DNA of 64,000 nucleotides, from contig CAZGQS010000009.1 of NCBI GenBank assembly GCA_964527775.1, positions 3,416-67,415 on the forward strand, in the 5' to 3' direction. Shown piece after piece: positions 1 through 64,000 of this stretch. Within the stretch, counting starts at the first letter, position 1. Each line of letters begins with the position of its first letter. Position numbers and translations under genes: made by a program. This DNA comes from an uncultured Rhizobium sp. (GTDB lineage: Bacteria; Bacteroidota; Bacteroidia; NS11-12g; UBA955). Below the pieces are notes generated by a model that saw only the letters and a program-made list of their open reading frames with translations, was not told where the DNA came from and did no database searches.

Positions 1-3000
1 AAGGACAACTTCCAATTTTGAACAGAGCATTGAAGAATGAAACAGTTATTGGTTTGTTACCAACAGGTGGCGGTAAATCTTTAACTTATCAATTAGCAGC
101 ATTGTTGCAACCAGGAATTACTATCATCATCGACCCCATTCGCTCTCTAATGGTTGATCAGTATGAAGGGTTGCTAGACATTGGCATTGACAAATGCGAT
201 TTCATCAATTCAATCTTGACAAGAGAAGAAAAAGTTTTTGTTCAAAATAAAGTTTTGCCTCACGGCAAAACTCAATTTCTTTTTTGTTCTCCTGAAAGAT
301 TGGTTATTCAAGAATTCAGAGAGGCGCTGAAAAAAACAAATGAGAACGGTTTTTTCTTTTCCTATTGCGTGATTGATGAAGCACATTGCGTTTCCGAGTG
401 GGGCCATGATTTTAGAACACCATATTTAAACTTAGGGGAAAATGCAATTAGACATTGCTATACTAAAGACACAAAAATTGAAATTGAAGAAGGGTTAGAA
501 GTAATTCATAATCCAATTCCAATTTTCGGTTTGACAGCAACAGCTTCCTTTGATGTTTTGTCAGACATTGAAAGAGAATTGAAATTAAAACGTAATGACG
601 GCAAGGCCGTCATTCGTTATGAGAACGCAGTACGAGATGAAATAAACTACCAAATACATCCAATAACCATTATTGCTGAAAATGGTGTGCAAGTCAATAA
701 AAAAACAGTAGGTGAAAAAAAATTGCAGCGAACGCAAACAATTATAAATCACATCAATGAACCAGATAAACTGCTATTAAAATACAATAGCCCGAATGTG
801 TATTCGGAAATTTTACAAAAGACATATAGGGATTATTTGCCCAATGCAGAACAATCTGTAATCACTGAAACAGAATTTATTGAAAGCAATACGGACAGAA
901 TAATATTAAGCTTTGAAAACGATTTGCCATTTCAGAAAAGCGACAAAGAAAAATTCAATTACGGTGTAATTATTTTTTGTCCTCATAAGACAAGTGAATT
1001 GGGAGTAGAAACATATGTTCAACAATTGCAGTCGGCAAACGACAAAATAGTTTACTTCAAAGGAAATGGAAACTCACTTGATAAAGACGAGCATGACAAA
1101 CTATCATTTGATAATTTAAAATTGTTTAAAGAAAATGACGCATCAGTAATGGTAGCTACGAAAGCATTTGGAATGGGAATAGACAAACCAAATGTTCGCT
1201 TGACAATTCACAGCAACATATCTTCGTCAATTGAGTCTTTTGTTCAAGAAAGCGGAAGAGCAGGAAGAGACGGAAAAACTTCTTTGTCAATAATTCTTTA
1301 CAATAACCAAATTAACAGAGACAGAGAGGTTTTAGACCATTTCTATAAAACATCATTCAAAGGTGCTGATAAAGAACGAAGTATAATTTGGGAATTGAGA
1401 AACAAAATAACTTTCCCAAACATTACAAACTTGCGATTGCTGAGTGATAGACTAAGCGAAGTATTTGACGAGGAATTGAATTTGAAATTAGGAGGAATCA
1501 CAAAAGGTAAACAAGGCGAACCCGATAGAGATTGGACACATATAATATTCATTAAAAACAGTCAAGATGTTAATATCGGTTGGATTAACATTGAAAATAA
1601 AACAACAACAAATTTTGCAAGCAGAGAATTAGCAAATGAATATCTTGAAATTATAAATTCATTTATTCCTAATTTTCAAACGATAAGCAAAGAGGAAATA
1701 AGAATTTTCTTAAATTTAAAAACAGCCAACACTGACGCACATACAGGACTTGAAAAAATATTAAGTGATATTGACTTTGACTTCTCATTGCCAATAGTAA
1801 TTCCCTTCAAGAATATGTTTTTCAGCAAAGGGGAAAAAGGCAGTTCTGAAATTACAGACGAGTTTGCATTTGAAAAACACTACGACTATTTCAAACAGAG
1901 CCTTCAAATGCAATCGATATTGAAAAATAACGGAATTAACGAATCTGACTTGAAAAGTAAATTCAAAGACGCAATTAAATGGGATAATAGTTATGAGGAC
2001 TTTATAAATGGTTTGCCTTTGACAAATGAAGAAGATAGATCTCTTTTACTTGAAACGGCAATGATGAAGGTTAAGTATTACATACCAAGAAACGAAGACG
2101 ACACCGCCAAAGCCATCTATCGACTTACGAGTATCAATATTATTGACACTTACACAATAGAATATCAACAACAGGTTTACAAGGTTAAACTCAGTAAGAA
2201 ATCAGATAAACAGTATTTTGACAATTACCAATCCTTAGTTGAAAGATATACTTCAAAAGAAGAAGCACGAAAGCTAAGAGAGAAATGCGAACTCGATTTA
2301 TATGAGAATGAAAAATCAACAGTAATAAGTAAGTGTTTGGAGCATCTAACAAATTTCATTTACGATAAAATTGCTGACAAACGAAAACGAGCAATTGATG
2401 ATATGGTTAGTTTGTGTGATGAAACAATTGGGATTTCAGACCCAATTGAGCAATCAAAAAAAATCAAAGACAACATCTACTATTATTTCAATGCCAAATA
2501 TTCAAGAGAGGGAAATGTTGCACAAACAGAAACTGGGGATATTATTGATGCAGATTTGAATAAAGATTTTGTTTATAATTTGCCGATTGAAGAAACCGTT
2601 TGGAAATACATTGAAAAGATTATTGACTTTGATGATAATGGAGCACAAGTAAACAACATAAAACATTTGCGGGGTGCGACAATGCGAATGTTGAGAGGGA
2701 CTAGCGGAGCGCCTCAATTTAACATCTTGAAATCATATTCACTTTATCTTCTTTCACCAAACTCACCACAGTTGGTTACAGAAGCGATTGAAGAATTGAA
2801 AATTGGAATCAATAGCTGGAGTGAACTTGAACCAGATACTTTTATCTTTGAAAAGTTCTTTTTGCGGTTTAAAGAAAATATCAAAAAACACACCGGAGAA
2901 ATTCATGATGAATTATTTGGTGATGTTGATGACGACTACTACACAACAAAGAATTTGAATTGGCTCAATAAGTTCAACCATAGATTTTTAATAGATTATA

Positions 3001-3026
3001 ATAATGCCATCACAACAAGTAATTGA
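1..3026 (+). CDS. RecQ-family (DEAH) superfamily-2 helicase with an approximately 560-aa uncharacterised C-terminal region. It is 5'-partial: the reading frame is open to the window edge, and the Walker A motif lies only about 20 codons from position 18.
   Basis: The RecQ helicase motifs are present in order: motif I LLPTGGGKSLTYQLAAL, motif II CVIDEAHCVSEWGHDFRTPY, motif III IFGLTATAS, motif IV/V GVIIFCPHKTS...VMVATKAFGMGIDKPNVRLTIH, and motif VI QESGRAGRDG. There is no Cys4 RQC zinc motif and no obvious HRDC domain after motif VI. The frame has no stop codon between positions 3 and 17, so the true start lies upstream of the window. Confidence 0.7.
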   Translation, partial: GQLPILNRALKNETVIGLLPTGGGKSLTYQLAALLQPGITIIIDPIRSLMVDQYEGLLDIGIDKCDFINSILTREEKVFVQNKVLPHGKTQFLFCSPERLVIQEFREALKKTNENGFFFSYCVIDEAHCVSEWGHDFRTPYLNLGENAIRHCYTKDTKIEIEEGLEVIHNPIPIFGLTATASFDVLSDIERELKLKRNDGKAVIRYENAVRDEINYQIHPITIIAENGVQVNKKTVGEKKLQRTQTIINHINEPDKLLLKYNSPNVYSEILQKTYRDYLPNAEQSVITETEFIESNTDRIILSFENDLPFQKSDKEKFNYGVIIFCPHKTSELGVETYVQQLQSANDKIVYFKGNGNSLDKDEHDKLSFDNLKLFKENDASVMVATKAFGMGIDKPNVRLTIHSNISSSIESFVQESGRAGRDGKTSLSIILYNNQINRDREVLDHFYKTSFKGADKERSIIWELRNKITFPNITNLRLLSDRLSEVFDEELNLKLGGITKGKQGEPDRDWTHIIFIKNSQDVNIGWINIENKTTTNFASRELANEYLEIINSFIPNFQTISKEEIRIFLNLKTANTDAHTGLEKILSDIDFDFSLPIVIPFKNMFFSKGEKGSSEITDEFAFEKHYDYFKQSLQMQSILKNNGINESDLKSKFKDAIKWDNSYEDFINGLPLTNEEDRSLLLETAMMKVKYYIPRNEDDTAKAIYRLTSINIIDTYTIEYQQQVYKVKLSKKSDKQYFDNYQSLVERYTSKEEARKLREKCELDLYENEKSTVISKCLEHLTNFIYDKIADKRKRAIDDMVSLCDETIGISDPIEQSKKIKDNIYYYFNAKYSREGNVAQTETGDIIDADLNKDFVYNLPIEETVWKYIEKIIDFDDNGAQVNNIKHLRGATMRMLRGTSGAPQFNILKSYSLYLLSPNSPQLVTEAIEELKIGINSWSELEPDTFIFEKFFLRFKENIKKHTGEIHDELFGDVDDDYYTTKNLNWLNKFNHRFLIDYNNAITTSN

Positions 3027-3705
3027 AAAATTAGAAAAACTTCAAATCGAACTTGAAACAGTTTCTGTTGCAATAAATCATATCGAGGATGCATCTAAGG
3101 TTGCTAAGTCATCCGCTGATATATTGAATAAAATCCCCGAATTGCTTACTGAATTAAAATCAGTTGAGGAAAAACACCGCGAAGATTTACAACAAGCTCT
3201 CAAAGAAAAAATAGATGCTATTGAAAAACAATTGCAATTATTATTGACCGAGTTAAAAGACAAAGTCAAGCAAGTAAACCAACTCATAGAGGATACAAAG
3301 AAATTAGAGATAGCAATTAATGAGTACGTATTAGAAGTGAGGAAGATAAATTTCCCGGAAAGATTAGACAAAATTGACAACCAAATTTCATCAATCAATA
3401 TTGGAGTTGGTAATCTTCAAACAACTATTCAGCGTTCACACGAAAAAATCGAAAAGGGATTTGAAGACACCAACCAAAATTTAAAAATCGGCTTTTCCTC
3501 TAACAATGAGAGTATCAAACGATCTCAGGAGAAGGTTACTTCTGATTTATTGTCACTTGCAAACGACAAGACATCTGAAATTATTCAAAAATTAACAGAA
3601 CAAAACCAGTTGTTGAAAAACGAAGTCACAACAAACAGAATAATTCAGATTGTGGGACTAACAATAATTTCAATCATTCTCATTTATGTTGCAGTCAAGA
3701 ACTAA
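3004..3705 (+). CDS. Coiled-coil protein with a single C-terminal transmembrane anchor, translationally coupled to the upstream helicase gene (23-nt overlap)
   Basis: Heptad-rich, charged sequence (EKLEKLQIELETV..., KQLQLLLTELKDKVKQVNQLIEDTKKLEIA) ends in a hydrophobic stretch IIQIVGLTIISIILIYVAV. The ATG at 3004 overlaps the stop of the helicase ORF at 3026. Confidence 0.45.
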   Translation: MPSQQVIEKLEKLQIELETVSVAINHIEDASKVAKSSADILNKIPELLTELKSVEEKHREDLQQALKEKIDAIEKQLQLLLTELKDKVKQVNQLIEDTKKLEIAINEYVLEVRKINFPERLDKIDNQISSINIGVGNLQTTIQRSHEKIEKGFEDTNQNLKIGFSSNNESIKRSQEKVTSDLLSLANDKTSEIIQKLTEQNQLLKNEVTTNRIIQIVGLTIISIILIYVAVKN

Positions 3706-3762
3706 CGTCTGGGCAATTGTAAGTAAATTTTATTTTTTTCAATAGTCAATTAAGGGGCTATC

Positions 3763-3836
3763 TATAATACTCCCTGAATCTTGGACCAGTGGTGTGGTTG
3801 AATAATTGAGTCCAACAACTGGGGAGTATTATAATC
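3763..3836. mobile_element. 74-bp MITE-like element: a pair of imperfect terminal inverted repeats related to the ends of the degraded IS3-family element at 6953-7796
   Basis: TATAATACTCCCTGAATCTTGGACCAG (3763-3789) is mirrored by ...CCAACAACTGGGGAGTATTATA (3811-3836). The same TATAATACTCCCTGAATCCTGGACCAG terminus recurs at 6953 and, inverted, at 7785-7796. Confidence 0.5.
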
Positions 3837-3927
3837 TGTTTCGCAATTAATTATCTAAGACAGGTAAATTTGAGTATGTCAAAATATCGTAAACATTAGA
3901 GCAAAGTAATCATAATTAAAAAAAATC

Positions 3928-4290
3928 ATGAACTTGAATTTTATTTTCGAATCTTCCGACCATCTTCGTTATGAAAATGGCAAAATAGTTTCAGGGCCGC
4001 ATGGTGGTGCGCCAAGAGCAGTAAAAGTAGAGCCAAACATCAGTGGCAATGAAGGCCTAACTGTTACAATGTTTAATACAGACGGGCAATTTGTAACTCA
4101 AATGGCTCCTAAGCAAATGAAAATAATCCAACAAACCGAGGAAAAGGTAGTTCTTCGCGGTTACGGACAAGATATGATGGGCCAATCATTTGATGACTAT
4201 GGTTTAACTATTTATTTTAATAATAAACAAGTCTCAAAATGTATTTTGCACATGCACGACAGGAATATTGATATTGAATATTTACCTTAA
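3928..4290 (+). CDS. Hypothetical protein (120 aa)
   Basis: ORF in the AT-rich accessory region; no recognisable motifs. Confidence 0.3.
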   Translation: MNLNFIFESSDHLRYENGKIVSGPHGGAPRAVKVEPNISGNEGLTVTMFNTDGQFVTQMAPKQMKIIQQTEEKVVLRGYGQDMMGQSFDDYGLTIYFNNKQVSKCILHMHDRNIDIEYLP

Positions 4291-4455
4291 AAAAATTTAA
4301 TGAGCCAAACGAAAAACATAACAGAACAAAGCATGACTCATTTAATGACAATAAAAGGAAATTTAAACGTTAGTGAAATCGAAGCTGAATTAATTAACTT
4401 AATTAGTTACTTAATTCTTCGTCAATCTTTTGAGATTTGATGGAAATTAGATTAT

Positions 4456-4677
4456 TTGGATGATAATAAAATTCAAGAAGTTATTAATAATAATGAAGAT
4501 GCTATGGACGAGGTAACTGATACTGCGCAAAGATTATTTTCAGGGGAATATACGCAAAATCATGCTTTATTTGGAATGCAAGTCGTTATAATGAATTTGA
4601 AATTAATGACCACCATTGATTATTCAGAATATTTAAAAAATTACTTTTCTATTACTCATAAAGTGACAATAAAATGA
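4456..4677 (+). CDS. Hypothetical small acidic protein (73 aa)
   Basis: Short ORF with no motifs; the coding call is tentative. Confidence 0.2.
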   Translation: MDDNKIQEVINNNEDAMDEVTDTAQRLFSGEYTQNHALFGMQVVIMNLKLMTTIDYSEYLKNYFSITHKVTIK

Positions 4678-4835
4678 TTTTACAGTGCATACTGACTATT
4701 AGTGATTTATTTTTTCCGTTGCACGCTTAACGTGATTTTAAAAAATCAAAATAGTGTAAAAAAAATTATTTGTGATAGTTAGTTTAATAATTATCACATT
4801 TTTATTAAGTAAAATTTTAAGTTAAATAAAAAAAT

Positions 4836-5462
4836 ATGACAAAGACAATTAGTGAAATTTTAGCAATAATTGAAAATGAAAAAGCTCGCAATCTTGGTTC
4901 TGCAGATTTTCTAAAAATGATAAATTTAAGATTTTTAAACACTCAACAAAACATTATTGACCAGGCAAATCAATATGTTCACGATGGATTAAATGCTTTT
5001 CAAAACGATCAAAATGAGATAGCCAAAATATACTATCAAAAAGCTATTGATTTATTTCCAACATGTAATTCTTATTTTTTATTGTCAATGGTAGAATATG
5101 ACGAAGGTAATTATTATCAAGCTTGGCGTTGGTCTATTGCGGCATCGATGTTTATTAATAAAGCTGAGTTTAATTATTGGAACGCAATCCTGTTAAGAAA
5201 TTTTTGTGTTTTAAACTTGCTTTCCACGAACAACGAAGATTGGCAGAATCAACAAAACAATTTGCATGGAATTATAAAGGATTACATAATTCCTAATTTC
5301 GAATTCTATGAAACTCAAAGAAAAAATTATGGATTAACAGAACTATTTAAAACTGAATTTGAGAATTTAGAAATAGATAAAAATACAATACAATCTTTGC
5401 TTCCTCCAATTGGTTGGATATACAATTTTATCCAAGATAATAAAACTGAACTTCCGAATTAA
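4836..5462 (+). CDS. Hypothetical protein, possibly with TPR-like helical repeats
   Basis: The segment YYQKAIDLFPTCNSYFLLSMVEYDEGNYYQAWRWSIAA resembles a TPR-like helical hairpin. A 7-bp inverted repeat sits upstream at 4771-4798. Confidence 0.4.
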   Translation: MTKTISEILAIIENEKARNLGSADFLKMINLRFLNTQQNIIDQANQYVHDGLNAFQNDQNEIAKIYYQKAIDLFPTCNSYFLLSMVEYDEGNYYQAWRWSIAASMFINKAEFNYWNAILLRNFCVLNLLSTNNEDWQNQQNNLHGIIKDYIIPNFEFYETQRKNYGLTELFKTEFENLEIDKNTIQSLLPPIGWIYNFIQDNKTELPN

Positions 5463-5569
5463 TTACATAATTAGCAGTCTTATTCGAATATTATATTAAA
5501 AGCAAAATGTACGAAAATACAAAAAATGGGAATAGATGTAACATATTAGAATAAATAAAAATAAAAACT

Positions 5570-6883
5570 ATGGATTTTTCATTTCACATACAACAAGGAC
5601 AAAAACTATTAGAAAAGAAAGATGCTATTTTAGTCAAAAAAGCTCTTGAACATTTCATAAAAGCCAATGAAATGACCGATGAAGAAGATATTGGAAAACC
5701 AAAAATACTGTATCTATTAGCATTTGGAAATTTAATAATTGGACAGATCGAACAATCATATAGACTTGCATTTAAAGCGAAACGTAGTATAGATGTAGCT
5801 ATTGAAAACAGTATCTTTTCAATGAATAATATGCGACAAATGCTTGGAGAAAATGATATTGATGCTTTGATCCATCATATTGAAGAAAAATATGCTCAAG
5901 TTGTTTATCAAATAGATACAGAAGATGACAATTTTGACGAAAATGTTTTAGATTTTTCACATATTAGTCAAATGTATCCATCTGTTGTCACTAAAGATAT
6001 AGAGCCAGAATTTTCAATTAACGAAACGGAATTGGCTAAAATGAGCTTTACTGAACATTCTGCACTTTCTAAAAAATGTGCAGAAAATGGTGATCTTGAA
6101 TCTCTTTTAACAATTTCAAAGTATCGCTTTATACATGGTTCAGCGGGAACAAATGAATTTGATTTCCCCATTATGTGTTATTATTATGGACGGTTATCCA
6201 GGATTGAAGAATTAAAAGAGTTATTAATCGAAAAACAATTCCATTTGTTTTTACTGCCAGATTCTTGCAAAGAATTAGCCCAAAATTTACTAAATATTGG
6301 TTTGAAATTTCCACATTTAAACGAACAAGAAATTTCTTACCTTCAACAAAAATACTGTGACTCCAAAACTTACCAAGTGTTAGACGCCATTATGTTCGAC
6401 AGCGATAAACTTTCAAGACCAATTAAAAAATTTGATACTAATTTACTGCGAACTAAAAACACTGAATTTTCAAGGGATTTATTGCTGGATGTCTTTAGCC
6501 ACTTTTCAGCAAATGAGGACCTTGATGACGGATATTCTGAACTTTATGTATATAGTCGAATTAAAAATAATATTATTCGCAAAAAACATGAACACGTTGG
6601 CTTGGGAGAATATTGCATATTCGATCCAATTCTTTCAAATGAATTCTATAACATTTTGAAGAGAAAATACGGAATAGAATGCGCAGATTATTTCGCAGAA
6701 ATACTTTCCTCAGATGACGACTTAGAGAGTTTTAAAACAGATGACTTTTACATTCTTGATGCAAAAAGAATAGAAGACGTAGCGAATGACTATTTTCAAA
6801 ATCCTTCTAAAGTTGAAGACTTGAAGATTGAAATTGCTCAACTATGGCTAAATAAAATTAACTCACGTGAAATAAAATTATAG
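5570..6883 (+). CDS. Hypothetical protein (437 aa) with a helical-repeat N-terminus
   Basis: Long ORF ending 70 bp before the IS-end repeat at 6953; no catalytic motifs recognised. Confidence 0.4.
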   Translation: MDFSFHIQQGQKLLEKKDAILVKKALEHFIKANEMTDEEDIGKPKILYLLAFGNLIIGQIEQSYRLAFKAKRSIDVAIENSIFSMNNMRQMLGENDIDALIHHIEEKYAQVVYQIDTEDDNFDENVLDFSHISQMYPSVVTKDIEPEFSINETELAKMSFTEHSALSKKCAENGDLESLLTISKYRFIHGSAGTNEFDFPIMCYYYGRLSRIEELKELLIEKQFHLFLLPDSCKELAQNLLNIGLKFPHLNEQEISYLQQKYCDSKTYQVLDAIMFDSDKLSRPIKKFDTNLLRTKNTEFSRDLLLDVFSHFSANEDLDDGYSELYVYSRIKNNIIRKKHEHVGLGEYCIFDPILSNEFYNILKRKYGIECADYFAEILSSDDDLESFKTDDFYILDAKRIEDVANDYFQNPSKVEDLKIEIAQLWLNKINSREIKL

Positions 6884-7017
6884 CTAAAAGCTAAAAATCA
6901 CGAGAATACATATTATATCAGTGCTGTCCGGTTAACTTTTTTTCAATCCCTTTATAATACTCCCTGAATCCTGGACCAGAAGTTTAGTTAAAAAATCACT
7001 TAATTTGACTAAACGAT

Positions 7018-7194
7018 ATGACCAAACAAACCCGACGCAAATTCACGCCTGAATTCAAGGCAAACGTTGCATTAGAAGCAGCCAAAGACCAAATCACCTT
7101 GGCTCAGTTGTCGCAAAAATTTGAAGTAAACGCTGTAACCATTTCAAAGTGTAAATCAGAGTTTTTGGCGAATTTTATCCAGTTCGAATTTTAG
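7018..7194 (+). pseudogene. IS3-family transposase OrfA N-terminal fragment (helix-turn-helix region), truncated
   Basis: The translation MTKQTRRKFTPEFKANVALEAAKDQITLAQLSQKFEVNAVTISKCKSEFLANFIQFEF* matches the conserved IS3/IS150 OrfA N-terminus (...RRKFTPEFKAKVALEA...LAQ...V....IS.WKKEFL). The conserved Trp is replaced by Cys and the frame terminates early. Confidence 0.6.
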
Positions 7195-7465
7195 GTTCAC
7201 TTACATTTCCAATGTAAAAGAAACGGAAAATAGCGAACCAGAGGTGCCTGTGGAGAAGCTTCATTATGCGCAAATTGGCAAGATCAAAGTAGAGCTAGAC
7301 TTTCTAAAAAAAAGTGCAAAGAAATTGGGAATACCCGAGAGCGAATAGAAGCCGTCAAACTGAAACGAAGTCCCACTTCGCAGACAATGCGAATTGCTTT
7401 GTATTCCACGCAGTTCGTTGTACTATGCACCAATACCTGAAAAGCCTGAGAATCTGAAGATGATG

Positions 7466-7720
7466 TCATTGATGGATAAATACTTAACATACCATCCCAC
7501 AGAAGGGGTTTTATCGATGGTGGAAAAGGACGTGCAACAGACAATATTTTGATCGAGAGCTTCTGGAAAACTATCAAATACAATCACATTTACCTCAATC
7601 TTTGCGATACAGGTCTTGAACTATTTAAGGAGTTCAGAACTATATCAAGTGTTATAACTAGAAAAAACACCAAGGCATTGGGATGAAACCCAATAATGCA
7701 TATTACAAATCTTTAAAACA
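7466..7720 (+). pseudogene. IS3-family transposase OrfB (DDE integrase) C-terminal fragment, frameshifted
   Basis: The fragments ...GKGRATDNILIESFWKTIKYNHIYLNLCDTGLELFKEFRTI... and ...KNTKALG.NP match the ESFWKTLK...Y.T..E...I..YI..YN..R.HQALG tail of IS3 OrfB, interrupted by stop codons. Confidence 0.5.
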
Positions 7721-7824
7721 AAATGCTGCCTAATACAGCGCAAAATATTAAATTAGCATCAATAACCTTTGGGCCCGACAACTAGGGAGTATTATAGTAT
7801 TTTACATGCAACCAAAATAGTTAG

Positions 7825-10800
7825 CTATATTCTTGTCAATCGTTGCGATTCGATTTTGTTAATATCTTGTAATGTTATGTTATTTTCAGTTACTAAATTT
7901 TCAAGAAATGCGCGGTTTAGTAATGTTATATCATTAGACTTTGCCAAAATTGTTGCTGATGAACTGTAATCATTATTGGTTATTATCATCAGTTTAAATT
8001 GTTCTTTAAATCTGTCCTCATAATAATTTTTTCCTGTGTAAATTTCTTGTATTGCTTCAATTCCAACTAAGGATTTTGTTTGTTTAGCTTGAATAAGATA
8101 ATTTTCTCCCTTTTTTAAAAGCACAATATCAACACCCTTGTCATTAGAATACGGTGTTAGATATACTTCAAAACCTTGTGTTTTGTATAATGCTCCGATT
8201 GTTGCTTCAAACAAATTGGGGTTTAACCGATCAATTTCAGTGAGGGTTTGAAATTTGGGTTTACTTTCGGTTTTTGTTCCAAAAATAGTTCCAAATATTT
8301 CATCAGGTGTAATTTCAGCTTGTTCTGTTGGAAATAAAGTATTACTTGCCAAAGATTTTTTGTTATTCAATAAAGCATCAAGAACTTCATCAAAAGATTT
8401 CATTCTATTACCTTCTTGGTCTTTCATTTCTTCTGGAAATATTGCCATAGGATAATAGACAAAAACATCTTTTTGTTGACCTATACGATAAGCCCTGTCA
8501 GTCGCTTGTTCTTCTTTCGCAGGATTCCAATGCCGTGTGTAATGAACAATATGATTGGCTTTGGTTACATTCAAGCCAACACCTGCTGAAATGGGCGACA
8601 TAATGATCACATTGAAGCCTTCATCCTCCTGAAAACGGTCAATGGTTTGTTGTCGGCTTAGTTTAGATTTCCCTTGAAGCTGTTTTGTAGTTGGTGTATC
8701 TCCATTTATAATACTTGTGAAAACTCCAAAGGTATCGTAAACAACTTTCTGCAACATCTTTTGAGTTTCTCGCCTGTCAGCAAAAATAATTACTTTTTCA
8801 TTTTTGGATTTTATATCCGCTAAAATACCCACGGTAGTTTGAAGTTTAGAGGAACTATTTATAAGTTCATCACTAGAAAACTTCAAAATTTGACTTTCTA
8901 ATAAATACGGATGGTCCGAAATGTCTCTAACTGCCCAAAGTGATTTCAATTTTTGATTTCTTTTTTCCACACCTTCCAATTCTGAATCATTCGCCATTTC
9001 AATTTCCTGCTTGTATCTATCTATTTGAACGGTCGGCATCACTCTTTTAATTCTTGAATTTTGATCATCGTGCTTTTTAGGCAAATCTTTTGCGACATCA
9101 CTTTTTAATCTTCTTTTTATAAATATTCCAATGTTGTTGCGAAGTTGTTCCGTTAATGTTCTTATGTCTGTATTTTCATCACTCAAAGGTTTTTGGTATT
9201 CTTTCGCAAAATCTTTGGCATTGCCTAAAAGTCCTGGAACTGCAAAGTCCATTAAACACCAAATATCAACCAAGGTGTTTTCTACTGGTGTTCCTGTAAT
9301 TGCAATTTTAAAATCGGCTTTCAATGCTTTACTTGCATTGGTTATAAGCGTTCCTGGTGTTTTTATTTTTTGTGCTTCGTCCAATGCTATTATTGCAAAA
9401 TCAACCAATCCTAAACTGATTTGATAAGACCTTAGTGTTTCATAATTAGTTAAAATAATTTGTTTGAATTGTAGCCGTTTTGCATCTTGTTGGTTATGAA
9501 TTGGGTTATTTTCTTTTGTTAAAGATACACCACTATACAGTTTACACAATGGTAAATTCTTTGGACTAAAAAATTTCTCATATTCGTTTTCCCAATTTTC
9601 AAGCAAGCTAACGGGGGCCACAATTAAGTATGGTTTGCCTTCATTATAACTTTGGCTGTGCCATTCTATGAAATACAAAAGTTGCAAGGTTTTACCTAAA
9701 CCCATATCATCAGCAAGCAATCCACCAGCAAAATTTTCTTTAAACAAAGATTGCAGCCAAGAAACACCTTCTTTTTGATGTTCTTTTAAGGTGATGTTAT
9801 TTTTTAAATTTGGTATTTCATAGAAGCTATGTTTCAAATTTTCGGGCAACTCATTTCCATTTGAAAACTCGGTAAGTTCTGCATTTTCTTTAATTATCAG
9901 AACTTCGTGATCTGTTTGCTTCTCATGTTTTATTGGTTTTCTTGGATTTTCAAATTGCTTTTTCGCAATCTTGATAAATTTTACAGCATCTTCAATTGGA
10001 ATTTCAGCGTTTTCCCATACAACGGTTTGCTTTTTTTCATTTATAGCTTTTTCCTTCTGCTCAATGAAGTCATTTAGTTTTTCAGGAGTTTTGAAATAAA
10101 TTTTCTTTTCTCCGTGAACCTTATCTTTTATTACAATGCCTGGAATCCATTGTGATTTATATGGACTTGCAAAAGGGTAGAACTTTGGACTATAAACGCC
10201 AATTTCTTTTACTCTGTCGCTGTAAAAAACAGTAAAATCAATTACATCATCATCAAAAAACAATTCTGGGTGCTCAATGATTTTCTGAATTGCTCCTTGG
10301 TCTGAAATTTTTCTATGAGTTTTAATTTTTCGAAGTTCAACTTTCTGATTTTCTGTAATAACTACTCTTGTTGTTTCGCCATTGTTTGAAGAAACAGGAT
10401 AAACATCACGTATCATTGGCAACTTATCGAAAGTATTGGTAAAACCTATTGCGTTATCAATTTCAACTGATGGTATAATTTCAAAAATGCCATTATTGAA
10501 ATCAACATCCAATTTAATTTTTTCAGGAACATATAATTCCTGATTGTTTAAAAATTGCTCCAAGGTCAACCCACTTTCTTTTGAAAGTGATTTTAATTCT
10601 GATAATTTTTTAAGATTAATAAAATTCCCTTTTTCGCTATCGGATAATTCGTTGAATTCGTCAATCGCTTGACAGAGCAAATACTGGTTTTCGGAAAGTA
10701 GATACACGTTTTCTTCTACTTGTAAAATTGCTCCATTTCGAATTGTCTTTAATCTTGTTCCGTTCGGAGCAAAGTCATAAAATCCATATTTGAACTTAAA

Positions 10801-11094
10801 AGAATTATGTGTTAAAATTCCGCTTGATTCTACAAAAATCTCATAAGGATAACCTTCAGGCAAATCCAATATTTGCTTGTCTATATCATTTAACCTTAAA
10901 ATATCAATACTATCAACTTCACAAGTGTGTTCCGTGTAATCCGCTAATCCGTTATCATACAATTCTTTAAGAATTGCAAGTTGAGATAGATTTTCTGATT
11001 GTAGTTTTTTCCATTCAGAAACAGAAATATTGCTCTCAGTTTCATTTAGGAAAAAGAAAGAAAATTTGTTGTTAGCTTGAATATATTTAAACAT
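7825..11094 (-). CDS. ZorD-like SNF2-family helicase/ATPase (1089 aa) with an N-terminal domain of about 420 aa of unknown function and a C-terminal Mrr-like PD-(D/E)xK restriction-endonuclease domain
   Basis: SNF2 motifs: LKEHQKEGVSWL...LLADDMGLGKTLQ (motif I), IIALDEAQKIKTPGT (DEAQ motif II) and HYTRHWNPAKEEQATDRAYRIGQQKDVFVY (motifs V/VI). The C-terminus FEATIGALYKTQGFEVYLTPYSNDKGVDIVLLKKGENYLIQAKQTK fits the Mrr_cat pattern (S/T.DxGIDhh...hhIQCKR). This is the last gene of a tightly overlapped four-gene operon. Confidence 0.8.
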   Translation of the reverse strand: MFKYIQANNKFSFFFLNETESNISVSEWKKLQSENLSQLAILKELYDNGLADYTEHTCEVDSIDILRLNDIDKQILDLPEGYPYEIFVESSGILTHNSFKFKYGFYDFAPNGTRLKTIRNGAILQVEENVYLLSENQYLLCQAIDEFNELSDSEKGNFINLKKLSELKSLSKESGLTLEQFLNNQELYVPEKIKLDVDFNNGIFEIIPSVEIDNAIGFTNTFDKLPMIRDVYPVSSNNGETTRVVITENQKVELRKIKTHRKISDQGAIQKIIEHPELFFDDDVIDFTVFYSDRVKEIGVYSPKFYPFASPYKSQWIPGIVIKDKVHGEKKIYFKTPEKLNDFIEQKEKAINEKKQTVVWENAEIPIEDAVKFIKIAKKQFENPRKPIKHEKQTDHEVLIIKENAELTEFSNGNELPENLKHSFYEIPNLKNNITLKEHQKEGVSWLQSLFKENFAGGLLADDMGLGKTLQLLYFIEWHSQSYNEGKPYLIVAPVSLLENWENEYEKFFSPKNLPLCKLYSGVSLTKENNPIHNQQDAKRLQFKQIILTNYETLRSYQISLGLVDFAIIALDEAQKIKTPGTLITNASKALKADFKIAITGTPVENTLVDIWCLMDFAVPGLLGNAKDFAKEYQKPLSDENTDIRTLTEQLRNNIGIFIKRRLKSDVAKDLPKKHDDQNSRIKRVMPTVQIDRYKQEIEMANDSELEGVEKRNQKLKSLWAVRDISDHPYLLESQILKFSSDELINSSSKLQTTVGILADIKSKNEKVIIFADRRETQKMLQKVVYDTFGVFTSIINGDTPTTKQLQGKSKLSRQQTIDRFQEDEGFNVIIMSPISAGVGLNVTKANHIVHYTRHWNPAKEEQATDRAYRIGQQKDVFVYYPMAIFPEEMKDQEGNRMKSFDEVLDALLNNKKSLASNTLFPTEQAEITPDEIFGTIFGTKTESKPKFQTLTEIDRLNPNLFEATIGALYKTQGFEVYLTPYSNDKGVDIVLLKKGENYLIQAKQTKSLVGIEAIQEIYTGKNYYEDRFKEQFKLMIITNNDYSSSATILAKSNDITLLNRAFLENLVTENNITLQDINKIESQRLTRI

Positions 11095-12514
11095 TTATTC
11101 CTGCTATATTTTTAAACCAATACTCAAAAACTTGTTCCCATCTTAAATCTCCATCATTATGAGTTAAACGACCTTCTATGTTAGTGTCATTTATACTGTA
11201 TCCAGAACGATAAACAAGCATTGGCATTGAGCCATTTCTTAATTCATCTACACTTTCTAAACGATAATTTAAATTTGGTTTATTATTACCATTCATTTTG
11301 TAAGCATAAAAAGCATAACCAGCATCACTAAATTCAATGAGCATATAGTCTCCTATGTAAAGTATAAATGCCGACACTTCTCTGTTGCTTGAAACAACTT
11401 GAAATCGCCCGTCTAAATATTCTACAATTCTTCTGTCTCTCTTGAGAATATATTTAGTTTGAGTCGGTCCGTAAACTTTAAAAGAAACTCTATTCTTTGA
11501 AGCCACTCTAAGCCAAAAACGTTTTCTTCTTTCATCATTGATACAAACTCTAAAAAAAATATCAATGAAATGTTTAGCAATCCATTCGTCTAGAATATTT
11601 CTTGCTTCAATGATTTCACTTCGTTCAATATCAGTTGCATTTTCAAAAGCACTCCAATTTGAAACATTGCTTGGGTCACCTATTTGAGTAAAAGCAATTC
11701 TTTTTATACTGTCTTGAAGTTCGGAAAATTCAGGCTTATTCGCTTGTATAATTATTTTACTGATTAATCTTTTATTTGTAATTGAACTATTATGTTTAAG
11801 TAAGGCTTGATTCAAATTTTCAATTTCAGTTGATATATTATTTTTGTTCCTTTCGTAATAATTTACAATAACTTTAGAGAAATAGGCATAATCAAACCAC
11901 GATTCAGGAACACCTAATATTTTTGTAGCTTCTTGAATTGGCTTATTAAGTTTTGCTATGGTGTCGCCTAATTCCGAATCTCCATCTTTTAAGTTGAAAA
12001 ATATTTTGTTTTTTTTGAATAAGGCTAATGTATTTCGATTGCCTGAATAATTAACTAATTTTTGACTGATGAAATGCTCTAATTGCTCTAATGATTTCGG
12101 ATATCTTGTTTCCCAATTCCTCAAAAAGCAATCTATCAAACCAACCAAAAATGAATCCCGCCAGTTTGATTCTAACAATGTCAAAGCATATTTCAACTCG
12201 TTTTCATTGATAAAAATGGAAGTTAAACTCTGTTCTGAATGATTCAAGGAATAGGTAAGCGTTCTTAATTCTCTTCGTTCGAAACTCACATCTGTTATTA
12301 TAATAGATTTTTTAAATTTTCTAAACACTTGAGGTATCAGATTATTCCCTGAAAATGTAAACGAATTTGCTCCAACTTCTTCTGATATTTTTTGAAGTTT
12401 GTCAATTCTATGTTCATTCAAAGATGTAACGGCAATTGGAATAATCTTTTGTGCCGTCTGCTGAAATGAAGTCGGTGAAAAATGAAATTGCAAAATGTCC
12501 TGGATCGTTAACAT
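11087..12514 (-). CDS. Hypothetical 475-aa protein occupying the ZorC position of the Zorya-like operon (unverified possible EH-signature-like protein)
   Basis: It overlaps the upstream gene by 1-3 nt and the downstream SNF2 gene by 8 nt. I recognise no motif. It contains a single LEH triplet, and its size is comparable to ZorC. The assignment is positional only. Confidence 0.4.
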   Translation of the reverse strand: MLTIQDILQFHFSPTSFQQTAQKIIPIAVTSLNEHRIDKLQKISEEVGANSFTFSGNNLIPQVFRKFKKSIIITDVSFERRELRTLTYSLNHSEQSLTSIFINENELKYALTLLESNWRDSFLVGLIDCFLRNWETRYPKSLEQLEHFISQKLVNYSGNRNTLALFKKNKIFFNLKDGDSELGDTIAKLNKPIQEATKILGVPESWFDYAYFSKVIVNYYERNKNNISTEIENLNQALLKHNSSITNKRLISKIIIQANKPEFSELQDSIKRIAFTQIGDPSNVSNWSAFENATDIERSEIIEARNILDEWIAKHFIDIFFRVCINDERRKRFWLRVASKNRVSFKVYGPTQTKYILKRDRRIVEYLDGRFQVVSSNREVSAFILYIGDYMLIEFSDAGYAFYAYKMNGNNKPNLNYRLESVDELRNGSMPMLVYRSGYSINDTNIEGRLTHNDGDLRWEQVFEYWFKNIAGINV

Positions 12515-12515
12515 A

Positions 12516-14051
12516 CTAGTTTCTTCTTCCGTTCAACTTACTCAGTTGTTCAGTTAGTTCTTCTAAAATATCTTCTTGTTTTGACGATGCTCCTGCAAGT
12601 GATTCCGCTGTCTTGGTCAATGCATCTGTGTATTTAACTAAATAAGTTTCAAGACTTCCTCCCACAGTCGCTTGGTAATCTTTTAACCCAATTGTTATTT
12701 TTCCAAAAATTTCTTGTAGTCCTTTTTCTATAATTTCAAATTTCTGTGCGTAATCGGCAGAAACAATTTTTGCTGTTTCTAAAGATTTTTGAATTTCAGT
12801 AATTGTATTGGAATTGTTTTGTAAGAACTGGTTTGAGTGCTTAGAAAACTCGTTTTGCGATTCCCCGAATTTACTTGATGATGAGTTTATTTCCTGAGAA
12901 ATATTTCTAAAAGTTGAAATCACCGTTTCAAGTTCTGATTGAGCTTGATTAAGTTTTGAAATGCTACCGTTTACTTCCATGGATAGTCCATTCATTTTTT
13001 CAATACTTAAATTGAAAGCACTCAAAAGATTTTCAGAAACTTGTAAGTTTTTAGATTGTTCGGTTAATAATGTTTGTTGTCCAGTTTGTAAACCTCCGAC
13101 CTGTTCTCTCAATATTTCACTCATATGTTCAACCTGCATTTTCATTTGGTTGGTAGATTCTTCGGATTGAGAAAGTGTTTGCCTAGAAATTTGTTGCACA
13201 ACGTCTTGTAAACCCCTAAAGTTCTCATTGAGGTTATCTGTCATTTTCTGCAATTTTAAGGGGAAATCCGATAACGATCCACCTGCTTGACCAAGTAATC
13301 CAGCCAATCGTTCCATTTCATTTTTAGTATCTCCGCTCATTGAAGTTTTAAATTCTTCGACCATTTTACCCATAGATTCCTGCAGATCTTTAACAATATT
13401 TTGGGTCATATCAGTTGCTGGGTCTTTGAGTTTGTTGCCTAAACTCTCAATTTCGGCTTTCACCAATTTTAACTCAGCTACCACTCCTTCTGCTGGATTA
13501 TTTAAAATTTCCTCAAAACCTGCTGAAATCGTTAATGCTAAATCAGAAGAAAATGTTTGTAAGGATGTTGATTGCTTTTGAGATTCTTTATAAATATCAC
13601 GGAAAATATTTCCTGGTCTAATTGTGTTCCCGTTTTCATCGATAGAAGAGAAATTATTTCTTAATTCTTCAATGACTTCGATAAGTTTGTTTATGGCTTT
13701 AGTTTCATCACTTAAAACTCCTTTTTCATTTTTGTTTTTTACAAATGCTATTCGTTTTGAAAAGATAATGGAAAGCGCTATTCCAACTATAGAAGCAAAA
13801 AATGCTGTTTTTAATCCCTGCAGTAATGTTGGAATACTTTTTTCAATGTCATCAGGATTAAAGAACCATAAGCCGTAAGCAATACCACCAAAAGTCCCTA
13901 AAATACCTATTGTAGTAAACATTGAAGGAATTAATTCTAAGTCATTTAGATTTACTTCACTGTAGTTTTTCTTCGCAATATTGAGTACATAGATTCCATA
14001 AATAAGATATGAAAACATCGATATTGTGATAAAGATTTCAACTATGTTCAT
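12516..14051 (-). CDS. ZorA-like MotA/TolQ/ExbB-family proton-channel protein: a compact three-TM N-terminal domain followed by an approximately 410-aa coiled-coil cytoplasmic tail
   Basis: TM2-TM3 signature IPSMFTTIGILGTFGGIAYGL...LLQGLKTAFFASIVGIALSIIF, compared with ExbB/TolQ LLGLLGTVWGI...GIAEALLATAIGLVAAIPA. The remainder is long heptad-rich, low-complexity helix. The start overlaps the stop of the upstream MotB-like gene by 4 nt. Confidence 0.7.
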   Translation of the reverse strand: MNIVEIFITISMFSYLIYGIYVLNIAKKNYSEVNLNDLELIPSMFTTIGILGTFGGIAYGLWFFNPDDIEKSIPTLLQGLKTAFFASIVGIALSIIFSKRIAFVKNKNEKGVLSDETKAINKLIEVIEELRNNFSSIDENGNTIRPGNIFRDIYKESQKQSTSLQTFSSDLALTISAGFEEILNNPAEGVVAELKLVKAEIESLGNKLKDPATDMTQNIVKDLQESMGKMVEEFKTSMSGDTKNEMERLAGLLGQAGGSLSDFPLKLQKMTDNLNENFRGLQDVVQQISRQTLSQSEESTNQMKMQVEHMSEILREQVGGLQTGQQTLLTEQSKNLQVSENLLSAFNLSIEKMNGLSMEVNGSISKLNQAQSELETVISTFRNISQEINSSSSKFGESQNEFSKHSNQFLQNNSNTITEIQKSLETAKIVSADYAQKFEIIEKGLQEIFGKITIGLKDYQATVGGSLETYLVKYTDALTKTAESLAGASSKQEDILEELTEQLSKLNGRRN

Positions 14052-14770
14052 TTTTGTTCAATTTTTTTAAGTGCTTCGTTAATAATGTCTTCGCTAGTTG
14101 TTACAATTCTAAATTCAACTCGTCTTGATTTGTCATTGTCAATTGGCTGCTTGCTGCCAAATGCTATTTTAAATTCTTTATCTACAGTTCGTCCGTATGA
14201 AAGACCATTGGCTGTCAACCAATACTGTAATCTATCTTTTTTATTTGGTTCTAGATTAATAAAACAATCTTGTTGTCTCAGAAATCCTAAAACATTTCTT
14301 GCTCTGTTTTGAGACAATTCCATATTGTCAATGTAGGGGTCGCTCGTTTTATTAATGGGTTTAGTATTTGTGTGTCCTTCGATACGAATTTCTGCAATTT
14401 TATCAATGTATTTATCTTGTAAAACAACTCTTAAATATTTAGGCAGAAACTCTCTTAAAATACTTTGGAAAGTAGTAGTAACATCTGATTTTCCTTCATC
14501 AAACAAAACCTGTGGATTTGTAAATTTTATTGACAAATCATTGTCAAGTTTTAAATTCCATTTTGCAAAATCTTTTTTAAAAGCTTCATTTAATTCGATA
14601 TATAAAGCGACTTTTGATTCTTCATAGTCCTTAAATATTTGATTTTGTTCCTTCTGTCGCTTTTCCATCAATGCCATATAAGAAATAGACATGAAAAGAA
14701 AAATCACCATTAAAACTGTCATAAGGTCGGCCAAGGGAATCCAATGACTTTCTTTCTTCGTTCCTGACAT
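14048..14770 (-). CDS. ZorB-like MotB/OmpA-family protein (N-terminal TM plug with the conserved Asp, plus a C-terminal OmpA-like peptidoglycan-binding domain)
   Basis: HWIPLADLMTVLMVIFLFM matches the MotB IAYADFMTAMMAFFLVMW motif, including the conserved Asp. IRIEGHTNTKP...NMELSQNRARNVLGFL matches the OmpA_C signature (GHTD...N..LS..RA..V). It is the first gene of the minus-strand operon. Confidence 0.75.
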   Translation of the reverse strand: MSGTKKESHWIPLADLMTVLMVIFLFMSISYMALMEKRQKEQNQIFKDYEESKVALYIELNEAFKKDFAKWNLKLDNDLSIKFTNPQVLFDEGKSDVTTTFQSILREFLPKYLRVVLQDKYIDKIAEIRIEGHTNTKPINKTSDPYIDNMELSQNRARNVLGFLRQQDCFINLEPNKKDRLQYWLTANGLSYGRTVDKEFKIAFGSKQPIDNDKSRRVEFRIVTTSEDIINEALKKIEQK

Positions 14771-15303
14771 TTATTTCTCTGTATTATTTAAGAATGTGGA
14801 ATGTAATTTTGTGCGATGGGTTGCAATTCTTTTGGTTTTGCGAAAGCGTATAATTGCCTATTCATTTTTTTAGTCTTTTTAATTTAGCATTGTCTATGTT
14901 TTAGTGACAGCTAATTCAGTTATACTCTCAATGATAATTCGCTTTGGGATTCAATAGGGCCTTTTTGCGCAATTTCATTTAACATATAATCCCTCCAAAA
15001 TTAATCAAAATCAAGAAAATAACCATATCGGTTGATAATAACCTGCAATGGTAAATAATAGTCAACTAGCATCCAACAATCATCTCAAATATTGTCTACT
15101 CAAAAGGAAAAATAAATTAAAACTCCATCGGCATTCACGCTGCAATGACCGTCTCAGAAATGATTAACAGTTTCGATAAAGCTGATTCCATTAGACCAAG
15201 ATGGCGATCACTTTTGGATCATTAGCAAATGTGATGGTCTATGCAGCTGACTCTGCCGGAGTTGAATATGTGATCAACGGTTTCGACAAATTATCCGGTT
15301 AGA

Positions 15304-16083
15304 TTAGTTAAAAAATTGCCCTCGTTCAGTTGGTTTAGATAAATTCATCCAATAAATGACCACAGGCTCCAACTCTTCTGATTTTCCATTGGAATTTACA
15401 TCTTTACGAGCAAAAATGTATAAATAGTCATTAATGTGATCATATTCAGATTTAATCACATTTAGATTTTTGGGAATTAGTTCAGATATTTTATCGCCTG
15501 ACATATCAAATAGATATAACCTTCTCAAGTCCTTATCATTGATAAAACTATCCTTATTTGTATCTTCGTCATACGCTGAAACCATGATGTAATCTCGTAA
15601 TATACGTTTACCTTTTAATGTATCTATTGTTTCGGTTGGATAATAAATAGTGTTTATTAACAATGGTTTATTAAACAATGCTTTTTGTTTTTTTTGATTT
15701 AGATCATGGATGTATACATTTACCATTTTACGCCCATAAACTGCTCTAAAACCCGGAATTAAGTTATTATTCCAGTTATCGTTTGTTATACCTGGGGCGG
15801 GATAAGAGTAATGAAAATCAGGTGAACCAGAATAGAATCCATCAGTGTAATTGTTTTTCAGCATCTGAAAAATAGGCGTAATTCGAATGTTTGGATATCT
15901 AGTGATTAAAATGTTTTGGGGACGTGAGGCTACATTACTTGCATTTGATGGAATCTCATTGCAATCAACACTCGAACCCTCTGTTGCTCTTGTAAGAGTT
16001 TGTCTCCTACTCTTCTTTTGATTATCAGAACAGCTCAATATTAAACATATACTTAAAAGGCGAAAAACGATTGTGATCTTCAT
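15304..16083 (-). CDS. Hypothetical lipoprotein (signal peptide plus lipobox Cys)
   Basis: The N-terminus MKITIVFRLLSICLILSCSDNQ has an LSC lipobox; no other motifs. Confidence 0.45.
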   Translation of the reverse strand: MKITIVFRLLSICLILSCSDNQKKSRRQTLTRATEGSSVDCNEIPSNASNVASRPQNILITRYPNIRITPIFQMLKNNYTDGFYSGSPDFHYSYPAPGITNDNWNNNLIPGFRAVYGRKMVNVYIHDLNQKKQKALFNKPLLINTIYYPTETIDTLKGKRILRDYIMVSAYDEDTNKDSFINDKDLRRLYLFDMSGDKISELIPKNLNVIKSEYDHINDYLYIFARKDVNSNGKSEELEPVVIYWMNLSKPTERGQFFN

Positions 16084-16239
16084 TTTATTAGGATTAGTTT
16101 TTTTATTATTCGGATTGCAGCGCTTAGTTATTGATTGGGCTAAAATAGTATTTTACCTATGTATTAAAAAGGGAATTCAGATGAATCTGTTATTAACCCC
16201 AAGGCCAACAACACAACAAATATTATATTCGTATTCATA

Positions 16240-16704
16240 ATGACCATTCAAAACAAGTATATTTTTTTTATTTATAATTCAGATAAAAACGATCTCACAA
16301 CTGAAAAAATAATGAGATGGCGGGATCTGTTCATTAATGAAAACATATACATTGACAGTTGCGGTATTGATTTAGCTCGTGATGAATATTCAGACTATTC
16401 AGACGCTATTAATATAATTTTAAAGTCAACAATTGAAAAATCTGATGTAGTATTTTTACTAATCACAGAAAACACACACCTAGATTCACAAACAATGGAG
16501 CATTTAAAAATAGCCATTGAATGCCGCAAGAAAATTATTGGATTTGTTTCTGAAGCCATCAAAAATCTAAATGATTACTGGCTAAAATTCAGACTGAATT
16601 CTATATTACCTTTGCAAGACGATGTAATTTTAAATCAGATTAAGAATATCAGAAATTCAACTTTTCCAATCCAAAAAGACCGTGATATTCTTGATATCTC
16701 TTAG
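16240..16704 (+). CDS. Hypothetical 154-aa protein with a possible TIR-like / flavodoxin-like fold (STIR/TIR_2-like pattern)
   Basis: KYIFFIYNSDKND resembles the beta-A strand of TIR (xVFISYxxxD). GIDLARDEYSDYSDAINIILKSTIEKSDVVFLLITENTHLDSQTMEHLKIAIE follows the TIR_2 spacing D..G...I...I..S...VVL.S..S..S....E...A. The resemblance is weak and rests on recall only. Confidence 0.3.
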   Translation: MTIQNKYIFFIYNSDKNDLTTEKIMRWRDLFINENIYIDSCGIDLARDEYSDYSDAINIILKSTIEKSDVVFLLITENTHLDSQTMEHLKIAIECRKKIIGFVSEAIKNLNDYWLKFRLNSILPLQDDVILNQIKNIRNSTFPIQKDRDILDIS

Positions 16705-16980
16705 ATAAAGATCATAATAACTCTTGAATAAGTCCGCATTTTTTAATTTATCACCGTACATTAAAAAATTGTAAACATATATATCCTCATTCAGATTGTT
16801 GTTAAATCTAAATTTATCCAAATCGAAGGTTTTTGATATGAAATTGCGTAGATACAGCGGTGAAAGGACTTTCAATTGCATGGCATATTTTATCACCTCT
16901 TCAAATTCTTCTTTATTTAAATTATGTTTACAACTAAACAGAATTACCATGGATTTATAATCTTTGGGATACTTTTTCAT
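16657..16980 (-). CDS. Hypothetical protein (107 aa)
   Basis: ORF overlapping the 3' end of the previous gene by 48 nt; no motifs. Confidence 0.25.
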   Translation of the reverse strand: MKKYPKDYKSMVILFSCKHNLNKEEFEEVIKYAMQLKVLSPLYLRNFISKTFDLDKFRFNNNLNEDIYVYNFLMYGDKLKNADLFKSYYDLYLRDIKNITVFLDWKS

Positions 16981-17580
16981 TCTTTTGTTCTTTATTACTA
17001 AAACTGAAATAAATCACTCTCCTACATCAAAAAAATCTTATTGATGTTCAGTTCATATTCTATGCAAAACTATGAGGTTTGTAATTAAATTCAGTTTCAA
17101 GATTAAATGTGTACATATATCTTTTTGGTACTGCAATACTACAATTCATCTATGCAGTTTTACTTCACACATTTAAATGTGTTATTTTCAATTAGCTTCG
17201 AGATAAATTTAGAAATCGTAATTTAACCACAAATGCCCACCCCATCACCCATATCACAGAAATTCAGATCCCTCAAAAACTTCTTAAAATCGAAATTCCC
17301 GAAGTCGAAAAAAATATATTTACTGCGGTTTTGCCTATTCTTCATGAGCTATGCAATGATCATTTTCGTTGATCTGTATTATCTTGGAAATAAAAACCAT
17401 TGGAACACCTTTGACAAAATACGTATAAAGACCTACCTTAAGTCGGTGATTTATGTAGGATATACCACCCCTCCAATCGGGCCGCTCAGAATGATGCACT
17501 ACTCCAGCCGACTTGGAAATGCATTCTTAAAAAAGGAAATGGCCAATCCGCCGCTAATATTGTAGCAGAAAACCAATAAC

Positions 17581-18537
17581 ATGCCTCACACTCCTATTAT
17601 CATTGCCACCAACACCATTAAATCTGCCTTCCTAGGCCTGGCCATTGGTGATGCGCTCGGGGTTCCGGTGGAGTTTAAGTCAAGAGAATACTTGAATGAA
17701 AATCCGGTGACAGATTTTATGGGATTTGGAACGCATTCGCAGATGCCAGGCACCTTTTCCGACGATGCATCGATGGCGTTTTGCCTTGCCGAAAGTTTGA
17801 TTCAAGGATATGAATTAGATCGTACAGCACAGTATTTTCTTAAATGGTATAAGGAGCAATACTGGACGGCACGCGGTAATATTTTCGATATTGGACTTAC
17901 AACCCAAGAAGTCATGCAAAAACTCGCCGATGGTCATTCGCCTAAACACAGCGGCAAATACACCATCAACAGCAATGGAAATGGTTCCCTCATGCGAACA
18001 TTGCCCTTGGCATTTTACACCGCCAATCTGCCCATCCACGAGCGCTTTCGAATCACCACGGAGGTTTCCAAAATTACTCATGCGCATGCCTTATCCTATA
18101 TCAGTTGCTTCTATTACACCGAATTTGCCCGTGAACTCATCCAAGCCAAAACCAAGGAGGAGGCAATCCAAAATCACATCCTGAACTTCACGAATTTCCT
18201 CTCTACCATATCCCTTGATGAAGACACCCTGCCCTACTTCGCGCGGCTGCTTTCAGCAGATTTCGCCAGTTTAACGTCCCCCGAAATAAAAAGCACGGGA
18301 TTTGTGATTGACACTCTCGAAGCCGGCATGTGGTGCTTCTTGAACACCTCCAATTTTTCGGATGCCGTTCTCAGGGCCGTAAACCTCGGCAATGATACCG
18401 ATACCGTGGGATGCGTTACCGGGGGACTTGCCGGACTTTTTTACCCCCTCAGCTCCATTCCCGCCCATTGGATTTCGCAACTCGCCCGCTCTGAAGACAT
18501 CGTGAATCTCGCAGAGCGTTTAGAGTTTAGAGTGTAG
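17581..18537 (+). CDS. ADP-ribosylglycohydrolase family protein (DraG/ARH-like)
   Basis: The N-terminal signature AFLGLAIGDALGVPVEF (the GDALG.P.E motif of pfam ADP_ribosyl_GH) is followed by conserved Asp/Thr-rich metal-site regions (NDTDTVG). Confidence 0.8.
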   Translation: MPHTPIIIATNTIKSAFLGLAIGDALGVPVEFKSREYLNENPVTDFMGFGTHSQMPGTFSDDASMAFCLAESLIQGYELDRTAQYFLKWYKEQYWTARGNIFDIGLTTQEVMQKLADGHSPKHSGKYTINSNGNGSLMRTLPLAFYTANLPIHERFRITTEVSKITHAHALSYISCFYYTEFARELIQAKTKEEAIQNHILNFTNFLSTISLDEDTLPYFARLLSADFASLTSPEIKSTGFVIDTLEAGMWCFLNTSNFSDAVLRAVNLGNDTDTVGCVTGGLAGLFYPLSSIPAHWISQLARSEDIVNLAERLEFRV

Positions 18538-18598
18538 GGTTGAGAGTTTAGAGTTGAGAGTCAATCAGAAAGATGTTTGAAAACCTTATATTTGTGTT

Positions 18599-18892
18599 AT
18601 GAATTTGGACAACCCAACTTTAGAAGCCATCAAAGAGTACTTTAGAACTCGACCAGTTCTTAAAGCATATTTATTTGGCTCCTATGTTAGGGGACAAGCT
18701 GACAACCAAAGCGATATTGATATTTTAGTCGACTTAGATTATTCTCAAAGGATCGGTTTAGGTTTCGTTCAAATGCAAATAGATCTCGAGCGAATTCTTA
18801 AAAAGAAAGTAGACTTAGTATCTTCTAACAGCCTGTCAAAATATATTAAGCCAATAGTTGAGAACGAAAAGAAGCTAATTTATGCGCGGTAG
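18599..18892 (+). CDS. Nucleotidyltransferase-domain protein (MNT-type antitoxin of a HepT/MNT pair)
   Basis: The Pol-beta NTase motif GSYVRGQADNQSDIDILVDL is present. Confidence 0.7.
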   Translation: MNLDNPTLEAIKEYFRTRPVLKAYLFGSYVRGQADNQSDIDILVDLDYSQRIGLGFVQMQIDLERILKKKVDLVSSNSLSKYIKPIVENEKKLIYAR

Positions 18893-19100
18893 ATTAGGAG
18901 ACAATGCTCGGTTGAAACATATACTTGATGCAATTGTCGAAATAGAATCCTATTTAATCGACACTGATTATGAAGCATTTCTGAACAATTCAATAATGAG
19001 ATTGGCTTGCATAAAACAAATGGACTTCAATCTAAAGAATGTAATTCGAGAAAATTGCATAAATTGCATTCATGTTAACCAGAGCAGAAATAGAAAGTAA
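18882..19100 (+). pseudogene. HepT/DUF86-like toxin fragment (truncated at 72 aa; lacks the RX4HXY motif)
   Basis: The N-terminus RLKHILDAIVEIESYLIDTDYEAFL matches the DUF86 start (..L.HIL.AI..I..Y). The ORF then ends prematurely in low-complexity sequence. Confidence 0.4.
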
Positions 19101-19362
19101 ATTAAGGCAAATGAAGCCGGAACTTGCTTACAAGTTTCACGTTAGTCAAATTGGCTATTTCGGCTCATTCGCAAATGACAAACAAACTGAAAGTAGCGAC
19201 CTAGATATACTTGTTGAATTTTCAGAGCCAATCGGCTGGGAGTTCTTCACACTTGAACGTTTTCTGGAACAATCATTTGGAATCCCGATTGACCTCGTAA
19301 CAAAAAATGCTCTTAAAGAAAGAATCAAAGACCCTATTTTAAACCAAGTCAACTACATTTGA
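19072..19362 (+). CDS. Nucleotidyltransferase-domain protein (MNT-type antitoxin)
   Basis: FGSFANDKQTESSDLDILVEF is the GS...SD.D motif. Confidence 0.7.
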   Translation: MLTRAEIESKLRQMKPELAYKFHVSQIGYFGSFANDKQTESSDLDILVEFSEPIGWEFFTLERFLEQSFGIPIDLVTKNALKERIKDPILNQVNYI

Positions 19363-19715
19363 AACCGAGCGAAAGAAATCCAATTCTTTATTTGGAAGAC
19401 ATGAAATTGTCTATGGAAAGAGTACAGGAATACATTGAAGGGCTCGATTTTCAACATTTCAAGTGGGACTATAAGACTGTTGATGCAGTAATCCGAAATT
19501 TTGAAATTATTGGTGAAGCAAGTAAAAATTTGCCCAGGCAGTTAAAAGATAAATATTCGAATATTCCGTGGGAGGAAATGTACCGCTTAAGAAATAGAAT
19601 ATCACACGAGTACTTTGGAATTGACTATGAAATTCTTTGGGATATTGCAAGCAATCATTTGCCTCAGAATTATGCTGACATTTTAAGGGTTATAGAAGTC
19701 GAACGTCAGTCGTGA
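19359..19715 (+). CDS. HepT-like (DUF86) nucleotidyltransferase-substrate-binding toxin
   Basis: It has the RNRISHEY motif (the RX4HXY motif of HEPN/DUF86) and overlaps the upstream MNT gene by 4 nt. Confidence 0.7.
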   Translation: MKPSERNPILYLEDMKLSMERVQEYIEGLDFQHFKWDYKTVDAVIRNFEIIGEASKNLPRQLKDKYSNIPWEEMYRLRNRISHEYFGIDYEILWDIASNHLPQNYADILRVIEVERQS

Positions 19716-19799
19716 ATCCGCACTAGGCATTTATAGCATTCGTCCAAAATTGTAAATACTATTTTAGTTTAGACTTCCTAGCTAATCGGCAGACACATC

Positions 19800-20489
19800 G
19801 TTAAATTTGAGCAAGGCGGTAAGAAAAAGGTAGAATATGGAAGTTTTCTTGATGAAAAGCTTTCAAAAGACCTTCCACGATTATATGGGAAGGGGAATAG
19901 TAGATCTAACTTGCTTTACATGAGATAACTTTAACTGACTTTCCCAAAAAGTGAGACGCTGTCTAACGTATTGGGTTGGAGCCATTATTTTGAAATTTTA
20001 CGTTCCGACAACGAACTTGAAATCAGCTTCTACATCAAACAAGCAGAGAAAGAAAATTGGAGCGTGAGAGAACTTAAACGACAAATGAAAAGTATTCTAT
20101 TTCATCGTTTAGCTTTAAGTAAAGACAAAAACGGAATTTTGGAACTTTCCGAGCAGACGATGATGGAAAATTTAAAACTCGCACCAGCGGTGAGAGAAAG
20201 AAATAAAGACATTTCTAATACCTTCAAAGTCGGCTACGTTTTTGAATTTTTGAACTTGCCGGACCCTCATAGTGAAACCGACTTGCAGCGCGGACTTGTA
20301 AGTCAAATGAAAATCCTAGCATTGGAGTTCTCTTGTGCAAGGACAAAGACAGTGAAGTTGTAGAATATGCTTTGAGTAGAAGCCTTTCTCCAACAATGGT
20401 TTCTGAATATAAAACAAAACTCCCCGACAAGAAAATTTTACAACAAAAACTGCACGAACTATTTGATACTGAAAAGGGCAATAAATAGA
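19800..20489 (+). pseudogene. YhcG/DUF1016-family (PDDEXK-nuclease-like) pseudogene with frameshifts and an internal deletion of the nuclease core
   Basis: Three frames carry ordered pieces of the family: ...KKVEYGSFLDEKLSKDLPRLYGKGNSRSNLLYMR...; LGWSHYFEILRSDNELEISFYIKQAEKENWSVRELKRQMKSILFHRLALS...DPHSETDLQRGLVSQMKILALEF (the typical YhcG N-terminal half); and a C-terminal tail ...EVVEYALSRSLSPTMVSEYKTKLPDKKILQQKL in another frame. Confidence 0.5.
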
Positions 20490-20504
20490 GTGAATGTTGC
20501 TAAC

Positions 20505-20780
20505 TAAGAGTTTAGGGTTGAGAGTTGACGGCTTCGCCGGAGACTGACGGCTTCGCCGGAGACTGACGGCTGCGCCGGAGACTGATGGCTGTGCCAGAGA
20601 CTTTGAGACTGGCGCTCCGCGTGGCTGGGCAGCTTCGCTGCTGCTATCAGCTATCAGCTATCGGCTGTCGGCCGACCACCGACCACCGACCACCGACCAC
20701 CGATCACCGATCACCGATCACCGACCACCGACCACCGACCACCGAAAACCGACCACCGAAAACCGATTACCGCCCCCACA
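20505..20780. repeat. GC-rich composite tandem-repeat block: a 19-bp unit x4 (20527-20602), a CTATCAG-like heptamer x4 (20644-20671) and about 12 copies of the 8-bp unit CCGACCAC (20672-20772)
   Basis: Direct reading: GACGGCTTCGCCGGAGACT x2, then GACGGCTGCGCCGGAGACT and GATGGCTGTGCCAGAGACT. Then ctatcagctatcagctatcggctgtcgg. Then (ccgaccac)n with the variants ccgatcac and ccgaaaac. The block is strongly GC-rich against an AT-rich background and lies immediately upstream of typA. Confidence 0.8.
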
Positions 20781-20831
20781 TAACAATTAATTCATAAATT
20801 ATACCGAAATTCGCGCAATTTTAATTTTAAC

Positions 20832-22646
20832 ATGTCTCAACTGCGCAACATTGCAATCATCGCCCACGTTGACCACGGGAAAACCACTCTGGTCGACAAA
20901 ATGCTCCACCAAGCCAAACTATTTCGTGAAAATCAAGACTTCGGCGAACTTATTCTAGATAATAATGACCTCGAACGCGAACGCGGAATTACCATCCTAG
21001 CGAAAAATGTTAGCGTCATCTGGAAAGGCACCAAAATTAATATCATCGATACCCCTGGTCACGCCGACTTTGGCGGTGAAGTTGAACGTGTATTGAATAT
21101 GGCCGACGGTGTGCTTCTGCTTGTAGATGCCTTCGAAGGACCTATGCCCCAAACCCGTTTTGTATTGCAAAAAGCCCTTGCCCTTGGCAAGAAGCCTATT
21201 GTGGTTATTAATAAGGTGGATAAACCAAACTGTGATCCCGAAAAAACCCATGACGATATCTTCGACCTTTTCTTTAACCTAGGTGCTAACGAAGAGCAAC
21301 TCGACTTTACCACCGTTTTCGGTTCTGGTAAAAATGGTTGGTTCGGTCCTGATTTTAGAAATCCTACGCCCGATTTGACTTTCTTGATGGATACCATCGT
21401 GAAAGTGATTCCTGAGCCTCACGTAGAAGAAGGAACCAACCAAATGCAAATCACCAGCTTAGACTATTCTAGCTTTACAGGTCGTATTGCCATTGGTAGA
21501 TTGAAGCGCGGACATTTGAAAGAGAACATGCCCGTTTCGTTGGTGAAGCGCGATGGACGTATTGAAAAGCATAAAATCAAAGAAATTTATACTTTCACCG
21601 GATTGGGTAAAGCCAAGGTAACCGAGGTTACTGCTGGTGATATTTGTGCGGTTACGGGATTGGAAAACTTCGAAATTGGAGATTGTATCTGCGATCTTGA
21701 AAATCCAGAAGCATTGCCACAAATGAAGATTGACGAGCCTACCATGAGTATGCTTTTTGCCATCAACAACTCTCCTTTCTTTGGTAAAGAGGGTAAGCAC
21801 GTGACTTCTCAGAAGATTCGTGAGCGTTTGATGAAAGAGACCGAGAAAAACTTGGCATTGAGGGTTCAAGAGACCAACTCTGCTGATCAGTTTTTGGTTT
21901 TTGGACGTGGAATTCTTCACTTGGGCGTATTGGTTGAAACCATGCGTCGTGAAGGTTATGAATTGCAATTGGGTCAGCCCCGCGTCATTTTGAAAGAAAT
22001 CGACGGCGTTAGATGTGAACCTATTGAGATATTGACCGTTGACGTACCTGATGCACACTCAGGTAAAGTAATTGAATACGTGTCCCAAAGAAAAGGTGAA
22101 ATGCTTAGCATGGAACCTAAGGGTGATATGGTTCGTTTGGAATTTGAGGTTCCTTCTCGCGGACTTATTGGCTTGAGAAACAATTTGTTGACTGCTACCC
22201 AAGGGGAGGCCATCATGGCGCATAGATTCAAGGCATACGAAGCTTACAAAGGTGAGATTCCGGGTCGTATCAACGGAGTATTGATATCCAAAGAAAAAGG
22301 AAGCTCTACGGGCTATTCTATGGACAAGTTGAAAGACAGAGGAAACTATTTCATTCCTACGAATTCGGAGATTTATGCCGGACAGATTGTTGGTGAGCAC
22401 ATCAAGCCAGGAGATTTGGTGTTGAACCTTTGTACTGCTAAGCAGTTGACCAACTTCCGTGCTGCGGGTAAAGACGATAGCACTGTTTTGGCGCCACCAA
22501 AGGTGTTTTCATTGGAGGAAGCAATGGAATACATTCAGGGAGATGAGTACGTTGAGGTAACCCCTGAAAACATTCGTTTGAGAAAGATTTTGTTGGATGA
22601 GAACGAGCGTAAGCGCGCATCCAATAAGTTAGAAACCATGAGTTAA
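20832..22646 (+). CDS. typA: Translational GTPase TypA/BipA
   Basis: IRNIAIIAHVDHGKTTLVDKML, DNNDLERERGITI and NIIDTPGHADFGGEVER; 604 aa. Confidence 0.95.
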   Translation: MSQLRNIAIIAHVDHGKTTLVDKMLHQAKLFRENQDFGELILDNNDLERERGITILAKNVSVIWKGTKINIIDTPGHADFGGEVERVLNMADGVLLLVDAFEGPMPQTRFVLQKALALGKKPIVVINKVDKPNCDPEKTHDDIFDLFFNLGANEEQLDFTTVFGSGKNGWFGPDFRNPTPDLTFLMDTIVKVIPEPHVEEGTNQMQITSLDYSSFTGRIAIGRLKRGHLKENMPVSLVKRDGRIEKHKIKEIYTFTGLGKAKVTEVTAGDICAVTGLENFEIGDCICDLENPEALPQMKIDEPTMSMLFAINNSPFFGKEGKHVTSQKIRERLMKETEKNLALRVQETNSADQFLVFGRGILHLGVLVETMRREGYELQLGQPRVILKEIDGVRCEPIEILTVDVPDAHSGKVIEYVSQRKGEMLSMEPKGDMVRLEFEVPSRGLIGLRNNLLTATQGEAIMAHRFKAYEAYKGEIPGRINGVLISKEKGSSTGYSMDKLKDRGNYFIPTNSEIYAGQIVGEHIKPGDLVLNLCTAKQLTNFRAAGKDDSTVLAPPKVFSLEEAMEYIQGDEYVEVTPENIRLRKILLDENERKRASNKLETMS

Positions 22647-22679
22647 TTATATTATCTTCGCATCACAAAAGATCAGACC

Positions 22680-24068
22680 ATGAAATTTGATATTGCTGTC
22701 ATAGGTAGTGGACCCGGCGGTTACGTTGCTGCCATCCGCGCTTCACAATTGGGTAAAAAAGTTGCCATCATCGAAAAAGCAGATTTAGGTGGTGTGTGTT
22801 TGAACTGGGGTTGTATACCCACCAAAGCCTTGTTAAAGAGTGCTCAGGTGTTCGATTACATCAACCACGCATCTGACTACGGAATTTCCGTAGCTGACGT
22901 TAAAAGCGATTTCGACGGCATGATTAAACGCAGTCGCGGAGTTGCCGATGGAATGAGCAAGGGTATTGCCTTCTTGATGAAGAAAAACAAGATTGAAGTC
23001 ATCAAAGGAACTGCAAAATTGGCCGGTAAAGGCAAAATTGCAGTTACTGGAGAAGATGGTAAAGTAAATACCGTTGAGGTAGATCATACTATTCTTGCAA
23101 CAGGTTCAAGAAGCCGCCAATTGCCAAACATTCCAATTGATGGAAAACACGTCATTGGATACCGCGAGGCGATGGTTCTTCCAAAGCAACCTAAAGAAAT
23201 GTTGATCATTGGTAGCGGTGCTATTGGAATGGAGTTCGCATACTTCTACAACACCATCGGTACCAAAGTGACCATCGTTGAGTTCATGAGCCGCATTCTT
23301 CCTGTGGAAGATGAGGAAGTGAGCAAGGCCATGGCCATGTCATACAAGAAAAAAGGCGTTGAAATTCTTACAGAATCAAGCGTTGAGAAAGTAGATATTA
23401 AAGGCGACCGTTGCACCGTGAGCATCAAGACCGCAAAAGGTGTTGAAACCCGTGAATGCGACATCGTTTTGAGCGCAGCAGGCGTTGAAACCAACCTTGA
23501 AAACTTAGGTTTAGAGGAGATGGGCGTTAAAACCGAAAGAGGTAAAGTAGTGGTAGACGAGTTCTACAAAACTACCGTTCCTGGCGTATATGCCATCGGT
23601 GATATCGTACCAGGTCCAGCTCTTGCGCACGTGGCTTCTGCAGAAGGAATCATTTGCGTTGAAGCTATCTGCGGACACCACCCCCAGCCGTTGAACTACG
23701 GTAACATCCCAGGTTGTACTTACACTCATCCTGAGGTTGCTTCAGTGGGACTTACTGAGGCTCAAGCTAAGGAAAAAGGGTACGAAATTCGCGTGGGTAA
23801 ATTCCCCTTCAGTGCAAGCGGAAAAGCCAGCGCTAGCGGACATAAAGACGGATTTGTTAAGGTTATTTTCGACAAGAAATACGGTGAGTGGTTGGGTTGC
23901 CACATGATGGGCGAAGGTGTTACAGACATGATCGCTGAAGCAGTGGTTGCTCGTAACCTTGAAACTACCGGTATGGAAGTGTTGAAGTCAGTGCATCCGC
24001 ATCCCACCATGAGCGAAGCCGTGATGGAAGCAGTAGCACAGGCCTACGATGAGTGTATACACTTATAA
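22680..24068 (+). CDS. lpdA: Dihydrolipoyl dehydrogenase
   Basis: FAD motif VIGSGPGGY, redox-active disulfide GGVCLNWGCIPTKALL, and the C-terminal dimerisation HPHPT motif. Confidence 0.9.
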   Translation: MKFDIAVIGSGPGGYVAAIRASQLGKKVAIIEKADLGGVCLNWGCIPTKALLKSAQVFDYINHASDYGISVADVKSDFDGMIKRSRGVADGMSKGIAFLMKKNKIEVIKGTAKLAGKGKIAVTGEDGKVNTVEVDHTILATGSRSRQLPNIPIDGKHVIGYREAMVLPKQPKEMLIIGSGAIGMEFAYFYNTIGTKVTIVEFMSRILPVEDEEVSKAMAMSYKKKGVEILTESSVEKVDIKGDRCTVSIKTAKGVETRECDIVLSAAGVETNLENLGLEEMGVKTERGKVVVDEFYKTTVPGVYAIGDIVPGPALAHVASAEGIICVEAICGHHPQPLNYGNIPGCTYTHPEVASVGLTEAQAKEKGYEIRVGKFPFSASGKASASGHKDGFVKVIFDKKYGEWLGCHMMGEGVTDMIAEAVVARNLETTGMEVLKSVHPHPTMSEAVMEAVAQAYDECIHL

Positions 24069-24076
24069 GCAGAGGC

Positions 24077-24718
24077 ATGCCTTTGCAGTCGTTTACCTTC
24101 AATCCTCTGGCTGAGAACACCTACATCCTCTGGGATGACAACACCAAACACGCCGCCATCATTGATGCCGGCATGTACAACCGAGACGAATGTCAACAGA
24201 TTAAGTCTTTTTTAGAAGACCATCAATTGACACTCACTCACTTGTTAGGTACTCACGCACATATTGATCACATTTTTGGTAATTGGTACATCAAGCAAGA
24301 ATTTGCTGATGTACCATACTACCTTCACGCCGATGACGTGAAAATGATTCAGCGCTCCGACGCCATGGCCGCAGTTTGGAGCCTAGATTATACTCCTTCT
24401 CCCCTCCCCGATCACTACGTTCAACACGGAGATTCCATTGTCATTGGAACCCTGAAGTTGGATGTTCGATTCGTTCCTGGACATTCACCCGGACACGTGA
24501 TTTACATCCAAGAAGACGAAAACATAGCCATCGTAGGTGATTGTGTTTTCCAAGGATCTATTGGTAGAACCGATCTTCCCGGAGGAAACCACGATCTACT
24601 TTTAGAGAAAATTCGTTCAGAAATCTTTACCCTTCCGGCAGACATGAAATTGTTCTGCGGACACGGACCTTCCACCACCGTGGAACACGAAATCAAACAC
24701 AATCCTTTTTTTCAGTAA
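24077..24718 (+). CDS. MBL-fold metallo-hydrolase (hydroxyacylglutathione hydrolase-like)
   Basis: HAHIDHIFG is the H.H.DH zinc-binding motif. The ATG is chosen at MPLQSF; an alternative upstream start at 24053 overlaps lpdA. Confidence 0.75.
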   Translation: MPLQSFTFNPLAENTYILWDDNTKHAAIIDAGMYNRDECQQIKSFLEDHQLTLTHLLGTHAHIDHIFGNWYIKQEFADVPYYLHADDVKMIQRSDAMAAVWSLDYTPSPLPDHYVQHGDSIVIGTLKLDVRFVPGHSPGHVIYIQEDENIAIVGDCVFQGSIGRTDLPGGNHDLLLEKIRSEIFTLPADMKLFCGHGPSTTVEHEIKHNPFFQ

Positions 24719-24733
24719 AGTGTTAGTATAGGC

Positions 24734-26344
24734 GTGCTGTCTCAAAAGCTAGATTATATCGCCCAATTACTCACCGAAGTCGGAATCACCCAATGGGTGG
24801 TATCTCCAGGTTCTAGAAATGCACCTATTGTAGCGGCACTTTTACGAAACGGACATAATCTTCACAGCCTCCCAGATGAGCGATCAGCGGCTTTTGCTGC
24901 CCTAGGCATGGCTCAAGCAAATCAATTCCCTGCGGCGTTTCTTTGCACATCGGGATCAGCCTTAGTCAACGCTTTCCCAGCGGTGGTTGAAGCGTATTAC
25001 CAACGCATACCCTTGCTGATTGTATCGGCTGACCGCCCCGAAGAACTCATTGACCAATGGGACGGCCAAACTTTGAGACAACCCGGTATTTTTGGAACCT
25101 ATTCCCGGCACGCACATCATTGCAATCCGAGAAAAACTGATTTTGCTCAACTTCAACAAGGACTCTACTCTTTATTTACGGAAGCATTCATTGACATTCC
25201 CGGTCCAATCCATTTAAATATAGCACTTTCGGAGCCCATATACGAAGGTATTTCAGAAAATGCCACTCATTTTGAGGTTCCTCCGTTTGTATTTAAAGCC
25301 ATCAAGCAACCCGAAGTCACCATAGACTCGGTCGCGCAACAGTTGAATGGGTTTTCAAAAATTGCCGTTTTGGTAGGACAAAATCCTCCATCAGATACTC
25401 TTTCTTCTGTTTTAGCTCAATTGGAAAATCACTTACCAGTTTTCACCGACGTTTGCAGTTCACAACAGCAATTCGGTTTAAAAGGTTGGGATTTCGCTCT
25501 ATTGAAAAGAGATATTCCTTCAGATTTATCCCCTGATTTATTGATCACCCTAGGAACGGTTACCCTGTCTAAACCCCTTAAAAACTTCCTCAAGAAACAC
25601 AAACCCAAGCACCTGCATCTCGGTTCTTACAGTGAAATTGGAGATCCCTTTGAAACGGCACCCAAATGGATACCTTGTTTTGAAGCAGATTATTTGCAAG
25701 GTGTTGTAGAATGCTTGAAGGAGCAGAATGCCCTTGATCAGCATTTCCTTACCTGTAAGAATTTTCTGGCTGACTGGAATCACTTTTTAGGAAATCAAAC
25801 CTTAAAACCCCAAGATTTATCAGAACCCTTCGCTTCAGAATTGGCTTGGATGAAGGCGTTGTTTCAGAAACTGAATGGAGATCATTTGGTGCATTTGGGT
25901 AATTCGATGTCGGTTCGCTACGGAAGTTGGTCCACTCCCACCCAAGCTCAGATTTATTCAAACCGCGGAGTCAGCGGCATTGATGGTTGTTTGAGCACCG
26001 CTGTGGGCTCAGCATGGGCAAATCTAGATAAAACCGTAATTGCCATTGTAGGTGATGTGACCGCCGTATATGATTCAAACGCCTTTTGGACCAACCTACC
26101 TCCAAATTTGAGAGTGGTCATATTCAACAATACCGGCGGAAGAATTTTTGATTGGATTGAAGGGCCTAACTCATATGAACCCTTACGAGAGTTCATTCAT
26201 ACGCCCAGAAAGTTCAACTTTAAGCATCTAGCTGCCCAATTTGAGGTTGAACATGCTTCTTACCGCATTTCGGAAATTGATAACAGCATTCAGGATTTAT
26301 TTTTTGCAAAAAATGCAAAACTTATTGAGCTTATTTCTCAATAA
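24734..26344 (+). CDS. menD: 2-succinyl-5-enolpyruvyl-6-hydroxy-3-cyclohexene-1-carboxylate synthase
   Basis: VVSPGSRNAPI, SADRPEELIDQWDGQTLRQPGIF and SNRGVSGIDGCLSTAVG match E. coli MenD PGSRSTPL, TADRPPELID...IRQPGMF and SNRGASGIDGLLSTAAG. Confidence 0.8.
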   Translation: MLSQKLDYIAQLLTEVGITQWVVSPGSRNAPIVAALLRNGHNLHSLPDERSAAFAALGMAQANQFPAAFLCTSGSALVNAFPAVVEAYYQRIPLLIVSADRPEELIDQWDGQTLRQPGIFGTYSRHAHHCNPRKTDFAQLQQGLYSLFTEAFIDIPGPIHLNIALSEPIYEGISENATHFEVPPFVFKAIKQPEVTIDSVAQQLNGFSKIAVLVGQNPPSDTLSSVLAQLENHLPVFTDVCSSQQQFGLKGWDFALLKRDIPSDLSPDLLITLGTVTLSKPLKNFLKKHKPKHLHLGSYSEIGDPFETAPKWIPCFEADYLQGVVECLKEQNALDQHFLTCKNFLADWNHFLGNQTLKPQDLSEPFASELAWMKALFQKLNGDHLVHLGNSMSVRYGSWSTPTQAQIYSNRGVSGIDGCLSTAVGSAWANLDKTVIAIVGDVTAVYDSNAFWTNLPPNLRVVIFNNTGGRIFDWIEGPNSYEPLREFIHTPRKFNFKHLAAQFEVEHASYRISEIDNSIQDLFFAKNAKLIELISQ

Positions 26345-26793
26345 CGCGTGCGATCTAAGTCGCGTTGGATGTCTTTTTCTTTAAGGTCTTCGCGCTTATC
26401 GAAGGTTTTCTTACCTTGACCAAGACCAATTTCTAGCTTGAAAAATCCGCGATCGCTTTCAAACAACCTTACTGGAAAAACGGCATAGCCTTTTGATTTG
26501 ATGCGCGCTTCAATTTTGGCTAATTCGCGTTTATTGAGAAGGAGTTTCCGATCTCGCATGGGTTCATGGGCATCATAACTGGCCTGCTTCCATTCCGATA
26601 TATGCACATTTCTCAAGAAAAGCTCTCCATTTTCCATATAGCAATACCCATCACCCATATTCACGGAATTGCTTCTGATGGACTTTACCTCAGAACCTCT
26701 CAATTCCATACCGGTTTCAAATCGTTCTTCAATGTGATAATTGAACGACGCTTTTCGGTTGTGGATTTCTATTTTCTTGATTCCTTTACTCAC
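26338..26793 (-). CDS. smpB: SsrA-binding protein
   Basis: IHNRKASFNYHIEERFETGMELRGSEVKSIR; 151 aa. Confidence 0.9.
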   Translation of the reverse strand: MSKGIKKIEIHNRKASFNYHIEERFETGMELRGSEVKSIRSNSVNMGDGYCYMENGELFLRNVHISEWKQASYDAHEPMRDRKLLLNKRELAKIEARIKSKGYAVFPVRLFESDRGFFKLEIGLGQGKKTFDKREDLKEKDIQRDLDRTRY

Positions 26794-27185
26794 TTTGATA
26801 TTTGATCAATGATGCGTTGTACTTTTTCCTTCAAGAGGATTTTTTGGCCTTGTTGTCCTTCAGCCACCAGCCTATCCCCTACATAAACCCAGAAATCACA
26901 ATCAATGCTGTTGCCCTCTAGTCGAGAGATTTCAGCTTTTATCGTTACGGTTTCACCGAGCAAAGCGGGCGAGGCATGTTTGATGTTCAGAAAAGTTCCT
27001 ATGCCTTCTTCGTGATCTTCTTTCATGTTGAGTACGAATTGTCGGCAGGTCCACTCAGCGTCACGTCCCAAAGAAAACGTTGAATAAAAAGGATGTACCC
27101 TTTCACCGTTGAAAGCGGCCAAATCGTTTTCTGTAACTAAAAACGACAATTGAGTTTGGTCGCCAACTTGGTGAATCGGTTTCAT
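26790..27185 (-). CDS. Hotdog-fold thioesterase family protein
   Basis: The size (131 aa) and sequence pattern are consistent with PaaI/YbgC-type thioesterases. The call is weakly supported. Confidence 0.45.
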   Translation of the reverse strand: MKPIHQVGDQTQLSFLVTENDLAAFNGERVHPFYSTFSLGRDAEWTCRQFVLNMKEDHEEGIGTFLNIKHASPALLGETVTIKAEISRLEGNSIDCDFWVYVGDRLVAEGQQGQKILLKEKVQRIIDQISK

Positions 27186-27520
27186 TAAAGTTCTTCTAAA
27201 AGCTCTTTGGGCGAAATTTCCATGTGCGAAGCATCATAGGTGCACTCGCCATTTTTCACTACAATAATTTGGGGTGATTCGTGATAAACATGGAGTTTTT
27301 CAGCGATATAATTTGACACAGGCCTATGAGCAATGAGATCTAGATAATAGAAATCTGCCTTTTCCAAGGCACTTTGGTCTAAATTTTTCAACCGGTTCAT
27401 GGCCATGGTAGATATAGAACAACGGGTAGAATGTTTAAAAAAAACGACCGGTTTCTGGGCCGAGTTTTGAACGGCTTGATCTACTTGTTCAGTACTCAAT
27501 AAATCGTGCCAACCCTGCAT
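27185..27520 (-). CDS. ytxJ: Bacillithiol-system thioredoxin-like protein YtxJ-like
   Basis: VVFFKHSTRCSIS matches the YtxJ FKHSTRCPIS motif. The start is chosen at MQGWHD; the ORF extends to 27616. Confidence 0.55.
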   Translation of the reverse strand: MQGWHDLLSTEQVDQAVQNSAQKPVVFFKHSTRCSISTMAMNRLKNLDQSALEKADFYYLDLIAHRPVSNYIAEKLHVYHESPQIIVVKNGECTYDASHMEISPKELLEEL

Positions 27521-27774
27521 TCTATTAGCGGTTGATGGTGGTTCTCTCACCCATGCTTGGGCATTTGTCTTTTTTGCGAACGCCACATGCAGTGAACAGA
27601 GTTGCAGCGATACCAATAATTGCGATTAATTTTGCAGTCTTCATGATTTCCGATTTAATATGCAAATTAAACGCTTTTGAGGGCATTTCTCTTGCTTTGT
27701 CCGCTATTAATTCGGAAAAATCGTTGCAGAAAACACCATCACTCGGCGAACTGCAGAAAAAGTTCGGTGAATTC

Positions 27775-28875
27775 ATGCCCCTAGCCTTAGAACAGTTCAA
27801 GCTTAAAGATAAGGCTGTCAAGAAATTACCTACTTTTGTTTCCGGGGGATGTTTATTCGAACAACGAAGTCTTGAGCAATCAACCTCAGAAGCTGTAGCC
27901 CGTTGGAAATCGGCTTACTTTTCAGCAAAAATGGTGCTCAGCCTTACCGGCGGACTTGGAATAGACGATTGGGCTTGGCTTAAAACCGGAAGTACGGTCA
28001 TCAGTTTAGACCCGAATGAGGCGCTAAATCAATTGGTCAACTTCAATTTTAGCAGATTAAATTCACATTTGGGTTACACCAGGCTGACGGTTACCGCCGA
28101 AGAATATTTAGCGGCCCATAACATAGATCAGATTACTGATTTAATATATATAGACCCTGACCGAAGACAAGAAAATGAGCGATTGGGAGGCAATTTTTCT
28201 GTTTTCCAACCCAATATTGTGGAGTTGATAGAAAAATATGGCACCCAAGATATTCCTTGGCTGATCAAATTGAGTCCTGCTACAGATTTCAGAGAAATTA
28301 GAAAATGGCTTCCTGGCAAATTGCACTTTTACAGTGTTATGCACAAATCGGAAGTGAAGGAATTATTGGTGGTGGTTCATCCCCAGAAAGCTAAAAACAT
28401 CCTCCGCAGCGCGGTATTCATTAAAGAAAACGGAGAAGCTGATATCTTCAACGAAGACGATGATTTGAAACCATTAGAAAGTGCGAGAGATGGCGAAAAT
28501 TACATTTTTGAACCACACGGACATTTGAACGTGTTGGGGTTGAATGAGAAGTTCAAAGGGCTCGCTGATTTGGTATCGGTTACAACTCAAAATACCTTGT
28601 TTGTGGGACCCATGGCATTTCCGAATCATTTAGGACGGACATTAAGGGTAGATTTTGAGTTTGCCGGCAGTTTGAAAGAACTCAAACGAATGTTGAAAGA
28701 TCAAAACATTGTTCAGGGGACTGTCACACCCAGGGATTGTGGGGGCATGAAAGGCCAAGAAATCTTGAAATTTTTGGGAATAAAAGACGGCGGGAATCAG
28801 GTTGTTTTCATCACCAAAAGAGGATCAGAATTCAGGGCCTGGATAGGTATTTACTTGTTTACTCTAGACAGATAA
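27775..28875 (+). CDS. Conserved hypothetical protein
   Basis: Long ORF with the start placed at MPLALEQ to avoid the antisense overlap with ytxJ. It contains an LIYIDPDRRQENERLGGNF segment (methyltransferase-like?). The function is unresolved. Confidence 0.4.
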   Translation: MPLALEQFKLKDKAVKKLPTFVSGGCLFEQRSLEQSTSEAVARWKSAYFSAKMVLSLTGGLGIDDWAWLKTGSTVISLDPNEALNQLVNFNFSRLNSHLGYTRLTVTAEEYLAAHNIDQITDLIYIDPDRRQENERLGGNFSVFQPNIVELIEKYGTQDIPWLIKLSPATDFREIRKWLPGKLHFYSVMHKSEVKELLVVVHPQKAKNILRSAVFIKENGEADIFNEDDDLKPLESARDGENYIFEPHGHLNVLGLNEKFKGLADLVSVTTQNTLFVGPMAFPNHLGRTLRVDFEFAGSLKELKRMLKDQNIVQGTVTPRDCGGMKGQEILKFLGIKDGGNQVVFITKRGSEFRAWIGIYLFTLDR

Positions 28876-29612
28876 TCTTCTAAGGCAGCCACCATACTTG
28901 GAATGTTCACCGCAGGTGCAGGAATATCCAAAATCAGATTGTGTTCTTCAATGGCCTGCTGGGTAGAACTTCCGAATCCGGCGATTCTGGTTTTATTCTG
29001 AACAAAACCGGGGAAGTTATCGTACAAAGATTTGATATCGGCGGGTGAAAAGAATACAATCACATCGTAGAAAACGTTCTCAAGGTCGCTCAAATCTGAG
29101 GAAACGGTGCGATAGATGATGACTTCGGTGAAGTCAAATTCATTTTGAGTAAAGTAATCAGGGATGCTTGGTTTGCGAATATCGCTGCAGGGGAACAAGA
29201 ATTTCTCTTTCTTGTGGGTTTTGAAGAGGGTCAAGAAATCTTTTTCGTTTCCTTTGGATGTAAACATTTTACGTTTACGAGGAACGATGTATTTCTGAAC
29301 GTAATTGGAAACATTCTCATTGATTGAAAAATACTTCATCTCAGGAGAAATTTCGACCTTCATTTCTTGGGCCAAAGAAAAGAAATAATCTACGGCATTT
29401 TTGGAATTAAAGATTACTGCAGTAAAATCAGCAAAATTGACTTTTTGCTTTCTAATTTCTTTGGGAGTTAATGGTTCAATGTGAATAAACGCCCTGAAAT
29501 CAATGGTGATTTTGTACTTTTTTGCAAACTCTTCATACACGTTTCTGCCCGGTTCTGGCGGGGGTTGCGTGATCAGAATGGATTTGACTTTGGTTTCTCT
29601 TTCCGGGTACAT
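28851..29612 (-). CDS. hemD: Uroporphyrinogen-III synthase-like protein
   Basis: The size (253 aa) and the N-terminal ILITQP...FIHIEPL pattern fit HemD. It is adjacent to hemW. Confidence 0.5.
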   Translation of the reverse strand: MYPERETKVKSILITQPPPEPGRNVYEEFAKKYKITIDFRAFIHIEPLTPKEIRKQKVNFADFTAVIFNSKNAVDYFFSLAQEMKVEISPEMKYFSINENVSNYVQKYIVPRKRKMFTSKGNEKDFLTLFKTHKKEKFLFPCSDIRKPSIPDYFTQNEFDFTEVIIYRTVSSDLSDLENVFYDVIVFFSPADIKSLYDNFPGFVQNKTRIAGFGSSTQQAIEEHNLILDIPAPAVNIPSMVAALEDYLSRVNK

Positions 29613-29615
29613 GAA

Positions 29616-30557
29616 TTATGATATGTTTATTCCTAAAAACTTTAGCAAAAGCAAATAAGGGATAATTTCCAAGGTGCAAAGGTACAAAATTGAAGTGAAA
29701 TTTAATGTGTTATCTTTTATTAATCCGTAAACTTGGTACAATAAACGAATTGATATCCAAATAATTAAAGACGAATAAATGATTTTCAACCACAAAGAAT
29801 TGTTGGAGTAGTCAGCATTGTAATAACTTAGAAGAAATACCGGCATGCAAATTAGGCCGAACAACAGATTGACATTTATTTGCCTTTGAAATTGACGCAA
29901 CAACACCCCTCCCATATCCATGCTTTGTGTAAAAATGTATTGAGCAAAGAGCAACAATCCATTAAAAATACCGGTCACAATAATTGCTAAAATAAAAGTA
30001 TAAATGCTGTTCAATCGGTTGTAATCAGCGGCCACAAGGTAAAGGAGAATTCCCTGACAGAAGACCAACAATCCCAAGTTAAAAGCATGCACACTGCCGG
30101 CGGCAGAGCTTATGGCTTGTTCACGCATCAAGTCTTCGAAATAATATTGTTTGGTAAAACTGCTCATTCTGAGCTGAAATTGCTTGGCGAAAGCCGCTCT
30201 AAAATAGAGGTAATACAATATGATGAAAATACTGACCGCAAAAAACCAAAACTTCACTCTCGAAATTCTCAAATACGTTTCATGAATAAAAGGCGAGTAA
30301 GGCTCGTAAACTCGATCAACCTTAACCGAAGGTGTTTGCCAATTGAGGGCACTTTTGAATCTCCCTGAACCAGAATCCTTCGACACAGAATCCCAAAACC
30401 TAAATCCCGCTCTACTATATTTAATAACATTGCTATCAAGCAATTGCAAGGAATCTGGCTCCATTTCTACAGGAAGCGTCTGAGCCATCAATCTGTTAGA
30501 TTGGGCTGTTAACATCCAAAGAAACCAAAAAAATAGCCACTTAACCTTAGAGCTCAT
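29616..30557 (-). CDS. Polytopic membrane protein (DUF4271-like; commonly adjacent to hemD in Bacteroidota)
   Basis: Signal/TM at MSSKVKWLFFWFLWMLTAQS plus multiple hydrophobic helices. The ORF extends to 30605. Confidence 0.4.
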   Translation of the reverse strand: MSSKVKWLFFWFLWMLTAQSNRLMAQTLPVEMEPDSLQLLDSNVIKYSRAGFRFWDSVSKDSGSGRFKSALNWQTPSVKVDRVYEPYSPFIHETYLRISRVKFWFFAVSIFIILYYLYFRAAFAKQFQLRMSSFTKQYYFEDLMREQAISSAAGSVHAFNLGLLVFCQGILLYLVAADYNRLNSIYTFILAIIVTGIFNGLLLFAQYIFTQSMDMGGVLLRQFQRQINVNLLFGLICMPVFLLSYYNADYSNNSLWLKIIYSSLIIWISIRLLYQVYGLIKDNTLNFTSILYLCTLEIIPYLLLLKFLGINIS

Positions 30558-30594
30558 AAAAGTCAGATTGGCAAAAATACAATAACTTCGCACT

Positions 30595-31719
30595 ATGTCG
30601 GGCATCTATTTGCACATTCCCTTTTGCAGAAAAGCGTGCCACTATTGCAACTTCCATTTCAGCACATCGCTAAAGCTAAAGAATGAATTTCTTGAAGCGC
30701 TCCTGCTAGAAATTGACCGCAAAAAGAATCAACAACTGACTCTTGAAACCATCTATTTTGGTGGTGGCACTCCATCCCTGCTTGAAAAAGATGAGTTGCG
30801 CCAAATTTTGGATGCACTGAATTCGTCGTTTAATCTTTCCCAAATCCAAGAAATAACCTTAGAATGTAACCCCGAAGACATCACTTCAAAACAACTGGAA
30901 TCTTGGCTGGAACTGGGTATAAATAGACTGAGTATTGGGGTTCAATCGCTCAACGATACTGAGTTGCAGTTGATGAACCGAAATCACCAGGCTGAGCAAT
31001 CCAAAAAATCGGTTCAACTCGCAGTAGAAACCGGATTTCAAAACTTGACCATTGATTTGATCTATGGAACGCCTTGGAAATCCCTTCAGGAGTGGGAAAA
31101 CGAACTTCGATGGGCGCTCAACTCCGGTATAACCCACATATCTGCCTATGCGTTAACGGTAGAACCCAAAACCGCATTGGCGCATCAGGTTAAAAAAGGT
31201 CAAGTTCAAGAACCCGCAGACGAGCGAATGACCGAAGATTTCATGCTTTTACAAAAATTGATGCTTGATTTTGGATGGGACGCCTATGAAATCAGCAATT
31301 ATTGCAAATCAGGACACAGATCAAAACACAATTCCAATTATTGGAAAGGTTCGGCTTATTTGGGACTTGGGCCTTCAGCTCATTCTTTTGATGGTTCGCT
31401 AACCAGAAGTTGGAATATCAGCAATAACGCTCTTTACATTGAAGGAGAAAAAAAGGGAAACCCTGCTGTAGAATTTGAGAATTTAACTTCCATGGATCGT
31501 TGCAATGAACTCATTATGACTAAATTAAGAACCAGAGAAGGTTTTCAAATCAGCGAATTAGGTGAATGGTCAGAAAGATTTAAATCCAACAATTTCATTT
31601 TTTTAAAAAACGCATACCAAAACGGTTGGATTGCAGAATTTGAAAATTCTATATCGCTCACAAATGATGGAAAACTTATATCTGATTATATAATTTCAGA
31701 ACTCATGTTAATTGATTGA
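30595..31719 (+). CDS. hemW: Radical SAM heme chaperone HemW (coproporphyrinogen-III oxidase-like)
   Basis: The radical SAM cluster motif GIYLHIPFCRKACHYCNFH is followed by the GGGTPS motif. Confidence 0.85.
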   Translation: MSGIYLHIPFCRKACHYCNFHFSTSLKLKNEFLEALLLEIDRKKNQQLTLETIYFGGGTPSLLEKDELRQILDALNSSFNLSQIQEITLECNPEDITSKQLESWLELGINRLSIGVQSLNDTELQLMNRNHQAEQSKKSVQLAVETGFQNLTIDLIYGTPWKSLQEWENELRWALNSGITHISAYALTVEPKTALAHQVKKGQVQEPADERMTEDFMLLQKLMLDFGWDAYEISNYCKSGHRSKHNSNYWKGSAYLGLGPSAHSFDGSLTRSWNISNNALYIEGEKKGNPAVEFENLTSMDRCNELIMTKLRTREGFQISELGEWSERFKSNNFIFLKNAYQNGWIAEFENSISLTNDGKLISDYIISELMLID

Positions 31720-31806
31720 TTTTTTTACACTTCCAATACAACGAGTTTGACCTTTCACACGTCATATATCATATTTTTGTATAACAAATAAACTAAACAC
31801 AAAACC

Positions 31807-33987
31807 ATGAAATCACTGCTACGCATTTTGGCACTGTCCTTATTATTGTTATTTGTAGGAACTTCTTCGGCTCAGTCCAAGGTTGGTTTTTCAACCCAAG
31901 CTCAGTGTTTAACCGTTTACGCAAGTCCCTATTATTATGACAGCTGCGAGAGCATTTCATGGTCAGTGAGCAATACCGTTATTGGAAAAACCAGTAGTTT
32001 AAAATACACCTTCTCTGCAGCTGGCACTTATACCTTGTGCATGAAAATAGTGAACAATTGTAAAAGATGGGACACTACCATTTGCCAACAAATTAAAGTA
32101 GCTGCTTGTCCGTGCGATACCACCAAAGTTGCAATGTCAATTGTGAAGGATACCGCCACTTGTGGCAAATACAAATTCAATGTAACGCCAAAAAACAGTG
32201 CAAATTCTAACATTAAATATACCTACAGCTGGGATTTTGGAAACAGCTCAACCTCTTCCAATGCAGATCCAACCCAAACCTATACAAAAGACGGTTCTTA
32301 CAAAACATGTGTTACGGTAAAATGGACCTTGAACAGCACAACATCTTGTAGTAAAACAGTTTGCGAAACCATCACCGTTAAATGTTCAACTCAAACCAAG
32401 AAGTGCGATTGGAGTAAAACAAAAATTAGCATCACCAACAAATGCAATGCCTTCAAATTTGAGGCGGGTCCTGCAGATTCTTGCATTTCATACTATTGGG
32501 TGCTTGATTCCACAAAGTATAAGGGCAATATCATTGATCATAAATTCAGTACCAAAGACTCTCACAATTATTGCTTGATAGCGTATAATTCTTGTCTACA
32601 GTGTGACACAACCATTTGCGGAGTTGTCTACAATGATTGTCTTCCAAAGTCTTGTAATTGGTCAAATTACCAACTCAACACCAGTTACGCCAATGTAAAA
32701 GATTCATGTGGTAAAATTGTGATGGAAGCTACAGCCATCAAAGACACCTGCATCAGAATTGATTTTTACTGGGGGAATACCCTCATTGAAAATAAGCGAG
32801 GTTGGTCAACCCGAGTTACTAAAAATGGTTATTATCCGTTCGGATTTAGATATGTGAATAAATGCACCGGTTGTGACACCACCATATGGAAGTATGCCGT
32901 TGTTGACTGTCTATCAAAACCCAAATGCACTTGGCCAACCAACATGGGCTTCAAAGTAGTTATGACTACTTGTCCGAAGTTAAAAATTGGCATCAATGAG
33001 TTTGACGACTCTTGCTACCAAATTACGGCAGTAGTTAACAACACCACCATTAAACCATTGGCCAATAATTCAAGATATTATGAATACACCATGACTCAAA
33101 ATGGCAAGTATTCCATTTGTTTAAACTTCAAGAATTTGTGCACAGGATGTGACACCACCATTTGCACTACATGGTCAACAGATTGCATCAAAACCACCAA
33201 ATGTGATTGGAGTAAATTCAATTTTTCTTACGGAAACAAATGCAAAACCTACAGTTTTGAATCAACCCTTCCCAATGATTCTTGTGTAGTTCAAAAGATG
33301 AAAATTGTGAGTGGCAACACGGTCATTTACTATGAAACAGGGTCTAATCATACTTATACTTTCAAAGAAAACGGTTATTACAATGTTTGCTTCTGGGCGA
33401 AAAATGAGTGTTTGAATTGCGATACTTGGATTTGCAAAACCGTTTATGTGAATTGTAAAGACACTACACCGGTTAATAAGTGCAGTCTACAAGGCAAAGA
33501 TTTTGGCGTGGGAACATCAGCAAAAGACTCTTGCGTTAAGATTTTCGAAGCCCCATATTTTGCTAATGGTTGTGTAAAATACAAGTGGTATATAGAAGGG
33601 TCTACCACTGTTAAGACATCAAGAACCGTTGATTTTAAATTCCCAGCTTGGGGTGCATACATGGTGAAATTGGTCATGACCGACACTTGCAATAAGTGTG
33701 ATACTGCCATCACAAAAGTAGTTGGTGTTTATTGCGGAAAAGCTTCCACTCAAGGTTTTGAATCTAAACTGTGGCAGCCACAACCCAATCCAGCGTTTGA
33801 TAACATCACTTTCAATAACAGCGAGGCCTTAAATATTGAATTGATCAATTCATTGGGACAAACCATATTGACCAAGAAAATTCAGGCGGAAGAGACTTTG
33901 TATGTAGGTGATATTGCAACCGGTACCTATTACATCAGATTGACAGGTACTGTCAAAAACGCTTCCTATGTACTAATAAAACAATAA
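31807..33987 (+). CDS. Secreted cysteine-rich repeat protein with a T9SS C-terminal sorting domain
   Basis: It has a signal peptide, about 7 tandem modules of roughly 85 aa each carrying C..CDTTIC, and a C-terminal ...TGTYYIRLTGTVKNASYVLIKQ typical of Por secretion-system CTDs. Confidence 0.7.
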   Translation: MKSLLRILALSLLLLFVGTSSAQSKVGFSTQAQCLTVYASPYYYDSCESISWSVSNTVIGKTSSLKYTFSAAGTYTLCMKIVNNCKRWDTTICQQIKVAACPCDTTKVAMSIVKDTATCGKYKFNVTPKNSANSNIKYTYSWDFGNSSTSSNADPTQTYTKDGSYKTCVTVKWTLNSTTSCSKTVCETITVKCSTQTKKCDWSKTKISITNKCNAFKFEAGPADSCISYYWVLDSTKYKGNIIDHKFSTKDSHNYCLIAYNSCLQCDTTICGVVYNDCLPKSCNWSNYQLNTSYANVKDSCGKIVMEATAIKDTCIRIDFYWGNTLIENKRGWSTRVTKNGYYPFGFRYVNKCTGCDTTIWKYAVVDCLSKPKCTWPTNMGFKVVMTTCPKLKIGINEFDDSCYQITAVVNNTTIKPLANNSRYYEYTMTQNGKYSICLNFKNLCTGCDTTICTTWSTDCIKTTKCDWSKFNFSYGNKCKTYSFESTLPNDSCVVQKMKIVSGNTVIYYETGSNHTYTFKENGYYNVCFWAKNECLNCDTWICKTVYVNCKDTTPVNKCSLQGKDFGVGTSAKDSCVKIFEAPYFANGCVKYKWYIEGSTTVKTSRTVDFKFPAWGAYMVKLVMTDTCNKCDTAITKVVGVYCGKASTQGFESKLWQPQPNPAFDNITFNNSEALNIELINSLGQTILTKKIQAEETLYVGDIATGTYYIRLTGTVKNASYVLIKQ

Positions 33988-34062
33988 GTTAGCATTCATG
34001 ACTAAGGTCATAGATTCTGCTCACTTTTGTTTGTAACTTTGCATCATTAGAATTAGTCAGTT

Positions 34063-34932
34063 ATGTCTAGACAAACCAACAACAATATTTTGGTGCCTAC
34101 CGATTTTTCGGATGTGGCCGAATGCGCTGTAAAGCATGCAATCAATGTAGCTAAAGCCTACAAGAATGAAATCACTTTGATGTATGTCATAGAAGAAGGA
34201 CTTTTAGGCAGCATTTTTTCAAAATCTCAATCTGATTTATTGAAAGATGCTATGCAAACCAAGCTTCAAGTTCGTGCTGAAGCCATTGCTAAAGAAACCG
34301 GTATAAAGGTTGCTACTAGAATTGGATCTGGTAAAGTGTATAAAGTGGTTGCAGAAACTGCAAACATTGAAAAATATGACTCTATCATCATGGGAAGTCA
34401 TGGTGCTAGCGGATTGGAGCGTATTGTGGGATCCAATGCCTCAAGAACCATTCAGTATGCCGAAGTGCCTGTAGTAGTGGTTAAAAATTCTACCGTTTCT
34501 TCTGATGGATACAAGAAAATTGTGATGCCCTTTGATTTGACCGTAGAATCAAGACAAAAATTAGATTGGGGTATTAACATCGCTCAGAAATTCAATTCTG
34601 AAATTCACATTGTATATACTCGTCCAGATGACGAATACCTGAGCAACAGAATGTTGGCAAACATCAAATTGGTTGAATCTGCATTGAATACCCACAAGGT
34701 GAAATACAAGCTTTATGAGTTCAAAGATTCTTTGCTTGATAACTTCGCTACAGAAGTACACAATTACGCAAACATCACCGATGCTGACTTAATTGTTGCC
34801 ATGACACACATGGAAAAAGGAATCAGTGAATTGATCATTGGTACCATGACCCAACAATTGGTAAATAGAGCCGGTAAGGTGGCTGTAATGTGTATCCACC
34901 CTACCGAAACTGGATTCAGCTACGACTATTAA
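34063..34932 (+). CDS. Universal stress protein (tandem UspA domains)
   Basis: ILVPTDFSDVAECAVKHA and a second repeat, KIVMPFDLTVESRQKLDW; 289 aa. Confidence 0.75.
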   Translation: MSRQTNNNILVPTDFSDVAECAVKHAINVAKAYKNEITLMYVIEEGLLGSIFSKSQSDLLKDAMQTKLQVRAEAIAKETGIKVATRIGSGKVYKVVAETANIEKYDSIIMGSHGASGLERIVGSNASRTIQYAEVPVVVVKNSTVSSDGYKKIVMPFDLTVESRQKLDWGINIAQKFNSEIHIVYTRPDDEYLSNRMLANIKLVESALNTHKVKYKLYEFKDSLLDNFATEVHNYANITDADLIVAMTHMEKGISELIIGTMTQQLVNRAGKVAVMCIHPTETGFSYDY

Positions 34933-37334
34933 AAATCTAAAATAATTCCAATGGTTGGGAGCACCGTTCCTGACGAATTTGGAAGAAACTCCGACTGATA
35001 GCTGCCTGGGTTGTTAGGGTCTTTAATTAAGTTACCCTGATTATCTTGGGCAGCTATTAGTGTTTCTGGGCCATAGAACTTCGTATTGAAGAAGTTTTGA
35101 ATGTCAAAATACAGATCTAAAGACCATTTTTTCTTGTACCAAACTTTATCTACACGAATGTCAAATTGATTGAAATTACTCAATCTTGCTGAGTTCAACC
35201 GATTATAATCAGGCAACGCAATTCCTCTGACATCCCAGTATTGAACTTGCATGCTTCGGGCGATATCATCTGGGGTGTAAGGTCTACCTGTCACAAAACG
35301 CCATTTAGCACCTATTTCCCAATTTTTCTTGAGTTTTTTGCCCGCTGTCAAACTCACCGTATGGCGAGAATCCCATGAACTCTCCACAAATTGTCCGCGC
35401 TTATCTTCAAACTGAGACCAAGCCAAAGTATAACTCGCTATTCCGTAAAGTCCGGTTCTTGATCTGCGCTGAATAAGAAATTCAGCACCGTATGCACGTC
35501 CCCTACCAAAAGAACTCACCGGCTCATTTCCCACCACGGCAAAATCAACGCCCAAATTAGCCAAACTGATGCTATCGTTCAAAGCAAATGGATAATTGGA
35601 ATAATGCTTGTAAAAACCTTCCACCGTAATCTTCGTTTCCTGCCCCTTGTTGTATTGGAATCCAGCAGCCACCATACGGTTTCTGATGTAATCAATGCGA
35701 TCGCGGTTCACCAAAGCATTGCCCACTCTGTAACCAATGATTGAATACGTTGGCAATTGATGAAACTGACCAATGTTTGCGTTAAAATAAATGTTCTTCG
35801 CAACCGGCACTGATGCAGATAAACTGACAGTTGGTTGACCCAATGGATTGCGGGTGTTCTTTCCGTAGTTCGCACCATCAAATCTAAGTCCACCAGAAAT
35901 CAAAATCCCCTTAAAATCTCCAGAAATTCTTCCAAATGCACTGTATTTAAATCCTTCGAGATTGCTCTCAAAATCTATCTTTTGAACCCCAAATGGTGTA
36001 ACAATATTTGCAATATTATCAATGCCGTATTGTGCATACTCGGAGCCACCGCCCACCATCCATTTCCAGCGACGGGTTTTTCCAGAATGTTCAACTCTGA
36101 GTTTGTTTTCCTCTTCGGTACTGACATAATTCAAGATGAGATTCTCAGGTCTGCTTTCATCGTTGTCTTTGTACTTGTTGGTTTCGTTGTACAACATGTT
36201 TCTTGACAAGAACACTTGTGTTTTGGTGCGTTTACCTAAATGCGTATAAACGGTACCAAAGGCATAATTCCATTGATTGTAATCAGGCAAATAACCTAAA
36301 ATGTACTTATTCGATTTCAACTGAAGACTGTCAGTAATACGGTCGTTTACCCCTGTGTTCAATCGAAAGAAATCAAAAGCACCGACTACGATTACAGCTA
36401 GTTTATCGCGCTTACCCAGATCTACATTAAGTTTACCTTGGTAATCAATAAAATTGGGTAAAAACGGCAGACCTAACAACGAAAACAACCCTTGAAGATA
36501 GCTTTGTCGAGCAGAAAAAATATAGGTTGCTTTTTTACCAATCGGACCATCAGCGGTAAGACCTAAATCAGAACTTCCCACCGTAAACCGGTATTTGCCT
36601 TTCTGTTTATTCCCTTCAATTTGCTGAAACTCCAACACCGAACTCAATCCGTTGCTGTAATTCAGGGGAAACGCCCCTGTGCTCAAGTTAACGCTCTTGA
36701 TAAAGTTCACGTTTAAAAGTCCCACAGGTCCGCCGGTGCTACCTTGAGTTTGAAAGTGATTGATTACGGGGATTTCAATTCCGTCGAGGTAAAATTTATT
36801 CTCTGAAGGAGCCCCACCCCTTATCACTACATCATTTCTGAAGCCTGGAATGCTGATTACCCCAGGCAAAGACTGAATGATTTTTGAGATATCTCTGTTA
36901 CCGCCTGGATTTCTTTCAATCTCGCGAATGGAAAGTTCTTGCGAAGACAAGGGCGATTCGGCGCTTCTTTTTTGGAGGGACGATTTTCTGATATTTACCT
37001 CGCCAATAGCATCAATGCTGGATTCGCGAACAAGTTCAATGGTGATGGGAATTTGTTTATCGAAAGTGAATAACTGCTCGTAACTGTTTGCTGATTTGTA
37101 ACCCGTTGCTTCGGCTGTTACCGAGTAAAACCCAGGCTCTTTGATAACAATGGTGAATTTACCCTCCTTATCTGAGGTGGCTAAATAATCGGTTTTGTAA
37201 ATGCTGAGTTTAGCCCCAGCTATAGGAATATTATCTTCTGAATTAACTACTAAACCTTTAATTTCTAGGCTTTGAGCCTGAACTCCTGTTGCAAAGAACC
37301 ATGTCAACAAGATTAAGAACACATACTTTTTCAT
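34929..37334 (-). CDS. TonB-dependent-receptor-like outer-membrane beta-barrel protein with an N-terminal carboxypeptidase-regulatory-like domain
   Basis: The signal peptide starts at MKKYVFLIL. GLVVNSEDNIPIAGAKLSI is CarbopepD_reg-like. The terminal F and the long beta-rich C-terminus fit a beta-barrel. The ORF extends to 37367. Confidence 0.6.
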   Translation of the reverse strand: MKKYVFLILLTWFFATGVQAQSLEIKGLVVNSEDNIPIAGAKLSIYKTDYLATSDKEGKFTIVIKEPGFYSVTAEATGYKSANSYEQLFTFDKQIPITIELVRESSIDAIGEVNIRKSSLQKRSAESPLSSQELSIREIERNPGGNRDISKIIQSLPGVISIPGFRNDVVIRGGAPSENKFYLDGIEIPVINHFQTQGSTGGPVGLLNVNFIKSVNLSTGAFPLNYSNGLSSVLEFQQIEGNKQKGKYRFTVGSSDLGLTADGPIGKKATYIFSARQSYLQGLFSLLGLPFLPNFIDYQGKLNVDLGKRDKLAVIVVGAFDFFRLNTGVNDRITDSLQLKSNKYILGYLPDYNQWNYAFGTVYTHLGKRTKTQVFLSRNMLYNETNKYKDNDESRPENLILNYVSTEEENKLRVEHSGKTRRWKWMVGGGSEYAQYGIDNIANIVTPFGVQKIDFESNLEGFKYSAFGRISGDFKGILISGGLRFDGANYGKNTRNPLGQPTVSLSASVPVAKNIYFNANIGQFHQLPTYSIIGYRVGNALVNRDRIDYIRNRMVAAGFQYNKGQETKITVEGFYKHYSNYPFALNDSISLANLGVDFAVVGNEPVSSFGRGRAYGAEFLIQRRSRTGLYGIASYTLAWSQFEDKRGQFVESSWDSRHTVSLTAGKKLKKNWEIGAKWRFVTGRPYTPDDIARSMQVQYWDVRGIALPDYNRLNSARLSNFNQFDIRVDKVWYKKKWSLDLYFDIQNFFNTKFYGPETLIAAQDNQGNLIKDPNNPGSYQSEFLPNSSGTVLPTIGIILDF

Positions 37335-37493
37335 CGAAACTTTTAACTCTATGACAGATAAACACACTGTTAAAGATTTTGTTTAATCTTTACCTTAAAA
37401 ATTTAACAAAATAAATTCCGACGAAAATGTAAAAAGAGGCTATCAGTCACTTTAAAGGCACGTCAAAAAAGCGTAACTTTGCATTTTTCAGTT

Positions 37494-40400
37494 ATGTTTG
37501 GAAATATATTAGGCGGTATCGCTAAGATTTTCGGTGGAAGTGCTCACGAAAAGGCCTTGAAAGAGGTTCAACCCGTGGTAGACGCCATCAATGAATACTA
37601 CAATTCTTATTCAACTTTAAGCAATGACGAACTTCGCGGTAAAACCACCGAGTTCAAAAATAGAATTGCTGAATATTTAAAAGACATTGACAGTCAACTG
37701 CTTGACGTTCAAAATCAGATCAAAGAACTGGGCAACGAAGCGATTGATCAGAAAGAACAACTTTTCAAGGAAGTAGCTGAATTGGAAAAAAGCAGAGATG
37801 CCAAATTGGAAGAAATATTAAAAGACCTTCTTCCTGAGGCCTTTGCCACCATCAAAGAAACGGCCCGCAGATTTTCTGAAAATGAAATTGTTTCTGCCGC
37901 AGCTACCCCTTTAGACCGTGAATTGGCTACCACCAAACCGCACATCCAAATCAGCGGTGATCAAGTTCAATACGCCAATGAATGGCTTGCAGCAGGTGGT
38001 AAAATCAAGTGGAACATGGTTCATTATGATGTTCAGTTGATTGGAGGTTATGCTCTGCACAGCGGAAACATTGCCGAAATGGGAACGGGTGAGGGAAAAA
38101 CCTTGGTTTCAACACTTCCTGCTTATTTGAACGCCCTTGGCGGACGCGGAGTGCACATGGTAACGGTCAATGATTACCTTGCTCGTCGTGACGCCGAGTG
38201 GAACATGCCCGTTTTTAATTTCTTGGGACTTACAGTCGATTGTTTGGAATACCACCGACCTAACAGCGAAGAGCGCCGCAAAGCCTACCAAGCTGATATC
38301 ACCTACGGTACCAACAACGAATTTGGTTTTGACTATTTGCGTGACAATATGGTGCATGAACCCAATGAATTGGTTCAAGGAAAACACCATTACGCCATCA
38401 TAGATGAGGTTGACTCGGTTTTAATTGACGATGCTAGAACACCGTTAATCATCAGCGGACCAACTCCTCGTGGTGATATTCAGCAATTTGATGTACTAAA
38501 ACCTCGCATTCATGCTTTGGTTGAAGCACAAAAGAAATATGCTACACAATGTCTTTCTGACGCTAAACGCCTACTTGCCGAAGGCAAAGATGGCCCGTTG
38601 GAAGGCGAAGGAGGATTGGCCTTGTTCAGAGCTCATAGAGCACTTCCGAAGAACCGAAATTTAATCAAGTTCTTGGGTGAATCTGGCATGAGAAGTTTGT
38701 TGATCAAAGTAGAAAACCACTATTTGGCCGACCAACAAAAAGAAATGCCGAAAGCAGATGCCCCCTTGTTTTTTACCATCGATGAAAAATCCAACTCGGT
38801 TGATTTGACCGATAAGGGTATCGAAATGATCACAACAGGCGGCGAAGACCCTCATTTCTTCGTTTTGCCCGATGTGGGTTCGGAAATGGCTGAAATTGAG
38901 CGCAGCTCAGCATCCCTCGAAGAAAAAACCCAAAGAAAAACTCGCTTAATGCTCGAGTTTTCAGAAAAGAGCGAACGCATCCACTCAGTTCATCAACTGT
39001 TGAAAGCGTACACCTTGTTTGAACGCGATGTTGAGTATATTTTGCAAGACAGCAAAGTAAAAATTGTTGATGAGCAAACCGGTCGTGTCATGGACGGACG
39101 CAGATACAGCGATGGTCTACACCAAGCTATTGAAGCGAAAGAAAATGTCAAAGTAGAGGCAGCGACTCAAACGTATGCTACTATTACTTTGCAGAACTAC
39201 TTCCGTATGTACCACAAACTTTCGGGTATGACAGGTACTGCTGAAACAGAAGCACAAGAACTTTGGGATATTTACAAATTAGGTGTGAAGGTAATTCCCA
39301 CCAATCGCCCAATTGCGCGTATTGACAGGGAAGATTTGGTTTACAAAACCAAGCGTGAAAAATACAACGCAGTAATTGATGAGATTGTAGCTATGACCGA
39401 ACAAAAACGTCCGGTTCTGGTGGGTACAACCTCTGTAGAGGTCAGCGAATTGCTTTCAAGGATGTTGAAACTCCGCGGTATCAAACACAACGTATTGAAT
39501 GCCAAACAGCACCAAAAAGAAGCTGAGGTAGTTGCTGATGCCGGATTGCCTGGGGCAGTTACCATTGCAACGAACATGGCAGGTCGTGGTACTGACATCA
39601 AAATCTCTGACGAAGTAAAAGCTGCAGGTGGATTGGCCATCATTGGTACTGAGCGACATGAAAGCAGACGCGTTGACAGACAGTTACGCGGTCGTGCGGG
39701 TCGTCAAGGAGATCCAGGTACCTCAAGGTTCTATGTATCGTTGGAAGACGATTTGATGCGCATTTTTGGCTCTGAAAAAGTAGCCAACTTCATGGATAAA
39801 TTCGGTTATAAAGAAGGAGATGTCATTGAACACTCTTGGATGACCAAAACCATTGAACGCAACCAGAAGCGTATGGAGCAAAACAACTTTGGGGTTCGTA
39901 AGCGTTTGTTGGAATACGATGACGTGATGAATCAGCAAAGAAGCAGCATCTATCGCATCAGAAGAAATGCCTTGTTTGGTGACAAATTGAGCATTGATTT
40001 GCGCAACATGTTGGAAAATTGGTCAGTAGAAACCATTTCTCAAGCCAAAAACAACAATTATAGCTTTGAAGAATTTGAAATGGAAGTCATTCGCACCCTT
40101 GCAATGGCACCTCCTTTTGATGAAGCGACCTACAACAGCAGCAAAGACGAGAAGTTGGTTGACCTTCTTTTCGATGGATTGACGGCGCAATATCAAGAAA
40201 AATCTCAACAACTTGCCGCCCAAGCATTCCCCGTATTTTCACAAATCAAAGAAACACAAGGCGATAGAATTGAAAATGTAGTAGTTCCAATGACCGATGG
40301 AATTCACAACTTCCAAGTAACAGTACCAATGCAAGCCGCATTGAGTTCTGGTTGTGAATCTATGGTTCGCGATTTTGAAAAGTCGGTTACTCTTCAATCC

Positions 40401-40805
40401 ATTGACGAGGAATGGAAAGAACATTTACGTGAACTTGACGACTTGAAACAAAGCACTTCAAACGCACAATACGAGCAAAAAGACCCACTTTTGATTTATA
40501 AAATTGAAAGTTTTGAATTGTACGGTCAAATGTTGCAAAGGTTGAACCAAAAAATTCTAGGACTACTTTTCAGAACCCGCATTTACACTGAGGGTGAAGT
40601 GAGTGAAGCTAGAAATACCCCCCGTCGTGAAAATCCAAAGGTAGTAGCATCTAAAGAAGAAACCACTTCAGGAACTTCGTCTGAGGCAGAACAACGCGCA
40701 GTTCCAACCCAAAACCCCATCAAAAATGAAATGAAGGTCGGACGCAACGACCCCTGTCCTTGCGGAAGTGGTAAGAAATTTAAACAATGTCACGGGAAGG
40801 AGTAA
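37494..40805 (+). CDS. secA: Preprotein translocase ATPase SecA
   Basis: MAEMGTGEGKTLV (Walker A), the DEVDSVLIDDARTPLIISG motif, and the C-terminal zinc finger CPCGSGKKFKQCHG. The start is chosen at MFGNILGGIAKIFGG. Confidence 0.95.
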   Translation: MFGNILGGIAKIFGGSAHEKALKEVQPVVDAINEYYNSYSTLSNDELRGKTTEFKNRIAEYLKDIDSQLLDVQNQIKELGNEAIDQKEQLFKEVAELEKSRDAKLEEILKDLLPEAFATIKETARRFSENEIVSAAATPLDRELATTKPHIQISGDQVQYANEWLAAGGKIKWNMVHYDVQLIGGYALHSGNIAEMGTGEGKTLVSTLPAYLNALGGRGVHMVTVNDYLARRDAEWNMPVFNFLGLTVDCLEYHRPNSEERRKAYQADITYGTNNEFGFDYLRDNMVHEPNELVQGKHHYAIIDEVDSVLIDDARTPLIISGPTPRGDIQQFDVLKPRIHALVEAQKKYATQCLSDAKRLLAEGKDGPLEGEGGLALFRAHRALPKNRNLIKFLGESGMRSLLIKVENHYLADQQKEMPKADAPLFFTIDEKSNSVDLTDKGIEMITTGGEDPHFFVLPDVGSEMAEIERSSASLEEKTQRKTRLMLEFSEKSERIHSVHQLLKAYTLFERDVEYILQDSKVKIVDEQTGRVMDGRRYSDGLHQAIEAKENVKVEAATQTYATITLQNYFRMYHKLSGMTGTAETEAQELWDIYKLGVKVIPTNRPIARIDREDLVYKTKREKYNAVIDEIVAMTEQKRPVLVGTTSVEVSELLSRMLKLRGIKHNVLNAKQHQKEAEVVADAGLPGAVTIATNMAGRGTDIKISDEVKAAGGLAIIGTERHESRRVDRQLRGRAGRQGDPGTSRFYVSLEDDLMRIFGSEKVANFMDKFGYKEGDVIEHSWMTKTIERNQKRMEQNNFGVRKRLLEYDDVMNQQRSSIYRIRRNALFGDKLSIDLRNMLENWSVETISQAKNNNYSFEEFEMEVIRTLAMAPPFDEATYNSSKDEKLVDLLFDGLTAQYQEKSQQLAAQAFPVFSQIKETQGDRIENVVVPMTDGIHNFQVTVPMQAALSSGCESMVRDFEKSVTLQSIDEEWKEHLRELDDLKQSTSNAQYEQKDPLLIYKIESFELYGQMLQRLNQKILGLLFRTRIYTEGEVSEARNTPRRENPKVVASKEETTSGTSSEAEQRAVPTQNPIKNEMKVGRNDPCPCGSGKKFKQCHGKE

Positions 40806-40993
40806 AACGCACTTTTAGTAAAGCCAAAGAACACGAAGATTATTATTGGGAAAACGGATTTTGCGTTTTCACTGAGCGTTTTTTAGCTAAAAAAAAGCAG
40901 TGTTGTGGCAGTGGATGCAGGCATTGTCCTTACCTACCCAAACATGGGGCTGGCAGCTTGACTTTAGACCCCGAAGTTCTCAAAAAGTTGTAA
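40787..40993 (+). CDS. Small Cys-rich hypothetical protein (possibly DUF5522-like)
   Basis: A CCGSGCRHCPY motif is present. The ORF overlaps the secA stop by 19 nt. Confidence 0.3.
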   Translation: MSREGVKRTFSKAKEHEDYYWENGFCVFTERFLAKKKQCCGSGCRHCPYLPKHGAGSLTLDPEVLKKL

Positions 40994-41035
40994 ACATTTA
41001 CCTTTTAAGGGCTTGGCATTTCGTAAATTTGCGGA

Positions 41036-42535
41036 GTGAATTCACCTATTCGTTCAGCACTTATTTCAGTTTTTTACAAAGACGGATTAGAGCCCATTGT
41101 GAAGGCTCTGCATCAACAAAACGTGACCCTTTATTCCACCGGTGGAACCAGAAAGTTCATTGAAGATCTTGGACTACCCTGCGTTGCCGTTGAAGACATC
41201 ACAGGTTATCCTAGCATTCTAGGTGGACGCGTAAAAACCCTCCACCCAAAAGTGTTTGGCGGAATTCTCGCTCGCAGAGAATTGCAATCTGATATGCAAG
41301 AAATAGCTCAGTACGAGATACCCTTGTACGATTTAGTCATTGTAGATTTATATCCCTTCGCACAAACTGTAGCTGACGGTGGCACAGAGCAAGAGATCAT
41401 TGAAAAAATTGACATTGGAGGTGTATCCTTGATTCGCGCAGCAGCAAAGAATCACGCCCATTGTTGCATCGTAGCAGATAAGAAAGAATATACACAATTT
41501 TTGTCAGATTTCCAAAATGGCCACGGCTCTTTAAGCCATGACCAACGCAAATCATATGCTGGTAAAGCATTTGCGGTTACGGCTCAATATGACGGACAAA
41601 TCGCTGATTGGTTTGCGGGACATACCACTACCCCCTTGCGCTACGGTGAAAATCCGCATCAAAAAGCCCATTTTACAGGTAATTTAGATGAGTTATTTGA
41701 TAAAATTCAAGGTAAAGAATTAAGCTACAATAATCTATTAGATGTTGATAGCGCAGTGAATTTATTGAATGAATTCAATGAATCTGAAGGTTCAACCTTT
41801 GTGATTATCAAACACAACAATGCTTGCGGAGTTGCCACAAGATCAACGGTTTTACAAAGTTGGACAGACGCTTTGGCTTGTGACCCCGTAAGTGCTTTTG
41901 GAGGCATTCTTGCGTGTAATCATGCCATTGATACTGAGACTGCGCAGCAAATCAATGGGTTGTTTTTTGAAGTATTGATTGCACCATCCTATTCAGATGA
42001 AGCCCTGCAACTGTTAAGCGCCAAAACCAATAGAATCATTCTCCGCTCTAAAGATCTTAAGCAGGTTCAACAAACTATATACAGAACCGCTTTGAATGGA
42101 ACTTTGGTACAGGAGCGCGACAATGCCACCGAAACACGCGCCAATATGACTATTGTCACAAACACAGCACCAACAGAACAAGAATATAAAGACCTTGAAT
42201 TTGCCGTGAAGCTGGTTAAGCAAACCAAAAGTAATACCATTGTTTTAACTAAGAATGGACAGTTGCTAGCTAGCGGAACAGGTCAGACCAGCCGTGTTGA
42301 TGCATTGGTTCAAGCCATTGACAAGGCAAATAAATTTGGCTTTGATTTAAAAGGTGCAGTAATGGCGAGCGACGCGTTTTTCCCCTTCCCAGATTGCGTG
42401 GAAATTGCCGACAAAGCAGGAATAACAGCCGTTATTCAACCCGGTGGATCAATCAAAGATCAAGAAAGCATCAATTACTGCAATGACCACAATATGGCCA
42501 TGGTCACTACAGGCATCAGACATTTTAAACATTAA
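41036..42535 (+). CDS. purH: Bifunctional AICAR transformylase / IMP cyclohydrolase
   Basis: ALISVFYKDGL, GGTRKFIE and the MGS-like plus AICARFT domains; 499 aa. Confidence 0.9.
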   Translation: MNSPIRSALISVFYKDGLEPIVKALHQQNVTLYSTGGTRKFIEDLGLPCVAVEDITGYPSILGGRVKTLHPKVFGGILARRELQSDMQEIAQYEIPLYDLVIVDLYPFAQTVADGGTEQEIIEKIDIGGVSLIRAAAKNHAHCCIVADKKEYTQFLSDFQNGHGSLSHDQRKSYAGKAFAVTAQYDGQIADWFAGHTTTPLRYGENPHQKAHFTGNLDELFDKIQGKELSYNNLLDVDSAVNLLNEFNESEGSTFVIIKHNNACGVATRSTVLQSWTDALACDPVSAFGGILACNHAIDTETAQQINGLFFEVLIAPSYSDEALQLLSAKTNRIILRSKDLKQVQQTIYRTALNGTLVQERDNATETRANMTIVTNTAPTEQEYKDLEFAVKLVKQTKSNTIVLTKNGQLLASGTGQTSRVDALVQAIDKANKFGFDLKGAVMASDAFFPFPDCVEIADKAGITAVIQPGGSIKDQESINYCNDHNMAMVTTGIRHFKH

Positions 42536-42574
42536 TCAACTTTGGCATAATTTTAGCAAAGTAGATTTACACTC

Positions 42575-43603
42575 ATGTATCAGATAGTTCGTTTCATTTT
42601 ATTCCTAATGTCCCCCGAGAGGGCGCACGATGTAGCCCTTAATTTGATGGAGGCTGCTTTTCGCATTCCTATTTTAAACAGTCTGATGCGCAGCTACGTC
42701 AAACCAGTGGGGAATAAACCCATTGAATTTGCGGGCATTACATTTCCAAATATCGTAGGACTCGCTGCTGGTTTTGATAAAGACGCTAAACATTTAAACC
42801 TTTGGAAGGACTTAGGTTTTGGACACGTTGAAGTGGGAACAGTAACTCCCGTTGGACAACCCGGAAATCCCAAACCCCGGTTGTTTCGTTTGGTTCAAGA
42901 CCAAGCCATCATCAACAGGATGGGCTTCAATAACCAAGGAATCGATTCAATGGTGGAACGCTTAAAAAAACGTCCCCAAGGAATCGTAGTAGGCGGAAAC
43001 ATTGGCAAGAACAAAGAAACTCCCAACGAATTTGCCGAAGACGATTACATCATTTGTTTTGAAAAAATTTACGACCACGTAGATTATGTCACAGTCAACG
43101 TTTCTAGTCCCAACACACCTGGACTAAGAGATTTACAAACGGAAGCTTTCTTAGTTCCTCTCTTTGAAAAACTCAATACCATCAGATCTCAACGTAGCAC
43201 TTTCAAACCCATTTTCATCAAAATTGCCCCTGACTTTCAGATGAGCGGTTTGAAAAAATTGGTAGCTGTCATTAAAAAGCTCAATGTTCAAGGTGTTATT
43301 GCTACCAATACCACGGTTTCAAGAGATGGATTGAACACCAATTCTGATGAACTCGAAAAAATTGGCGCTGGCGGATTGAGCGGATTGCCTTTATTTGAAG
43401 CCAGCAATGCCATTCTTGCTAGTTTGAGCATAGAACTTGGAAGTAAAATACCTCTAATTGGAGTTGGTGGAATATTCAACGGCGAAGACGCCACCGAAAA
43501 GCTCATGCGAGGTGCAAGCTTACTACAAGTATATACGGGCTTTATTTACGAAGGACCTAGAATTGTTCGCAATATCTTGAGAGACATTCAATACGAAAAT
43601 TAG
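42575..43603 (+). CDS. pyrD: Dihydroorotate dehydrogenase (quinone), class 2
   Basis: FPNIVGLAAGFDKDAKHL, the N-terminal membrane-association helix, and GGIFNGEDA. Confidence 0.9.
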   Translation: MYQIVRFILFLMSPERAHDVALNLMEAAFRIPILNSLMRSYVKPVGNKPIEFAGITFPNIVGLAAGFDKDAKHLNLWKDLGFGHVEVGTVTPVGQPGNPKPRLFRLVQDQAIINRMGFNNQGIDSMVERLKKRPQGIVVGGNIGKNKETPNEFAEDDYIICFEKIYDHVDYVTVNVSSPNTPGLRDLQTEAFLVPLFEKLNTIRSQRSTFKPIFIKIAPDFQMSGLKKLVAVIKKLNVQGVIATNTTVSRDGLNTNSDELEKIGAGGLSGLPLFEASNAILASLSIELGSKIPLIGVGGIFNGEDATEKLMRGASLLQVYTGFIYEGPRIVRNILRDIQYEN

Positions 43604-43605
43604 CC

Positions 43606-44358
43606 ATGAAACACTCGGGAATATTCTTTGTTTCCGTTGCGCTGCTATTATTCACTACAGCAGCTCAACCTAAACCTAAAACCTCCCGATTAGAAATCCC
43701 TCAGCGCGGGCCCAACGAAAAAATCATTCAACACACGGGCTACGCCACTTCTTACAATCATCAACACCACCAGCCCAATTGGGTGGCGTACGAACTTTTT
43801 AGTCAGCGTTTGGTCGCAGTAACTGAAAGAAACAGCCGTTTTACCCAAGACCCTATGGTAAAGCCCCCCACTTGCCTCAGCGCAGATTACACCAAATCGG
43901 GCTACGATCGCGGGCATCTTGTACCGGCTGCTGATATGCTTTGGGACGATGACGCCATGCGCGAAAGCTTTTATATGAGCAATATTTCACCACAAGTCCC
44001 TGGATTCAACAGAGGCATTTGGAAAGTTCTCGAAGAAAAAGTTCGTGACTGGGCTCGTTCAGGCTCACACTTATTCATTTGTACGGGTCCACTTTTGGGG
44101 GACACTTTGAAGCGACACATTGGCGTGCGCAACGCTGTCACCATTCCCGATTATTTCTTTAAAGCCATCATCGATACGGTAGGCGTTGACCGCGGAATAG
44201 CCTATATCATTCCAAATCAATCGAGCAAAGCATCGCTGTCAACTTTCGCCGTACCCATTGATTACCTCGAAGCCATTATCTCTCGTGACCTCTTCCCCGC
44301 CCTCGATGACGAGATTGAAATGAAAATTGAAAAAGTGATTGGGTTTAGGGAAAGGTGA
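43606..44358 (+). CDS. Secreted DNA/RNA non-specific endonuclease (NucA/EndoG-like His-Me finger)
   Basis: It has a signal peptide and the DRGHLVPAADM catalytic motif. Confidence 0.8.
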   Translation: MKHSGIFFVSVALLLFTTAAQPKPKTSRLEIPQRGPNEKIIQHTGYATSYNHQHHQPNWVAYELFSQRLVAVTERNSRFTQDPMVKPPTCLSADYTKSGYDRGHLVPAADMLWDDDAMRESFYMSNISPQVPGFNRGIWKVLEEKVRDWARSGSHLFICTGPLLGDTLKRHIGVRNAVTIPDYFFKAIIDTVGVDRGIAYIIPNQSSKASLSTFAVPIDYLEAIISRDLFPALDDEIEMKIEKVIGFRER

Positions 44359-44460
44359 GCAGACGACAGCGGTCAGCTATCAGCTACCAGCCGTCAGCCG
44401 TCAGCTGATAGCAGCAGCGAAGCTGCCCAGCCGCGCCGAAGGCGCTGAGTCCTAGCGCAG
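44343..44460. repeat. GC-rich repeat element related to the 20505-20780 block, in inverted orientation; it contains a 10-bp-stem hairpin between convergent genes
   Basis: Its reverse complement contains GGCTGGGCAGCTTCGCTGCTGCTATCAGCT, which is about 33 nt identical to 20622-20651. The hairpin is GCTATCAGCT-n17-AGCTGATAGC. The head gggtttaggg resembles gagtttaggg at 20509. Confidence 0.7.
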
Positions 44461-44468
44461 CGTGAGTC

Positions 44469-45014
44469 TTAAAGTCCCAATAACTCCGGACTCCCAGAAA
44501 CGTACCAATTGCCGTTCCATTCTATGAGTTCGAAACGCATGTTGTAGGAGACTTTTCGGCGTTTGAGCTTGAATTCAACACGCCAGATGGGTAAAATTCC
44601 TTGATTTTTGTATGAAATGTATTGGGTGGAATTGTATTCCATCTGTTTGTAAAAAAGTCCTTGTTTGGAGGCTTTTTTTCGAATTTGTTTGATTCCGTTG
44701 AGAAAGCGGTAACGATAATTCATGTACTGGCCGTGAACAATTACTTCGGGGGTGATGGTATCTACCATACGAACCATAATTAAAAAGTCAGACTCGGGCA
44801 TAAGGCCAAATCCGAGTGGCGACTTCTTATCGAAGCACCAAAGCATCAGACTATCAATGCTTTGAGAAATGGAATAAAATGCTCTAGTATTGGGGAGTGA
44901 TGAAGAATCTTTGGGATTTACAAATTTTGCCGACAAAGGCGTAATAAAAGACGCTAGAAAAACGACTAAAATCAACCAAACCTTCCGAACTTTGAACTGT
45001 ATGCGCTTTGGCAT
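44469..45014 (-). CDS. Hypothetical secreted protein (181 aa)
   Basis: Signal peptide [23 protein letters not shown]; no motifs. Confidence 0.35.
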
Positions 45015-45036
45015 ACCGCTAAACTACAACATTCCC

Positions 45037-47031
45037 ATGAATTCCAATAATCCACCAAACGCTTTAATTGCTTGTAAAAGCCCCTACCTCCAACAACACG
45101 CATACAATCCAGTTGAATGGCAGCCCTGGGCAGAAAGCGCGTGGACACAGGCAAAGAGTCAGAACAAGTTGGTTCTGGTGAGCATTGGCTATAGCACCTG
45201 TCATTGGTGCCATGTGATGGAAAGAGAAAGTTTCGAAGATCATCAAACCGCCGAAATCATGAATCTGGCCTTGATAAATATCAAAGTAGACCGAGAGGAA
45301 CGACCCGACATTGACATGGTCTATATGGATGCTTGCCAATTGATGACGGGCAGAGGGGGTTGGCCACTTAATGTAATTTGTCTTCCTGACGGACGGCCCA
45401 TTTATGCGGGTACGTATTTCCAAAAACCGCAATGGCAACAGATTGTCTTACAATTATCTACTCAGTACCAAAGCGATCCTGATAAGTTTTTGGAATATGC
45501 CGAAAAGTTCATGGAGGAATTGAATAAGATGAATGCTCAACCCAAAGTTTTAGGAGATTTGCAAATTTCCAAAATGATGGCCGGCGAAATTTTCGCAAAA
45601 TACGCAGAAGATATTGATTGGGAAGAAGGTGCGAAAAAACGTGCTCCGAAATTCCCAGTTCCCATACAATTTGAATATACGTTTGATTATTTTTTGGCAT
45701 CGAATGATCCTACCGCCAAAGATTATTTGCAACTAAGCTTACTTAAAATGGCCAATGGCGGCATTTATGATCATGTTAGAGGGGGCTTTTACCGTTACAG
45801 CACCGATGCAAAATGGTTTGCTCCCCATTTTGAAAAGATGCTATATGACAATGCTCAGCTGATTGGATTATACTCTAGGGCATTTGCTTGGAGTCAAGCC
45901 GATATTTTCAAACAAGTGGCTGAACAAACCATCGATTTTTGCATCCGCGAGCTGAAAAATCCTCAAGGCGGATTTTACTCTGGGTTGGATGCTGATTCCG
46001 ATGGAATTGAAGGAAGATACTACACCTTTACGTCCCAAGAATTAAAAGAAATCCTCAACGCGAAAGAATTGGAATGGCTCACGCATTGGTCTGATATTAG
46101 GGAGGACGGCAATTGGGAGCACGATCTGAATATCATTCACGTGAATAAGGCTCCTTTACAGGTGCTTGAGGATGTGAAAATTTCGGCGGAAGAATTTCAC
46201 ACACTGAAGTTTTCGGTTTTGGGTAAATTATTCAATGCACAGGTCACTAGAAACAGACCCTCATTAGACTATAAAATCATTGCCTCTTGGAATGGTTTGA
46301 TGCTAAAGGGACTTTGTCAAGCGGGTAAATTCTTGAATGCTCAATACATTCAAGAAGCCGTTGAATTGGGTAGTTGGATCAAGGATACCCTCATAAAAGA
46401 CAACATCATTTATCGCATTCACGCTCAAGGCGAAACCTATACCGAAGGCTTTTTAGAAGATTATGCATCGGTATCATTAGGATTTATTGAACTATACAAA
46501 ACCACCCTTGACGCAAAATGGTTAACCATCGCCAAAGAATTGGCTGATCGTGCAGTTGAATTGTTTTACAATAAAGATCAAGGTACATTCAGTTTCACAT
46601 CTTCGGAAGCAGAAAAATTGATCATCAAAAAATCTGATTCTACTGATGATGTTATTCCAGGTAGCAATACGTTGATGGCCGAAGTTTTGTATTTTTTGTT
46701 TACTCATACTTCAAACCTTGAATACAAAGGAATTTTTGATACCCTGATTAAGCCTATGGCTCAGCACATTGAAAAATTTCCTGGTTGGTATAGCGGTTGG
46801 GCAAGATTACACAATATGTTGACCTACGGAGATGCGCACATCATCATTAGGGGCAACTTAAGCATTCCGAGTCAAGATCAGTTGGCCCATTACCCTTCTT
46901 GGATGAGCATTACAAAAGAAAACAGCGGCCAAGAGGGATATTACATCTGCTCTGGTGACCGCTGTTTTGAACCTGTTCAAACGTGGGAACAAGTAGAAGA
47001 ATTACTGGATGAACTCTTCAGTATTGATTGA
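45037..47031 (+). CDS. Thioredoxin-domain protein of the DUF255/YyaL family (N-acyl-glucosamine-epimerase-like fold)
   Basis: [17 protein letters not shown] and [16 protein letters not shown] (thioredoxin-like CxxC). The start is chosen at MNSNNPP; the ORF extends to 44890. Confidence 0.85.
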
Positions 47032-48429
47032 TTACAAAGCTTTTACTTCGTTGACTAACTTTTGAAGGCTGTCTTTAGCATCGCCAAACAACATTCCACA
47101 TTTAGGGTCAAAGAACAGGGCATTTTCAATGCCCGCGTAACCTGACTTCATGCTTCGCTTTAGTACCACAATTTGCTTTGCATTGTCTACATCTAATATG
47201 GGCATGCCGTAAATGGGGCTGGTAGGATCGTTTTTAGCAGCTGGATTAACTACGTCATTTGCACCTACAACCAAAACAACATCGGTGGTGGTAAACTCTG
47301 GATTGATCTCTTCCATTTCTATCAATTTATCATACTCCACGTTACTTTCAGCCAGCAATACATTCATGTGTCCTGGCATACGTCCTGCAACAGGGTGAAT
47401 AGCATATTTCACATCCACACCTTCTTCTAAGAGGATGTTTTCCAATTCGTGACAAACGTGTTGTGCTTGTGCTACCGCTAAACCATAACCTGGAACAATC
47501 ACCACTTTTTGAGCGTATTTCATCATGATAGCCACGTCAGTAGCTTGAACTTCGCGAACGCTTCCTGTAACTGCAGCACCCGAAGAACCAGAACTTGAAC
47601 CAGCCATACCAATAAGCACGTTTGTTAAAGATCTGTTCATGGCTTTACACATCACCACGGTTAAAATAGTACCCGCTGATCCAACCAATACTCCGCCCAT
47701 CAACATGACGTTGTTGTCGTATAAAAATCCGCCGCAGGCGGCCGCAACACCAGTAAATGAATTCAACAAAGAAATCACCACAGGCATATCTGCTCCACCA
47801 ATAGGGAATACAAATAGTAATCCATAAAAAATGGCTACTCCCATGGTGAGATAAAAGAAAGGCAAAGATCCATGTCCGCCGTTAACAATAGCCTCTAAAT
47901 AGGTTACAGCTGCTGCTCCAATGATAGCAAACAAAACAATGGCATTGATGTATTGTTGTCCCGCGAAGCGGAAATCACCAATTTTACCATTCAATTTACC
48001 CCAAGCAACAATACTTCCAACGAATGACACGGTACCAATAATCAGACCGGCAATGATGGGAATGAACATTCCTAAAGAGACTCCCGGTTCAATGTGTTGC
48101 CATTCTATGATGGATATCAATGCAGCGGCCAATCCTCCCATTCCGTTGAACAGAGAAACCATTTCAGGCATGGCGGTCATTTGAACACGCTTAGCCATCA
48201 AGGTTCCAACTACGGTTCCCAAGAGAATGGCACCCATGATGAGCCCAAAATTTGGAATGAGATAAAAGCCATTTTCGCCAATGAATAGGGTACCAATCAC
48301 GGCTACCGCCATACCGAAAGCTGCAACTAAGTTACCTTTTCGGGCAGAATCGGCCTTACCCATCATTTTTAAGCCTACCACGAATCCAACAGATCCAATG
48401 AGATAAGCAATTTCTTGTAAGTGATTCAT
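47032..48429 (-). CDS. pntB: NAD(P) transhydrogenase subunit beta
   Basis: Multi-TM N-terminus and the C-terminal NADP(H) domain VVIVPGYGLAVAQAQH...GMPILDV; 465 aa. Confidence 0.9.
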   Translation of the reverse strand: MNHLQEIAYLIGSVGFVVGLKMMGKADSARKGNLVAAFGMAVAVIGTLFIGENGFYLIPNFGLIMGAILLGTVVGTLMAKRVQMTAMPEMVSLFNGMGGLAAALISIIEWQHIEPGVSLGMFIPIIAGLIIGTVSFVGSIVAWGKLNGKIGDFRFAGQQYINAIVLFAIIGAAAVTYLEAIVNGGHGSLPFFYLTMGVAIFYGLLFVFPIGGADMPVVISLLNSFTGVAAACGGFLYDNNVMLMGGVLVGSAGTILTVVMCKAMNRSLTNVLIGMAGSSSGSSGAAVTGSVREVQATDVAIMMKYAQKVVIVPGYGLAVAQAQHVCHELENILLEEGVDVKYAIHPVAGRMPGHMNVLLAESNVEYDKLIEMEEINPEFTTTDVVLVVGANDVVNPAAKNDPTSPIYGMPILDVDNAKQIVVLKRSMKSGYAGIENALFFDPKCGMLFGDAKDSLQKLVNEVKAL

Positions 48430-48432
48430 GGA

Positions 48433-48747
48433 TTATTTCTTAGGCTTCTTTTTAAACATTTCCAACATGCGATCAGTCACTACAAAGCCACCAATTACGT
48501 TAAGGGTTCCTACTAAAACTCCTACAAATCCGACGATCAATGAAAAATAATCGTCAGGCGCTGAATGTCCAAGTACAATAATAGCTCCAATCAATACCAC
48601 ACCGTGAATGGCGTTTGCGCCGCTCATCAAAGGGGTGTGAAGCACCGAAGGAACATGAGAAATCAATTCAATTCCCACAAAAACCATCAAAATAATGAGG
48701 TAGATATAGGAGATATTTTGTCCAATAAATTCAATAATGCTGTTCAT
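48433..48747 (-). CDS. pntAB: NAD(P) transhydrogenase subunit alpha, part 2 (membrane segment)
   Basis: A 104-aa hydrophobic protein lying between pntAA and pntB. Confidence 0.8.
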   Translation of the reverse strand: MNSIIEFIGQNISYIYLIILMVFVGIELISHVPSVLHTPLMSGANAIHGVVLIGAIIVLGHSAPDDYFSLIVGFVGVLVGTLNVIGGFVVTDRMLEMFKKKPKK

Positions 48748-48751
48748 AAAA

Positions 48752-49837
48752 TTAAGATTGATGAGCGATTAGACATCCTTGAACAATTTCATCTTCAAGG
48801 TTAAATTCTATGGTTCCTTTCGGACCAACGAGTTTGAGCAATTCCCAGATGTTTCGAGCGAAAAGCTCAGATGCATTTGAACTTAAGCTTGATGGCAAAT
48901 TCACAGAACCAATGATTTTTACGCCATTGTGAACGTAAATTTCATTTGCCTTGGTTTGAGCGCAATTTCCGCCTTGTTCTGCAGCCATATCTACAATGAT
49001 ACTGCCGTTTTTCATGAGAGCCAATTGCTCATCATCTATAAGAATTGGTGCTTTTTTTCCGGGGACTAAAGCCGTTGTAATGACCAAATCAGCCTGAGCC
49101 AATGATTTATTAACAGCCTCTCGCTGAGCTTTTCTGTATTCATCGGATGCTTCTTTTGCGTAGCCGCCTTCGCTTCCTACTTCAACGCCTTTCACCTCAA
49201 TGAATTTCCCTCCCAAAGATTGAACTTGTTCTTTGGTTTCAGGACGGACGTCTGTTGCTTCAACCACCGCTCCCAATCTCTTGGCTGTTGCTATGGCTTG
49301 AAGTCCCGCTACACCCACACCAAAAATCAACACTTTAGCAGGTGTTACTGTTCCAGCAGCAGTCATCAAAAGCGGAAAAATTTTATCTAAATGATAGGCT
49401 CCTTCAATCACAGCTCTGTAACCAGCCAAGTTAGCTTGAGATGAGAGCACGTCCATAGATTGAGCTCTGGAGATTCGGGGAATTGCATCTAAAGAAAAAA
49501 CAGACCATTTTTTGGCCTGCAATTTTTCTACCAACTCGGTGTTTGAGCGGTGATACACATTTGAAATCCAAATTTTATTGTCTGGAAGTTCATTCATGAT
49601 TTCGGCGGTAGGCACATTGATTTGAATGTACACATCTGCCGATTTTAATTCATTGAAGGGCTTGACACTTGCACCCACTGAGGTGTAAGATTCATCGGTA
49701 AAGTGGGCAGGCGCGCCGGCGCCATTTTCTACCCAAACCTCAAAACCCATTTTCAGAAGATTAGCGGCTACGGTTGGTGTCATTGACACTCGGTTTTCAG
49801 CTTCTCTTCTTTCTTTAAAAACTGCTATTATCATGGG
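48752..49837 (-). CDS. pntAA: NAD(P) transhydrogenase subunit alpha, part 1 (alanine dehydrogenase/PNT domain)
   Basis: GVGVAGLQAIATAKRLGAVV is the NAD-binding Rossmann motif. The start is chosen at MIIAVFKE; the ORF extends to 49888. Confidence 0.9.
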   Translation of the reverse strand, partial: PMIIAVFKERREAENRVSMTPTVAANLLKMGFEVWVENGAGAPAHFTDESYTSVGASVKPFNELKSADVYIQINVPTAEIMNELPDNKIWISNVYHRSNTELVEKLQAKKWSVFSLDAIPRISRAQSMDVLSSQANLAGYRAVIEGAYHLDKIFPLLMTAAGTVTPAKVLIFGVGVAGLQAIATAKRLGAVVEATDVRPETKEQVQSLGGKFIEVKGVEVGSEGGYAKEASDEYRKAQREAVNKSLAQADLVITTALVPGKKAPILIDDEQLALMKNGSIIVDMAAEQGGNCAQTKANEIYVHNGVKIIGSVNLPSSLSSNASELFARNIWELLKLVGPKGTIEFNLEDEIVQGCLIAHQS

Positions 49838-49842
49838 GTAAT

Positions 49843-50925
49843 TTAATCTTTTACGAATCGCAACGCACCACCCCAAATTTGCATCCAATAAAGTCCAGAT
49901 GGCAAATTTTCTATGGAATAAGAGTTGTAATTTTCTTCCGTCATTGGCAATCTCTTCAACATGAATGATTGTCCAACGCTATTAAAAACAGGAAGTTCTT
50001 CTGGAGCAACAAAAGGTACAAATGTAGGCACCAAACAAGAAATAGTAATTTTATCAGATGACGGATTGGGATGAACAGCCATTGTTTTTGACGTAAAATC
50101 TTCTACACCCAAAGGATTAAATCCTCCGCTGCTCAGTCCGTTATATTTATCTCTAAATCTCACTTGGTTTGGCACAAATTGACTGGTTGGACTCAACTGA
50201 CCAGAAACTTCCATTACAGGAATCTTTTCTGAAGTTGCAAGCCATTGATAGATGATTTGTTTGCGGGGGAAACCTTGTTTAAAAAATTGAGTCTCTATGG
50301 TATCTGTTCCGTCTACAAATGTTCTCACCCGTATAACATCGGTATATTCTTTATAAGGCGTTTTGATACTGCCCCAAGCATCAACCACATTGGTTCTTTT
50401 ACCTGCTTGTTTAAAACTAAAGAGTTGTTGACCCGGAATGGCAAACGTAAACTTGTAAGTACTTACATCTGAGTCATTGTACTGCAATGGAAATTGGTAA
50501 ATTTCATCTTCGTCTTCATACATGCTCGCCAAAGGAATACCAGTGTATGAATAACCCAATCCTTCTGCTTTAAACACAGAATTTGACGCAGTATAAAATG
50601 AGTAGACATTGGTAAATGTAATGGGACCTCCACCAATGGTATCAGCTGTTTTCAAACCCGTTTGCCCAAAGAAATAAAAAGCATAAGGGGTTTTAGCTGC
50701 GCTCTGATATTGTCTTAACTCTGAAGTTTGAGCCTCTAATTTGGAAAAATCCCAAGATTGACTTGCTCCACTTTTCATCCAACCCGATGGCAAGTCAGTT
50801 GCCAAAGCGGTAGAAAAACGAATGGTATCTCCAGCGGCTGGCATGGAGGATTTTGATATGGTAATTTGGCCTTTTGCGACGCTCATCAAACCCAACAACA
50901 GCCAAAGCATGGAGTGTTTTTTCAT
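49843..50925 (-). CDS. Hypothetical secreted protein with a probable T9SS C-terminal sorting domain
   Basis: Signal peptide MKKHSMLWLLLGLMSVAKG; beta-rich; C-terminal ...SGLYWMQIWGGALRFVKD. Confidence 0.45.
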   Translation of the reverse strand: MKKHSMLWLLLGLMSVAKGQITISKSSMPAAGDTIRFSTALATDLPSGWMKSGASQSWDFSKLEAQTSELRQYQSAAKTPYAFYFFGQTGLKTADTIGGGPITFTNVYSFYTASNSVFKAEGLGYSYTGIPLASMYEDEDEIYQFPLQYNDSDVSTYKFTFAIPGQQLFSFKQAGKRTNVVDAWGSIKTPYKEYTDVIRVRTFVDGTDTIETQFFKQGFPRKQIIYQWLATSEKIPVMEVSGQLSPTSQFVPNQVRFRDKYNGLSSGGFNPLGVEDFTSKTMAVHPNPSSDKITISCLVPTFVPFVAPEELPVFNSVGQSFMLKRLPMTEENYNSYSIENLPSGLYWMQIWGGALRFVKD

Positions 50926-50981
50926 ATTAATTCAAAGATAGTTATAAAACATCATAAAAAAATGCCGATTTTTGCAGTTCT

Positions 50982-52694
50982 ATGGAAATTCGGTGGACTG
51001 CAAAATCACTTCCCAATCAAGAAATTGTAGCTCGGCTTTCCAAGGAATTGAACGTTTCTGAGCCTATGGCAACCATCTTGGTGCAACGCGAAATTGACAC
51101 CTTTGACAAGGCCAAAAACTTCTTCCGACCAGCCCTGAGCGAATTGCATGATCCTTATTTAATGAAGGACATGGAATTGGCATATAGACGCATTAAAGAT
51201 GCCATAAAAGCCCAAGAATCTCTCATGGTTTACGGCGATTATGACGTTGACGGTACTACAGCCGTAAGCCTAGTCTATTCATACTTTAAAACACTCAATC
51301 AAAACATTGAGTACTATATTCCTGATCGTTACAAAGAAGGTTACGGAATCTCTAAAATGGGAATTGACCATGCCAAAACCAATGGCGTGACTCTAATCAT
51401 TGCTCTTGATTGTGGAATCCGTTCGAACGAATTGGTTGATTATGCAAAATCCATAGGCATTGATTTCATCATTTGTGATCACCACCTTCCTGGTGCTGAG
51501 TTGCCCAATGCCGTTGCCATCCTCAATCCCAAAAGAAAAGATTGTGATTACCCCTATAAAGAACTTTCTGGTGCCGGAATTGGCTTCAAACTCCTTCAGG
51601 GTTACTCCAAGCGCGAAGGCTTCTCTGAAGACAAAGCCATGGAGTACATTGACCTTGTGGCTGTGAGTATTGCCGCCGACATGGTAGATATGAGAGGTGA
51701 AAATAGAATTCTTGCTTACTACGGACTTAAAAAGCTCAATGAAAATCCGTCCTTAGGTTTGCAAGCACTCATGGATGGAGGCCCTAAAAAACAGTCCTAC
51801 AGCATTCAAGACATCGTCTTCGGAATTGGACCTAAAATCAATGCAGCAGGTCGAATTTCAGATGCCAAAGCCGCTGTAAGAGTCCTCATCGAAACAGAAT
51901 ACACCAAAGCCATGCAATTGTCGCGCGTGTTAAACGACCGCAACGATGAACGCAAAGAACTAGATACCGATATTACAAAAACGGCCATTGAATTGATCAA
52001 TTCGCATCCAGACATGGCCAACCGCAGAAGTGTGGTCATTAAAGGTGATGAATGGCATAAAGGCGTGATTGGAATTGTTGCAAGCCGAATGGTTGAGCAA
52101 TATTACAAACCCACCATTGTGTTTTCACTCAATGACGGTATGCTAACAGGCTCTGCCCGCAGTGTTAAGAATTTTGACATCCACGAAGCCATCACTCAAT
52201 GTTCTGATTTGGTTGAGCAGTTCGGGGGACATAAATACGCCGCGGGATTGAGCTTAAAGGCTGAAAATTTCGATGCATTCGTTGAAAAATTTGAGGCGCT
52301 AGTTGCTCGTGATATTCTAAATACATCTTTAACCCCAGAAGTAGAATACGATTTAGAAATTGACATTGATAGCATAACTCCGAATATGATGAAGCTCATT
52401 GGGCAAATGTCGCCGTTCGGACCAGGAAACCCCCAGCCTATCTTCATGTCTCAACGACTTAAATCGAATAACAGTCCACGAATATTAAAGGACAAGCATC
52501 TGAAATTACAGCTTCAACAAAATAATAGCCGTTTCATGATTGATGGAATAGGATTTGGTTTGGCTGAGCAATTACCCATAGTAACCAATGGTGCCATATT
52601 TGATGCATGTTATTGCATTGAGGAGAACTTCTACAACGGACAAGTTAAGCTTCAGTTGCGTTTGCGCGACTTAAGAAATACTCGCACATCGTAA
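50982..52694 (+). CDS. recJ: Single-stranded-DNA-specific exonuclease RecJ
   Basis: DHH motifs VYGDYDVDGTT, IALDCG and ICDHH, followed by a DHHA1 region GGHKYAAGL. Confidence 0.9.
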   Translation: MEIRWTAKSLPNQEIVARLSKELNVSEPMATILVQREIDTFDKAKNFFRPALSELHDPYLMKDMELAYRRIKDAIKAQESLMVYGDYDVDGTTAVSLVYSYFKTLNQNIEYYIPDRYKEGYGISKMGIDHAKTNGVTLIIALDCGIRSNELVDYAKSIGIDFIICDHHLPGAELPNAVAILNPKRKDCDYPYKELSGAGIGFKLLQGYSKREGFSEDKAMEYIDLVAVSIAADMVDMRGENRILAYYGLKKLNENPSLGLQALMDGGPKKQSYSIQDIVFGIGPKINAAGRISDAKAAVRVLIETEYTKAMQLSRVLNDRNDERKELDTDITKTAIELINSHPDMANRRSVVIKGDEWHKGVIGIVASRMVEQYYKPTIVFSLNDGMLTGSARSVKNFDIHEAITQCSDLVEQFGGHKYAAGLSLKAENFDAFVEKFEALVARDILNTSLTPEVEYDLEIDIDSITPNMMKLIGQMSPFGPGNPQPIFMSQRLKSNNSPRILKDKHLKLQLQQNNSRFMIDGIGFGLAEQLPIVTNGAIFDACYCIEENFYNGQVKLQLRLRDLRNTRTS

Positions 52695-54163
52695 ATAGAA
52701 TCTTTTTCAGACGGGAAATAAGCTATTTCCTTATACCCTTCTAGGGCTCTCATATCATTCAATGGCATGGGTGCATCTCTGCGGGCATGGAAATTATCCC
52801 AAATAACTACTAAAGAGTCGGGCAACCAGTCATAACCGGTCCTCTTATCTATACTCCAAATGTAAAACGTGGAGGCGTCATTAAGGTTGCTTGCATCAAA
52901 AAATGGATCGAGATCGCGTTTAACATTGATTTGCGGAATTTGATGAACCAAAGGCAACTTCTTATAGCCTGCAGAATCAATGAAACTAAATGCTTTTTCC
53001 AGGTTTTTATTGCCAGGAAACCCTTCAATTGGGGATAGACTATTCCATTTCCAAGGATAAGGCATTTGAGCACCTGGAAATGCAATAAAAAAACAACCCA
53101 ACGAGGTTAAAACTTTTAATGAAATATTGATGAATCTTACATCGTAAGACATCATTCTATGAATGGAAAATTGAGCAATCAATGCTGATACAGGAGCGAC
53201 AGCCATAAAAACCCGATGTAGTCCATGCGACCCCATAGTACCTGTCCACCAGATGAAACTGTGCACAAATCCATATCCCAAGAAAAGGGGCAACCAAAGC
53301 CAGACCAATAACTGACTCATTTCGTGAGGGGTTTTATTCTGCAGGCGCTGAACAACATACTGAATGCTCAAAAACAGAGCAAAAGCCATGAGAATGGTGA
53401 TCCAAATTCCGGTAATGTAGCGTTGAGATTCAATATAATGTAAAAATGAGCCGTGCCCAGGATCAAAAACGCCTTCTTTTTCAAACTTGATGTATGGATT
53501 GTGAGTAAAGAAATAATCCCATTCCTTGGTGATTATGGCACCTAGAATAGCAAAAACCAGGGTACCTGAGAATAGCCAATATAAACTTTTCCATTGCTTG
53601 CGGGAGACAACATAGGGAACAATACAAGCAATCATGACCAACCCTTCACTTCTTACCAAGGGCAAAAAAGAAGCGACAATCAAAGCTGTTTTGAATCGAT
53701 GGGAAGCAAACAAATACAAAATCACACTCAGAACGAGAGCGTTTGTTGGTTCGGTAAGTGCTGAATATACATTTGCCAGAACAACAGGCTGTAAACCGAC
53801 GAGAAGTACTAACGTCCATGGGTTTCTCATACCTAGTTTACGGCCGGTAAGATAGGTCATCCAAGCAGCCCCAAGGGTAGCAACCATATTTAATGCATAT
53901 ACAGCGTCAATAGATATTTGAGCAAATGGAGCGGCAAGAATGGTAAAAAACGGTTTTGCCCACAAATCGAGCATGAGCTCAGGGTGTTTAAAACACCAGC
54001 GCGCAAATAAATAGTGATTCCAAGAATCTTGTCCACCTGCTGGATCTTCAGCGGTAAAGGCAACACCCAAGTAAACCAACGTTATTCCCAGTAAGGCAAC
54101 AATGGCTGCACTGGAATTTCTGCGGACTTTAAAAAAGTTTGACCACAAAGTTTTTTGGGACAT
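52652..54163 (-). CDS. Polytopic membrane protein, putative glycosyltransferase (ArnT/PMT-like family 39/83-type)
   Basis: At least 10 predicted TM helices and an N-terminal FARWCF...DLWAKPFF pattern; weakly supported. Confidence 0.35.
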   Translation of the reverse strand: MSQKTLWSNFFKVRRNSSAAIVALLGITLVYLGVAFTAEDPAGGQDSWNHYLFARWCFKHPELMLDLWAKPFFTILAAPFAQISIDAVYALNMVATLGAAWMTYLTGRKLGMRNPWTLVLLVGLQPVVLANVYSALTEPTNALVLSVILYLFASHRFKTALIVASFLPLVRSEGLVMIACIVPYVVSRKQWKSLYWLFSGTLVFAILGAIITKEWDYFFTHNPYIKFEKEGVFDPGHGSFLHYIESQRYITGIWITILMAFALFLSIQYVVQRLQNKTPHEMSQLLVWLWLPLFLGYGFVHSFIWWTGTMGSHGLHRVFMAVAPVSALIAQFSIHRMMSYDVRFINISLKVLTSLGCFFIAFPGAQMPYPWKWNSLSPIEGFPGNKNLEKAFSFIDSAGYKKLPLVHQIPQINVKRDLDPFFDASNLNDASTFYIWSIDKRTGYDWLPDSLVVIWDNFHARRDAPMPLNDMRALEGYKEIAYFPSEKDSIYDVRVFLKSRKRN

Positions 54164-54169
54164 AAGGCG

Positions 54170-54200
54170 AAAATAAAAGAAAAGCCCCGAATTCGGGGCT
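54170..54200 (-). terminator. Rho-independent terminator downstream of the leucine dehydrogenase gene
   Basis: The perfect palindrome GCCCCGAATTCGGGGC (54184-54199) is followed, on the minus strand, by a T-rich run (TCTTTTATTTT). Confidence 0.5.
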
Positions 54201-54232
54201 TTTTATAAAATTAAAATGTGTGTAATTTTAAA

Positions 54233-55351
54233 TTAATAAGTGCTCTTCACCAACATCATATCATTGATGCGCTTTTCAGCGTGCTTAATAGCTGCAATTT
54301 GGTTATTGATATTGTGATCAACGGCCATTTTATTGATATCAAGAATGGTTTGGTAAATGTTTTCTGTTTGTGCCAAGGCTCTCTCTCTAACATACCCAGT
54401 ATATTCAGAGTAAACGTTGATAAGTCCGCCAGAATTAATCACAAAATCAGGAGCATAAATAATGCCCATTTCTTTCAATTTATCGCCGTGAACTTTTTCG
54501 TCTTCCAATTGGTTATTGGCAGCACCTGCAATGATTTGACACTTTAATTTTGAGATGGTATTTTCGTTCAAAATACCTCCCAAAGCACAAGGTGCAAATA
54601 CATCAACATCTAAACCAATCATATCATCAATGGAAACAACAATTGCTCCAAATTCGTTGGCAGCTTTAGCTAAAACGTCTTGGTTGATGTCGGCAACATA
54701 AAGCTTCACACCTTCTTTATGAAGATATTCCAATAAATGCCAACCCACTTTACCAATACCTAAAACGGCTACACTTTTACCTTCTAGAGAATCAGTACCG
54801 TATGCAATCTTTGCAGATGCTTTAATACCCATGTAAGTACCATAAGCAGTAACTGGAGAAGGATCTCCGCCGCCACCCATTGATTCTGGCAAACCTACAA
54901 CGTGATCTGTTTCCATTTGCACGTACTCCATATCTTTGGTGGTGGTTCCAACATCTTCAGCGGTAATGTACTTACCGTTTAAATTATTGACAAAACGACC
55001 AAATTTTCTCATCAAAGCTTCGCTTTTTTGAGTTTTTGGATCGCCAATGATCACTGCTTTTGCACCGCCCAAGTTCAAACCAGCAACGGCCGCCTTGTAG
55101 GTCATTCCGCGTGACAATCTTAAAGCGTCTCTTACGGCATCTTTTTCGTGCTCGTAATACCACATCCTCGTACCACCCAACCCAGGACCCAACACGGTAT
55201 TGTGAATAGCAATGATTGCTTTCAAACCGGTTGCGTTGTCTTGACAAAAAACGATTTGCTCGTGGTTGGTTGATTCTAATCCTGCAAATAAGTCGAACTG
55301 AGTCGCAGGTTTTGTTTCAAATTGAACGTCTGCCATTGAATTAAAGTGCAA
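54233..55351 (-). CDS. Leucine (Glu/Leu/Phe/Val family) dehydrogenase
   Basis: GGAKAVIIGDPKT, and the NAD-binding motif GIGKVGWHLLEYLHKEGVKLYVADI. Confidence 0.85.
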   Translation of the reverse strand: MHFNSMADVQFETKPATQFDLFAGLESTNHEQIVFCQDNATGLKAIIAIHNTVLGPGLGGTRMWYYEHEKDAVRDALRLSRGMTYKAAVAGLNLGGAKAVIIGDPKTQKSEALMRKFGRFVNNLNGKYITAEDVGTTTKDMEYVQMETDHVVGLPESMGGGGDPSPVTAYGTYMGIKASAKIAYGTDSLEGKSVAVLGIGKVGWHLLEYLHKEGVKLYVADINQDVLAKAANEFGAIVVSIDDMIGLDVDVFAPCALGGILNENTISKLKCQIIAGAANNQLEDEKVHGDKLKEMGIIYAPDFVINSGGLINVYSEYTGYVRERALAQTENIYQTILDINKMAVDHNINNQIAAIKHAEKRINDMMLVKSTY

Positions 55352-55404
55352 ATTTAACCTTTTTTTCTTTAAAATTATTGATTTTCAAAGTGTCAGAATG
55401 ACAC

Positions 55405-56403
55405 TTACACCCTTGATGGTATTGGTCTTGGCGCGAATTTCTTGCATTCATGGGCAATTGCGCGAATATGATCTGGGGTGGTTCCACAGCAACCTCCCAC
55501 AATATTGACCCAGCCATGACTGCACCACTCCGCAATTACGTTTGCCATTCCCTCAGGACTGTCATCGTATTCTCCAAATTCATTGGGTAACCCAGCGTTT
55601 GGATAACAACTCACAAATACTTCAGATACCCTTGAAAGTTCCTCCACATATTGACGCATTTGATCAGCGCCCAAAGCACAATTTAGTCCTACACTCAACA
55701 AATTACCGTGAGAAATGCTGTTGTAAAAGGCCTCTGTTGTTTGTCCGCTCAGCGTCCTTCCAGATGCATCGGTAATGGTGCCGCTTACCATCAATGGAAT
55801 ATCTAGTCCTCTCTCCTCTTTAATGGTATTGATTGCGTACAATGCTGCTTTGCAATTCAATGTATCGAAAACGGTTTCTACCAAAAGTAAATCCGCACCA
55901 GCATCAATCAAGGCCAAAACTTGTTCAGTATATGCTTCAACGAGTTCGTCAAAGGTTACACCTCGATAACCTGGATTGTTGACATCTGGACTTAAACTAG
56001 CGGTTTTATTGGTTGGGCCAATAGCTCCTGCGATGAAAATAGGTCTTTCACCAAACTCTTGAACGTATTCTTCCCTCGCCGCATTTGCCACTTTAACTGC
56101 TTCTACATTGAGTTCAATCACCCATTTTTGCATGTGATAATCGCCCATAGATATGGAATTGGCGTTGAACGTATTGGTTTCCAAAATATCGGCTCCCGCT
56201 TTCAAGAAATCTTTGTGAATCTCTTTAATGATTTGAGGTTGTGTTATCACCAATAAATCATTATTCCCTTTCAGAGGATGCTCATAATCGGCAAATTTCT
56301 CGCCGCGGTAATCTTCTTCTGACAGTTTGTGCTTCTGGATCATGGTGCCCATAGCACCGTCAATGATTACTATCCGTTCATTCAATAATTGATGAATACT
56401 CAT
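55405..56403 (-). CDS. Homocysteine S-methyltransferase domain protein (a stand-alone MetH N-terminal Hcy-binding module)
   Basis: It is collinear with E. coli MetH residues 1-325 and includes the exact stretch GTITDASGRTLSGQTTEAFYNS and the GGCCGTTPDHIRAI zinc site. Confidence 0.85.
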   Translation of the reverse strand: MSIHQLLNERIVIIDGAMGTMIQKHKLSEEDYRGEKFADYEHPLKGNNDLLVITQPQIIKEIHKDFLKAGADILETNTFNANSISMGDYHMQKWVIELNVEAVKVANAAREEYVQEFGERPIFIAGAIGPTNKTASLSPDVNNPGYRGVTFDELVEAYTEQVLALIDAGADLLLVETVFDTLNCKAALYAINTIKEERGLDIPLMVSGTITDASGRTLSGQTTEAFYNSISHGNLLSVGLNCALGADQMRQYVEELSRVSEVFVSCYPNAGLPNEFGEYDDSPEGMANVIAEWCSHGWVNIVGGCCGTTPDHIRAIAHECKKFAPRPIPSRV

Positions 56404-56404
56404 G

Positions 56405-57277
56405 TTATTTTAAAATTGTATCGCTTTTCAGCGTAATAAAAACTCCTTTAAACAATGATTCTATTTGATTTCCTGGGGACGGAAATTCTTGTCCTAATGA
56501 TTGATAAATCTGAGTAAAAGGACCGTTCACTGAGAATTTCACTTCTTTAGGCTCTGATTTTTCTTTGAGTGAAGCCATTAATTCTTTTGGCAACTGATTT
56601 GGTTGAAAATGATAACCAAAGACTTTTTCAGGAGCACTTGAGTTGTAAGCTATGAATTGGGCTTTTGCGTCATACAATGCTTGCAAACCAGGATTGGTTA
56701 TAAATCCATCAGATCTACCTGAAAAAACATCTTTGAGGGCAAACTTGAGTGATTCATCGCTTATAGTTGAATCAATGGGCTTGGCAAAAACCAAAACTTT
56801 ATGTTTAAAGGCAAAATACACAGGTGAACCCACTACTTTAACTAGGTTATAGGTACCCAAGTCCATTTTATTGGAAATCAGGTTCTGTTTCTTTAGTGTA
56901 TCACAGAAACTACTGAATGATTCTTCAGAAGTCAAGGTAAAAGCAAAGAATTGCGCTTCTTTGGTTTTAAAATACACTACATCTGAGAATAGCGCTATAC
57001 CCGGTTCAGCGGGTTTATCACAATGCGAAAATACGGCCCAACTTCCTACCAAATTTGAAATACTGTCAATGAAACTTGTGGGTTTAGCCGACGCAAAATC
57101 ATCTCTAAATTTACGTGTTTGAAAATGAACAAATTGTTCCACCTTAGCAGGAACAATAACGGGCAAACTAGAGCGAGAAGTAAAATTAAAGTAGAGATAA
57201 ATACCGAATGCTACCACGGTTATAGTAATGATAACCATCAATGAAAGCGCGGTTCTTCTGAAGCCTCTAGAATCCAT
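56405..57277 (-). CDS. Hypothetical membrane-anchored / periplasmic protein
   Basis: The start is chosen at MDSRGFRRTALSLMVIITITVV. The longer ORF running to 57340 would overlap a terminator hairpin. Confidence 0.35.
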   Translation of the reverse strand: MDSRGFRRTALSLMVIITITVVAFGIYLYFNFTSRSSLPVIVPAKVEQFVHFQTRKFRDDFASAKPTSFIDSISNLVGSWAVFSHCDKPAEPGIALFSDVVYFKTKEAQFFAFTLTSEESFSSFCDTLKKQNLISNKMDLGTYNLVKVVGSPVYFAFKHKVLVFAKPIDSTISDESLKFALKDVFSGRSDGFITNPGLQALYDAKAQFIAYNSSAPEKVFGYHFQPNQLPKELMASLKEKSEPKEVKFSVNGPFTQIYQSLGQEFPSPGNQIESLFKGVFITLKSDTILK

Positions 57278-57326
57278 GGTGCAAAGATACAACAGATAAA
57301 GGGCAAACTTTTCTGTAATAAAAACA

Positions 57327-57354
57327 AAAAAGGCCGACAAAAGCCGGCCTTTTC
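57327..57354 (-). terminator. Rho-independent terminator downstream of the Cys-rich repeat gene
   Basis: AAAAGGCCG-n8-CGGCCTTTT is a perfect 9-bp stem with T/A runs on both sides, so it may act bidirectionally. Confidence 0.5.
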
Positions 57355-57373
57355 TATAAAATGTATTGAAAGA

Positions 57374-57757
57374 TTATTCTTTGGTTTTAGCGTCACCTGC
57401 TTTTTTGCAACAAGCTTTGGCTTCGCCGTCTTTAGAACACTCTTTTTTTGCAGCGCCTTCTGCAGAAGCGGTTGCACTAGCACCGTCTTTCTTGCAACAA
57501 GCCTTAGCTTCGCCACCTTTAGAACATTCTTTTTTAGCTGCACCTTCGGTTGAAGCAGTGGTTGTTTTTTTGCAACAAGCTTTTGCTTCAGCACCCGCAT
57601 TGGTGCACTCTTTTTTTACTTCACCATTTGCGTTTTTACACTCGGCTTTAACTTCACCGTTTGTGTTTTTGCACTCAGCTTTAACTGTTTCTGTTTGAGC
57701 GAATGATACTGTGGCAAAACCTACGGTAATGGCCAACAATGCAAAGAATTTTTTCAT
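57374..57757 (-). CDS. Small secreted low-complexity protein with four Cys-rich repeats (ECK/ECS...AKACCKK)
   Basis: It has a signal peptide MKKFFALLAITVGFATVSFAQ. The repeats are KAECKN(T/A)NGEV and GEAKACCKK. An antisense ORF arises from the same repeats. Confidence 0.45.
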   Translation of the reverse strand: MKKFFALLAITVGFATVSFAQTETVKAECKNTNGEVKAECKNANGEVKKECTNAGAEAKACCKKTTTASTEGAAKKECSKGGEAKACCKKDGASATASAEGAAKKECSKDGEAKACCKKAGDAKTKE

Positions 57758-57795
57758 TTGTATAAAATTTTAATTAGTACGAATATACGCTATCT

Positions 57796-58452
57796 CTATG
57801 GGAATTTAGCAATGACCGTCTCGCCGCCTGTCGTTTTTTGGTCAAGTTTCACCGTAATTTCGGCCGTCAAGGGCAAATAAATATCCACTCTTGAACCAAA
57901 CTTGATAAATCCAAACTCTTTGCCGGCTTTGGCCTTATGCCCTTCTTTGGCATAACAAACAATACGTTTAGCCAATGCACCTGCAATTTGTCTGAAGAGA
58001 ATGATACCGTGTTCGTTTTTGACAGCCACAGTAGTTCTTTCATTTTCGGTTGAACTTTTTGGATGCCATGCCACCAAGTATTTACCTGGATGGTATTTTT
58101 CGTACACCACATTTCCTGCAACCGGATATCGGTTTACGTGAACATTGATAGGTGACATGAAAATACTCACTTGTTTGCATTTTCCTTTGATAAATTCTGG
58201 TTCATCAACCTCTTCAATGACAACCACCTTACCATCGGCTGGTGCGATGACTAAATCATCGTCTTGAGGGGTATCTCGATTGGGGTGACGAAAGAATTGC
58301 ACAATGGCAATAAAAAACAAGATAGACAATCCGAAAACTACCTGGGTGTACCAGGCACCTTCAAACCAGTAACTCAATGGCGCGTTGATTAAAACCAAAG
58401 CAGCCATGGTATAAAAAATGATGGAGTAACCTTCTCTGTGAATTCTGATCAT
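57796..58452 (-). CDS. psd: Phosphatidylserine decarboxylase family proenzyme
   Basis: A membrane N-terminus and the C-terminal GFIKFGSRVDIYLP region containing the self-cleavage G-S site; 218 aa. Confidence 0.8.
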   Translation of the reverse strand: MIRIHREGYSIIFYTMAALVLINAPLSYWFEGAWYTQVVFGLSILFFIAIVQFFRHPNRDTPQDDDLVIAPADGKVVVIEEVDEPEFIKGKCKQVSIFMSPINVHVNRYPVAGNVVYEKYHPGKYLVAWHPKSSTENERTTVAVKNEHGIILFRQIAGALAKRIVCYAKEGHKAKAGKEFGFIKFGSRVDIYLPLTAEITVKLDQKTTGGETVIAKFP

Positions 58453-58468
58453 TGAAAATATAACTAAA

Positions 58469-59743
58469 TTAGAAAGACCCTCTTAATTTCAATACTGCTG
58501 ACACCTTATCTAACGCTACGCAATAAGCAGCTAAACGCATATTTACGCGGTACTTAGAAGATGCATTGTAAATATTATCGAAGGCCATTTTCATAGCGCG
58601 ATCTGCACGTCTATTTACGCGCTCTTCTGTCCAATAATAACCCAAACGGTTTTGAACCCATTCAAAATAAGAAACGGTAACACCACCAGCGTTTGCCAAA
58701 ATATCTGGAACCACTAAAATACCTTTATCATCGAGAATTTTATCAGCTTCTGCGGTTGTTGGACCGTTAGCACCTTCAACAATTAATTTTGCTTTGATGT
58801 TGTGAGCATTTTCAGGAGTAATTTGGTCTTCCATAGCGGCAGGAACAAGAACCGTTACATCCAATTCCAAAAGTTCACCGTTTGTGATTTTACGCTCGCA
58901 AGGAAATCCTTCTAAAGATCTGCTGCTTGAATTAGCTACGTGTGCAATGGCTGCATCAACGTCAATTCCTTTAGAATCGAAATAACCGCCTGAAATATCA
59001 GAAATAGCCACAATTTTAACTCCCATTTGAGAAATCAATTTTGCAGAAATAGAACCTACGTTTCCAAAACCTTGTACTGCACAATTAGCCTCAGTAGGTT
59101 TTAATCCCATTTTGGCTAAGGCACTACGAGTACTAACCATAACGCCACGTCCGGTTGCTTCCACACGTCCCAAAGAACCACCCAAAACAATGGGTTTTCC
59201 TGTAACAACAGCCCAGGCATTTTGTCCTTTGATTTTACTGTATTCGTCAACAATCCAAGCCATTTCTTGTTGGCCTGTACCCATATCTGGAGCTGGAATA
59301 TCTTGTTCTGGACCAAAAACGTCTTTCATGGCCACTGTATAGGCACGTGTTAAACGCTCTAATTCTCCTTTACTCATGGAACGTGGATCACACTTGATTC
59401 CACCTTTTGCACCACCATAAGGAATATTCACAATAGCACACTTCCATGTCATCCAAGCAGCAAGGGCTTTAACTTCATCTAGGTTAACATCCATGCTGTA
59501 ACGAATACCACCTTTAGAGGGACCCAAGTGATCTGAGTGTACCACTCTGTAAGCTTCAAATACTTGAATGTTACCGTTATCCATTGTAACAGGAATGTTT
59601 GCCATTACCACTTTATCGGGCACACGCAAAACATTGGCAAATTGGTGGTCTAAACCCAAAATTCCCACAGCCGCGTCAAAGCGGCGATTCATGCTTTCTA
59701 GCGGATTGTATCGAGGAGATCCGCCGTTCATTGGAGTTGACAT
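58469..59743 (-). CDS. gdhA: NAD(P)-specific glutamate dehydrogenase
   Basis: GPSKGGIRY and IPYGGAKGGI (the catalytic Lys-rich motif), plus the Rossmann motif GFGNVGS. Confidence 0.9.
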   Translation of the reverse strand: MSTPMNGGSPRYNPLESMNRRFDAAVGILGLDHQFANVLRVPDKVVMANIPVTMDNGNIQVFEAYRVVHSDHLGPSKGGIRYSMDVNLDEVKALAAWMTWKCAIVNIPYGGAKGGIKCDPRSMSKGELERLTRAYTVAMKDVFGPEQDIPAPDMGTGQQEMAWIVDEYSKIKGQNAWAVVTGKPIVLGGSLGRVEATGRGVMVSTRSALAKMGLKPTEANCAVQGFGNVGSISAKLISQMGVKIVAISDISGGYFDSKGIDVDAAIAHVANSSSRSLEGFPCERKITNGELLELDVTVLVPAAMEDQITPENAHNIKAKLIVEGANGPTTAEADKILDDKGILVVPDILANAGGVTVSYFEWVQNRLGYYWTEERVNRRADRAMKMAFDNIYNASSKYRVNMRLAAYCVALDKVSAVLKLRGSF

Positions 59744-59845
59744 ATTAGATGTACTTAAACTGAAATTGCCGACAAATTTAGAACAATACCCATGCGGTTG
59801 TTCAAGTTTTTTCTGAATCGCCTAAAAAATTGTTCACCTGCACAT

Positions 59846-61171
59846 TCACAGATGCATCACTTTTTTCAGCAAGCGCAATGTTATCAGGCTGTTAACCTTG
59901 AACCTAGTAAGAAAATAATTTGTTAATTGTAATGAATATAAATTCAAAAACAACACCAAAATCAAGGCAACATCTAACCCTATTAACAGCCAAAACGGAC
60001 TCACTGAAACGCACTCCATTTGGTCGTAAAAAAACAATACACTGACCATCAACATAGATATCCAAGCCATTGAATGATTGGCCAACAACGTTAAAAATCT
60101 ATTCCTTGCATGCAATAAATGTCCCAAAGGAGCTGATACTGCCAAAGCCAAAATTCCGGGTGAAATTAATACTAAACGATCTTTCATTTCGGAAAAATCA
60201 CTCCCAAACACCCATGAATAAACATCCTCAGGAACCAGAAAAATCAGAAAAATCAATGTTAGTGTTACCCAAAAACTCACGGTTGAATACAACATGGCCA
60301 ATCGATTCTGAAAATTCAAATTATTAGTATTCAAAGCTTTAGAATGCAAAACCATTCCGAATGCATTTCCAAAGATCCAAACGGTATCTGCAATTAAGAA
60401 GGTATTTGACAAAACGCCGATTTCTGACATTTCATATTGGTGGTTGGATGACAAAATGAATAGCGGAGTTTTATATATAAAGAATAAAACTATATGCCCA
60501 AGTTGCGCTGTAACCCCTTGCTTGGAATGTTCCTTAATTGTCAAATCATCTGAATTGAAAGTTGGCCTAACCCACGCTCCCATATTCGATAACTTTTTGA
60601 TGGCAGCAAATCCCCAAATCCAAGCTGCCGATGCCGTGCAAATTAAAAACCAATGGGTTGTATTGAATAGACTCCCAAAAAACGTCCCCCGGAAAGTCAT
60701 GCCAAAAATCATGACAAGAAATAAAACTACAATCAACCCTAATTTCAAAGCTTCAAAGGAGAACTGCCATCTGTTTCTCAGCGAAATTTGTTGATGAGCC
60801 TGAAAATAATTAATGACCATATTTTGCCAGGTAAGTCCTAATCCGATTAACCAAAGGAATAGCCAAATCCATGACTGATCGGGCATAACATATTCGGCAA
60901 TCATTGCGGCAAGAGAGAGAATCATGGAGGAAATCAACAACAATCGTTTCGCTAATTTCTGGAACCCGTATTGAGCAAACCAATTAGACATAGCCGATCC
61001 GGCAAAAATCTCGTTGATCATCAATACCACCTGAAGATAGAGCAGATACAGGCTCAATTGTCCCCGACCATATGCACCTAAAGTATTTGAAATGATGACT
61101 ACCGTGATAAATGAAACCACCGCTTTAGACAGTTGCCAGAAATAGGCCTTTATGGGACTGTCTTGGCTCAT
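59846..61171 (-). CDS. Polysaccharide biosynthesis / oligosaccharide flippase (Wzx-like) family membrane protein
   Basis: It has about 12 TM helices and lies in a cluster with asnB-like and glycosyltransferase genes. Confidence 0.45.
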   Translation of the reverse strand: MSQDSPIKAYFWQLSKAVVSFITVVIISNTLGAYGRGQLSLYLLYLQVVLMINEIFAGSAMSNWFAQYGFQKLAKRLLLISSMILSLAAMIAEYVMPDQSWIWLFLWLIGLGLTWQNMVINYFQAHQQISLRNRWQFSFEALKLGLIVVLFLVMIFGMTFRGTFFGSLFNTTHWFLICTASAAWIWGFAAIKKLSNMGAWVRPTFNSDDLTIKEHSKQGVTAQLGHIVLFFIYKTPLFILSSNHQYEMSEIGVLSNTFLIADTVWIFGNAFGMVLHSKALNTNNLNFQNRLAMLYSTVSFWVTLTLIFLIFLVPEDVYSWVFGSDFSEMKDRLVLISPGILALAVSAPLGHLLHARNRFLTLLANHSMAWISMLMVSVLFFYDQMECVSVSPFWLLIGLDVALILVLFLNLYSLQLTNYFLTRFKVNSLITLRLLKKVMHL

Positions 61172-63090
61172 GAACTTTGATTTTCTAGGAACAATCCTAG
61201 AGACGATATTTTAAAATACAACGAAAGTTCTTTGGTTGATAATTGTGAAAATTTAGTTGCCATTTTCTCTCGATTACCTCTATTTATATAGGCATCTAAT
61301 TTAGATGACAAAAACCAATCTTTCCAATCTGAACCAAACTTTTGCGTGAGTTGAGCCTCAGGCATGGAAAACCCTTTCTTGTCTAAACGGGCAAACAAAT
61401 CATTGGGCAATAAATCTTTGAATGTATTTCGAAGCATTCCCTTAGGCATTCCACCTTCGGAAAGCGCATTGAGTGAATACTTCCCCAAAAAATATTTTGG
61501 CAACAATAAATCGTCTGCAAACGGGTTGCGACTTTCAAGTTGAAAAGCCATTCCATTTCTATCTTCCCAAGCCAGCATTTGATACAATCTCCCGTAAAAT
61601 TTAGAATCTTGTAAAGTGCCATAGTAATCACCCAACATTCGCTCTTTAACGTCTTCCACCACGGGGTGTAATTCCAAATCATTGCTAAAAATCTGTTCTT
61701 TACTGAACCAATTTCCCCAGAGATATTGATCTACTTTGTGTTTGAATTTTTGGGACATTTTCCCGCGCCACTTTCTTTTCAAAGCTATTTTAGACGCTTG
61801 CGAATATCCAATGGGCCAATGATCTTTAAAATCTTTTAACTCTTGATCTCCATCAATGATGGATTGAATAAAATAATCTGGATATCCCCCAAAAATCTCA
61901 TCAGCACCTTGACCATTAAACAATACGGTTACCCCAACTTCCCTTACTTTTCTGCAAAGTGCAAAATGACCTATGTTGTTCCAAGCTACAGGCGGGCGTT
62001 TGGTCAATTGCACCAATTGCTCAAAGTCTGGAGTACCAAGGTCTTCCACTCGTATCTGATGCATTTGTCCGCCGTGTTTCTTTTGGACTTTTTTCTGCCA
62101 CTCGGTTTCATCGCCTTGCATGCCATTTGATCCCACCGAAAAAAGGTGCAAAGGGGCATCCATACCCAGCTGCCATCTGCCAATTCCCAGAATAATGCTG
62201 CTGTCAATTCCGCCGCTAACGGCAAAACCCATAGGCACATCACTTCTCAAACGTTTGCGCATGCTTTCGAACAAAAGTTCGCGCAAATCACGCACCTCGT
62301 TCAATCTTTGGTAGGTAGACGGGTAATACCATTGCCTATCAATGATACTTCTCAGATTGGGTATCCATCTAATCCAACAACCAGGTTTCAAGGTTTTCAC
62401 TTCAGGATACCAATCAACGGCATCAGTCATTGAATACTTAAGATGCAGATAGATTGCTGTGGGATTAATTTCTTTAGAATCGTTTATTTCTCGGAGCGTT
62501 TGTTCTTCGCTGGAGAATGCGAATGTTTCTTTATTGTTTAAATAAAACAGCGGCTTCACGCCGGTTTTATCTCTCACTAGCGTGTAGGTATTTTCTAAAG
62601 AATCATAAATGCAAAAAGCAAAAAAACCATCTAAAAGCTGCAGGCATTTATCTTCCATTTTTGCCCAAAGCTCTAACAACACTTCCGTATCAGTATCAGT
62701 TATAGTGTTGATTTTATACTGTTTCCTGAGCTCTATATAATTGAATATCTCACCGTTGAAGGTAATCCAATATCTACCTGTGGCATCGCACATGGGCTGA
62801 TGTCCTCTATCTCCAGGAGCAATTATTGAAAGTCTCTGATGCAGTATAAAACCATTAACTTGTTCGGTCAATAACTCTGTTGCGGATTTCTCAGGGATGT
62901 ATTGCAGCATATCTGAATACACTTCCCTACCCCAAAACACGGGTTTCGGGTCTGAATTCCGGAGCATGAGAAGTAGACCAGCATCATCCTTTCCACGGTG
63001 CTTTAACTCATCGGAAAAACGGGTAGCCCATCGTTTCCAATAGGTTGGGTCTCTAACGACCGATGTTGATATTCCCGCTATTCCGCACAT
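61168..63090 (-). CDS. asnB: Asparagine synthetase (glutamine-hydrolysing)
   Basis: The N-terminal nucleophile MCGIAGI, and the PP-loop AVSGGIDSS. Confidence 0.9.
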   Translation of the reverse strand: MCGIAGISTSVVRDPTYWKRWATRFSDELKHRGKDDAGLLLMLRNSDPKPVFWGREVYSDMLQYIPEKSATELLTEQVNGFILHQRLSIIAPGDRGHQPMCDATGRYWITFNGEIFNYIELRKQYKINTITDTDTEVLLELWAKMEDKCLQLLDGFFAFCIYDSLENTYTLVRDKTGVKPLFYLNNKETFAFSSEEQTLREINDSKEINPTAIYLHLKYSMTDAVDWYPEVKTLKPGCWIRWIPNLRSIIDRQWYYPSTYQRLNEVRDLRELLFESMRKRLRSDVPMGFAVSGGIDSSIILGIGRWQLGMDAPLHLFSVGSNGMQGDETEWQKKVQKKHGGQMHQIRVEDLGTPDFEQLVQLTKRPPVAWNNIGHFALCRKVREVGVTVLFNGQGADEIFGGYPDYFIQSIIDGDQELKDFKDHWPIGYSQASKIALKRKWRGKMSQKFKHKVDQYLWGNWFSKEQIFSNDLELHPVVEDVKERMLGDYYGTLQDSKFYGRLYQMLAWEDRNGMAFQLESRNPFADDLLLPKYFLGKYSLNALSEGGMPKGMLRNTFKDLLPNDLFARLDKKGFSMPEAQLTQKFGSDWKDWFLSSKLDAYINRGNREKMATKFSQLSTKELSLYFKISSLGLFLENQSS

Positions 63091-63992
63091 GAGTAATGAT
63101 GAATCAATTGCTGTGCAATGCTTTCACTCAAATAGTGAAGTCTTGCATTTTGTTGTATCAGCAATCGATCAAAGTTTTCGCATTTTTTGCAAAAATCCAA
63201 CATTGCGGTGGTTATTTTAAGTGTTTTTGCAGAATTATTCTCTTGGGGATTCCAATCTTCCATCAATACACCGTTTTCTGCATGAACCATTTCCGAAATA
63301 CCACCCACGTTTGATGCTATGACGGGGACCCCAAATGCAAGCGCTTCGGATATAACACAAGGGGCATTTTCCGAATCACTGGCTATCAGCAGAACGCTTG
63401 CTTTTTGATAAAATTCAGCCAATTCTGAAGCTGTTACCGCTCCGAAAATATGAATATCATGTTCTGTTAAATTCGTCTGTTCCACCATCAACTTCTTTCT
63501 ATACCCTTCAGGAGCTCCAACCAACGTCAAATGAACATTTGGAATCTGTTTTTTTAACTCTTTAAAGGCTTCGATGATCAAATGGGTATTCTTTCTGGGT
63601 TCAAAATTAGATACATGCAAGAAGTTCAAGGCTTGGAAAGATTGTTGCTTTGCAGGGGCGATTTCAAATGTTTCAAAAACAGGGTCTAATGCATTGGGAA
63701 ATAATACGTATTTCTTTCTTTTTCCCAGTGTATGCTCCATAGAATGGTGAAGATTCAGGTTGATGCTTGCACAGGTATCGGTTTTGCTCCACACATATTT
63801 ATAAGACCATTGAAACCACAGGTTGCGTTTTTCGAATCGATCTGGCACCCAATCATTAAAGATTGCCCAATGCTCTGTTAGCCACAACTTGTAGTTGAAA
63901 AAGGGTTTCCAAAACGCTGCTACAACTCCAATTTTATCAGCAGCGTGAATATGCACCTTGTTGGGTTGCAATTCTAAAATTAATTGAAACAT
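63078..63992 (-). CDS. Glycosyltransferase family 4 (GT-B) protein, possibly 5'-partial at the window edge
   Basis: The EX7E motif is in SDSENAPCVISEALAFGVPVIAS. The short N-domain suggests the true start may lie beyond 64000. Confidence 0.7.
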   Translation of the reverse strand: MFQLILELQPNKVHIHAADKIGVVAAFWKPFFNYKLWLTEHWAIFNDWVPDRFEKRNLWFQWSYKYVWSKTDTCASINLNLHHSMEHTLGKRKKYVLFPNALDPVFETFEIAPAKQQSFQALNFLHVSNFEPRKNTHLIIEAFKELKKQIPNVHLTLVGAPEGYRKKLMVEQTNLTEHDIHIFGAVTASELAEFYQKASVLLIASDSENAPCVISEALAFGVPVIASNVGGISEMVHAENGVLMEDWNPQENNSAKTLKITTAMLDFCKKCENFDRLLIQQNARLHYLSESIAQQLIHHYSCAE

Positions 63993-64000
63993 TTTCCCCG

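Follow-up and report, generated by a model that had tools for sequence, protein, structure and literature searches.

A RecQ-type helicase and its tail-anchored membrane partner, a candidate defence or restriction-accessory cassette in an AT-rich island of an uncultured Rhizobium sp.

The genes for PrrC and BrxU are embedded in type I restriction-modification (R-M) and BREX operons, respectively. In the PsyrTA/RqlHI systems, of which PsyrTA is listed as a defence system, a RecQ-like toxin is paired with a DprA-like partner (Millman preprint). The rqlHI genes form a two-gene operon in which the genes overlap, the toxicity of RqlH sits in its C-terminal PRTase domain, and the partner RqlI is DprA/MoCo-like with an HTH (PMC4670107). 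The window analysed here, a stretch of 64,000 nucleotides of DNA from an uncultured Rhizobium sp., likewise has a helicase gene with a RecQ-like core that overlaps the gene downstream of it. The features of this pair, referred to as the cassette, and of its immediate surroundings are as follows.

1..3026, plus strand: 3.0-kb 3' part of the helicase gene, with the final 1007 of about 1462 codons, in the frame from base 3
3..548, plus strand: RecA-like lobe 1 with motifs 0, I, Ia, II (DEAH), the aromatic loop and motif III (Pfam DEAD)
549..965, plus strand: 139-residue insertion, specific to the family, from motif III to motif IV; E. coli RecQ has about 90 residues fewer there
966..1274, plus strand: RecA-like lobe 2 with motifs IV, V and VI (Pfam Helicase_C)
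1275..3023, plus strand: family-specific C-terminal region, 583 aa
3004..3705, plus strand: partner gene, 233 aa, predicted all-helical and tail-anchored (AF2; hydrophobic C-terminus)
3637..3699, plus strand: predicted transmembrane tail anchor at the C-terminus of the partner, residues 212-232, RIIQIVGLTIISIILIYVAVK (Kyte-Doolittle)
3706..3762, plus strand: end of the 96 % identity block in common with the metagenomic copy L086 (blastn)
3928..6883, plus strand: neighbouring genes w120 (3928-4290), w208 (4836-5462) and w437 (5570-6883)

The helicase frame is open from base 3 to a TGA at 3024-3026 and gives 1007 codons, with the 5' end lying beyond the window, as the sequence-only reading had recognized. 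The full-length ORF in L086 encodes 1462 aa, about 455 residues more than the fragment. Positions 6928-10689 of L086 are 96.4 % identical to positions 1-3762 of the window (blastn), and blastn found no similarity beyond this block; the flanks differ. An exact-match scan of metagenome contigs gave relatives only (L084, L085), about 90 % identical in the first 400-450 nt, and L086 is the best stand-in for the missing sequence; 455 aa precede GQLPILNRAL in L084. The complete helicase architecture is present in L086, L084 and 65 genome loci. The sequence cut off upstream of the window is mostly the helicase's own N-terminus of about 455 aa. The earlier suggestion of an upstream partner gene is mostly wrong: loci of the window clade have no conserved upstream gene, and it is the more distant clades that carry a DUF1848 or AlkB-like gene upstream. 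A programmed frameshift or intron at motif I was suspected because several metagenomic copies are split there, and was rejected as a general feature, the 65 genome copies, L084 and L086 being intact; one further copy (L091) has frameshifts of the long-read type scattered along it.

The fragment retains a RecQ-type motor, in which motifs I to VI, reported as intact from the sequence, were each located together with motif 0 (residues of the 1007-aa fragment):

Motif 0: GQLPIL, residues 1-6
Motif I: PTGGGKS, residues 20-26
Motif II: DEAHC, residues 125-129
Aromatic loop: SEWGHDFR, residues 131-138
Motif III: LTATAS, residues 177-182
Motif IV: VIIFCPH, residues 322-328
Motif V: VATKAFGMGIDKPNVR, residues 384-399
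Motif VI: QESGRAGRDG, residues 415-424

Pfam matched DEAD at residues 2-147 and Helicase_C at 317-424 of the fragment and nothing else. The ATPase and helicase motifs, those of lobe 1 included, are intact and at least 90 % conserved in the 65 full-length relatives. The closest solved structure is E. coli RecQ (1oyw, E=6e-41), which is matched over both RecA lobes, lobe 1 aligning with E. coli residues 29-168 and lobe 2 with residues 268-341. Residues 147-353 of the query align with E. coli residues 168-268, and there are therefore about 105 extra residues, about 90 of which fall between motifs III and IV. The insertion noticed between these motifs is thus real, but smaller than the 130 aa first given for it, and it has no family match in Pfam.

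The 583 residues that follow motif VI bear out the description of more than 550 uncharacterized residues. The region matched no Pfam, NCBIfam or PADLOC family, and its AF2 model (pLDDT 78.5) consists of a beta-rich domain, a winged-helix-like element and a helical domain. The winged-helix-like element is predicted at about nt 2028-2198, some 250 aa past motif VI. A Foldseek search of the model against the PDB, the winged-helix-like element included, gave nothing below E=0.1, and a profile of the region found no match among PDB sequences. The motifs DTAKAIYRL, RYTS, CLEHLTNFIY..KRKRAIDDM, IYYYFNAKYSR and NIKHLRG are invariant. The RQC, RecQ_Zn_bind and HRDC families (PF09382, PF16124, PF00570) were not matched in the helicase fragment at E<=0.01, and cysteine is absent between residues 326 and 762, which leaves no 4-Cys zinc site, in keeping with the earlier statement that RQC zinc motif and HRDC domain are missing after motif VI; the Pfam and PDB searches gave no sign that the C-terminal half is of the ordinary RQC/HRDC kind. 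The fragment scored 233.6 bits against NCBIfam recQ (cut-off 640.2) and 214.8 bits against recQ_fam (cut-off 219.8), the latter being borderline because the query is without about 28 N-terminal core residues.

The partner gene overlaps the end of the helicase gene by 23 nt, as had been noted, and across loci the partner start overlaps or abuts the helicase stop, and this overlap suggests that the two genes are translationally coupled. The AlphaFold model of the partner has two long helices of about 110 residues each, 4-114 and 117-232 (pLDDT 88), and a hydrophobic stretch makes up its last 21 residues; within it the 19-residue window IIQIVGLTIISIILIYVAV averages 2.7 on the Kyte-Doolittle scale and has 2 residues beyond it, all of which agrees with the earlier description of a coiled-coil protein with a C-terminal transmembrane anchor. 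Pfam, PADLOC and NCBIfam gave only noise matches of the coiled-coil type for it. The co-occurrence of the two genes is strong: an ORF with a single tail anchor lies directly 3' of the helicase in 70 of 80 related loci, compared with 3 of 429 control ORFs, and the pairing is far beyond chance. In 3 IMG/VR contigs and on a plasmid, too, the helicase is followed by a tail-anchored ORF. By hhalign (82-98.7 %) the partner clusters are related to each other, and an N-terminal segment is conserved between partner families.

A search of 185,579 species genomes located the C-terminal domain at 192 places (about 0.1 %), in variable contexts, and the helicase is accessory and not housekeeping. The domain is present in 1069 protein clusters at 50 % identity, and the cassette is distributed patchily across phyla, with Pinibacter soli, Chitinophaga tropicalis, Pontibacter harenae and Flavobacterium tegetincola as cultured carriers and a further copy on a plasmid of Haliscomenobacter hydrossis. 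A housekeeping RecQ was rejected on the missing RQC/HRDC domains, the scores below the NCBIfam cut-offs, the rarity of the gene and its variable defence-island contexts; neither a near-universal presence nor a conserved housekeeping context was seen. In the window the cassette lies in an AT-rich island (GC 0.27-0.36 over 1-17000, 0.35-0.47 beyond), with an insertion sequence relic (HTH_Tnp_1 at 7018-7194) and a Zorya system in which ZorD (7825-11094) is followed by ZorC, ZorA and ZorB, ending at 14770, on the strand opposite to the cassette; island, relic and Zorya had all been pointed out from the sequence. ZorD itself gave weaker matches to DpdE, which are of a generic SNF2 type. The 96 % copy with different flanks, the AT-rich island and the patchy occurrence across phyla together indicate that the cassette is horizontally mobile, and positions 3706..3762 would be its downstream boundary.

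Elsewhere the cassette lies between pglX and pglZ of BREX (L050, L058, L070) or between hsdM and hsdS-hsdR (L011-L013, L019), and its neighbours include Septu, McrBC-like genes, AbiE, a DUF3427-PLD helicase and a DUF1998 helicase, with Zorya beside it in the window. The PADLOC neighbour scan, which counted families across 118 nearest neighbours and gives a ranking and no defence-association fraction, placed type I methyltransferase and S subunits as the commonest nearest-neighbour families. On the other side, a recurring recognized defence gene cluster lies within 10 kb in only 24 of 80 loci, a raw count that carries no genome-wide background. The placement of the helicase/membrane partner pair in a defence island holds for the window, with its Zorya system, and for other loci, with R-M, BREX and Septu neighbours. 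It is uncertain whether w120, w208 and w437 are members of the system: w208 and w120 together correspond to one 331-aa protein that lies upstream of the helicase in L086, and relatives of the three genes adjoin the cassette in about 10 loci. None of the three matched a Pfam family, and their sole PADLOC match is a weak one of w208 to PDC-M13A (E=6.7e-06). Apart from this, Pfam, NCBIfam and PADLOC matched the helicase, the partner and four downstream ORFs with core-helicase and coiled-coil families only.

The part of the helicase that falls outside the window, its first 455 aa or so, contains a PD-(D/E)xK motif of the DUF559/Vsr-like nuclease type as well as a conserved domain with an acidic motif. 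Across 18 aligned members the nuclease motif, S..E / QR / VDF / E.DG..H, does not vary. Pfam matched the N-terminus of L056, and of that locus only, to MTES_1575 (E=2e-5) and DUF559 (2.5e-3), both below the cut-off, and gave no match for that of L086, the closest relative. A profile of the region found nothing among PDB sequences, and a homologue search returned members of the same helicase family only. Motif and sub-threshold Pfam matches are consistent with a putative DUF559/Vsr-like nuclease insert. At least one of the nuclease insert, a DUF1848 gene or an AlkB-like gene is present in 63 of the 65 full-length loci. Helicases lacking the insert nearly always have an AlkB-like dioxygenase gene, a DUF1848 gene or both in the locus, and AlkB-like genes occur with insert-less helicases only; the window clade has neither gene and has the nuclease motif instead. 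The AlkB-like consensus retains the HxD...H...R motifs and DUF1848 retains its Cys cluster.

The pair is found in anti-phage islands and in restriction and BREX operons, and it is therefore probably an undescribed defence or defence-accessory module. On balance, we read the cassette as a mobile, membrane-tethered helicase-nuclease module that serves in defence or as an accessory to R-M, a function judged from anatomy, conservation and context. Anatomy, conservation, gene coupling and genomic context are established, and we infer complex formation, membrane tethering, a DNA target and a defence phenotype. The cytoplasmic part of the partner would most likely bind the helicase, and the partner would hold or gate the helicase-nuclease at the inner membrane. 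Incoming or foreign DNA would be what the ATP-driven motor loads on and what the nuclease domain processes; in other clades the processing would fall to an AlkB-like dioxygenase or an Fe–S DUF1848 enzyme as a separate protein. Phages or plasmids would be warded off in this way, or a neighbouring methylation-based system would be helped. A narrower proposal, which we put forward as speculative and improbable in its full form, is that a RecQ-type motor tethered by its partner at the inner membrane delivers an interchangeable nucleic-acid-processing enzyme to incoming DNA (the built-in restriction-fold nuclease in the window clade, elsewhere the AlkB-like or DUF1848 enzyme), that the AlkB-like and DUF1848 versions strip protective base modifications so that the host type I R-M or BREX system can act, and that the whole is an undescribed, widespread system. 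No account of the module turned up in PADLOC 2023 or in the searchable literature, which was covered for DUF1848, for RecQ together with BREX or type I R-M, and for AlkB together with RecQ.

The AlkB-like and DUF1848 neighbours could point equally to nucleic-acid repair. An AlkB-like (PF13532) or DUF1848 gene lies directly upstream in 41 of the 65 full-length loci, the catalytic motifs of the AlkB-like consensus are kept and the motor is of the RecQ type; the helicase might then expose single strands for these enzymes in the repair of damage such as alkylation, as in the analogous eukaryotic ASCC3-ALKBH3, and the islands would merely carry the module. This is unlikely, however, as the window clade has a nuclease motif and neither enzyme, the cassette is rare and patchy, and repair leaves unexplained both the obligatory membrane-anchored partner and the place inside BREX and type I R-M operons. 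Abortive infection, to which we assign a similarly small chance, would make the helicase a sensor of foreign DNA or of replication intermediates, and the tail-anchored protein an effector that damages the membrane once activated. The universal presence of that partner, the defence context of the pair and the likeness of the partner's helical repeats to apolipoprotein and ZorA-tail segments (at noise level) would suit such a role, but a single C-terminal transmembrane helix with 0-9 residues beyond it would be a weak pore former, and an effector is already at hand in the putative built-in nuclease or in the accessory enzymes.

If the helicase-nuclease module is confirmed, a fairly common, multi-phylum helicase-based module would join the anti-phage catalogue, its unusual features being the obligatory tail-anchored membrane partner and the mutual substitution of nuclease insert, AlkB-like dioxygenase and DUF1848. 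It would also give a testable context for DUF1848 and for the 580-aa orphan helicase domain, and a concrete case for why accessory genes insert inside BREX and type I R-M operons.

PADLOC matched the helicase core to DpdF and PsyrT models, and neither helicase nor partner specifically matched a PADLOC family. A toxin-antitoxin or defence pair of the PsyrTA/RqlHI type, with the helicase as toxin and the downstream protein as antitoxin, is the analogy that had been drawn from the sequence; it draws on the overlapping two-gene arrangement of rqlHI and on the PsyrT match (E=7e-53), but that match is limited to the core (profile positions 26-201 and a second core stretch), and the reading appears largely refuted by domain content and is very improbable. 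Both needed features are missing: no PRTase domain was matched in the helicase fragment by Pfam, and no DprA-like/MoCo antitoxin was matched for the partner by Pfam, PADLOC or NCBIfam. The window helicase is moreover twice as long as that of PsyrTA/RqlHI and has an N-terminal nuclease-like region, and its partner is a tail-anchored helical membrane protein, not a DprA/MoCo/HTH protein. That the pair is a component of a known system, either the zorBACD genes 4 kb away or a Dpd-type system, is least credible of all, since the top PADLOC names for the helicase, DpdF models at E=7e-68, match the core only, the NCBIfam DpdF score reaches 145.8 bits where the cut-off is 550, Zorya is read from the opposite strand past the insertion sequence relic and is not one of the neighbour clusters that recur in the other 80+ loci, and the similarity to L086 ends 57 nt past the partner gene with different flanks.

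Compared with bacterial RecQ (1oyw), the SF2 RecQ-type motor, motifs 0-VI and the aromatic-rich loop SEWGHDFR are in common, whereas the window helicase has about 105 extra inter-lobe residues, no Zn-binding Cys and no RQC/HRDC match, and sequence specific to its family extends the core by about 455 aa at the N-terminus and by 583 aa at the C-terminus. DpdF, the helicase of the Dpd 7-deazaguanine restriction module, is matched in the core and differs in the N- and C-terminal regions; PADLOC gave no Dpd-specific match (dpdA-K) in the five ORFs downstream of the helicase, and no recurring cluster was identified as Dpd among related loci, which show R-M, BREX and Septu genes. The cassette yielded neither an anticodon-nuclease nor a GmrSD-type domain, and the helicase/partner pair gave no Zor family match in PADLOC beyond coiled-coil noise, the ZorA matches to the partner (E of 1e-3 to 1e-8) being of that kind. 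With Zorya type I the cassette would have in common a membrane component with a long helical cytoplasmic part, an SF2 helicase-nuclease and a place in defence islands. The Zorya SF2 helicase is fused to a nuclease of the restriction-endonuclease fold, but the window motor is RecQ-type, not SNF2, and the pair has a single tail anchor only and no MotAB-like channel, and the likeness is one of analogy, not homology. PrrC and BrxU differ from the cassette in their proteins, and occupy the same kind of operon position (hsdM-hsdS/hsdR and pglX-pglZ, respectively).

The helicase frame is open from base 3 of the window to a TGA stop codon at 3024-3026 (1007 codons), its N-terminus being cut by the window edge. 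The gene that follows it and the recognizable features further along the same region are listed below.

3004-3705: partner ORF, 233 aa, beginning 23 nt before the helicase stop
7018-7194: IS3-type HTH_Tnp_1 relic
7825-11094, minus strand: ZorD
11087-12514, minus strand: ZorC
12516-14051, minus strand: ZorA
14048-14770, minus strand: ZorB

RecQ motifs I to VI, described as intact in the sequence-only reading, were all found by position, and all RecQ motifs are kept in the helicase (GQLPIL, PTGGGKS, DEAHC, SEWGHDFR, LTATAS, VIIFCPH, VATKAFGMGIDKPNVR and QESGRAGRDG). Pfam detects only DEAD (residues 2-147) and Helicase_C (317-424) in the 1007-aa protein. The nearest solved structures are E. coli RecQ and human RECQ5, BLM and RECQ1 (E ~1e-41 to 1e-36), and matches to solved RecQ proteins are confined to the two RecA lobes. 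The insertion between motifs III and IV that had been put at about 130 aa is real but nearer 90-105 aa, since the helicase has ~105 residues more than E. coli RecQ between the two aligned blocks, ~90 of them between motifs III and IV. The 583 residues C-terminal of motif VI match nothing in Pfam, NCBIfam or PADLOC, and the RecQ zinc site is absent because no cysteine occurs between residues 326 and 762, which bears out the earlier description of more than 550 aa of unmatched sequence with no RQC zinc motif or HRDC domain. In one family member, the Phocaeicola vulgatus MAG protein P0041, a cysteine-rich stretch, CTVCNTRFGFGLCNQTCNKCNKGPCEVQCTFYNQC, is inserted C-terminal of motif VI, so that a zinc-binding element absent from the window protein may have been kept, or regained, in some helicase clades.

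An upstream partner gene had been expected beyond the window edge; sequence is indeed missing there, but it is mainly the N-terminal region of the helicase itself, because the ORFs of two metagenomic relatives extend upstream of the window start. The Logan contig L086, 96.4% identical to window positions 1-3762, encodes a helicase of 1462 aa and, directly after it with the identical 23-nt overlap, a partner of 233 aa, and L084 (~88-89% identity) has an intact helicase ORF with 455 residues ahead of GQLPILNRAL. An insert with invariant S..E, QR, (R)VDF and E.DG..(Y)H is present in 36 of 65 family loci, including the window's clade, and its pattern is one that we take to be of the DUF559/Vsr-like restriction-endonuclease type. 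Pfam matches to the insert (MTES_1575, E=2e-5; DUF559, 2.5e-3) were below cut-off and came from one member only; the N-terminus of L086 matched no Pfam family, and the N-terminal nuclease region matched no PDB sequence. A second conserved block, ERDVPC ... DL ... YDLVIDIS, lies ahead of motif 0. In L086 only 2 nt separate the helicase start codon from the end of a 141-aa ORF (5137-5562) that lacks both a family match and a homologue in the other loci examined.

Searching a word index with the C-terminal half as query returned 49 proteins, mostly fragments, and HMMER, run in full over 1.84 billion representatives, gave 1069 clusters at E<=1e-3, 348 of them reaching E<=1e-30, with members typically of 1400-1780 aa. 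A one-genome-per-species scan located the family at 192 places in 185,579 genomes. Full-length matches are from Bacteroidota (Chitinophagaceae, Flavobacteriales, Cytophagales), and the C-terminal core DTAKAIYRL ... IYYYFNAKYSR ... NIKHLRG is found also in Bacteroidales, Bacillota, Actinomycetota, Hyphomicrobiales, Opitutales and Cloacimonadota. Cultured bacteria with the cassette include Pinibacter soli (L014), Chitinophaga tropicalis (L017), Pontibacter harenae (L016) and Flavobacterium tegetincola (L058). A single intact helicase ORF of 1340-1750 aa is present in 65 loci, with every ATPase motif at least 90% conserved; RefSeq names one plasmid copy "DEAD/DEAH box helicase" and its partner "hypothetical protein". 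Several metagenomic helicase copies are interrupted within ~15 nt of the motif I codons: by a 2-nt insertion after GGGKS-L (L001, 9930-9950), by a frameshift within the GGG codons (L092, 4520-4610), by contig ends at motif I with 30 nt of unrelated sequence (L002 and L003, 1-30), and by a split at motif I with the identical frame offset (the contig of P0003). As the genome copies are intact, these interruptions probably reflect assembly error or decay.

The partner is modelled by AlphaFold, from 24 homologues, as two unbroken helices (residues 4-114 and 117-232; pLDDT 88), and the break between them coincides with an invariant F-P-x-R-L-x-K-x-D-N-Q motif. It ends in a hydrophobic stretch of 21 residues, and its 19-residue hydrophobic window stops just 2 residues short of the C-terminus, which identifies it as a tail-anchored protein; the overlap and the C-terminal membrane anchor first read from the sequence are both confirmed. 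Of 80 related loci, 70 have, overlapping or abutting the helicase stop, an ORF for a protein of 150-390 aa with its sole hydrophobic segment at the extreme C-terminus, a pattern shown by just 3 of 429 other ORFs (140-400 aa) in the same loci. A partner beside the helicase is therefore the rule across these loci. The remaining 10 loci are mostly cut by contig ends, degraded, or just below threshold, and the same arrangement occurs in three IMG/VR contigs and a Haliscomenobacter plasmid. Partners fall into five clusters by BLAST. Most of the similarity by which hhalign joins these clusters (82-98.7% probability) lies in the first 30-100 residues, a stretch that is a likely helicase-binding region.

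In more distant clades the helicase is immediately preceded by a gene for DUF1848 (33 loci), with its C-terminal cysteine cluster kept, or for an AlkB-like 2OG-Fe(II) dioxygenase (PF13532; 12 loci), in whose consensus H-x-D and the distal H and R are all kept. Helicases that are devoid of the insert have a DUF1848 and/or AlkB-like gene in the locus in 27 of 29 cases; of the 36 that bear it, none is accompanied by an AlkB-like gene and 22 lack DUF1848 as well. At least one of the putative nuclease insert, DUF1848 and the AlkB-like gene, and hence a nucleic-acid-processing enzyme, is present in 63 of 65 loci, and the three look partly interchangeable.

The GC content is 0.27-0.36 across window positions 1-17 kb and 0.35-0.47 elsewhere, and with the HTH_Tnp_1 relic and the four Zor genes this agrees with the AT-rich island, insertion-sequence relics and Zorya-like system reported at first reading. 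The Zorya locus (7825-14770) has the order zorB-zorA-zorC-zorD, with B ahead of A; its ZorA, at 511 aa, is short and is matched best by type II ZorA models, and ZorC and ZorD are of type I. Identity between the window and L086 ends 57 nt past the partner stop codon and the flanks differ, so the mobile unit is bounded there, with the partner gene last. The cassette lies between pglX and pglZ of type 1 BREX (L050, L058, L070), adjoins pglZ-brxL (L080), lies between hsdM and hsdS-hsdR (L011-L013, L019) or stands directly beside hsdM/S/R (L004, L014, L015, L018, L024, L051, L063, L065); in L004 the R-M system lies ahead of the cassette. Other neighbours are Septu PtuAB, McrBC-like AAA5+EVE genes, DUF3427-PLD helicases, AbiE (L001), a DUF1998 helicase (the Haliscomenobacter plasmid pHALHY02) and, in the window, Zorya. 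The defence-island setting proposed earlier holds. As a raw count, 24 of 80 loci have a recurring defence cluster, and the commonest PADLOC families among the 118 nearest neighbours are type I methyltransferases (up to 8) and S subunits (5). Integrases are present in several cassette loci.

Further ORFs accompany the cassette. Those at 3928-4290 (w120) and 4836-5462 (w208) correspond to two halves of one 331-aa protein encoded upstream of the helicase in L086 (3800-4795) in the order w208 then w120. Relatives of ~250 aa are found beside the cassette in L023, L057, L058, L068 and L078 (in L017 there is a short fragment), and in these the order is reversed, the w120 domain preceding a TPR-like part. 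This neighbour of the cassette is circularly permuted or split. The 437-aa ORF at 5570-6883, which has no family match, joins two segments (clusters c17 and c29) that adjoin the cassette as one or two genes in L034, L036, L056 and L061. Just beyond the high-coordinate edge of the AT-rich island, where GC is 0.39-0.43, an ADP-ribosylglycohydrolase (PF03747, E=1.6e-71; 17581-18537) is preceded by ORFs at 15304-16083, 16240-16704 and 17233-17565 that have no family match.

The findings are best read as a mobile cassette, with two genes here and three in other clades, that would form a defence-island module of helicase–nuclease type. On this reading a RecQ-type motor, with a nucleic-acid-processing enzyme either as a fused part or at its side, would work with a tail-anchored helical membrane protein, and their joint role may be to protect the cell from invading DNA or to assist methylation-based systems; the membrane tethering, DNA target and phenotype are what we infer.

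The helicase-partner module corresponds to no PADLOC (2023) family, and no description of it was found in the searchable literature, though newer DefenseFinder releases or subscription journals may hold one. The analogy with PsyrTA/RqlHI first drawn fails, as the helicase core alone is shared and neither the PRTase domain that defines those systems nor their DprA-like partner is present. DpdF models match only the helicase core, with an NCBIfam score a quarter of the cut-off. Neither an ordinary RQC/HRDC C-terminus nor a universal housekeeping recQ was found: unlike housekeeping RecQ, the window helicase is without RQC and HRDC matches as well as the zinc site, falls below curated cut-offs and is patchily distributed. 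The likeness to Zorya is one of logic only, a membrane part combined with an SF2 helicase-nuclease.

Follow-up and report, generated by a model that had tools for sequence, protein, structure and literature searches.

The locus consists of four intact genes in the order zorB-zorA-zorC-zorD (Table 1), lying within the 64,000-nt stretch of DNA that was analysed as a whole (the window). All four open reading frames were recovered on the strand and at the coordinates given in the initial annotation. Its description of every junction as a 1-8-nt overlap holds for zorB/zorA (a 4-nt ATGA overlap) and zorC/zorD (8 nt), but not for zorA/zorC, which are separated by a 1-nt spacer.

Table 1. Features of the zor locus and its surroundings, in window coordinates
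Feature	Position	Strand	Description
zorB	14048..14770	-	240 aa; intact ORF; N-terminal transmembrane helix with predicted ion-coupling Asp15, then OmpA-like peptidoglycan-binding domain; type II-like affinity
zorA	12516..14051	-	511 aa; intact ORF
zorA 5' part, compact motor head	13632..14051	-	residues 1 to ~140; type II-like
zorA 3' part, long cytoplasmic tail	12516..13631	-	residues ~141-511; almost all helical; type I (Mrr-ZorD lineage) affinity
zorC	11087..12514	-	475 aa; intact ORF; EH-signature protein, predicted DNA binder
zorD	7825..11094	-	1089 aa; intact ORF; N-terminal domain, SNF2 ATPase, C-terminal Mrr-type nuclease domain
ZorD SNF2 ATPase core	8455..9795	-	residues 434-880; Walker A GLGKT 466-470; DEAQ box 572-575
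ZorD Mrr_cat PD-(D/E)xK nuclease domain	7894..8235	-	residues 954-1067; motif D989, Q1002, K1004
Terminator-like hairpin, then T-run	7725..7739	-	86 nt 3' of zorD stop codon; consensus scan only
Mobile four-gene cassette, limits	7807..14815	-	nucleotide homology to 22 other genomes
MNT/HepT toxin-antitoxin module	18599-19715		

When positions 1-24000 of the window were compared by blastn with loci L001-L022, only ~7807-14815 was shared; the downstream end of the homology falls near the terminator-like hairpin, and the flanks change from locus to locus. Judged by this nucleotide homology, the cassette moves as one unit among Bacteroidota genomes. GC content is ~28-36% across positions 1-17000 and ~38-47% across most of the remaining window, in agreement with the AT-rich island described previously. 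The toxin-antitoxin neighbours reported there are represented by the MNT/HepT module, but the IS relics claimed beside the operon were not found.

PADLOC searches, which had been proposed as a check, recovered ZorB (270 bits, model ZorB2), ZorA (126 bits), ZorC (63 bits, ZorC1) and ZorD (1356 bits over residues 3-1078, model ZorD1, PDLC00631). Zorya models and structures were the best matches for all four proteins. The earlier alternative of a distinct MotAB-coupled defence system is rejected. Among the Pfam families suggested, OmpA (34.1 bits; cut-off 27.2), EH_Signature (62.6 bits; cut-off 27.5), SNF2-rel_dom (183 bits), Helicase_C (51.5 bits) and Mrr_cat (67.7 bits) were matched, whereas MotB_plug (17.2 bits; cut-off 24) and MotA_ExbB (22.8 bits, just under the cut-off of 22.9) were not. 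Because its EH_Signature score exceeds the cut-off, the 475-aa protein previously listed as unknown is ZorC; it also aligns with E. coli ZorC (PDB 8r68). ZorD aligns with E. coli ZorD (PDB 8qy7) at 445 bits, limited to residues 282-924. The C-terminal Mrr-type domain of the SNF2 helicase was correctly noted, but it is not the departure from type I Zorya that it was taken for: PADLOC words ZorD as 'SWI2/SNF2 helicase, Mrr-like nuclease', and a passage in Mariano et al. (2025; PMC11890865) credits the Mrr-like domain in ZorD to Doron 2018.

All four genes have dN/dS values of 0.05-0.14; the catalytic residues are invariant, as are nearly all key residues across the Zor proteins. These include ZorB D15 (32/32 homologues), which had been called a conserved plug Asp and is indeed conserved, but is a transmembrane rather than a plug residue; ZorA G49, T53, G56, A83 and S87 (31/31); ZorC R330, W334, E394, H452 and W459 (30/30); the GKT and DEAQ motifs of ZorD (27/27); and ZorD D989, Q1002 and K1004, in 24/24 homologues having the Mrr_cat domain, which is missing in the structurally studied E. 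coli ZorD and in the L028/L029 variant. The sole variable position is ZorC D327, conserved in 27/30 homologues, the remaining three having N or E; with the five invariant ZorC residues it forms the counterpart of E. coli ZorC D332/R335/W339/E400/H443/W458. On sequence grounds, the locus is very likely an intact, working-looking Zorya anti-phage system.

The four components are also those of the type I system characterised in E. coli NCTC 9026 (Hu et al., 2025; PMC11946911; PDB 8QYD, 8R68, 8QY7). Shared with it are the Asp in the transmembrane helix of ZorB, the long helical tail of ZorA, the EH-signature network of ZorC (D/R/W/E/H/W) and, in ZorD, an SNF2 core that has a DEAQ box. The logic of sensing, rotation, recruitment and degradation is presumably the same. 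By homology with the E. coli system (Hu et al., 2025; Mariano et al., 2025), five ZorA and two ZorB subunits would assemble in the inner membrane into a 5:2 rotary motor powered by ions. Perturbation of the envelope by phage entry would lead the OmpA-like domain of ZorB to anchor on peptidoglycan; ions passing Asp15 of ZorB would turn ZorA, whose ~400-residue helical tail may pass the signal on and recruit ZorD and the EH-signature DNA binder ZorC. ZorD would then destroy the incoming DNA, probably by SNF2-driven translocation feeding the nuclease domain. The system differs from E. coli type I in several respects. The gene order is B-A-C-D instead of A-B-C-D; ZorA has 511 rather than 729 aa, with a loop of ~6 residues between TM1 and TM2 in place of a membrane-proximal cytoplasmic domain and a tail of ~400 rather than ~500 residues; ZorB shows little similarity (23 bits against 8qyd_F); ZorC has 475 aa, compared with 560; and ZorD, shorter in its N-terminal part, carries the extra Mrr_cat domain.

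The system divides into a motor half, made up of ZorB and the head of ZorA (residues 1 to ~140), and an effector half (the ZorA tail, ZorC and ZorD). The ZorA head is predicted by AF2 (pLDDT 79-90) to contain three helices (TM1 3-28, TM2 35-62, TM3 69-109; TM1-TM2 loop 29-34), which bears out the compact three-TM domain of about 100 aa seen initially. Its best Foldseek match is the ZorA of type II (8vvi_C, from the Sulfuricurvum kujiense ZorAB structure PDB 8VVI; Mariano et al., 2025), with TMt 0.77, rmsd 2.7 A and 33% identity, compared with TMt 0.25 for type I 8qyd_A. Bit scores of the head are 55-85 against type II ZorA and 27-46 against big-head type I ZorA, although this advantage is modest per residue. 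ZorB likewise scores 128 bits with type II 8vvi_A and 27 and 23 bits with type I ZorB chains, and is 36-48% identical to type II ZorB (S. kujiense and loci L033-L035 as examples). PADLOC and NCBIfam both give ZorA2 and ZorB2 as the best matches for the motor proteins (PADLOC ZorB1, 196 bits), and NCBIfam gives type I for ZorC and ZorD; none of the four proteins reaches the narrow NCBIfam Zor equivalog cut-offs.

The effector half has a different affinity. The ZorA tail, helical throughout in the AF2 model at low confidence (pLDDT ~37-76), scores 100-336 bits with the big-head ZorA of canonical-order loci and ~0-8 bits with type II ZorA, to whose tail it is unrelated. Per-residue BLOSUM scores switch from type II to type I near residue 140; in the tail they are ~0.8-3.5 against type I and below ~1 against type II, roughly equal only in 261-320 and 361-380. 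The precomputed Pfam family of ZorA, ZorA-like_t1 (PF28082), is also matched in canonical-order large-head type I systems, of which Mrr-bearing examples are L024, L030, L032 and L056-L068 (ZorA 572-653 aa). Their ZorD shares the SNF2 and Mrr architecture and is 49-54% identical, but their order is A-B, the TM1-TM2 stretch of their ZorA is ~74 residues longer, and their ZorB falls in a separate clade. Type II, by comparison, carries the HNH nickase ZorE in place of ZorC and ZorD. The initial equation of a MotAB-like pair plus SNF2 with type I Zorya holds as to Zorya and its ZorC and ZorD, but misses the type II-like nature of the motor half.

The reversed order is not peculiar to this locus: a synteny survey found the B-like gene ahead of the A-like gene across dozens of loci. 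In ~50 related B-A-C-D loci, ZorA always has the compact three-helix head without a membrane-proximal cytoplasmic domain, and in 10 related A-B-C-D loci it always has the large head; no exception was found among these ~60 loci. Reversed order and compact head are linked. Of the complete genome loci, 20/20 have B-A-C-D order, and metagenomes contributed 26 loci in that order, every one compact-head, together with six A-B-C-D loci whose heads are all 74-75 aa larger. In look-ups of genomic context, five compact-head relatives (41-49% identical for the three with full alignments) were all B-A, and in 4/5 zorC came next and then, as far as the context could be seen, zorD; A-B-C-D was the order in all three large-head relatives; and three compact-head relatives without tail similarity were zorA-zorB-zorE, that is, genuine type II. 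Non-canonical Zorya arrangements were mentioned, but filtered out, by Hu et al. (2025). The system is a widespread and apparently as yet undescribed type I Zorya variant that occurs mainly in Bacteroidota, and not a new kind of system.

We propose, with a probability of roughly 80%, that this operon is a natural mosaic of a type II-like compact motor half and an Mrr-bearing effector half of type I lineage. The B-A-C-D order keeps each half contiguous on the DNA. In neighbour-joining trees of 17-18 reversed-order and 7-9 canonical-order systems, the split between gene orders was recovered in 100/100 bootstraps for ZorB and in 0/100 for each part of the effector half; the tail, ZorC and ZorD trees are mutually congruent, and the two kinds of system interleave in them. 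Some pairs of opposite order have effector halves 69-77% identical and motors 35-41% identical. L057 (A-B-C-D) and L059 (B-A-C-D) share 35% identity in ZorB, 41% in the head, 69% in the tail, 54% in ZorC and 77% in ZorD, whereas for L057 and L024, both A-B-C-D, the values are 72%, 76%, 51%, 38% and 57%. These comparisons indicate that the effector half has been exchanged more than once between reversed-order compact-motor and canonical-order large-motor systems, by a swap of either motor or effector and with either order as the possible ancestral one. A point against such exchange is that in A-B-C-D loci zorB separates the tail-coding part of zorA from zorC. Nature would thus mix and match the motor and weapon halves of Zorya immunity.

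It is possible, but improbable, that this is an ordinary type I system in which B-A order and small head are quirks of one old vertical branch, without module exchange or functional meaning. Its effectors, ZorC and ZorD, match those of type I exactly, and non-canonical arrangements had already been seen and set aside (Hu et al., 2025). Moreover, the ZorB of canonical-order relatives also matches the PADLOC ZorB2 model best, which means that Zorya types cannot be told apart by HMM labels alone. However, gene order tracks head architecture perfectly in the ~60 loci, the order split is complete in ZorB and absent from the effector trees, and the L057/L059/L024 identities cannot fit one tree. The head and ZorB also stand closer to genuine type II (zorA-zorB-zorE) than to relatives in canonical order (for ZorB, 42-48% versus 35-38% identity). 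In a neighbour-joining ZorB tree with a modest sample including four type II sequences, the canonical-order clade has 95% bootstrap support and reversed-order ZorB is intermixed with type II ZorB; monophyly of the latter two together has 32%, and S. kujiense ZorB has no stable grouping.

Less probable still is a type II system that, in one founding event, exchanged its HNH effector ZorE for a captured tail-ZorC-ZorD module, the intermixing in the effector trees being an artefact of fast evolution. The type II resemblance of the motor half and the single architecture common to all reversed-order systems would fit such an event. Yet congruent tail, ZorC and ZorD trees interleave both orders in the same groups, and the identity differences are large (for example, ZorD 77% versus 57%); the artefact would be needed in three independent segments. 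A single zorE replacement also does not by itself yield B-A order, because the sampled type II loci are A-B.

That the genes encode no defence system at all, but a MotAB/TolQR/ExbBD-type envelope energiser beside an SNF2 DNA-repair or remodelling helicase, as the generic OmpA and borderline MotA_ExbB Pfam scores and public annotations such as 'MotA/TolQ/ExbB family' or 'methyl-accepting chemotaxis protein' might suggest, is very hard to reconcile with the Zorya-specific best matches of all four proteins, with a cassette whose flanks differ in every genome, with the lack of adjacent flagellar, Tol-Pal or TonB genes here and in the context look-ups of relatives (flagellar or Tol-Pal surroundings having been named at the outset as evidence against a defence role), and with defence-type neighbours. 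The latter comprise a DpdF/PsyrT-like helicase and MNT/HepT modules within the window, and type I restriction-modification genes adjoin the related cassettes in L028 and L030.

The four-gene cassette encodes a variant of Zorya, type I by its effectors and type II-like by its motor, rather than a new system. It has the effector content of type I, a ZorC with an EH-signature domain and a ZorD with an SNF2 domain, but neither the canonical gene order nor the large ZorA head of that type. It shares a compact ZorA head and a type II-like ZorB with type II, but is missing ZorE, the HNH endonuclease that is the sole soluble effector there. Given that two canonical type I features and one type II feature are lacking, we file the locus as a variant. 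No ZorE or HNH gene was detected by a PADLOC scan of the cassette and the ten nearest large ORFs.

The four minus-strand ORFs of the initial annotation coincide exactly with those we found (see the table). Its fused start and stop codons are present at zorB/zorA (a 4-nt ATGA overlap) and zorC/zorD (8 nt), but zorA and zorC are separated by a 1-nt spacer. The AT-rich island it described was recovered as well, with ~28-36% GC over the first ~17 kb of the window and ~38-47% over most of the remainder. The MotA- and MotB-like calls hold in part. ZorB passes the Pfam OmpA cut-off (34.1 bits) but not that of MotB_plug, and ZorA falls marginally under MotA_ExbB (22.8 bits, cut-off 22.9); the Zorya models match both (270 bits for ZorB with the PADLOC ZorB model, up to 126 bits for ZorA with the ZorA models), and the top PDB matches of ZorA are ZorA chains. 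The 475-aa protein previously called unknown is ZorC, since it matches Pfam EH_Signature at 62.6 bits (cut-off 27.5; PADLOC ZorC1, 63 bits). ZorD exceeds the cut-offs for SNF2-rel_dom (183 bits), Helicase_C (51.5 bits) and Mrr_cat (67.7 bits) and matches PADLOC ZorD1 end to end (1356 bits). By HMM score, the best PADLOC labels are ZorB2, ZorA2, ZorC1 and ZorD1, a mixture that may lie outside the strict type rules of PADLOC and DefenseFinder. With the Zor equivalog models of NCBIfam, which are narrow, all four proteins score far under the cut-offs (ZorB2 128 against 400, ZorA2 60 against 700, ZorC 36 against 490, ZorD 585 against 1500), the best matches being ZorB2 and ZorA2 for the two motor proteins and the type I models ZorC and ZorD for the two effectors.

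Features of the window and of related loci, with positions (strand where assigned)
Feature	Position	Strand	Description
zorB	14048-14770	-	240 aa
zorA	12516-14051	-	511 aa
zorC	11087-12514	-	475 aa
zorD	7825-11094	-	1089 aa
ZorA beta-hairpin	~13617-13652	-	residues ~134-145
Nucleotide homology	~7807-14815		shared with related loci
Helicase and coiled-coil ORF	18-3705	+	helicase 18-3026
Unmatched island ORFs	4836-6883	+	weak PDC-M13A match on 4836-5462
Unmatched island ORF	15304-16083	-	
Unmatched island ORF	16240-16704	+	
Unmatched island ORF	17233-17565	+	
ADP-ribosylglycohydrolase	17581-18537	+	242 bits
MNT/HepT modules	18599-19715	+	ORFs of 97, 96 and 118 aa
Possibly degraded HepT	18882-19100	+	72 aa
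Truncated DUF1016/YhcG gene	19971-20363	+	PD-(D/E)xK nuclease
L028 zorD	10950-13802		950 aa
L029 zorD	4853-7705		950 aa
L031 ADP_ribosyl_GH gene	7563-8339		directly after zorD
L021 zorA	3-1802		possible duplication in tail

Other identities for the locus fare poorly. A Dpd system, in which DpdE/DpdF helicases accompany dpdA-C genes for 7-deazaguanine DNA modification, is rejected, as ZorD scores at most 459 bits with DpdE against 1356 for ZorD1, so that the DpdE-like scores reflect SNF2 homology; PADLOC found no Dpd gene besides a DpdF-like helicase among the ORFs nearest the cassette. The setting is also neither flagellar nor Tol-Pal, a point on which the initial annotation had made its reading depend: flagellar, tolA/pal or tonB partner genes adjoin the cassette neither in the window nor in any related locus inspected.

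The reversed order zorB-zorA-zorC-zorD (B-A-C-D), already noted in the initial annotation, recurs in ~50 related loci. An assembly error was considered and rejected, given the same order in ~50 independent assemblies. Among 22 loci examined in other genomes, all 20 with enough DNA are B-A-C-D. The compact ZorA head was likewise confirmed: the TM1-TM2 loop has ~6 residues in the AF2 model, and TM2 sits ~74 residues earlier in the sequence than it does in large-head relatives. A search of ZorA residues 1-240 against 1.8 billion representative proteins returned 2656 relatives with two head architectures, compact (TM2 from ~residue 40) and large (~60-90 extra residues between TM1 and TM2). The extra segment corresponds to the membrane-proximal cytoplasmic domain of E. 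coli ZorA, which comprises helices H1-H3, a beta-hairpin and calcium sites (Hu et al., 2025, PMC11946911). The window ZorA has no large type I head with this domain of the kind in structures 8QYD and 8VVN (TMt to 8qyd_A, 0.25).

Gene order follows head architecture. For ZorA relatives with a compact head and tail similarity (P0145, P0149, P0151, P0164 and P0179), the order is B-A in 5/5, and in 4/5 zorC comes next and then, on contigs long enough, zorD; the P0179 contig stops past zorA. Three large-head relatives (P0154, P0161 and P0167) all lie in canonical zorA-zorB-zorC-zorD (A-B-C-D) loci, with a ZorD bearing Mrr. Three others with a compact head and no tail similarity (P0189, P0223 and P0235) all lie in zorA-zorB loci, where a ZorE2-matching gene comes next in two (142-189 bits) and the third contig ends inside zorB; as ZorA matches ZorA2 at 267-385 bits in all three, we regard these loci as genuine type II. 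A metagenome scan seeded by a ZorC alignment contributed a further 26 B-A-C-D loci, each with a compact head (TM2 offset -2 to +6), and 6 A-B-C-D loci, each with a TM2 offset of +74 or +75. The rule has no exception among the ~50 reversed-order and 10 canonical-order loci classified.

Comparison with solved structures places the motor with type II. ZorB matches the type II ZorB of Sulfuricurvum kujiense at 128 bits (8vvi_A) and type I ZorB at 27 and 23 bits; for ZorA the scores are 54 bits with type II and 25 bits with type I. AF2 predicts a three-helix ZorA head (pLDDT 79-90) and an all-helical tail of low confidence. In Foldseek, where the best matches are ZorA structures, the head aligns with the whole resolved 8vvi_C chain (TMt 0.77, rmsd 2.7 A, 33% identity), against a TMt of ~0.25-0.29 for type I ZorA. 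ZorB shares 42-48% identity with the ZorB of genuine type II loci, against 35-38% with that of canonical-order relatives. ZorC and ZorD are equally similar to canonical-order and other reversed-order systems (49-54% for ZorD). The labels ZorB2 versus ZorB1 were discarded as proof of type II affinity, as canonical-order ZorB proteins also score best on ZorB2; the case for type II affinity is therefore built on pairwise identities, trees and PDB comparisons.

ZorA itself is divided. Residues 36-110 of the head score 55-85 bits with type II ZorA and 27-46 bits with large-head type I ZorA, and residues 111-511 score ~0-8 and 100-336 bits, respectively. Near residue 140, just past the third TM helix, ZorA changes from resembling type II to resembling type I, and this is where the exchangeable halves meet: a motor half of ZorB and the ZorA head, and an effector half of the ZorA tail, ZorC and ZorD. 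The AF2 model has, at moderate confidence (pLDDT ~60), a small beta-hairpin directly past TM3 that coincides exactly with the switch and could be the physical joint of head and tail.

The two halves have discordant histories. In bootstrapped neighbour-joining trees of 17-18 reversed-order and 7-9 canonical-order systems, ZorB separates the two orders in 100/100 bootstraps (identity 35% between classes, 58-62% within). The orders are separated in 0/100 for ZorD (53% between, 55-58% within), ZorC (39% and 41-47%) and the ZorA tail (47% and 50-53%), and these three trees are mutually congruent. When type II sequences are added to the ZorB tree, canonical-order proteins form a clade (95%) and reversed-order proteins intermix with type II. 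The 105-residue head region gives a star-like neighbour-joining tree that resolves the compact-versus-large split alone. In the trees of the three effector-half segments, L057 and L066 (canonical order) cluster with L053, L059, L070 and L067 (reversed order). Across orders, L057 and L059 share 35% identity in ZorB, 41% in the head, 69% in the tail, 54% in ZorC and 77% in ZorD; L057 and L024, both canonical, share 72%, 76%, 51%, 38% and 57%. These discordant trees and identities indicate that the effector half has been exchanged between motor types more than once. In canonical-order loci, zorB separates zorC from the part of zorA that encodes the tail. The B-A order keeps each half contiguous, so that one crossover close to zorA codon 140 would suffice to exchange a complete half; that such swapping is the reason for the order is speculation on our part.

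We propose, at roughly even odds (about 0.5), that Zorya consists of two freely recombining cassettes, motor and tail plus effector, and that the zorB-zorA order marks a class, not described before, that powers type I effectors with a minimal motor of type II style. By analogy with the E. coli system, an ion-driven ZorA5B2 motor would sense envelope perturbation (Hu et al., 2025, PMC11946911), ZorB would anchor to peptidoglycan, ZorA and its tail would rotate, and ZorC and ZorD would be recruited to degrade the entering DNA. The tail, of ~400 residues, would span ~60 nm as a single continuous helix, and it is probably the tail, not the head, that specifies the effector partners. If the proposal is true, the tail alone sets which effectors are recruited, and signalling to ZorC and ZorD does not require the calcium-binding membrane-proximal domain found in type I ZorA. 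Pairs such as L057/L059, with near-identical effector halves and different motors, would then be ready-made swap experiments. A minimal type II-like motor can couple to ZorC and ZorD, and with these natural chimeras one can test directly which ZorA segment determines the effectors recruited and whether the membrane-proximal domain is required.

The Mrr domain of ZorD, which the initial annotation took for a departure from Zorya, is no new feature: PADLOC already describes ZorD1 as "SWI2/SNF2 helicase, Mrr-like nuclease", and an Mrr-like domain in ZorD is mentioned by Mariano et al. (2025, PMC11890865), citing the original Zorya paper. The E. coli ZorD of the solved structure differs in having no Mrr domain and ends opposite residue 924 of the window ZorD. 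One reversed-order lineage (L028 and L029; ZorA P0151, 42% identical) has a 950-aa ZorD without Mrr_cat, so the domain has been gained or lost within the variant. In the window ZorD, the Mrr-type domain presumably supplies nuclease chemistry and the SNF2 motor translocation.

Sites important to the E. coli system are retained in comparisons of 24-32 homologous systems. The ion-coupling Asp of ZorB (D15), a protein with a single TM helix and an OmpA-like peptidoglycan-binding domain, is kept in 32/32 homologues. ZorA G49, T53, G56 and S87 are invariant, as are the GKT and DEAQ motifs and Mrr residues D989, Q1002 and K1004 of ZorD. ZorC R330, W334, E394, H452 and W459 are found in 30/30, and D327, in 27/30, is the sole exception among the key residues; these D/R/W/W residues form a network around E394 and H452. 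All four genes have a dN/dS of 0.05-0.14. Nucleotide homology to the window ends at most ~50 nt past the operon limits, which argues that the cassette moves as a unit into differing contexts.

Within the window's own clade, ZorA has more than 120 database clusters (90%-identity protein clusters) at 76-100% identity, nearly all of 508-511 aa, with named members from Emticicia, Sphingobacterium, Pedobacter, Elizabethkingia, Chryseobacterium, Empedobacter, Flavobacterium columnare, Myroides and Moheibacter. The variant is thus common across Bacteroidota, including a fish pathogen (F. columnare) and the clinical genera Elizabethkingia, Chryseobacterium and Myroides. It is otherwise restricted to this phylum, apart from contigs binned as Verrucomicrobiota (L017, an uncultured Akkermansia MAG) and Pseudomonadota (L021, a MAG), which reflect either cross-phylum horizontal transfer or a binning error. 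The TypA protein on the window's contig clusters with a sequence annotated as coming from a Bacteroidia MAG. Reversed-order ZorA ranges from 504 to 591 aa through variation in tail length (L021, L067, L071 and L075), the head staying compact; in L021, tblastn segments overlap, which suggests a duplication inside the tail.

Published gene orders are zorABCD, zorABE and zorGABF or zorFABG, and non-canonical arrangements were left out of a major Zorya survey (Hu et al., 2025, PMC11946911). Our literature search, of incomplete coverage, returned no description of a zorB-zorA-zorC-zorD variant or of Bacteroidota Zorya. Current Zorya models derive from a single type I system and a handful of type II systems, each of canonical order, and annotation by type-specific models or by gene order may give the variant a wrong label or overlook it.

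Most flanking ORFs have no match in PHROGs, Pfam or PADLOC. Five ORFs of 110-437 aa in the AT-rich island, unmatched in these databases but for one weak hit, are possibly uncharacterised defence genes flanking the cassette. A sigma-70 promoter scan gave 27 sites against 34 expected, with a consensus unsuited to Bacteroidota. On the opposite strand, 4.8 kb from the cassette, lies a DEAD/Helicase_C protein of at least 1002 aa, open at the left window edge (PADLOC DpdF 226 bits, PsyrT 176 bits) and followed by a 233-aa coiled-coil ORF. Among the compared flanks, a related helicase occurs in Moheibacter stercoris (L015) alone, 2.5 kb from the cassette and in the opposite relative orientation. The toxin-antitoxin neighbours of the initial annotation are tandem MNT/HepT modules, two MNT-type nucleotidyltransferases and a HepT-like RNase, together with a 72-aa ORF without a match that may be a degraded HepT. 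What is left of the DUF1016/YhcG gene spans the last part of the N-terminal domain and the beginning of the nuclease domain. An ADP-ribosylglycohydrolase gene lies 2.8 kb upstream of zorB, and another directly follows zorD in an unrelated canonical-order locus (L031), which may be coincidence or a recurring neighbour. The L028 cassette adjoins a type I restriction-modification operon, and type I restriction-modification genes lie beside the related L030 cassette too.

What the first reader, a model, noticed from the sequence alone, without database searches (positions are those of the whole stretch)
7825..8300. C-terminal Mrr-like restriction endonuclease domain fused to the ZorD-like SNF2 ATPase
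The last 150 aa or so (FEATIGALYKTQGFEVYLTPYSNDKGVDIVLLKKGENYLIQAKQTK...) follow the Mrr_cat PD-(D/E)xK pattern. This places a candidate DNA-cleaving effector domain on the same polypeptide as the translocase. Canonical ZorD is, to my recollection, annotated only as SNF2_N plus Helicase_C. A dedicated Mrr fold would therefore suggest a different effector solution here, possibly one sensing modified DNA.
Basis: partly seen in the sequence, partly recalled or inferred. Interest (0 to 1): 0.6.

Follow-up and report, generated by a model that had tools for sequence, protein, structure and literature searches.

The report
ZorD helicase with Mrr-type nuclease tail
The last 140 or so residues of this Zorya anti-phage helicase (ZorD) are a real, well-conserved Mrr-type DNA-cutting domain, but this architecture was already noted when Zorya was first described and is common in databases, so the finding is correct but ordinary.

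Summary
ORF 7825-11094 (minus strand, 1089 aa) is ZorD, and its C-terminus is an Mrr_cat PD-(D/E)xK domain (Pfam PF04471, residues 954-1067, E=1.3e-18). A high-confidence model (pLDDT 94) matches MspJI, AF1548 and AspBHI. The residues E963, D989 and Q1002-x-K1004 align to E. coli Mrr E172, D203 and Q219-x-K221. They are 92-100% conserved in relatives down to 29% identity, and dN/dS is 0.06-0.21.

The solved E. coli ZorD does lack this domain. However, PADLOC describes ZorD as "SWI2/SNF2 helicase, Mrr-like nuclease", and a 2025 Zorya paper credits the 2018 discovery paper with the Mrr-like domain. More than 120 protein clusters 77-100% identical to the query carry PF04471, and so do about 93 of the 150 nearest 50%-identity clusters. 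Nothing supports sensing of modified DNA: only Mrr's catalytic half is present, with no reader domain.

The most likely mechanism is a ZorAB-triggered SNF2 translocase that carries its own tethered nuclease.

Side observations: the domain is modular, being cleanly lost in a 76%-identical relative and replaced by HNH in others. The operon has the non-canonical order zorB-zorA-zorC-zorD, and its ZorAB proteins look like type II.

The parts
7825..11094 (-). zorD: 1089-aa SNF2-family ATPase with a C-terminal Mrr-like nuclease domain (the stop codon is included)
   Evidence: PADLOC ZorD PDLC00631 matches residues 3-1078 at 1356 bits. Pfam finds SNF2-rel_dom, Helicase_C and Mrr_cat. The best PDB sequence hit is E. 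coli ZorD 8qy7_A at E=8.7e-132. The best Foldseek hit of the full-length model is 8qy7 at E=2.4e-61 over 990 columns.
7828..8253 (-). Mrr-like PD-(D/E)xK nuclease domain, residues about 948-1089 (the Pfam Mrr_cat match is 954-1067, window 7894-8235)
   Evidence: Pfam E=1.3e-18. The AF2 model of residues 940-1089 has pLDDT 94.1 and pTM 0.88. Foldseek against the PDB finds MspJI 4f0p at 1.3e-6, AF1548 1y88 at 7.1e-6, EndoMS, AspBHI and Hjc. hhalign to E. coli Mrr residues 160-288 gives E=2.3e-5. dN/dS is 0.06-0.21.
8206..8208 (-). Codon for E963, the acidic residue of the first helix (F-E motif)
   Evidence: Conserved in 90 of 94 homologous domains and in at least 90% of 71 full-length relatives. 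It aligns to E172 of E. coli Mrr.
8128..8130 (-). Codon for D989 (G-x-D motif), the predicted metal-binding catalytic aspartate
   Evidence: Conserved in 93 of 94 domains and invariant in 71 full-length relatives down to 29% identity. It aligns to D203 of E. coli Mrr. The codon GAT was read directly from the sequence.
8083..8091 (-). Codons for Q1002-A1003-K1004, the (E/Q)xK half of the PD-(D/E)xK motif
   Evidence: Q is conserved in 87 of 94 domains and K in 89 of 94. They align to Q219-A-K221 of E. coli Mrr and to E-C-K of AF1548. The codons CAA GCT AAA were read directly from the sequence.
8254..8319 (-). Low-confidence linker, residues about 926-947, between the Snf2 core and the nuclease domain
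   Evidence: The full-length AF2 model has pLDDT of about 55-74 for residues 911-940, and residues 924-926 fall below 50. Columns 940-961 are poorly conserved. ZorD in L019 stops inside this linker.
8320..9804 (-). Snf2 ATPase core, residues about 431-925, with intact motif I (G465-x-G467-K468-T469) and DEAQ box (572-575)
   Evidence: Pfam SNF2-rel_dom covers 439-730 and Helicase_C covers 755-872. G465, G467, K468, T469 and E573 are invariant, and D572 and Q575 are at least 90% conserved.
9805..11094 (-). ZorD N-terminal domain, residues 1-430, with no Pfam family
   Evidence: Pfam finds no hit here. The Foldseek alignment to E. coli ZorD spans 990 columns. phmmer aligns query residues 282-924 to 8qy7 residues 419-1066.
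11087..12514 (-). zorC, 475 aa, EH_Signature protein; its end overlaps the zorD start by 8 nt
   Evidence: Pfam EH_Signature E=5.4e-17. PADLOC ZorC E=4e-18. It lies immediately upstream of zorD in 25 of the 26 related loci; the exception is L026, a 616-base fragment.
12516..14051 (-). zorA, 511 aa, a MotA/ExbB-like stator subunit with a long helical tail
   Evidence: PADLOC ZorA2 PDLC00635 E=4.5e-37. Pfam MotA_ExbB matches residues 31-110.
14048..14770 (-). zorB, 240 aa, MotB-like with an OmpA peptidoglycan-binding domain; it is the first gene of the operon and overlaps the zorA start by 4 nt
   Evidence: PADLOC ZorB2 PDLC00641 E=3.4e-81. Pfam finds OmpA and MotB_plug. The transmembrane aspartate D15 is visible in the translation.
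7725..7739 (-). Terminator-like hairpin plus T-run about 86 nt downstream of the zorD stop codon
   Evidence: This is a consensus scan hit only. It is weak evidence.

Best explanation
This is the ZorD subunit of a four-gene Zorya type-I-like anti-phage operon (zorB-zorA-zorC-zorD). It belongs to the common ZorD subfamily that carries a C-terminal Mrr-type PD-(D/E)xK nuclease domain. The domain hangs on a flexible linker of roughly 20-30 residues after the Snf2 ATPase core.

Proposed mechanism. The steps shown for E. coli Zorya are inferred to apply here. The membrane ZorA5B2 proton-driven motor detects phage entry at the envelope and signals through the ZorA tail. ZorC, the EH-signature protein, binds DNA and helps recruit ZorD. 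ZorD then uses ATP to engage and translocate on the invading DNA. In this subfamily the DNA is cut by the tethered Mrr-like active site (E963, D989, Q1002-x-K1004). This resembles a Type I/III restriction motor-nuclease or other helicase-nuclease defence effectors.

Shown here: the domain identity, the fold, conservation of the active site, purifying selection, and operon linkage. Inferred: catalytic activity, coupling to the motor, and activation by ZorAB/ZorC. The domain is a generic cutter, not a sensor of modified DNA. The confidence given (0.75) is for the whole statement; identity as a ZorD with a genuine Mrr_cat domain is about 0.97, and the claim that the Mrr site is the working effector nuclease is about 0.7.
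For: ZorD identity: PADLOC model PDLC00631 matches end to end at 1356 bits, and its own description reads 'SWI2/SNF2 helicase, Mrr-like nuclease'. The best PDB hits are E. coli ZorD 8qy7 by sequence (8.7e-132) and by fold (2.4e-61, 990 columns).

Operon: ZorB, ZorA and ZorC lie immediately upstream with overlapping stop and start codons. All four genes are seen together in 21 of the 26 related loci, and the others are short or cut at a contig end. The flanking genes are not shared between loci.

Nuclease domain: Pfam Mrr_cat E=1.3e-18 over the full model. AF2 pLDDT is 94.1. Foldseek matches MspJI, AF1548, EndoMS, AspBHI and Hjc at probability 1.00. hhalign to E. coli Mrr residues 160-288 pairs E963 with E172, D989 with D203, Q1002 with Q219 and K1004 with K221.

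Conservation: G987 and D989 are invariant. E963, D985, Q1002, K1004, Y1025 and N1040 are at least 90% conserved across 71 full-length relatives down to 29% identity and across 94 domains. dN/dS is 0.06-0.21 against 17 loci.

ATPase motifs are intact.

Mechanistic frame from the literature: ZorAB is a 5:2 proton-driven motor, ZorC binds DNA, and ZorD degrades DNA and is autoinhibited in E. coli (PMC11946911).
Against: No ZorD that carries the Mrr domain appears to have been tested biochemically in the literature I could search. E. coli ZorD degrades DNA in vitro without any Mrr domain, and that activity depends on the ATPase motifs (PMC11946911), so the Mrr domain is not universally required. 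A 76%-identical ZorD (L019) lacks the domain entirely. About 41 of 141 related representatives end right after the Snf2 core. A few relatives (P0225, P0263) keep the fold but have a degenerate QxK. I could not inspect inter-domain geometry in the full-length model; pTM is 0.64.
Confidence: 0.75

Rival explanations
1. This is a Type IV-like, modification-dependent restriction module. The Mrr domain would make this ZorD cut only modified (methylated or glucosylated) phage DNA.
For: The domain belongs to the same Pfam family as the catalytic domain of E. coli Mrr. Its best structural neighbours include the modification-dependent enzymes MspJI and AspBHI.
Against: In Mrr, MspJI and AspBHI, recognition of modification sits in a separate N-terminal reader domain (established knowledge of these families). 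hhalign aligns ZorD only to Mrr residues 160-288 and nothing to the N-terminal part. Pfam finds no Mrr_N or SRA domain in residues 1-430. The rest of the protein aligns with E. coli ZorD. The same fold also matches enzymes that do not depend on modification, namely EndoMS, Hjc and the Avs4 nuclease.
Confidence: 0.07
2. The Mrr-like domain is not a working nuclease. It would be a DNA-binding, oligomerisation or autoinhibitory module, and the DNA degradation would come from the Snf2 C-terminal domain as reported for E. coli ZorD.
For: The E. coli ZorD C-terminal domain degrades DNA without any Mrr domain (PMC11946911). The domain has been lost repeatedly among relatives, with at least 20 state changes on a rough NJ tree and a clean deletion in L019. 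Some relatives have degenerate QxK motifs.
Against: The specific catalytic residues (E963, D989, Q1002, K1004), and not merely the fold, are 92-100% conserved across relatives down to 29% identity. This is expected for catalysis and not for a scaffold. Other ZorD relatives carry an HNH nuclease at the same position (P0259, HNH_5 at 2e-12), which suggests the C-terminal slot is a nuclease slot.
Confidence: 0.15
3. This is a stand-alone SNF2-Mrr restriction-like enzyme that merely sits next to ZorAB-like genes and is not a functional part of a Zorya system.
For: The NCBIfam ZorD equivalog is not reached (585 bits against a cut-off of 1500). NCBI names homologues only 'SNF2-related protein'. ZorA and ZorB score best on type II models and the gene order is non-canonical.
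Against: The zorB-zorA-zorC-zorD block has overlapping reading frames. It is conserved as a unit across about 20 loci from different Bacteroidota genera, while the flanks differ. The PADLOC ZorD model matches end to end. The fold match to E. coli ZorD is 30 orders of magnitude better than to any other Snf2 protein.
Confidence: 0.03

Closest known systems
ZorD of type I Zorya, Mrr-bearing subfamily (PADLOC-DB models PDLC00631, PDLC00628 and PDLC00630; described as 'SWI2/SNF2 helicase, Mrr-like nuclease')
   Same: The architecture is the same end to end: N-terminal domain, Snf2 core and C-terminal Mrr-like domain. PDLC00631 matches residues 3-1078 at 1356 bits. The gene partners ZorA, ZorB and ZorC are the same. 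More than 120 clusters 77-100% identical to the query carry PF04471.
   Different: There is no difference in ZorD itself. The surrounding operon has the order zorB-zorA rather than zorA-zorB, and its ZorAB proteins score best on type II models.
E. coli ZorD (EcZorI; PDB 8qy7/8qyc; Hu et al., Nature 2024, PMC11946911)
   Same: The Snf2 core and part of the N-terminal domain are homologous: query residues 282-924 align to residues 419-1066 at E=8.7e-132, and the Foldseek alignment spans 990 columns. Both have a DEAQ box and both occur with ZorABC.
   Different: EcZorD ends about 14 residues after the Snf2 core and has no Mrr domain. Its reported nuclease activity maps to the Snf2 C-terminal domain. 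The window protein has an N-terminal region about 137 residues shorter and an extra C-terminal linker plus nuclease of about 165 residues.
E. coli Mrr (EcoKMrr, Type IV restriction enzyme) and the Mrr_cat family PF04471
   Same: The catalytic domain is homologous (hhalign E=2.3e-5 to Mrr residues 160-288). The E...D...QxK active-site residues match.
   Different: ZorD has no equivalent of the N-terminal DNA-recognition part of Mrr. Here the domain is an appendage of a 940-residue motor protein, not a 304-residue enzyme.
MspJI/AspBHI catalytic domains and AF1548 (PDB 4f0p, 4oc8, 1y88)
   Same: These are the best structural matches to the modelled domain: E=1.3e-6 to 1.6e-3, probability 1.00, TM about 0.56-0.62 normalised to the query.
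   Different: Sequence identity is only 14-21%. MspJI and AspBHI carry an N-terminal SRA-like reader of modified cytosine (established knowledge), which is absent here.
Other defence helicase-nuclease fusions, for example HmaA (Snf2 plus NOV_C nuclease, PMC11232893) and ZorE (the HNH effector of type II Zorya)
   Same: The logic is the same: an ATP-driven motor or a ZorAB sensor paired with a DNA nuclease effector.
   Different: The nuclease folds differ (NOV_C and HNH against Mrr_cat). HmaA acts without ZorAB. ZorE is a separate protein with no Snf2 motor.

Membership tests
Mrr_cat (PF04471) PD-(D/E)xK nuclease domain | Match to the family profile above the curated gathering threshold | tested here: met
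   67.7 bits against a cut-off of 21, E=1.3e-18, covering model positions 1-114 of 115.
Mrr_cat (PF04471) PD-(D/E)xK nuclease domain | Restriction-endonuclease-like alpha/beta core fold | tested here: met
   The AF2 model has pLDDT 94.1 with secondary-structure order H-E-E-E-H-E-H-E. Foldseek matches MspJI, AF1548, EndoMS, AspBHI and Hjc at probability 1.00.
Mrr_cat (PF04471) PD-(D/E)xK nuclease domain | Catalytic residues D...(E/Q)xK plus an upstream acidic residue, present and conserved in homologues | tested here: met
   E963, D989, Q1002 and K1004 align to E172, D203, Q219 and K221 of E. coli Mrr. They are 92-100% conserved in 94 domains and in 71 full-length relatives.
Mrr_cat (PF04471) PD-(D/E)xK nuclease domain | Metal-dependent DNA cleavage activity | not testable with these tools
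   This needs biochemistry on the purified domain or the full-length protein.
Type IV modification-dependent restriction enzyme (Mrr or MspJI type) | A dedicated modified-DNA reader domain (Mrr_N winged helix, or SRA-like) on the same protein | tested here: not met
   No such Pfam hit in residues 1-430. hhalign covers only Mrr residues 160-288. The N-terminal region corresponds to the E. coli ZorD N-terminal domain.
ZorD (type I Zorya) | Snf2-family ATPase core with intact motif I and DEAQ box | tested here: met
   Pfam SNF2-rel_dom E=7.9e-54 and Helicase_C E=1.4e-13. GxGKT (465-469) and DEAQ (572-575) are conserved.
ZorD (type I Zorya) | Full-length match to a ZorD family model | tested here: met
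   PADLOC PDLC00631 matches residues 3-1078 to model positions 3-1070 of 1071 at 1356 bits.
ZorD (type I Zorya) | NCBIfam equivalog NF041790 (E. coli-type ZorD) above its curated cut-off | tested here: not met
   585 bits against a cut-off of 1500, matching only residues 282-882. The protein is a ZorD of a different subfamily from the E. coli type.
ZorD (type I Zorya) | Encoded in one operon with zorA, zorB and zorC | tested here: met
   ZorB at 14048-14770, ZorA at 12516-14051 and ZorC at 11087-12514 are on the same strand with overlapping ends. The linkage is conserved in related loci. The order is B-A-C-D, not the canonical A-B-C-D (PMC11946911).
ZorD (type I Zorya) | Anti-phage activity that depends on ZorAB | not testable with these tools
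   This needs plaque assays with the cloned operon and deletion mutants.

The most novel reading that the evidence does not exclude
The Bacteroidota cassette zorB-zorA-zorC-zorD(Mrr) could be a Zorya subtype that has not been formally described. It combines a short-tailed ZorAB resembling type II with type I ZorC and ZorD. In this reading, DNA destruction is carried out by the tethered Mrr active site and the Snf2 motor only translocates. The Mrr-bearing form would be the ancestral state of this ZorD branch, and Mrr-less forms such as the E. coli protein would be derived. Motor and nuclease could then be separated genetically. That would clarify the unexplained nuclease activity reported for the Snf2 domain of E. 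coli ZorD.
Probability: 0.3. Interest if true: 0.4.

Novelty: already known. Interest (0 to 1): 0.15.

Why it matters
As a discovery it matters little. The Mrr-like tail of ZorD is recorded in the literature (the 2018 description as cited by PMC11890865), in PADLOC-DB and in routine JGI annotations. This protein is also 93% identical to an already deposited Emticicia protein.

Its residual value is practical. Every ZorD studied biochemically or structurally so far (E. coli, and Shewanella by model) appears to lack the domain, and the source of E. coli ZorD's nuclease activity is not obvious from its domains. A ZorD with a textbook PD-(D/E)xK site has clear point mutants (D989A, K1004A). A natural Mrr-less relative at 76% identity is also available. 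Together these give a clean system for separating translocation from cleavage in Zorya defence.

Tried and rejected
- A single-sequence phmmer search of the C-terminal 172 residues against PDB sequences gave only noise (C1q, E about 0.25).
- A profile of 27 domain sequences gave AF1548 (1y88) at a non-significant E=0.18. Sequence alone does not link the domain to a solved structure, although the fold search does.
- The look-up of encoding contigs found no record for the exact protein, so the source organism was not identified directly. The nearest genome is Emticicia sp. 17c at 93%.
- The 2018 Zorya discovery paper is not in the held library. Its statement about the Mrr-like domain is therefore cited second-hand through PMC11890865.
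- Literature searches for 'ZorD' with 'restriction endonuclease domain' and for Zorya with Flavobacterium columnare found nothing.
- I looked for a fifth conserved gene or shared flanks around the cassette and found none.
- There are no tRNA genes in the window to mark an integration site.
- The sigma-70 promoter scan was uninformative (35 hits against 42.5 expected). Bacteroidota promoters are not covered by that tool.
- The C-terminal-only homologue search returned mostly short fragments of ZorD from small contigs, not stand-alone Mrr proteins. It therefore gave no evidence that the domain was recently captured from a free-standing gene.
- I considered that a separate nuclease gene might follow the Mrr-less relatives. 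In L019 the downstream genes are a histidine kinase and glutamyl-tRNA reductase, and in L024 nothing recognisable follows.
Full report
**Observation.** The window carries an ORF at 7825..11094 on the minus strand that encodes 1089 residues. Pfam places SNF2-rel_dom at residues 439-730 (E=7.9e-54) and Helicase_C at 755-872. Mrr_cat (PF04471) lies at 954-1067, covers the full model, and scores E=1.3e-18 and 67.7 bits against a gathering cut-off of 21.

**What the protein and its neighbours are.** PADLOC's ZorD model PDLC00631 matches residues 3-1078 at 1356 bits. Directly upstream on the same strand, with overlapping stop and start codons, are three more genes:
- an EH_Signature protein, ZorC (11087-12514);
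- a MotA/ExbB-like protein with a long helical tail, ZorA (12516-14051, 511 aa);
- a MotB/OmpA-like protein, ZorB (14048-14770, 240 aa), which has the transmembrane aspartate.

The best solved relative is E. coli ZorD (8qy7). By sequence the match is E=8.7e-132, with query residues 282-924 aligned to residues 419-1066 of 1080. By fold, a full-length AF2 model (pLDDT 85.5) matches it at E=2.4e-61 over 990 columns, against about 1e-30 for any other Snf2 protein. This is a Zorya type-I-like system and the ORF is its ZorD.

**Is the C-terminal domain a real Mrr-like nuclease?** Four lines of evidence agree.
- An AF2 model of residues 940-1089 built from 27 homologous sequences is very confident (pLDDT 94.1, pTM 0.88).
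- Foldseek against the PDB returns the catalytic domain of MspJI (E=1.3e-6), the Mrr-like protein AF1548 (7.1e-6), EndoMS/NucS, AspBHI and archaeal Hjc, all at probability 1.00.
- A profile-profile comparison with E. coli K-12 Mrr, whose gene was fetched, aligns the domain to Mrr residues 160-288 (E=2.3e-5). It pairs E963 with E172, D989 with D203, Q1002 with Q219 and K1004 with K221. This is the D...QxK variant of the PD-(D/E)xK motif.
- These residues are conserved. Among 94 homologous domains taken from 50%-identity cluster representatives, E963 is kept in 90, D989 in 93, G987 in 94, Q1002 in 87 and K1004 in 89. In 71 full-length relatives down to 29% identity, G987 and D989 are invariant and the others are at least 90% conserved.

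Pairwise dN/dS for the 150 domain codons against 17 related loci is 0.06-0.21. Neither is met.

**Is it new?** No.
- PADLOC-DB (2023) describes ZorD as "SWI2/SNF2 helicase, Mrr-like nuclease". Three of its eight ZorD models (PDLC00631, 00628, 00630) align through the query's C-terminal domain.
- PMC11890865 states that prior work, the 2018 discovery paper, reported that ZorD carries an Mrr-like nuclease domain. I could not open the 2018 paper itself.
- The 120 best protein clusters in the large database are 77-100% identical to the query and all carry PF04471. They come from Emticicia, Pedobacter, Sphingobacterium, Empedobacter, Chryseobacterium, Myroides, Flavobacterium columnare and others. 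JGI names several of them [quoted passage not shown].
- Of the 150 best 50%-identity representatives, 93 carry the homologous domain.

It may also hold for the Shewanella protein, which is modelled in PMC11890865 with only N- and C-terminal (Ino80-like) domains. It does not hold for the family.

**Sensing of modified DNA.** This part of the interpretation has no support. Only the catalytic half of Mrr is matched. No reader domain is detected in residues 1-430, and that region corresponds to the E. coli ZorD N-terminal domain. The same fold is used by many enzymes that do not depend on modification and by generic defence effectors.

**Mechanism.** From the E. coli work (PMC11946911):
- ZorA5B2 is a peptidoglycan-anchored, proton-driven motor;
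- its tail controls defence;
- ZorC binds DNA;
- ZorD degrades phage DNA and is autoinhibited when full-length.

I infer the same signalling logic here. The difference is that this ZorD subfamily carries a conventional nuclease on a flexible linker: pLDDT is about 55-74 for residues 911-940 and columns 940-961 are poorly conserved. The Snf2 motor, with intact GxGKT and DEAQ motifs, would load on and translocate along DNA, and the Mrr site would cut it. Domain identity, fold, active-site conservation, purifying selection and operon linkage are shown. Catalysis, motor coupling and activation are inferred. No Mrr-bearing ZorD has been tested in the literature I could search.

**Modularity of the C-terminus.**
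- The ZorD in locus L019 is 76% identical over residues 1-939. It ends with a stop codon inside the linker (...FGTS*) and is followed by housekeeping genes.
- Loci L024 and L025 (45-46% identical) encode Mrr-less ZorD proteins in canonical zorABCD operons; the one examined, in L024, is 915 aa.
- Among 141 representatives with a complete Snf2 core, 91 have the domain, 41 end within 30 residues of the core and 9 have other tails (the first tally is).
- One of those tails is a clear HNH domain (P0259, HNH_5 at 2e-12) and one is a weak HNH (P0234). Two further tails (P0225 and P0263, counted among the 91) are Mrr_cat with a degenerate QxK.
- A rough NJ tree of the cores needs at least 20 changes of Mrr state under parsimony, with Mrr present at the root. 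That number may be inflated by truncated gene calls.

The C-terminal position therefore behaves as an exchangeable nuclease slot. This fits a catalytic role, and it also shows that the domain is dispensable in some lineages.

**Context.**
- The first 18 kb of the window has 28-34% G+C, against 38-45% elsewhere.
- This region also holds a RecQ/DpdF/PsyrT-like helicase.
- The Zorya cassette is 75-93% identical at ZorD level across roughly 20 loci, nearly all of them Bacteroidota. The flanking genes are not shared, which indicates a mobile defence cassette.
- In that clade the gene order is zorB-zorA-zorC-zorD. PMC11946911 gives zorABCD as the conserved type I order and excluded non-canonical arrangements from its survey.
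- ZorA and ZorB score best on type II models in both PADLOC and NCBIfam.
- All four proteins fall below the NCBIfam equivalog cut-offs, which explains why NCBI labels this ZorD only "SNF2-related protein".

**Verdict.** It is wrong about novelty and unsupported on modification sensing. The feature is an ordinary member of an already described ZorD architecture, so interest is low. Its residual value is as a clean experimental handle on how Zorya destroys DNA.

Noticed in passing
window 11087-14770 (minus strand); loci L001-L023 against L021, L024 and L025: The operon order is zorB-zorA-zorC-zorD, not the canonical zorA-zorB-zorC-zorD. The swapped order is conserved in about 20 loci, nearly all Bacteroidota. 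More distant relatives (L021 with the Mrr domain; L024 and L025 without it) keep A-B-C-D. PMC11946911 excluded non-canonical orders from its survey.
   Followed up: partly
window 12516-14770 (minus strand): ZorA (only 511 aa, against 729 aa for the NCBIfam type I ZorA1 model) and ZorB score best on type II Zorya models (PADLOC PDLC00635 and PDLC00641; NCBIfam ZorA2 and ZorB2). The accessory genes are the type I parts ZorC and ZorD. This may be a hybrid or undescribed subtype. All four proteins are below NCBIfam equivalog cut-offs.
   Followed up: partly
L019 3224-6055: A ZorD 76% identical over residues 1-939 ends with a stop codon inside the linker (...LFGTS*) and is followed by a CHASE2 histidine kinase and glutamyl-tRNA reductase. 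This is a clean natural deletion of the Mrr domain.
   Followed up: yes
proteins P0259, P0234, P0225, P0263 (ZorD cluster representatives): Some ZorD relatives carry an HNH nuclease in place of the Mrr domain at the C-terminus (P0259 HNH_5 at 2e-12; P0234 weak). Others keep an Mrr_cat fold with a degenerate QxK motif.
   Followed up: partly
proteins P0135 (1347 aa) and P0136 (1727 aa): These are ZorD-like proteins that lack the Mrr domain and have long N-terminal extensions containing protein-kinase-like motifs (HRDLKPEN, and DIKPSN or DIKPEN). They look like kinase-ZorD fusions. Their genomic context was not examined.
   Followed up: no
window 1-18000: This is a low-GC block (0.28-0.34 against 0.38-0.45 in the rest of the window). 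Besides Zorya it holds a RecQ/DpdF/PsyrT-like helicase (18-3026, plus strand), several ORFs with no family hit, and an ADP-ribosylglycohydrolase (17581-18537, plus strand). It looks like a defence island. RecQ-like helicases about 32% identical also lie near Zorya in L003 and L008.
   Followed up: partly
loci L009, L010, L014 against the window: Identity is mosaic along the cassette. For example, ZorB is 94-95% identical while ZorD is only 75-82% and ZorC 59-69% in the same loci. This suggests recombination between cassette modules.
   Followed up: no
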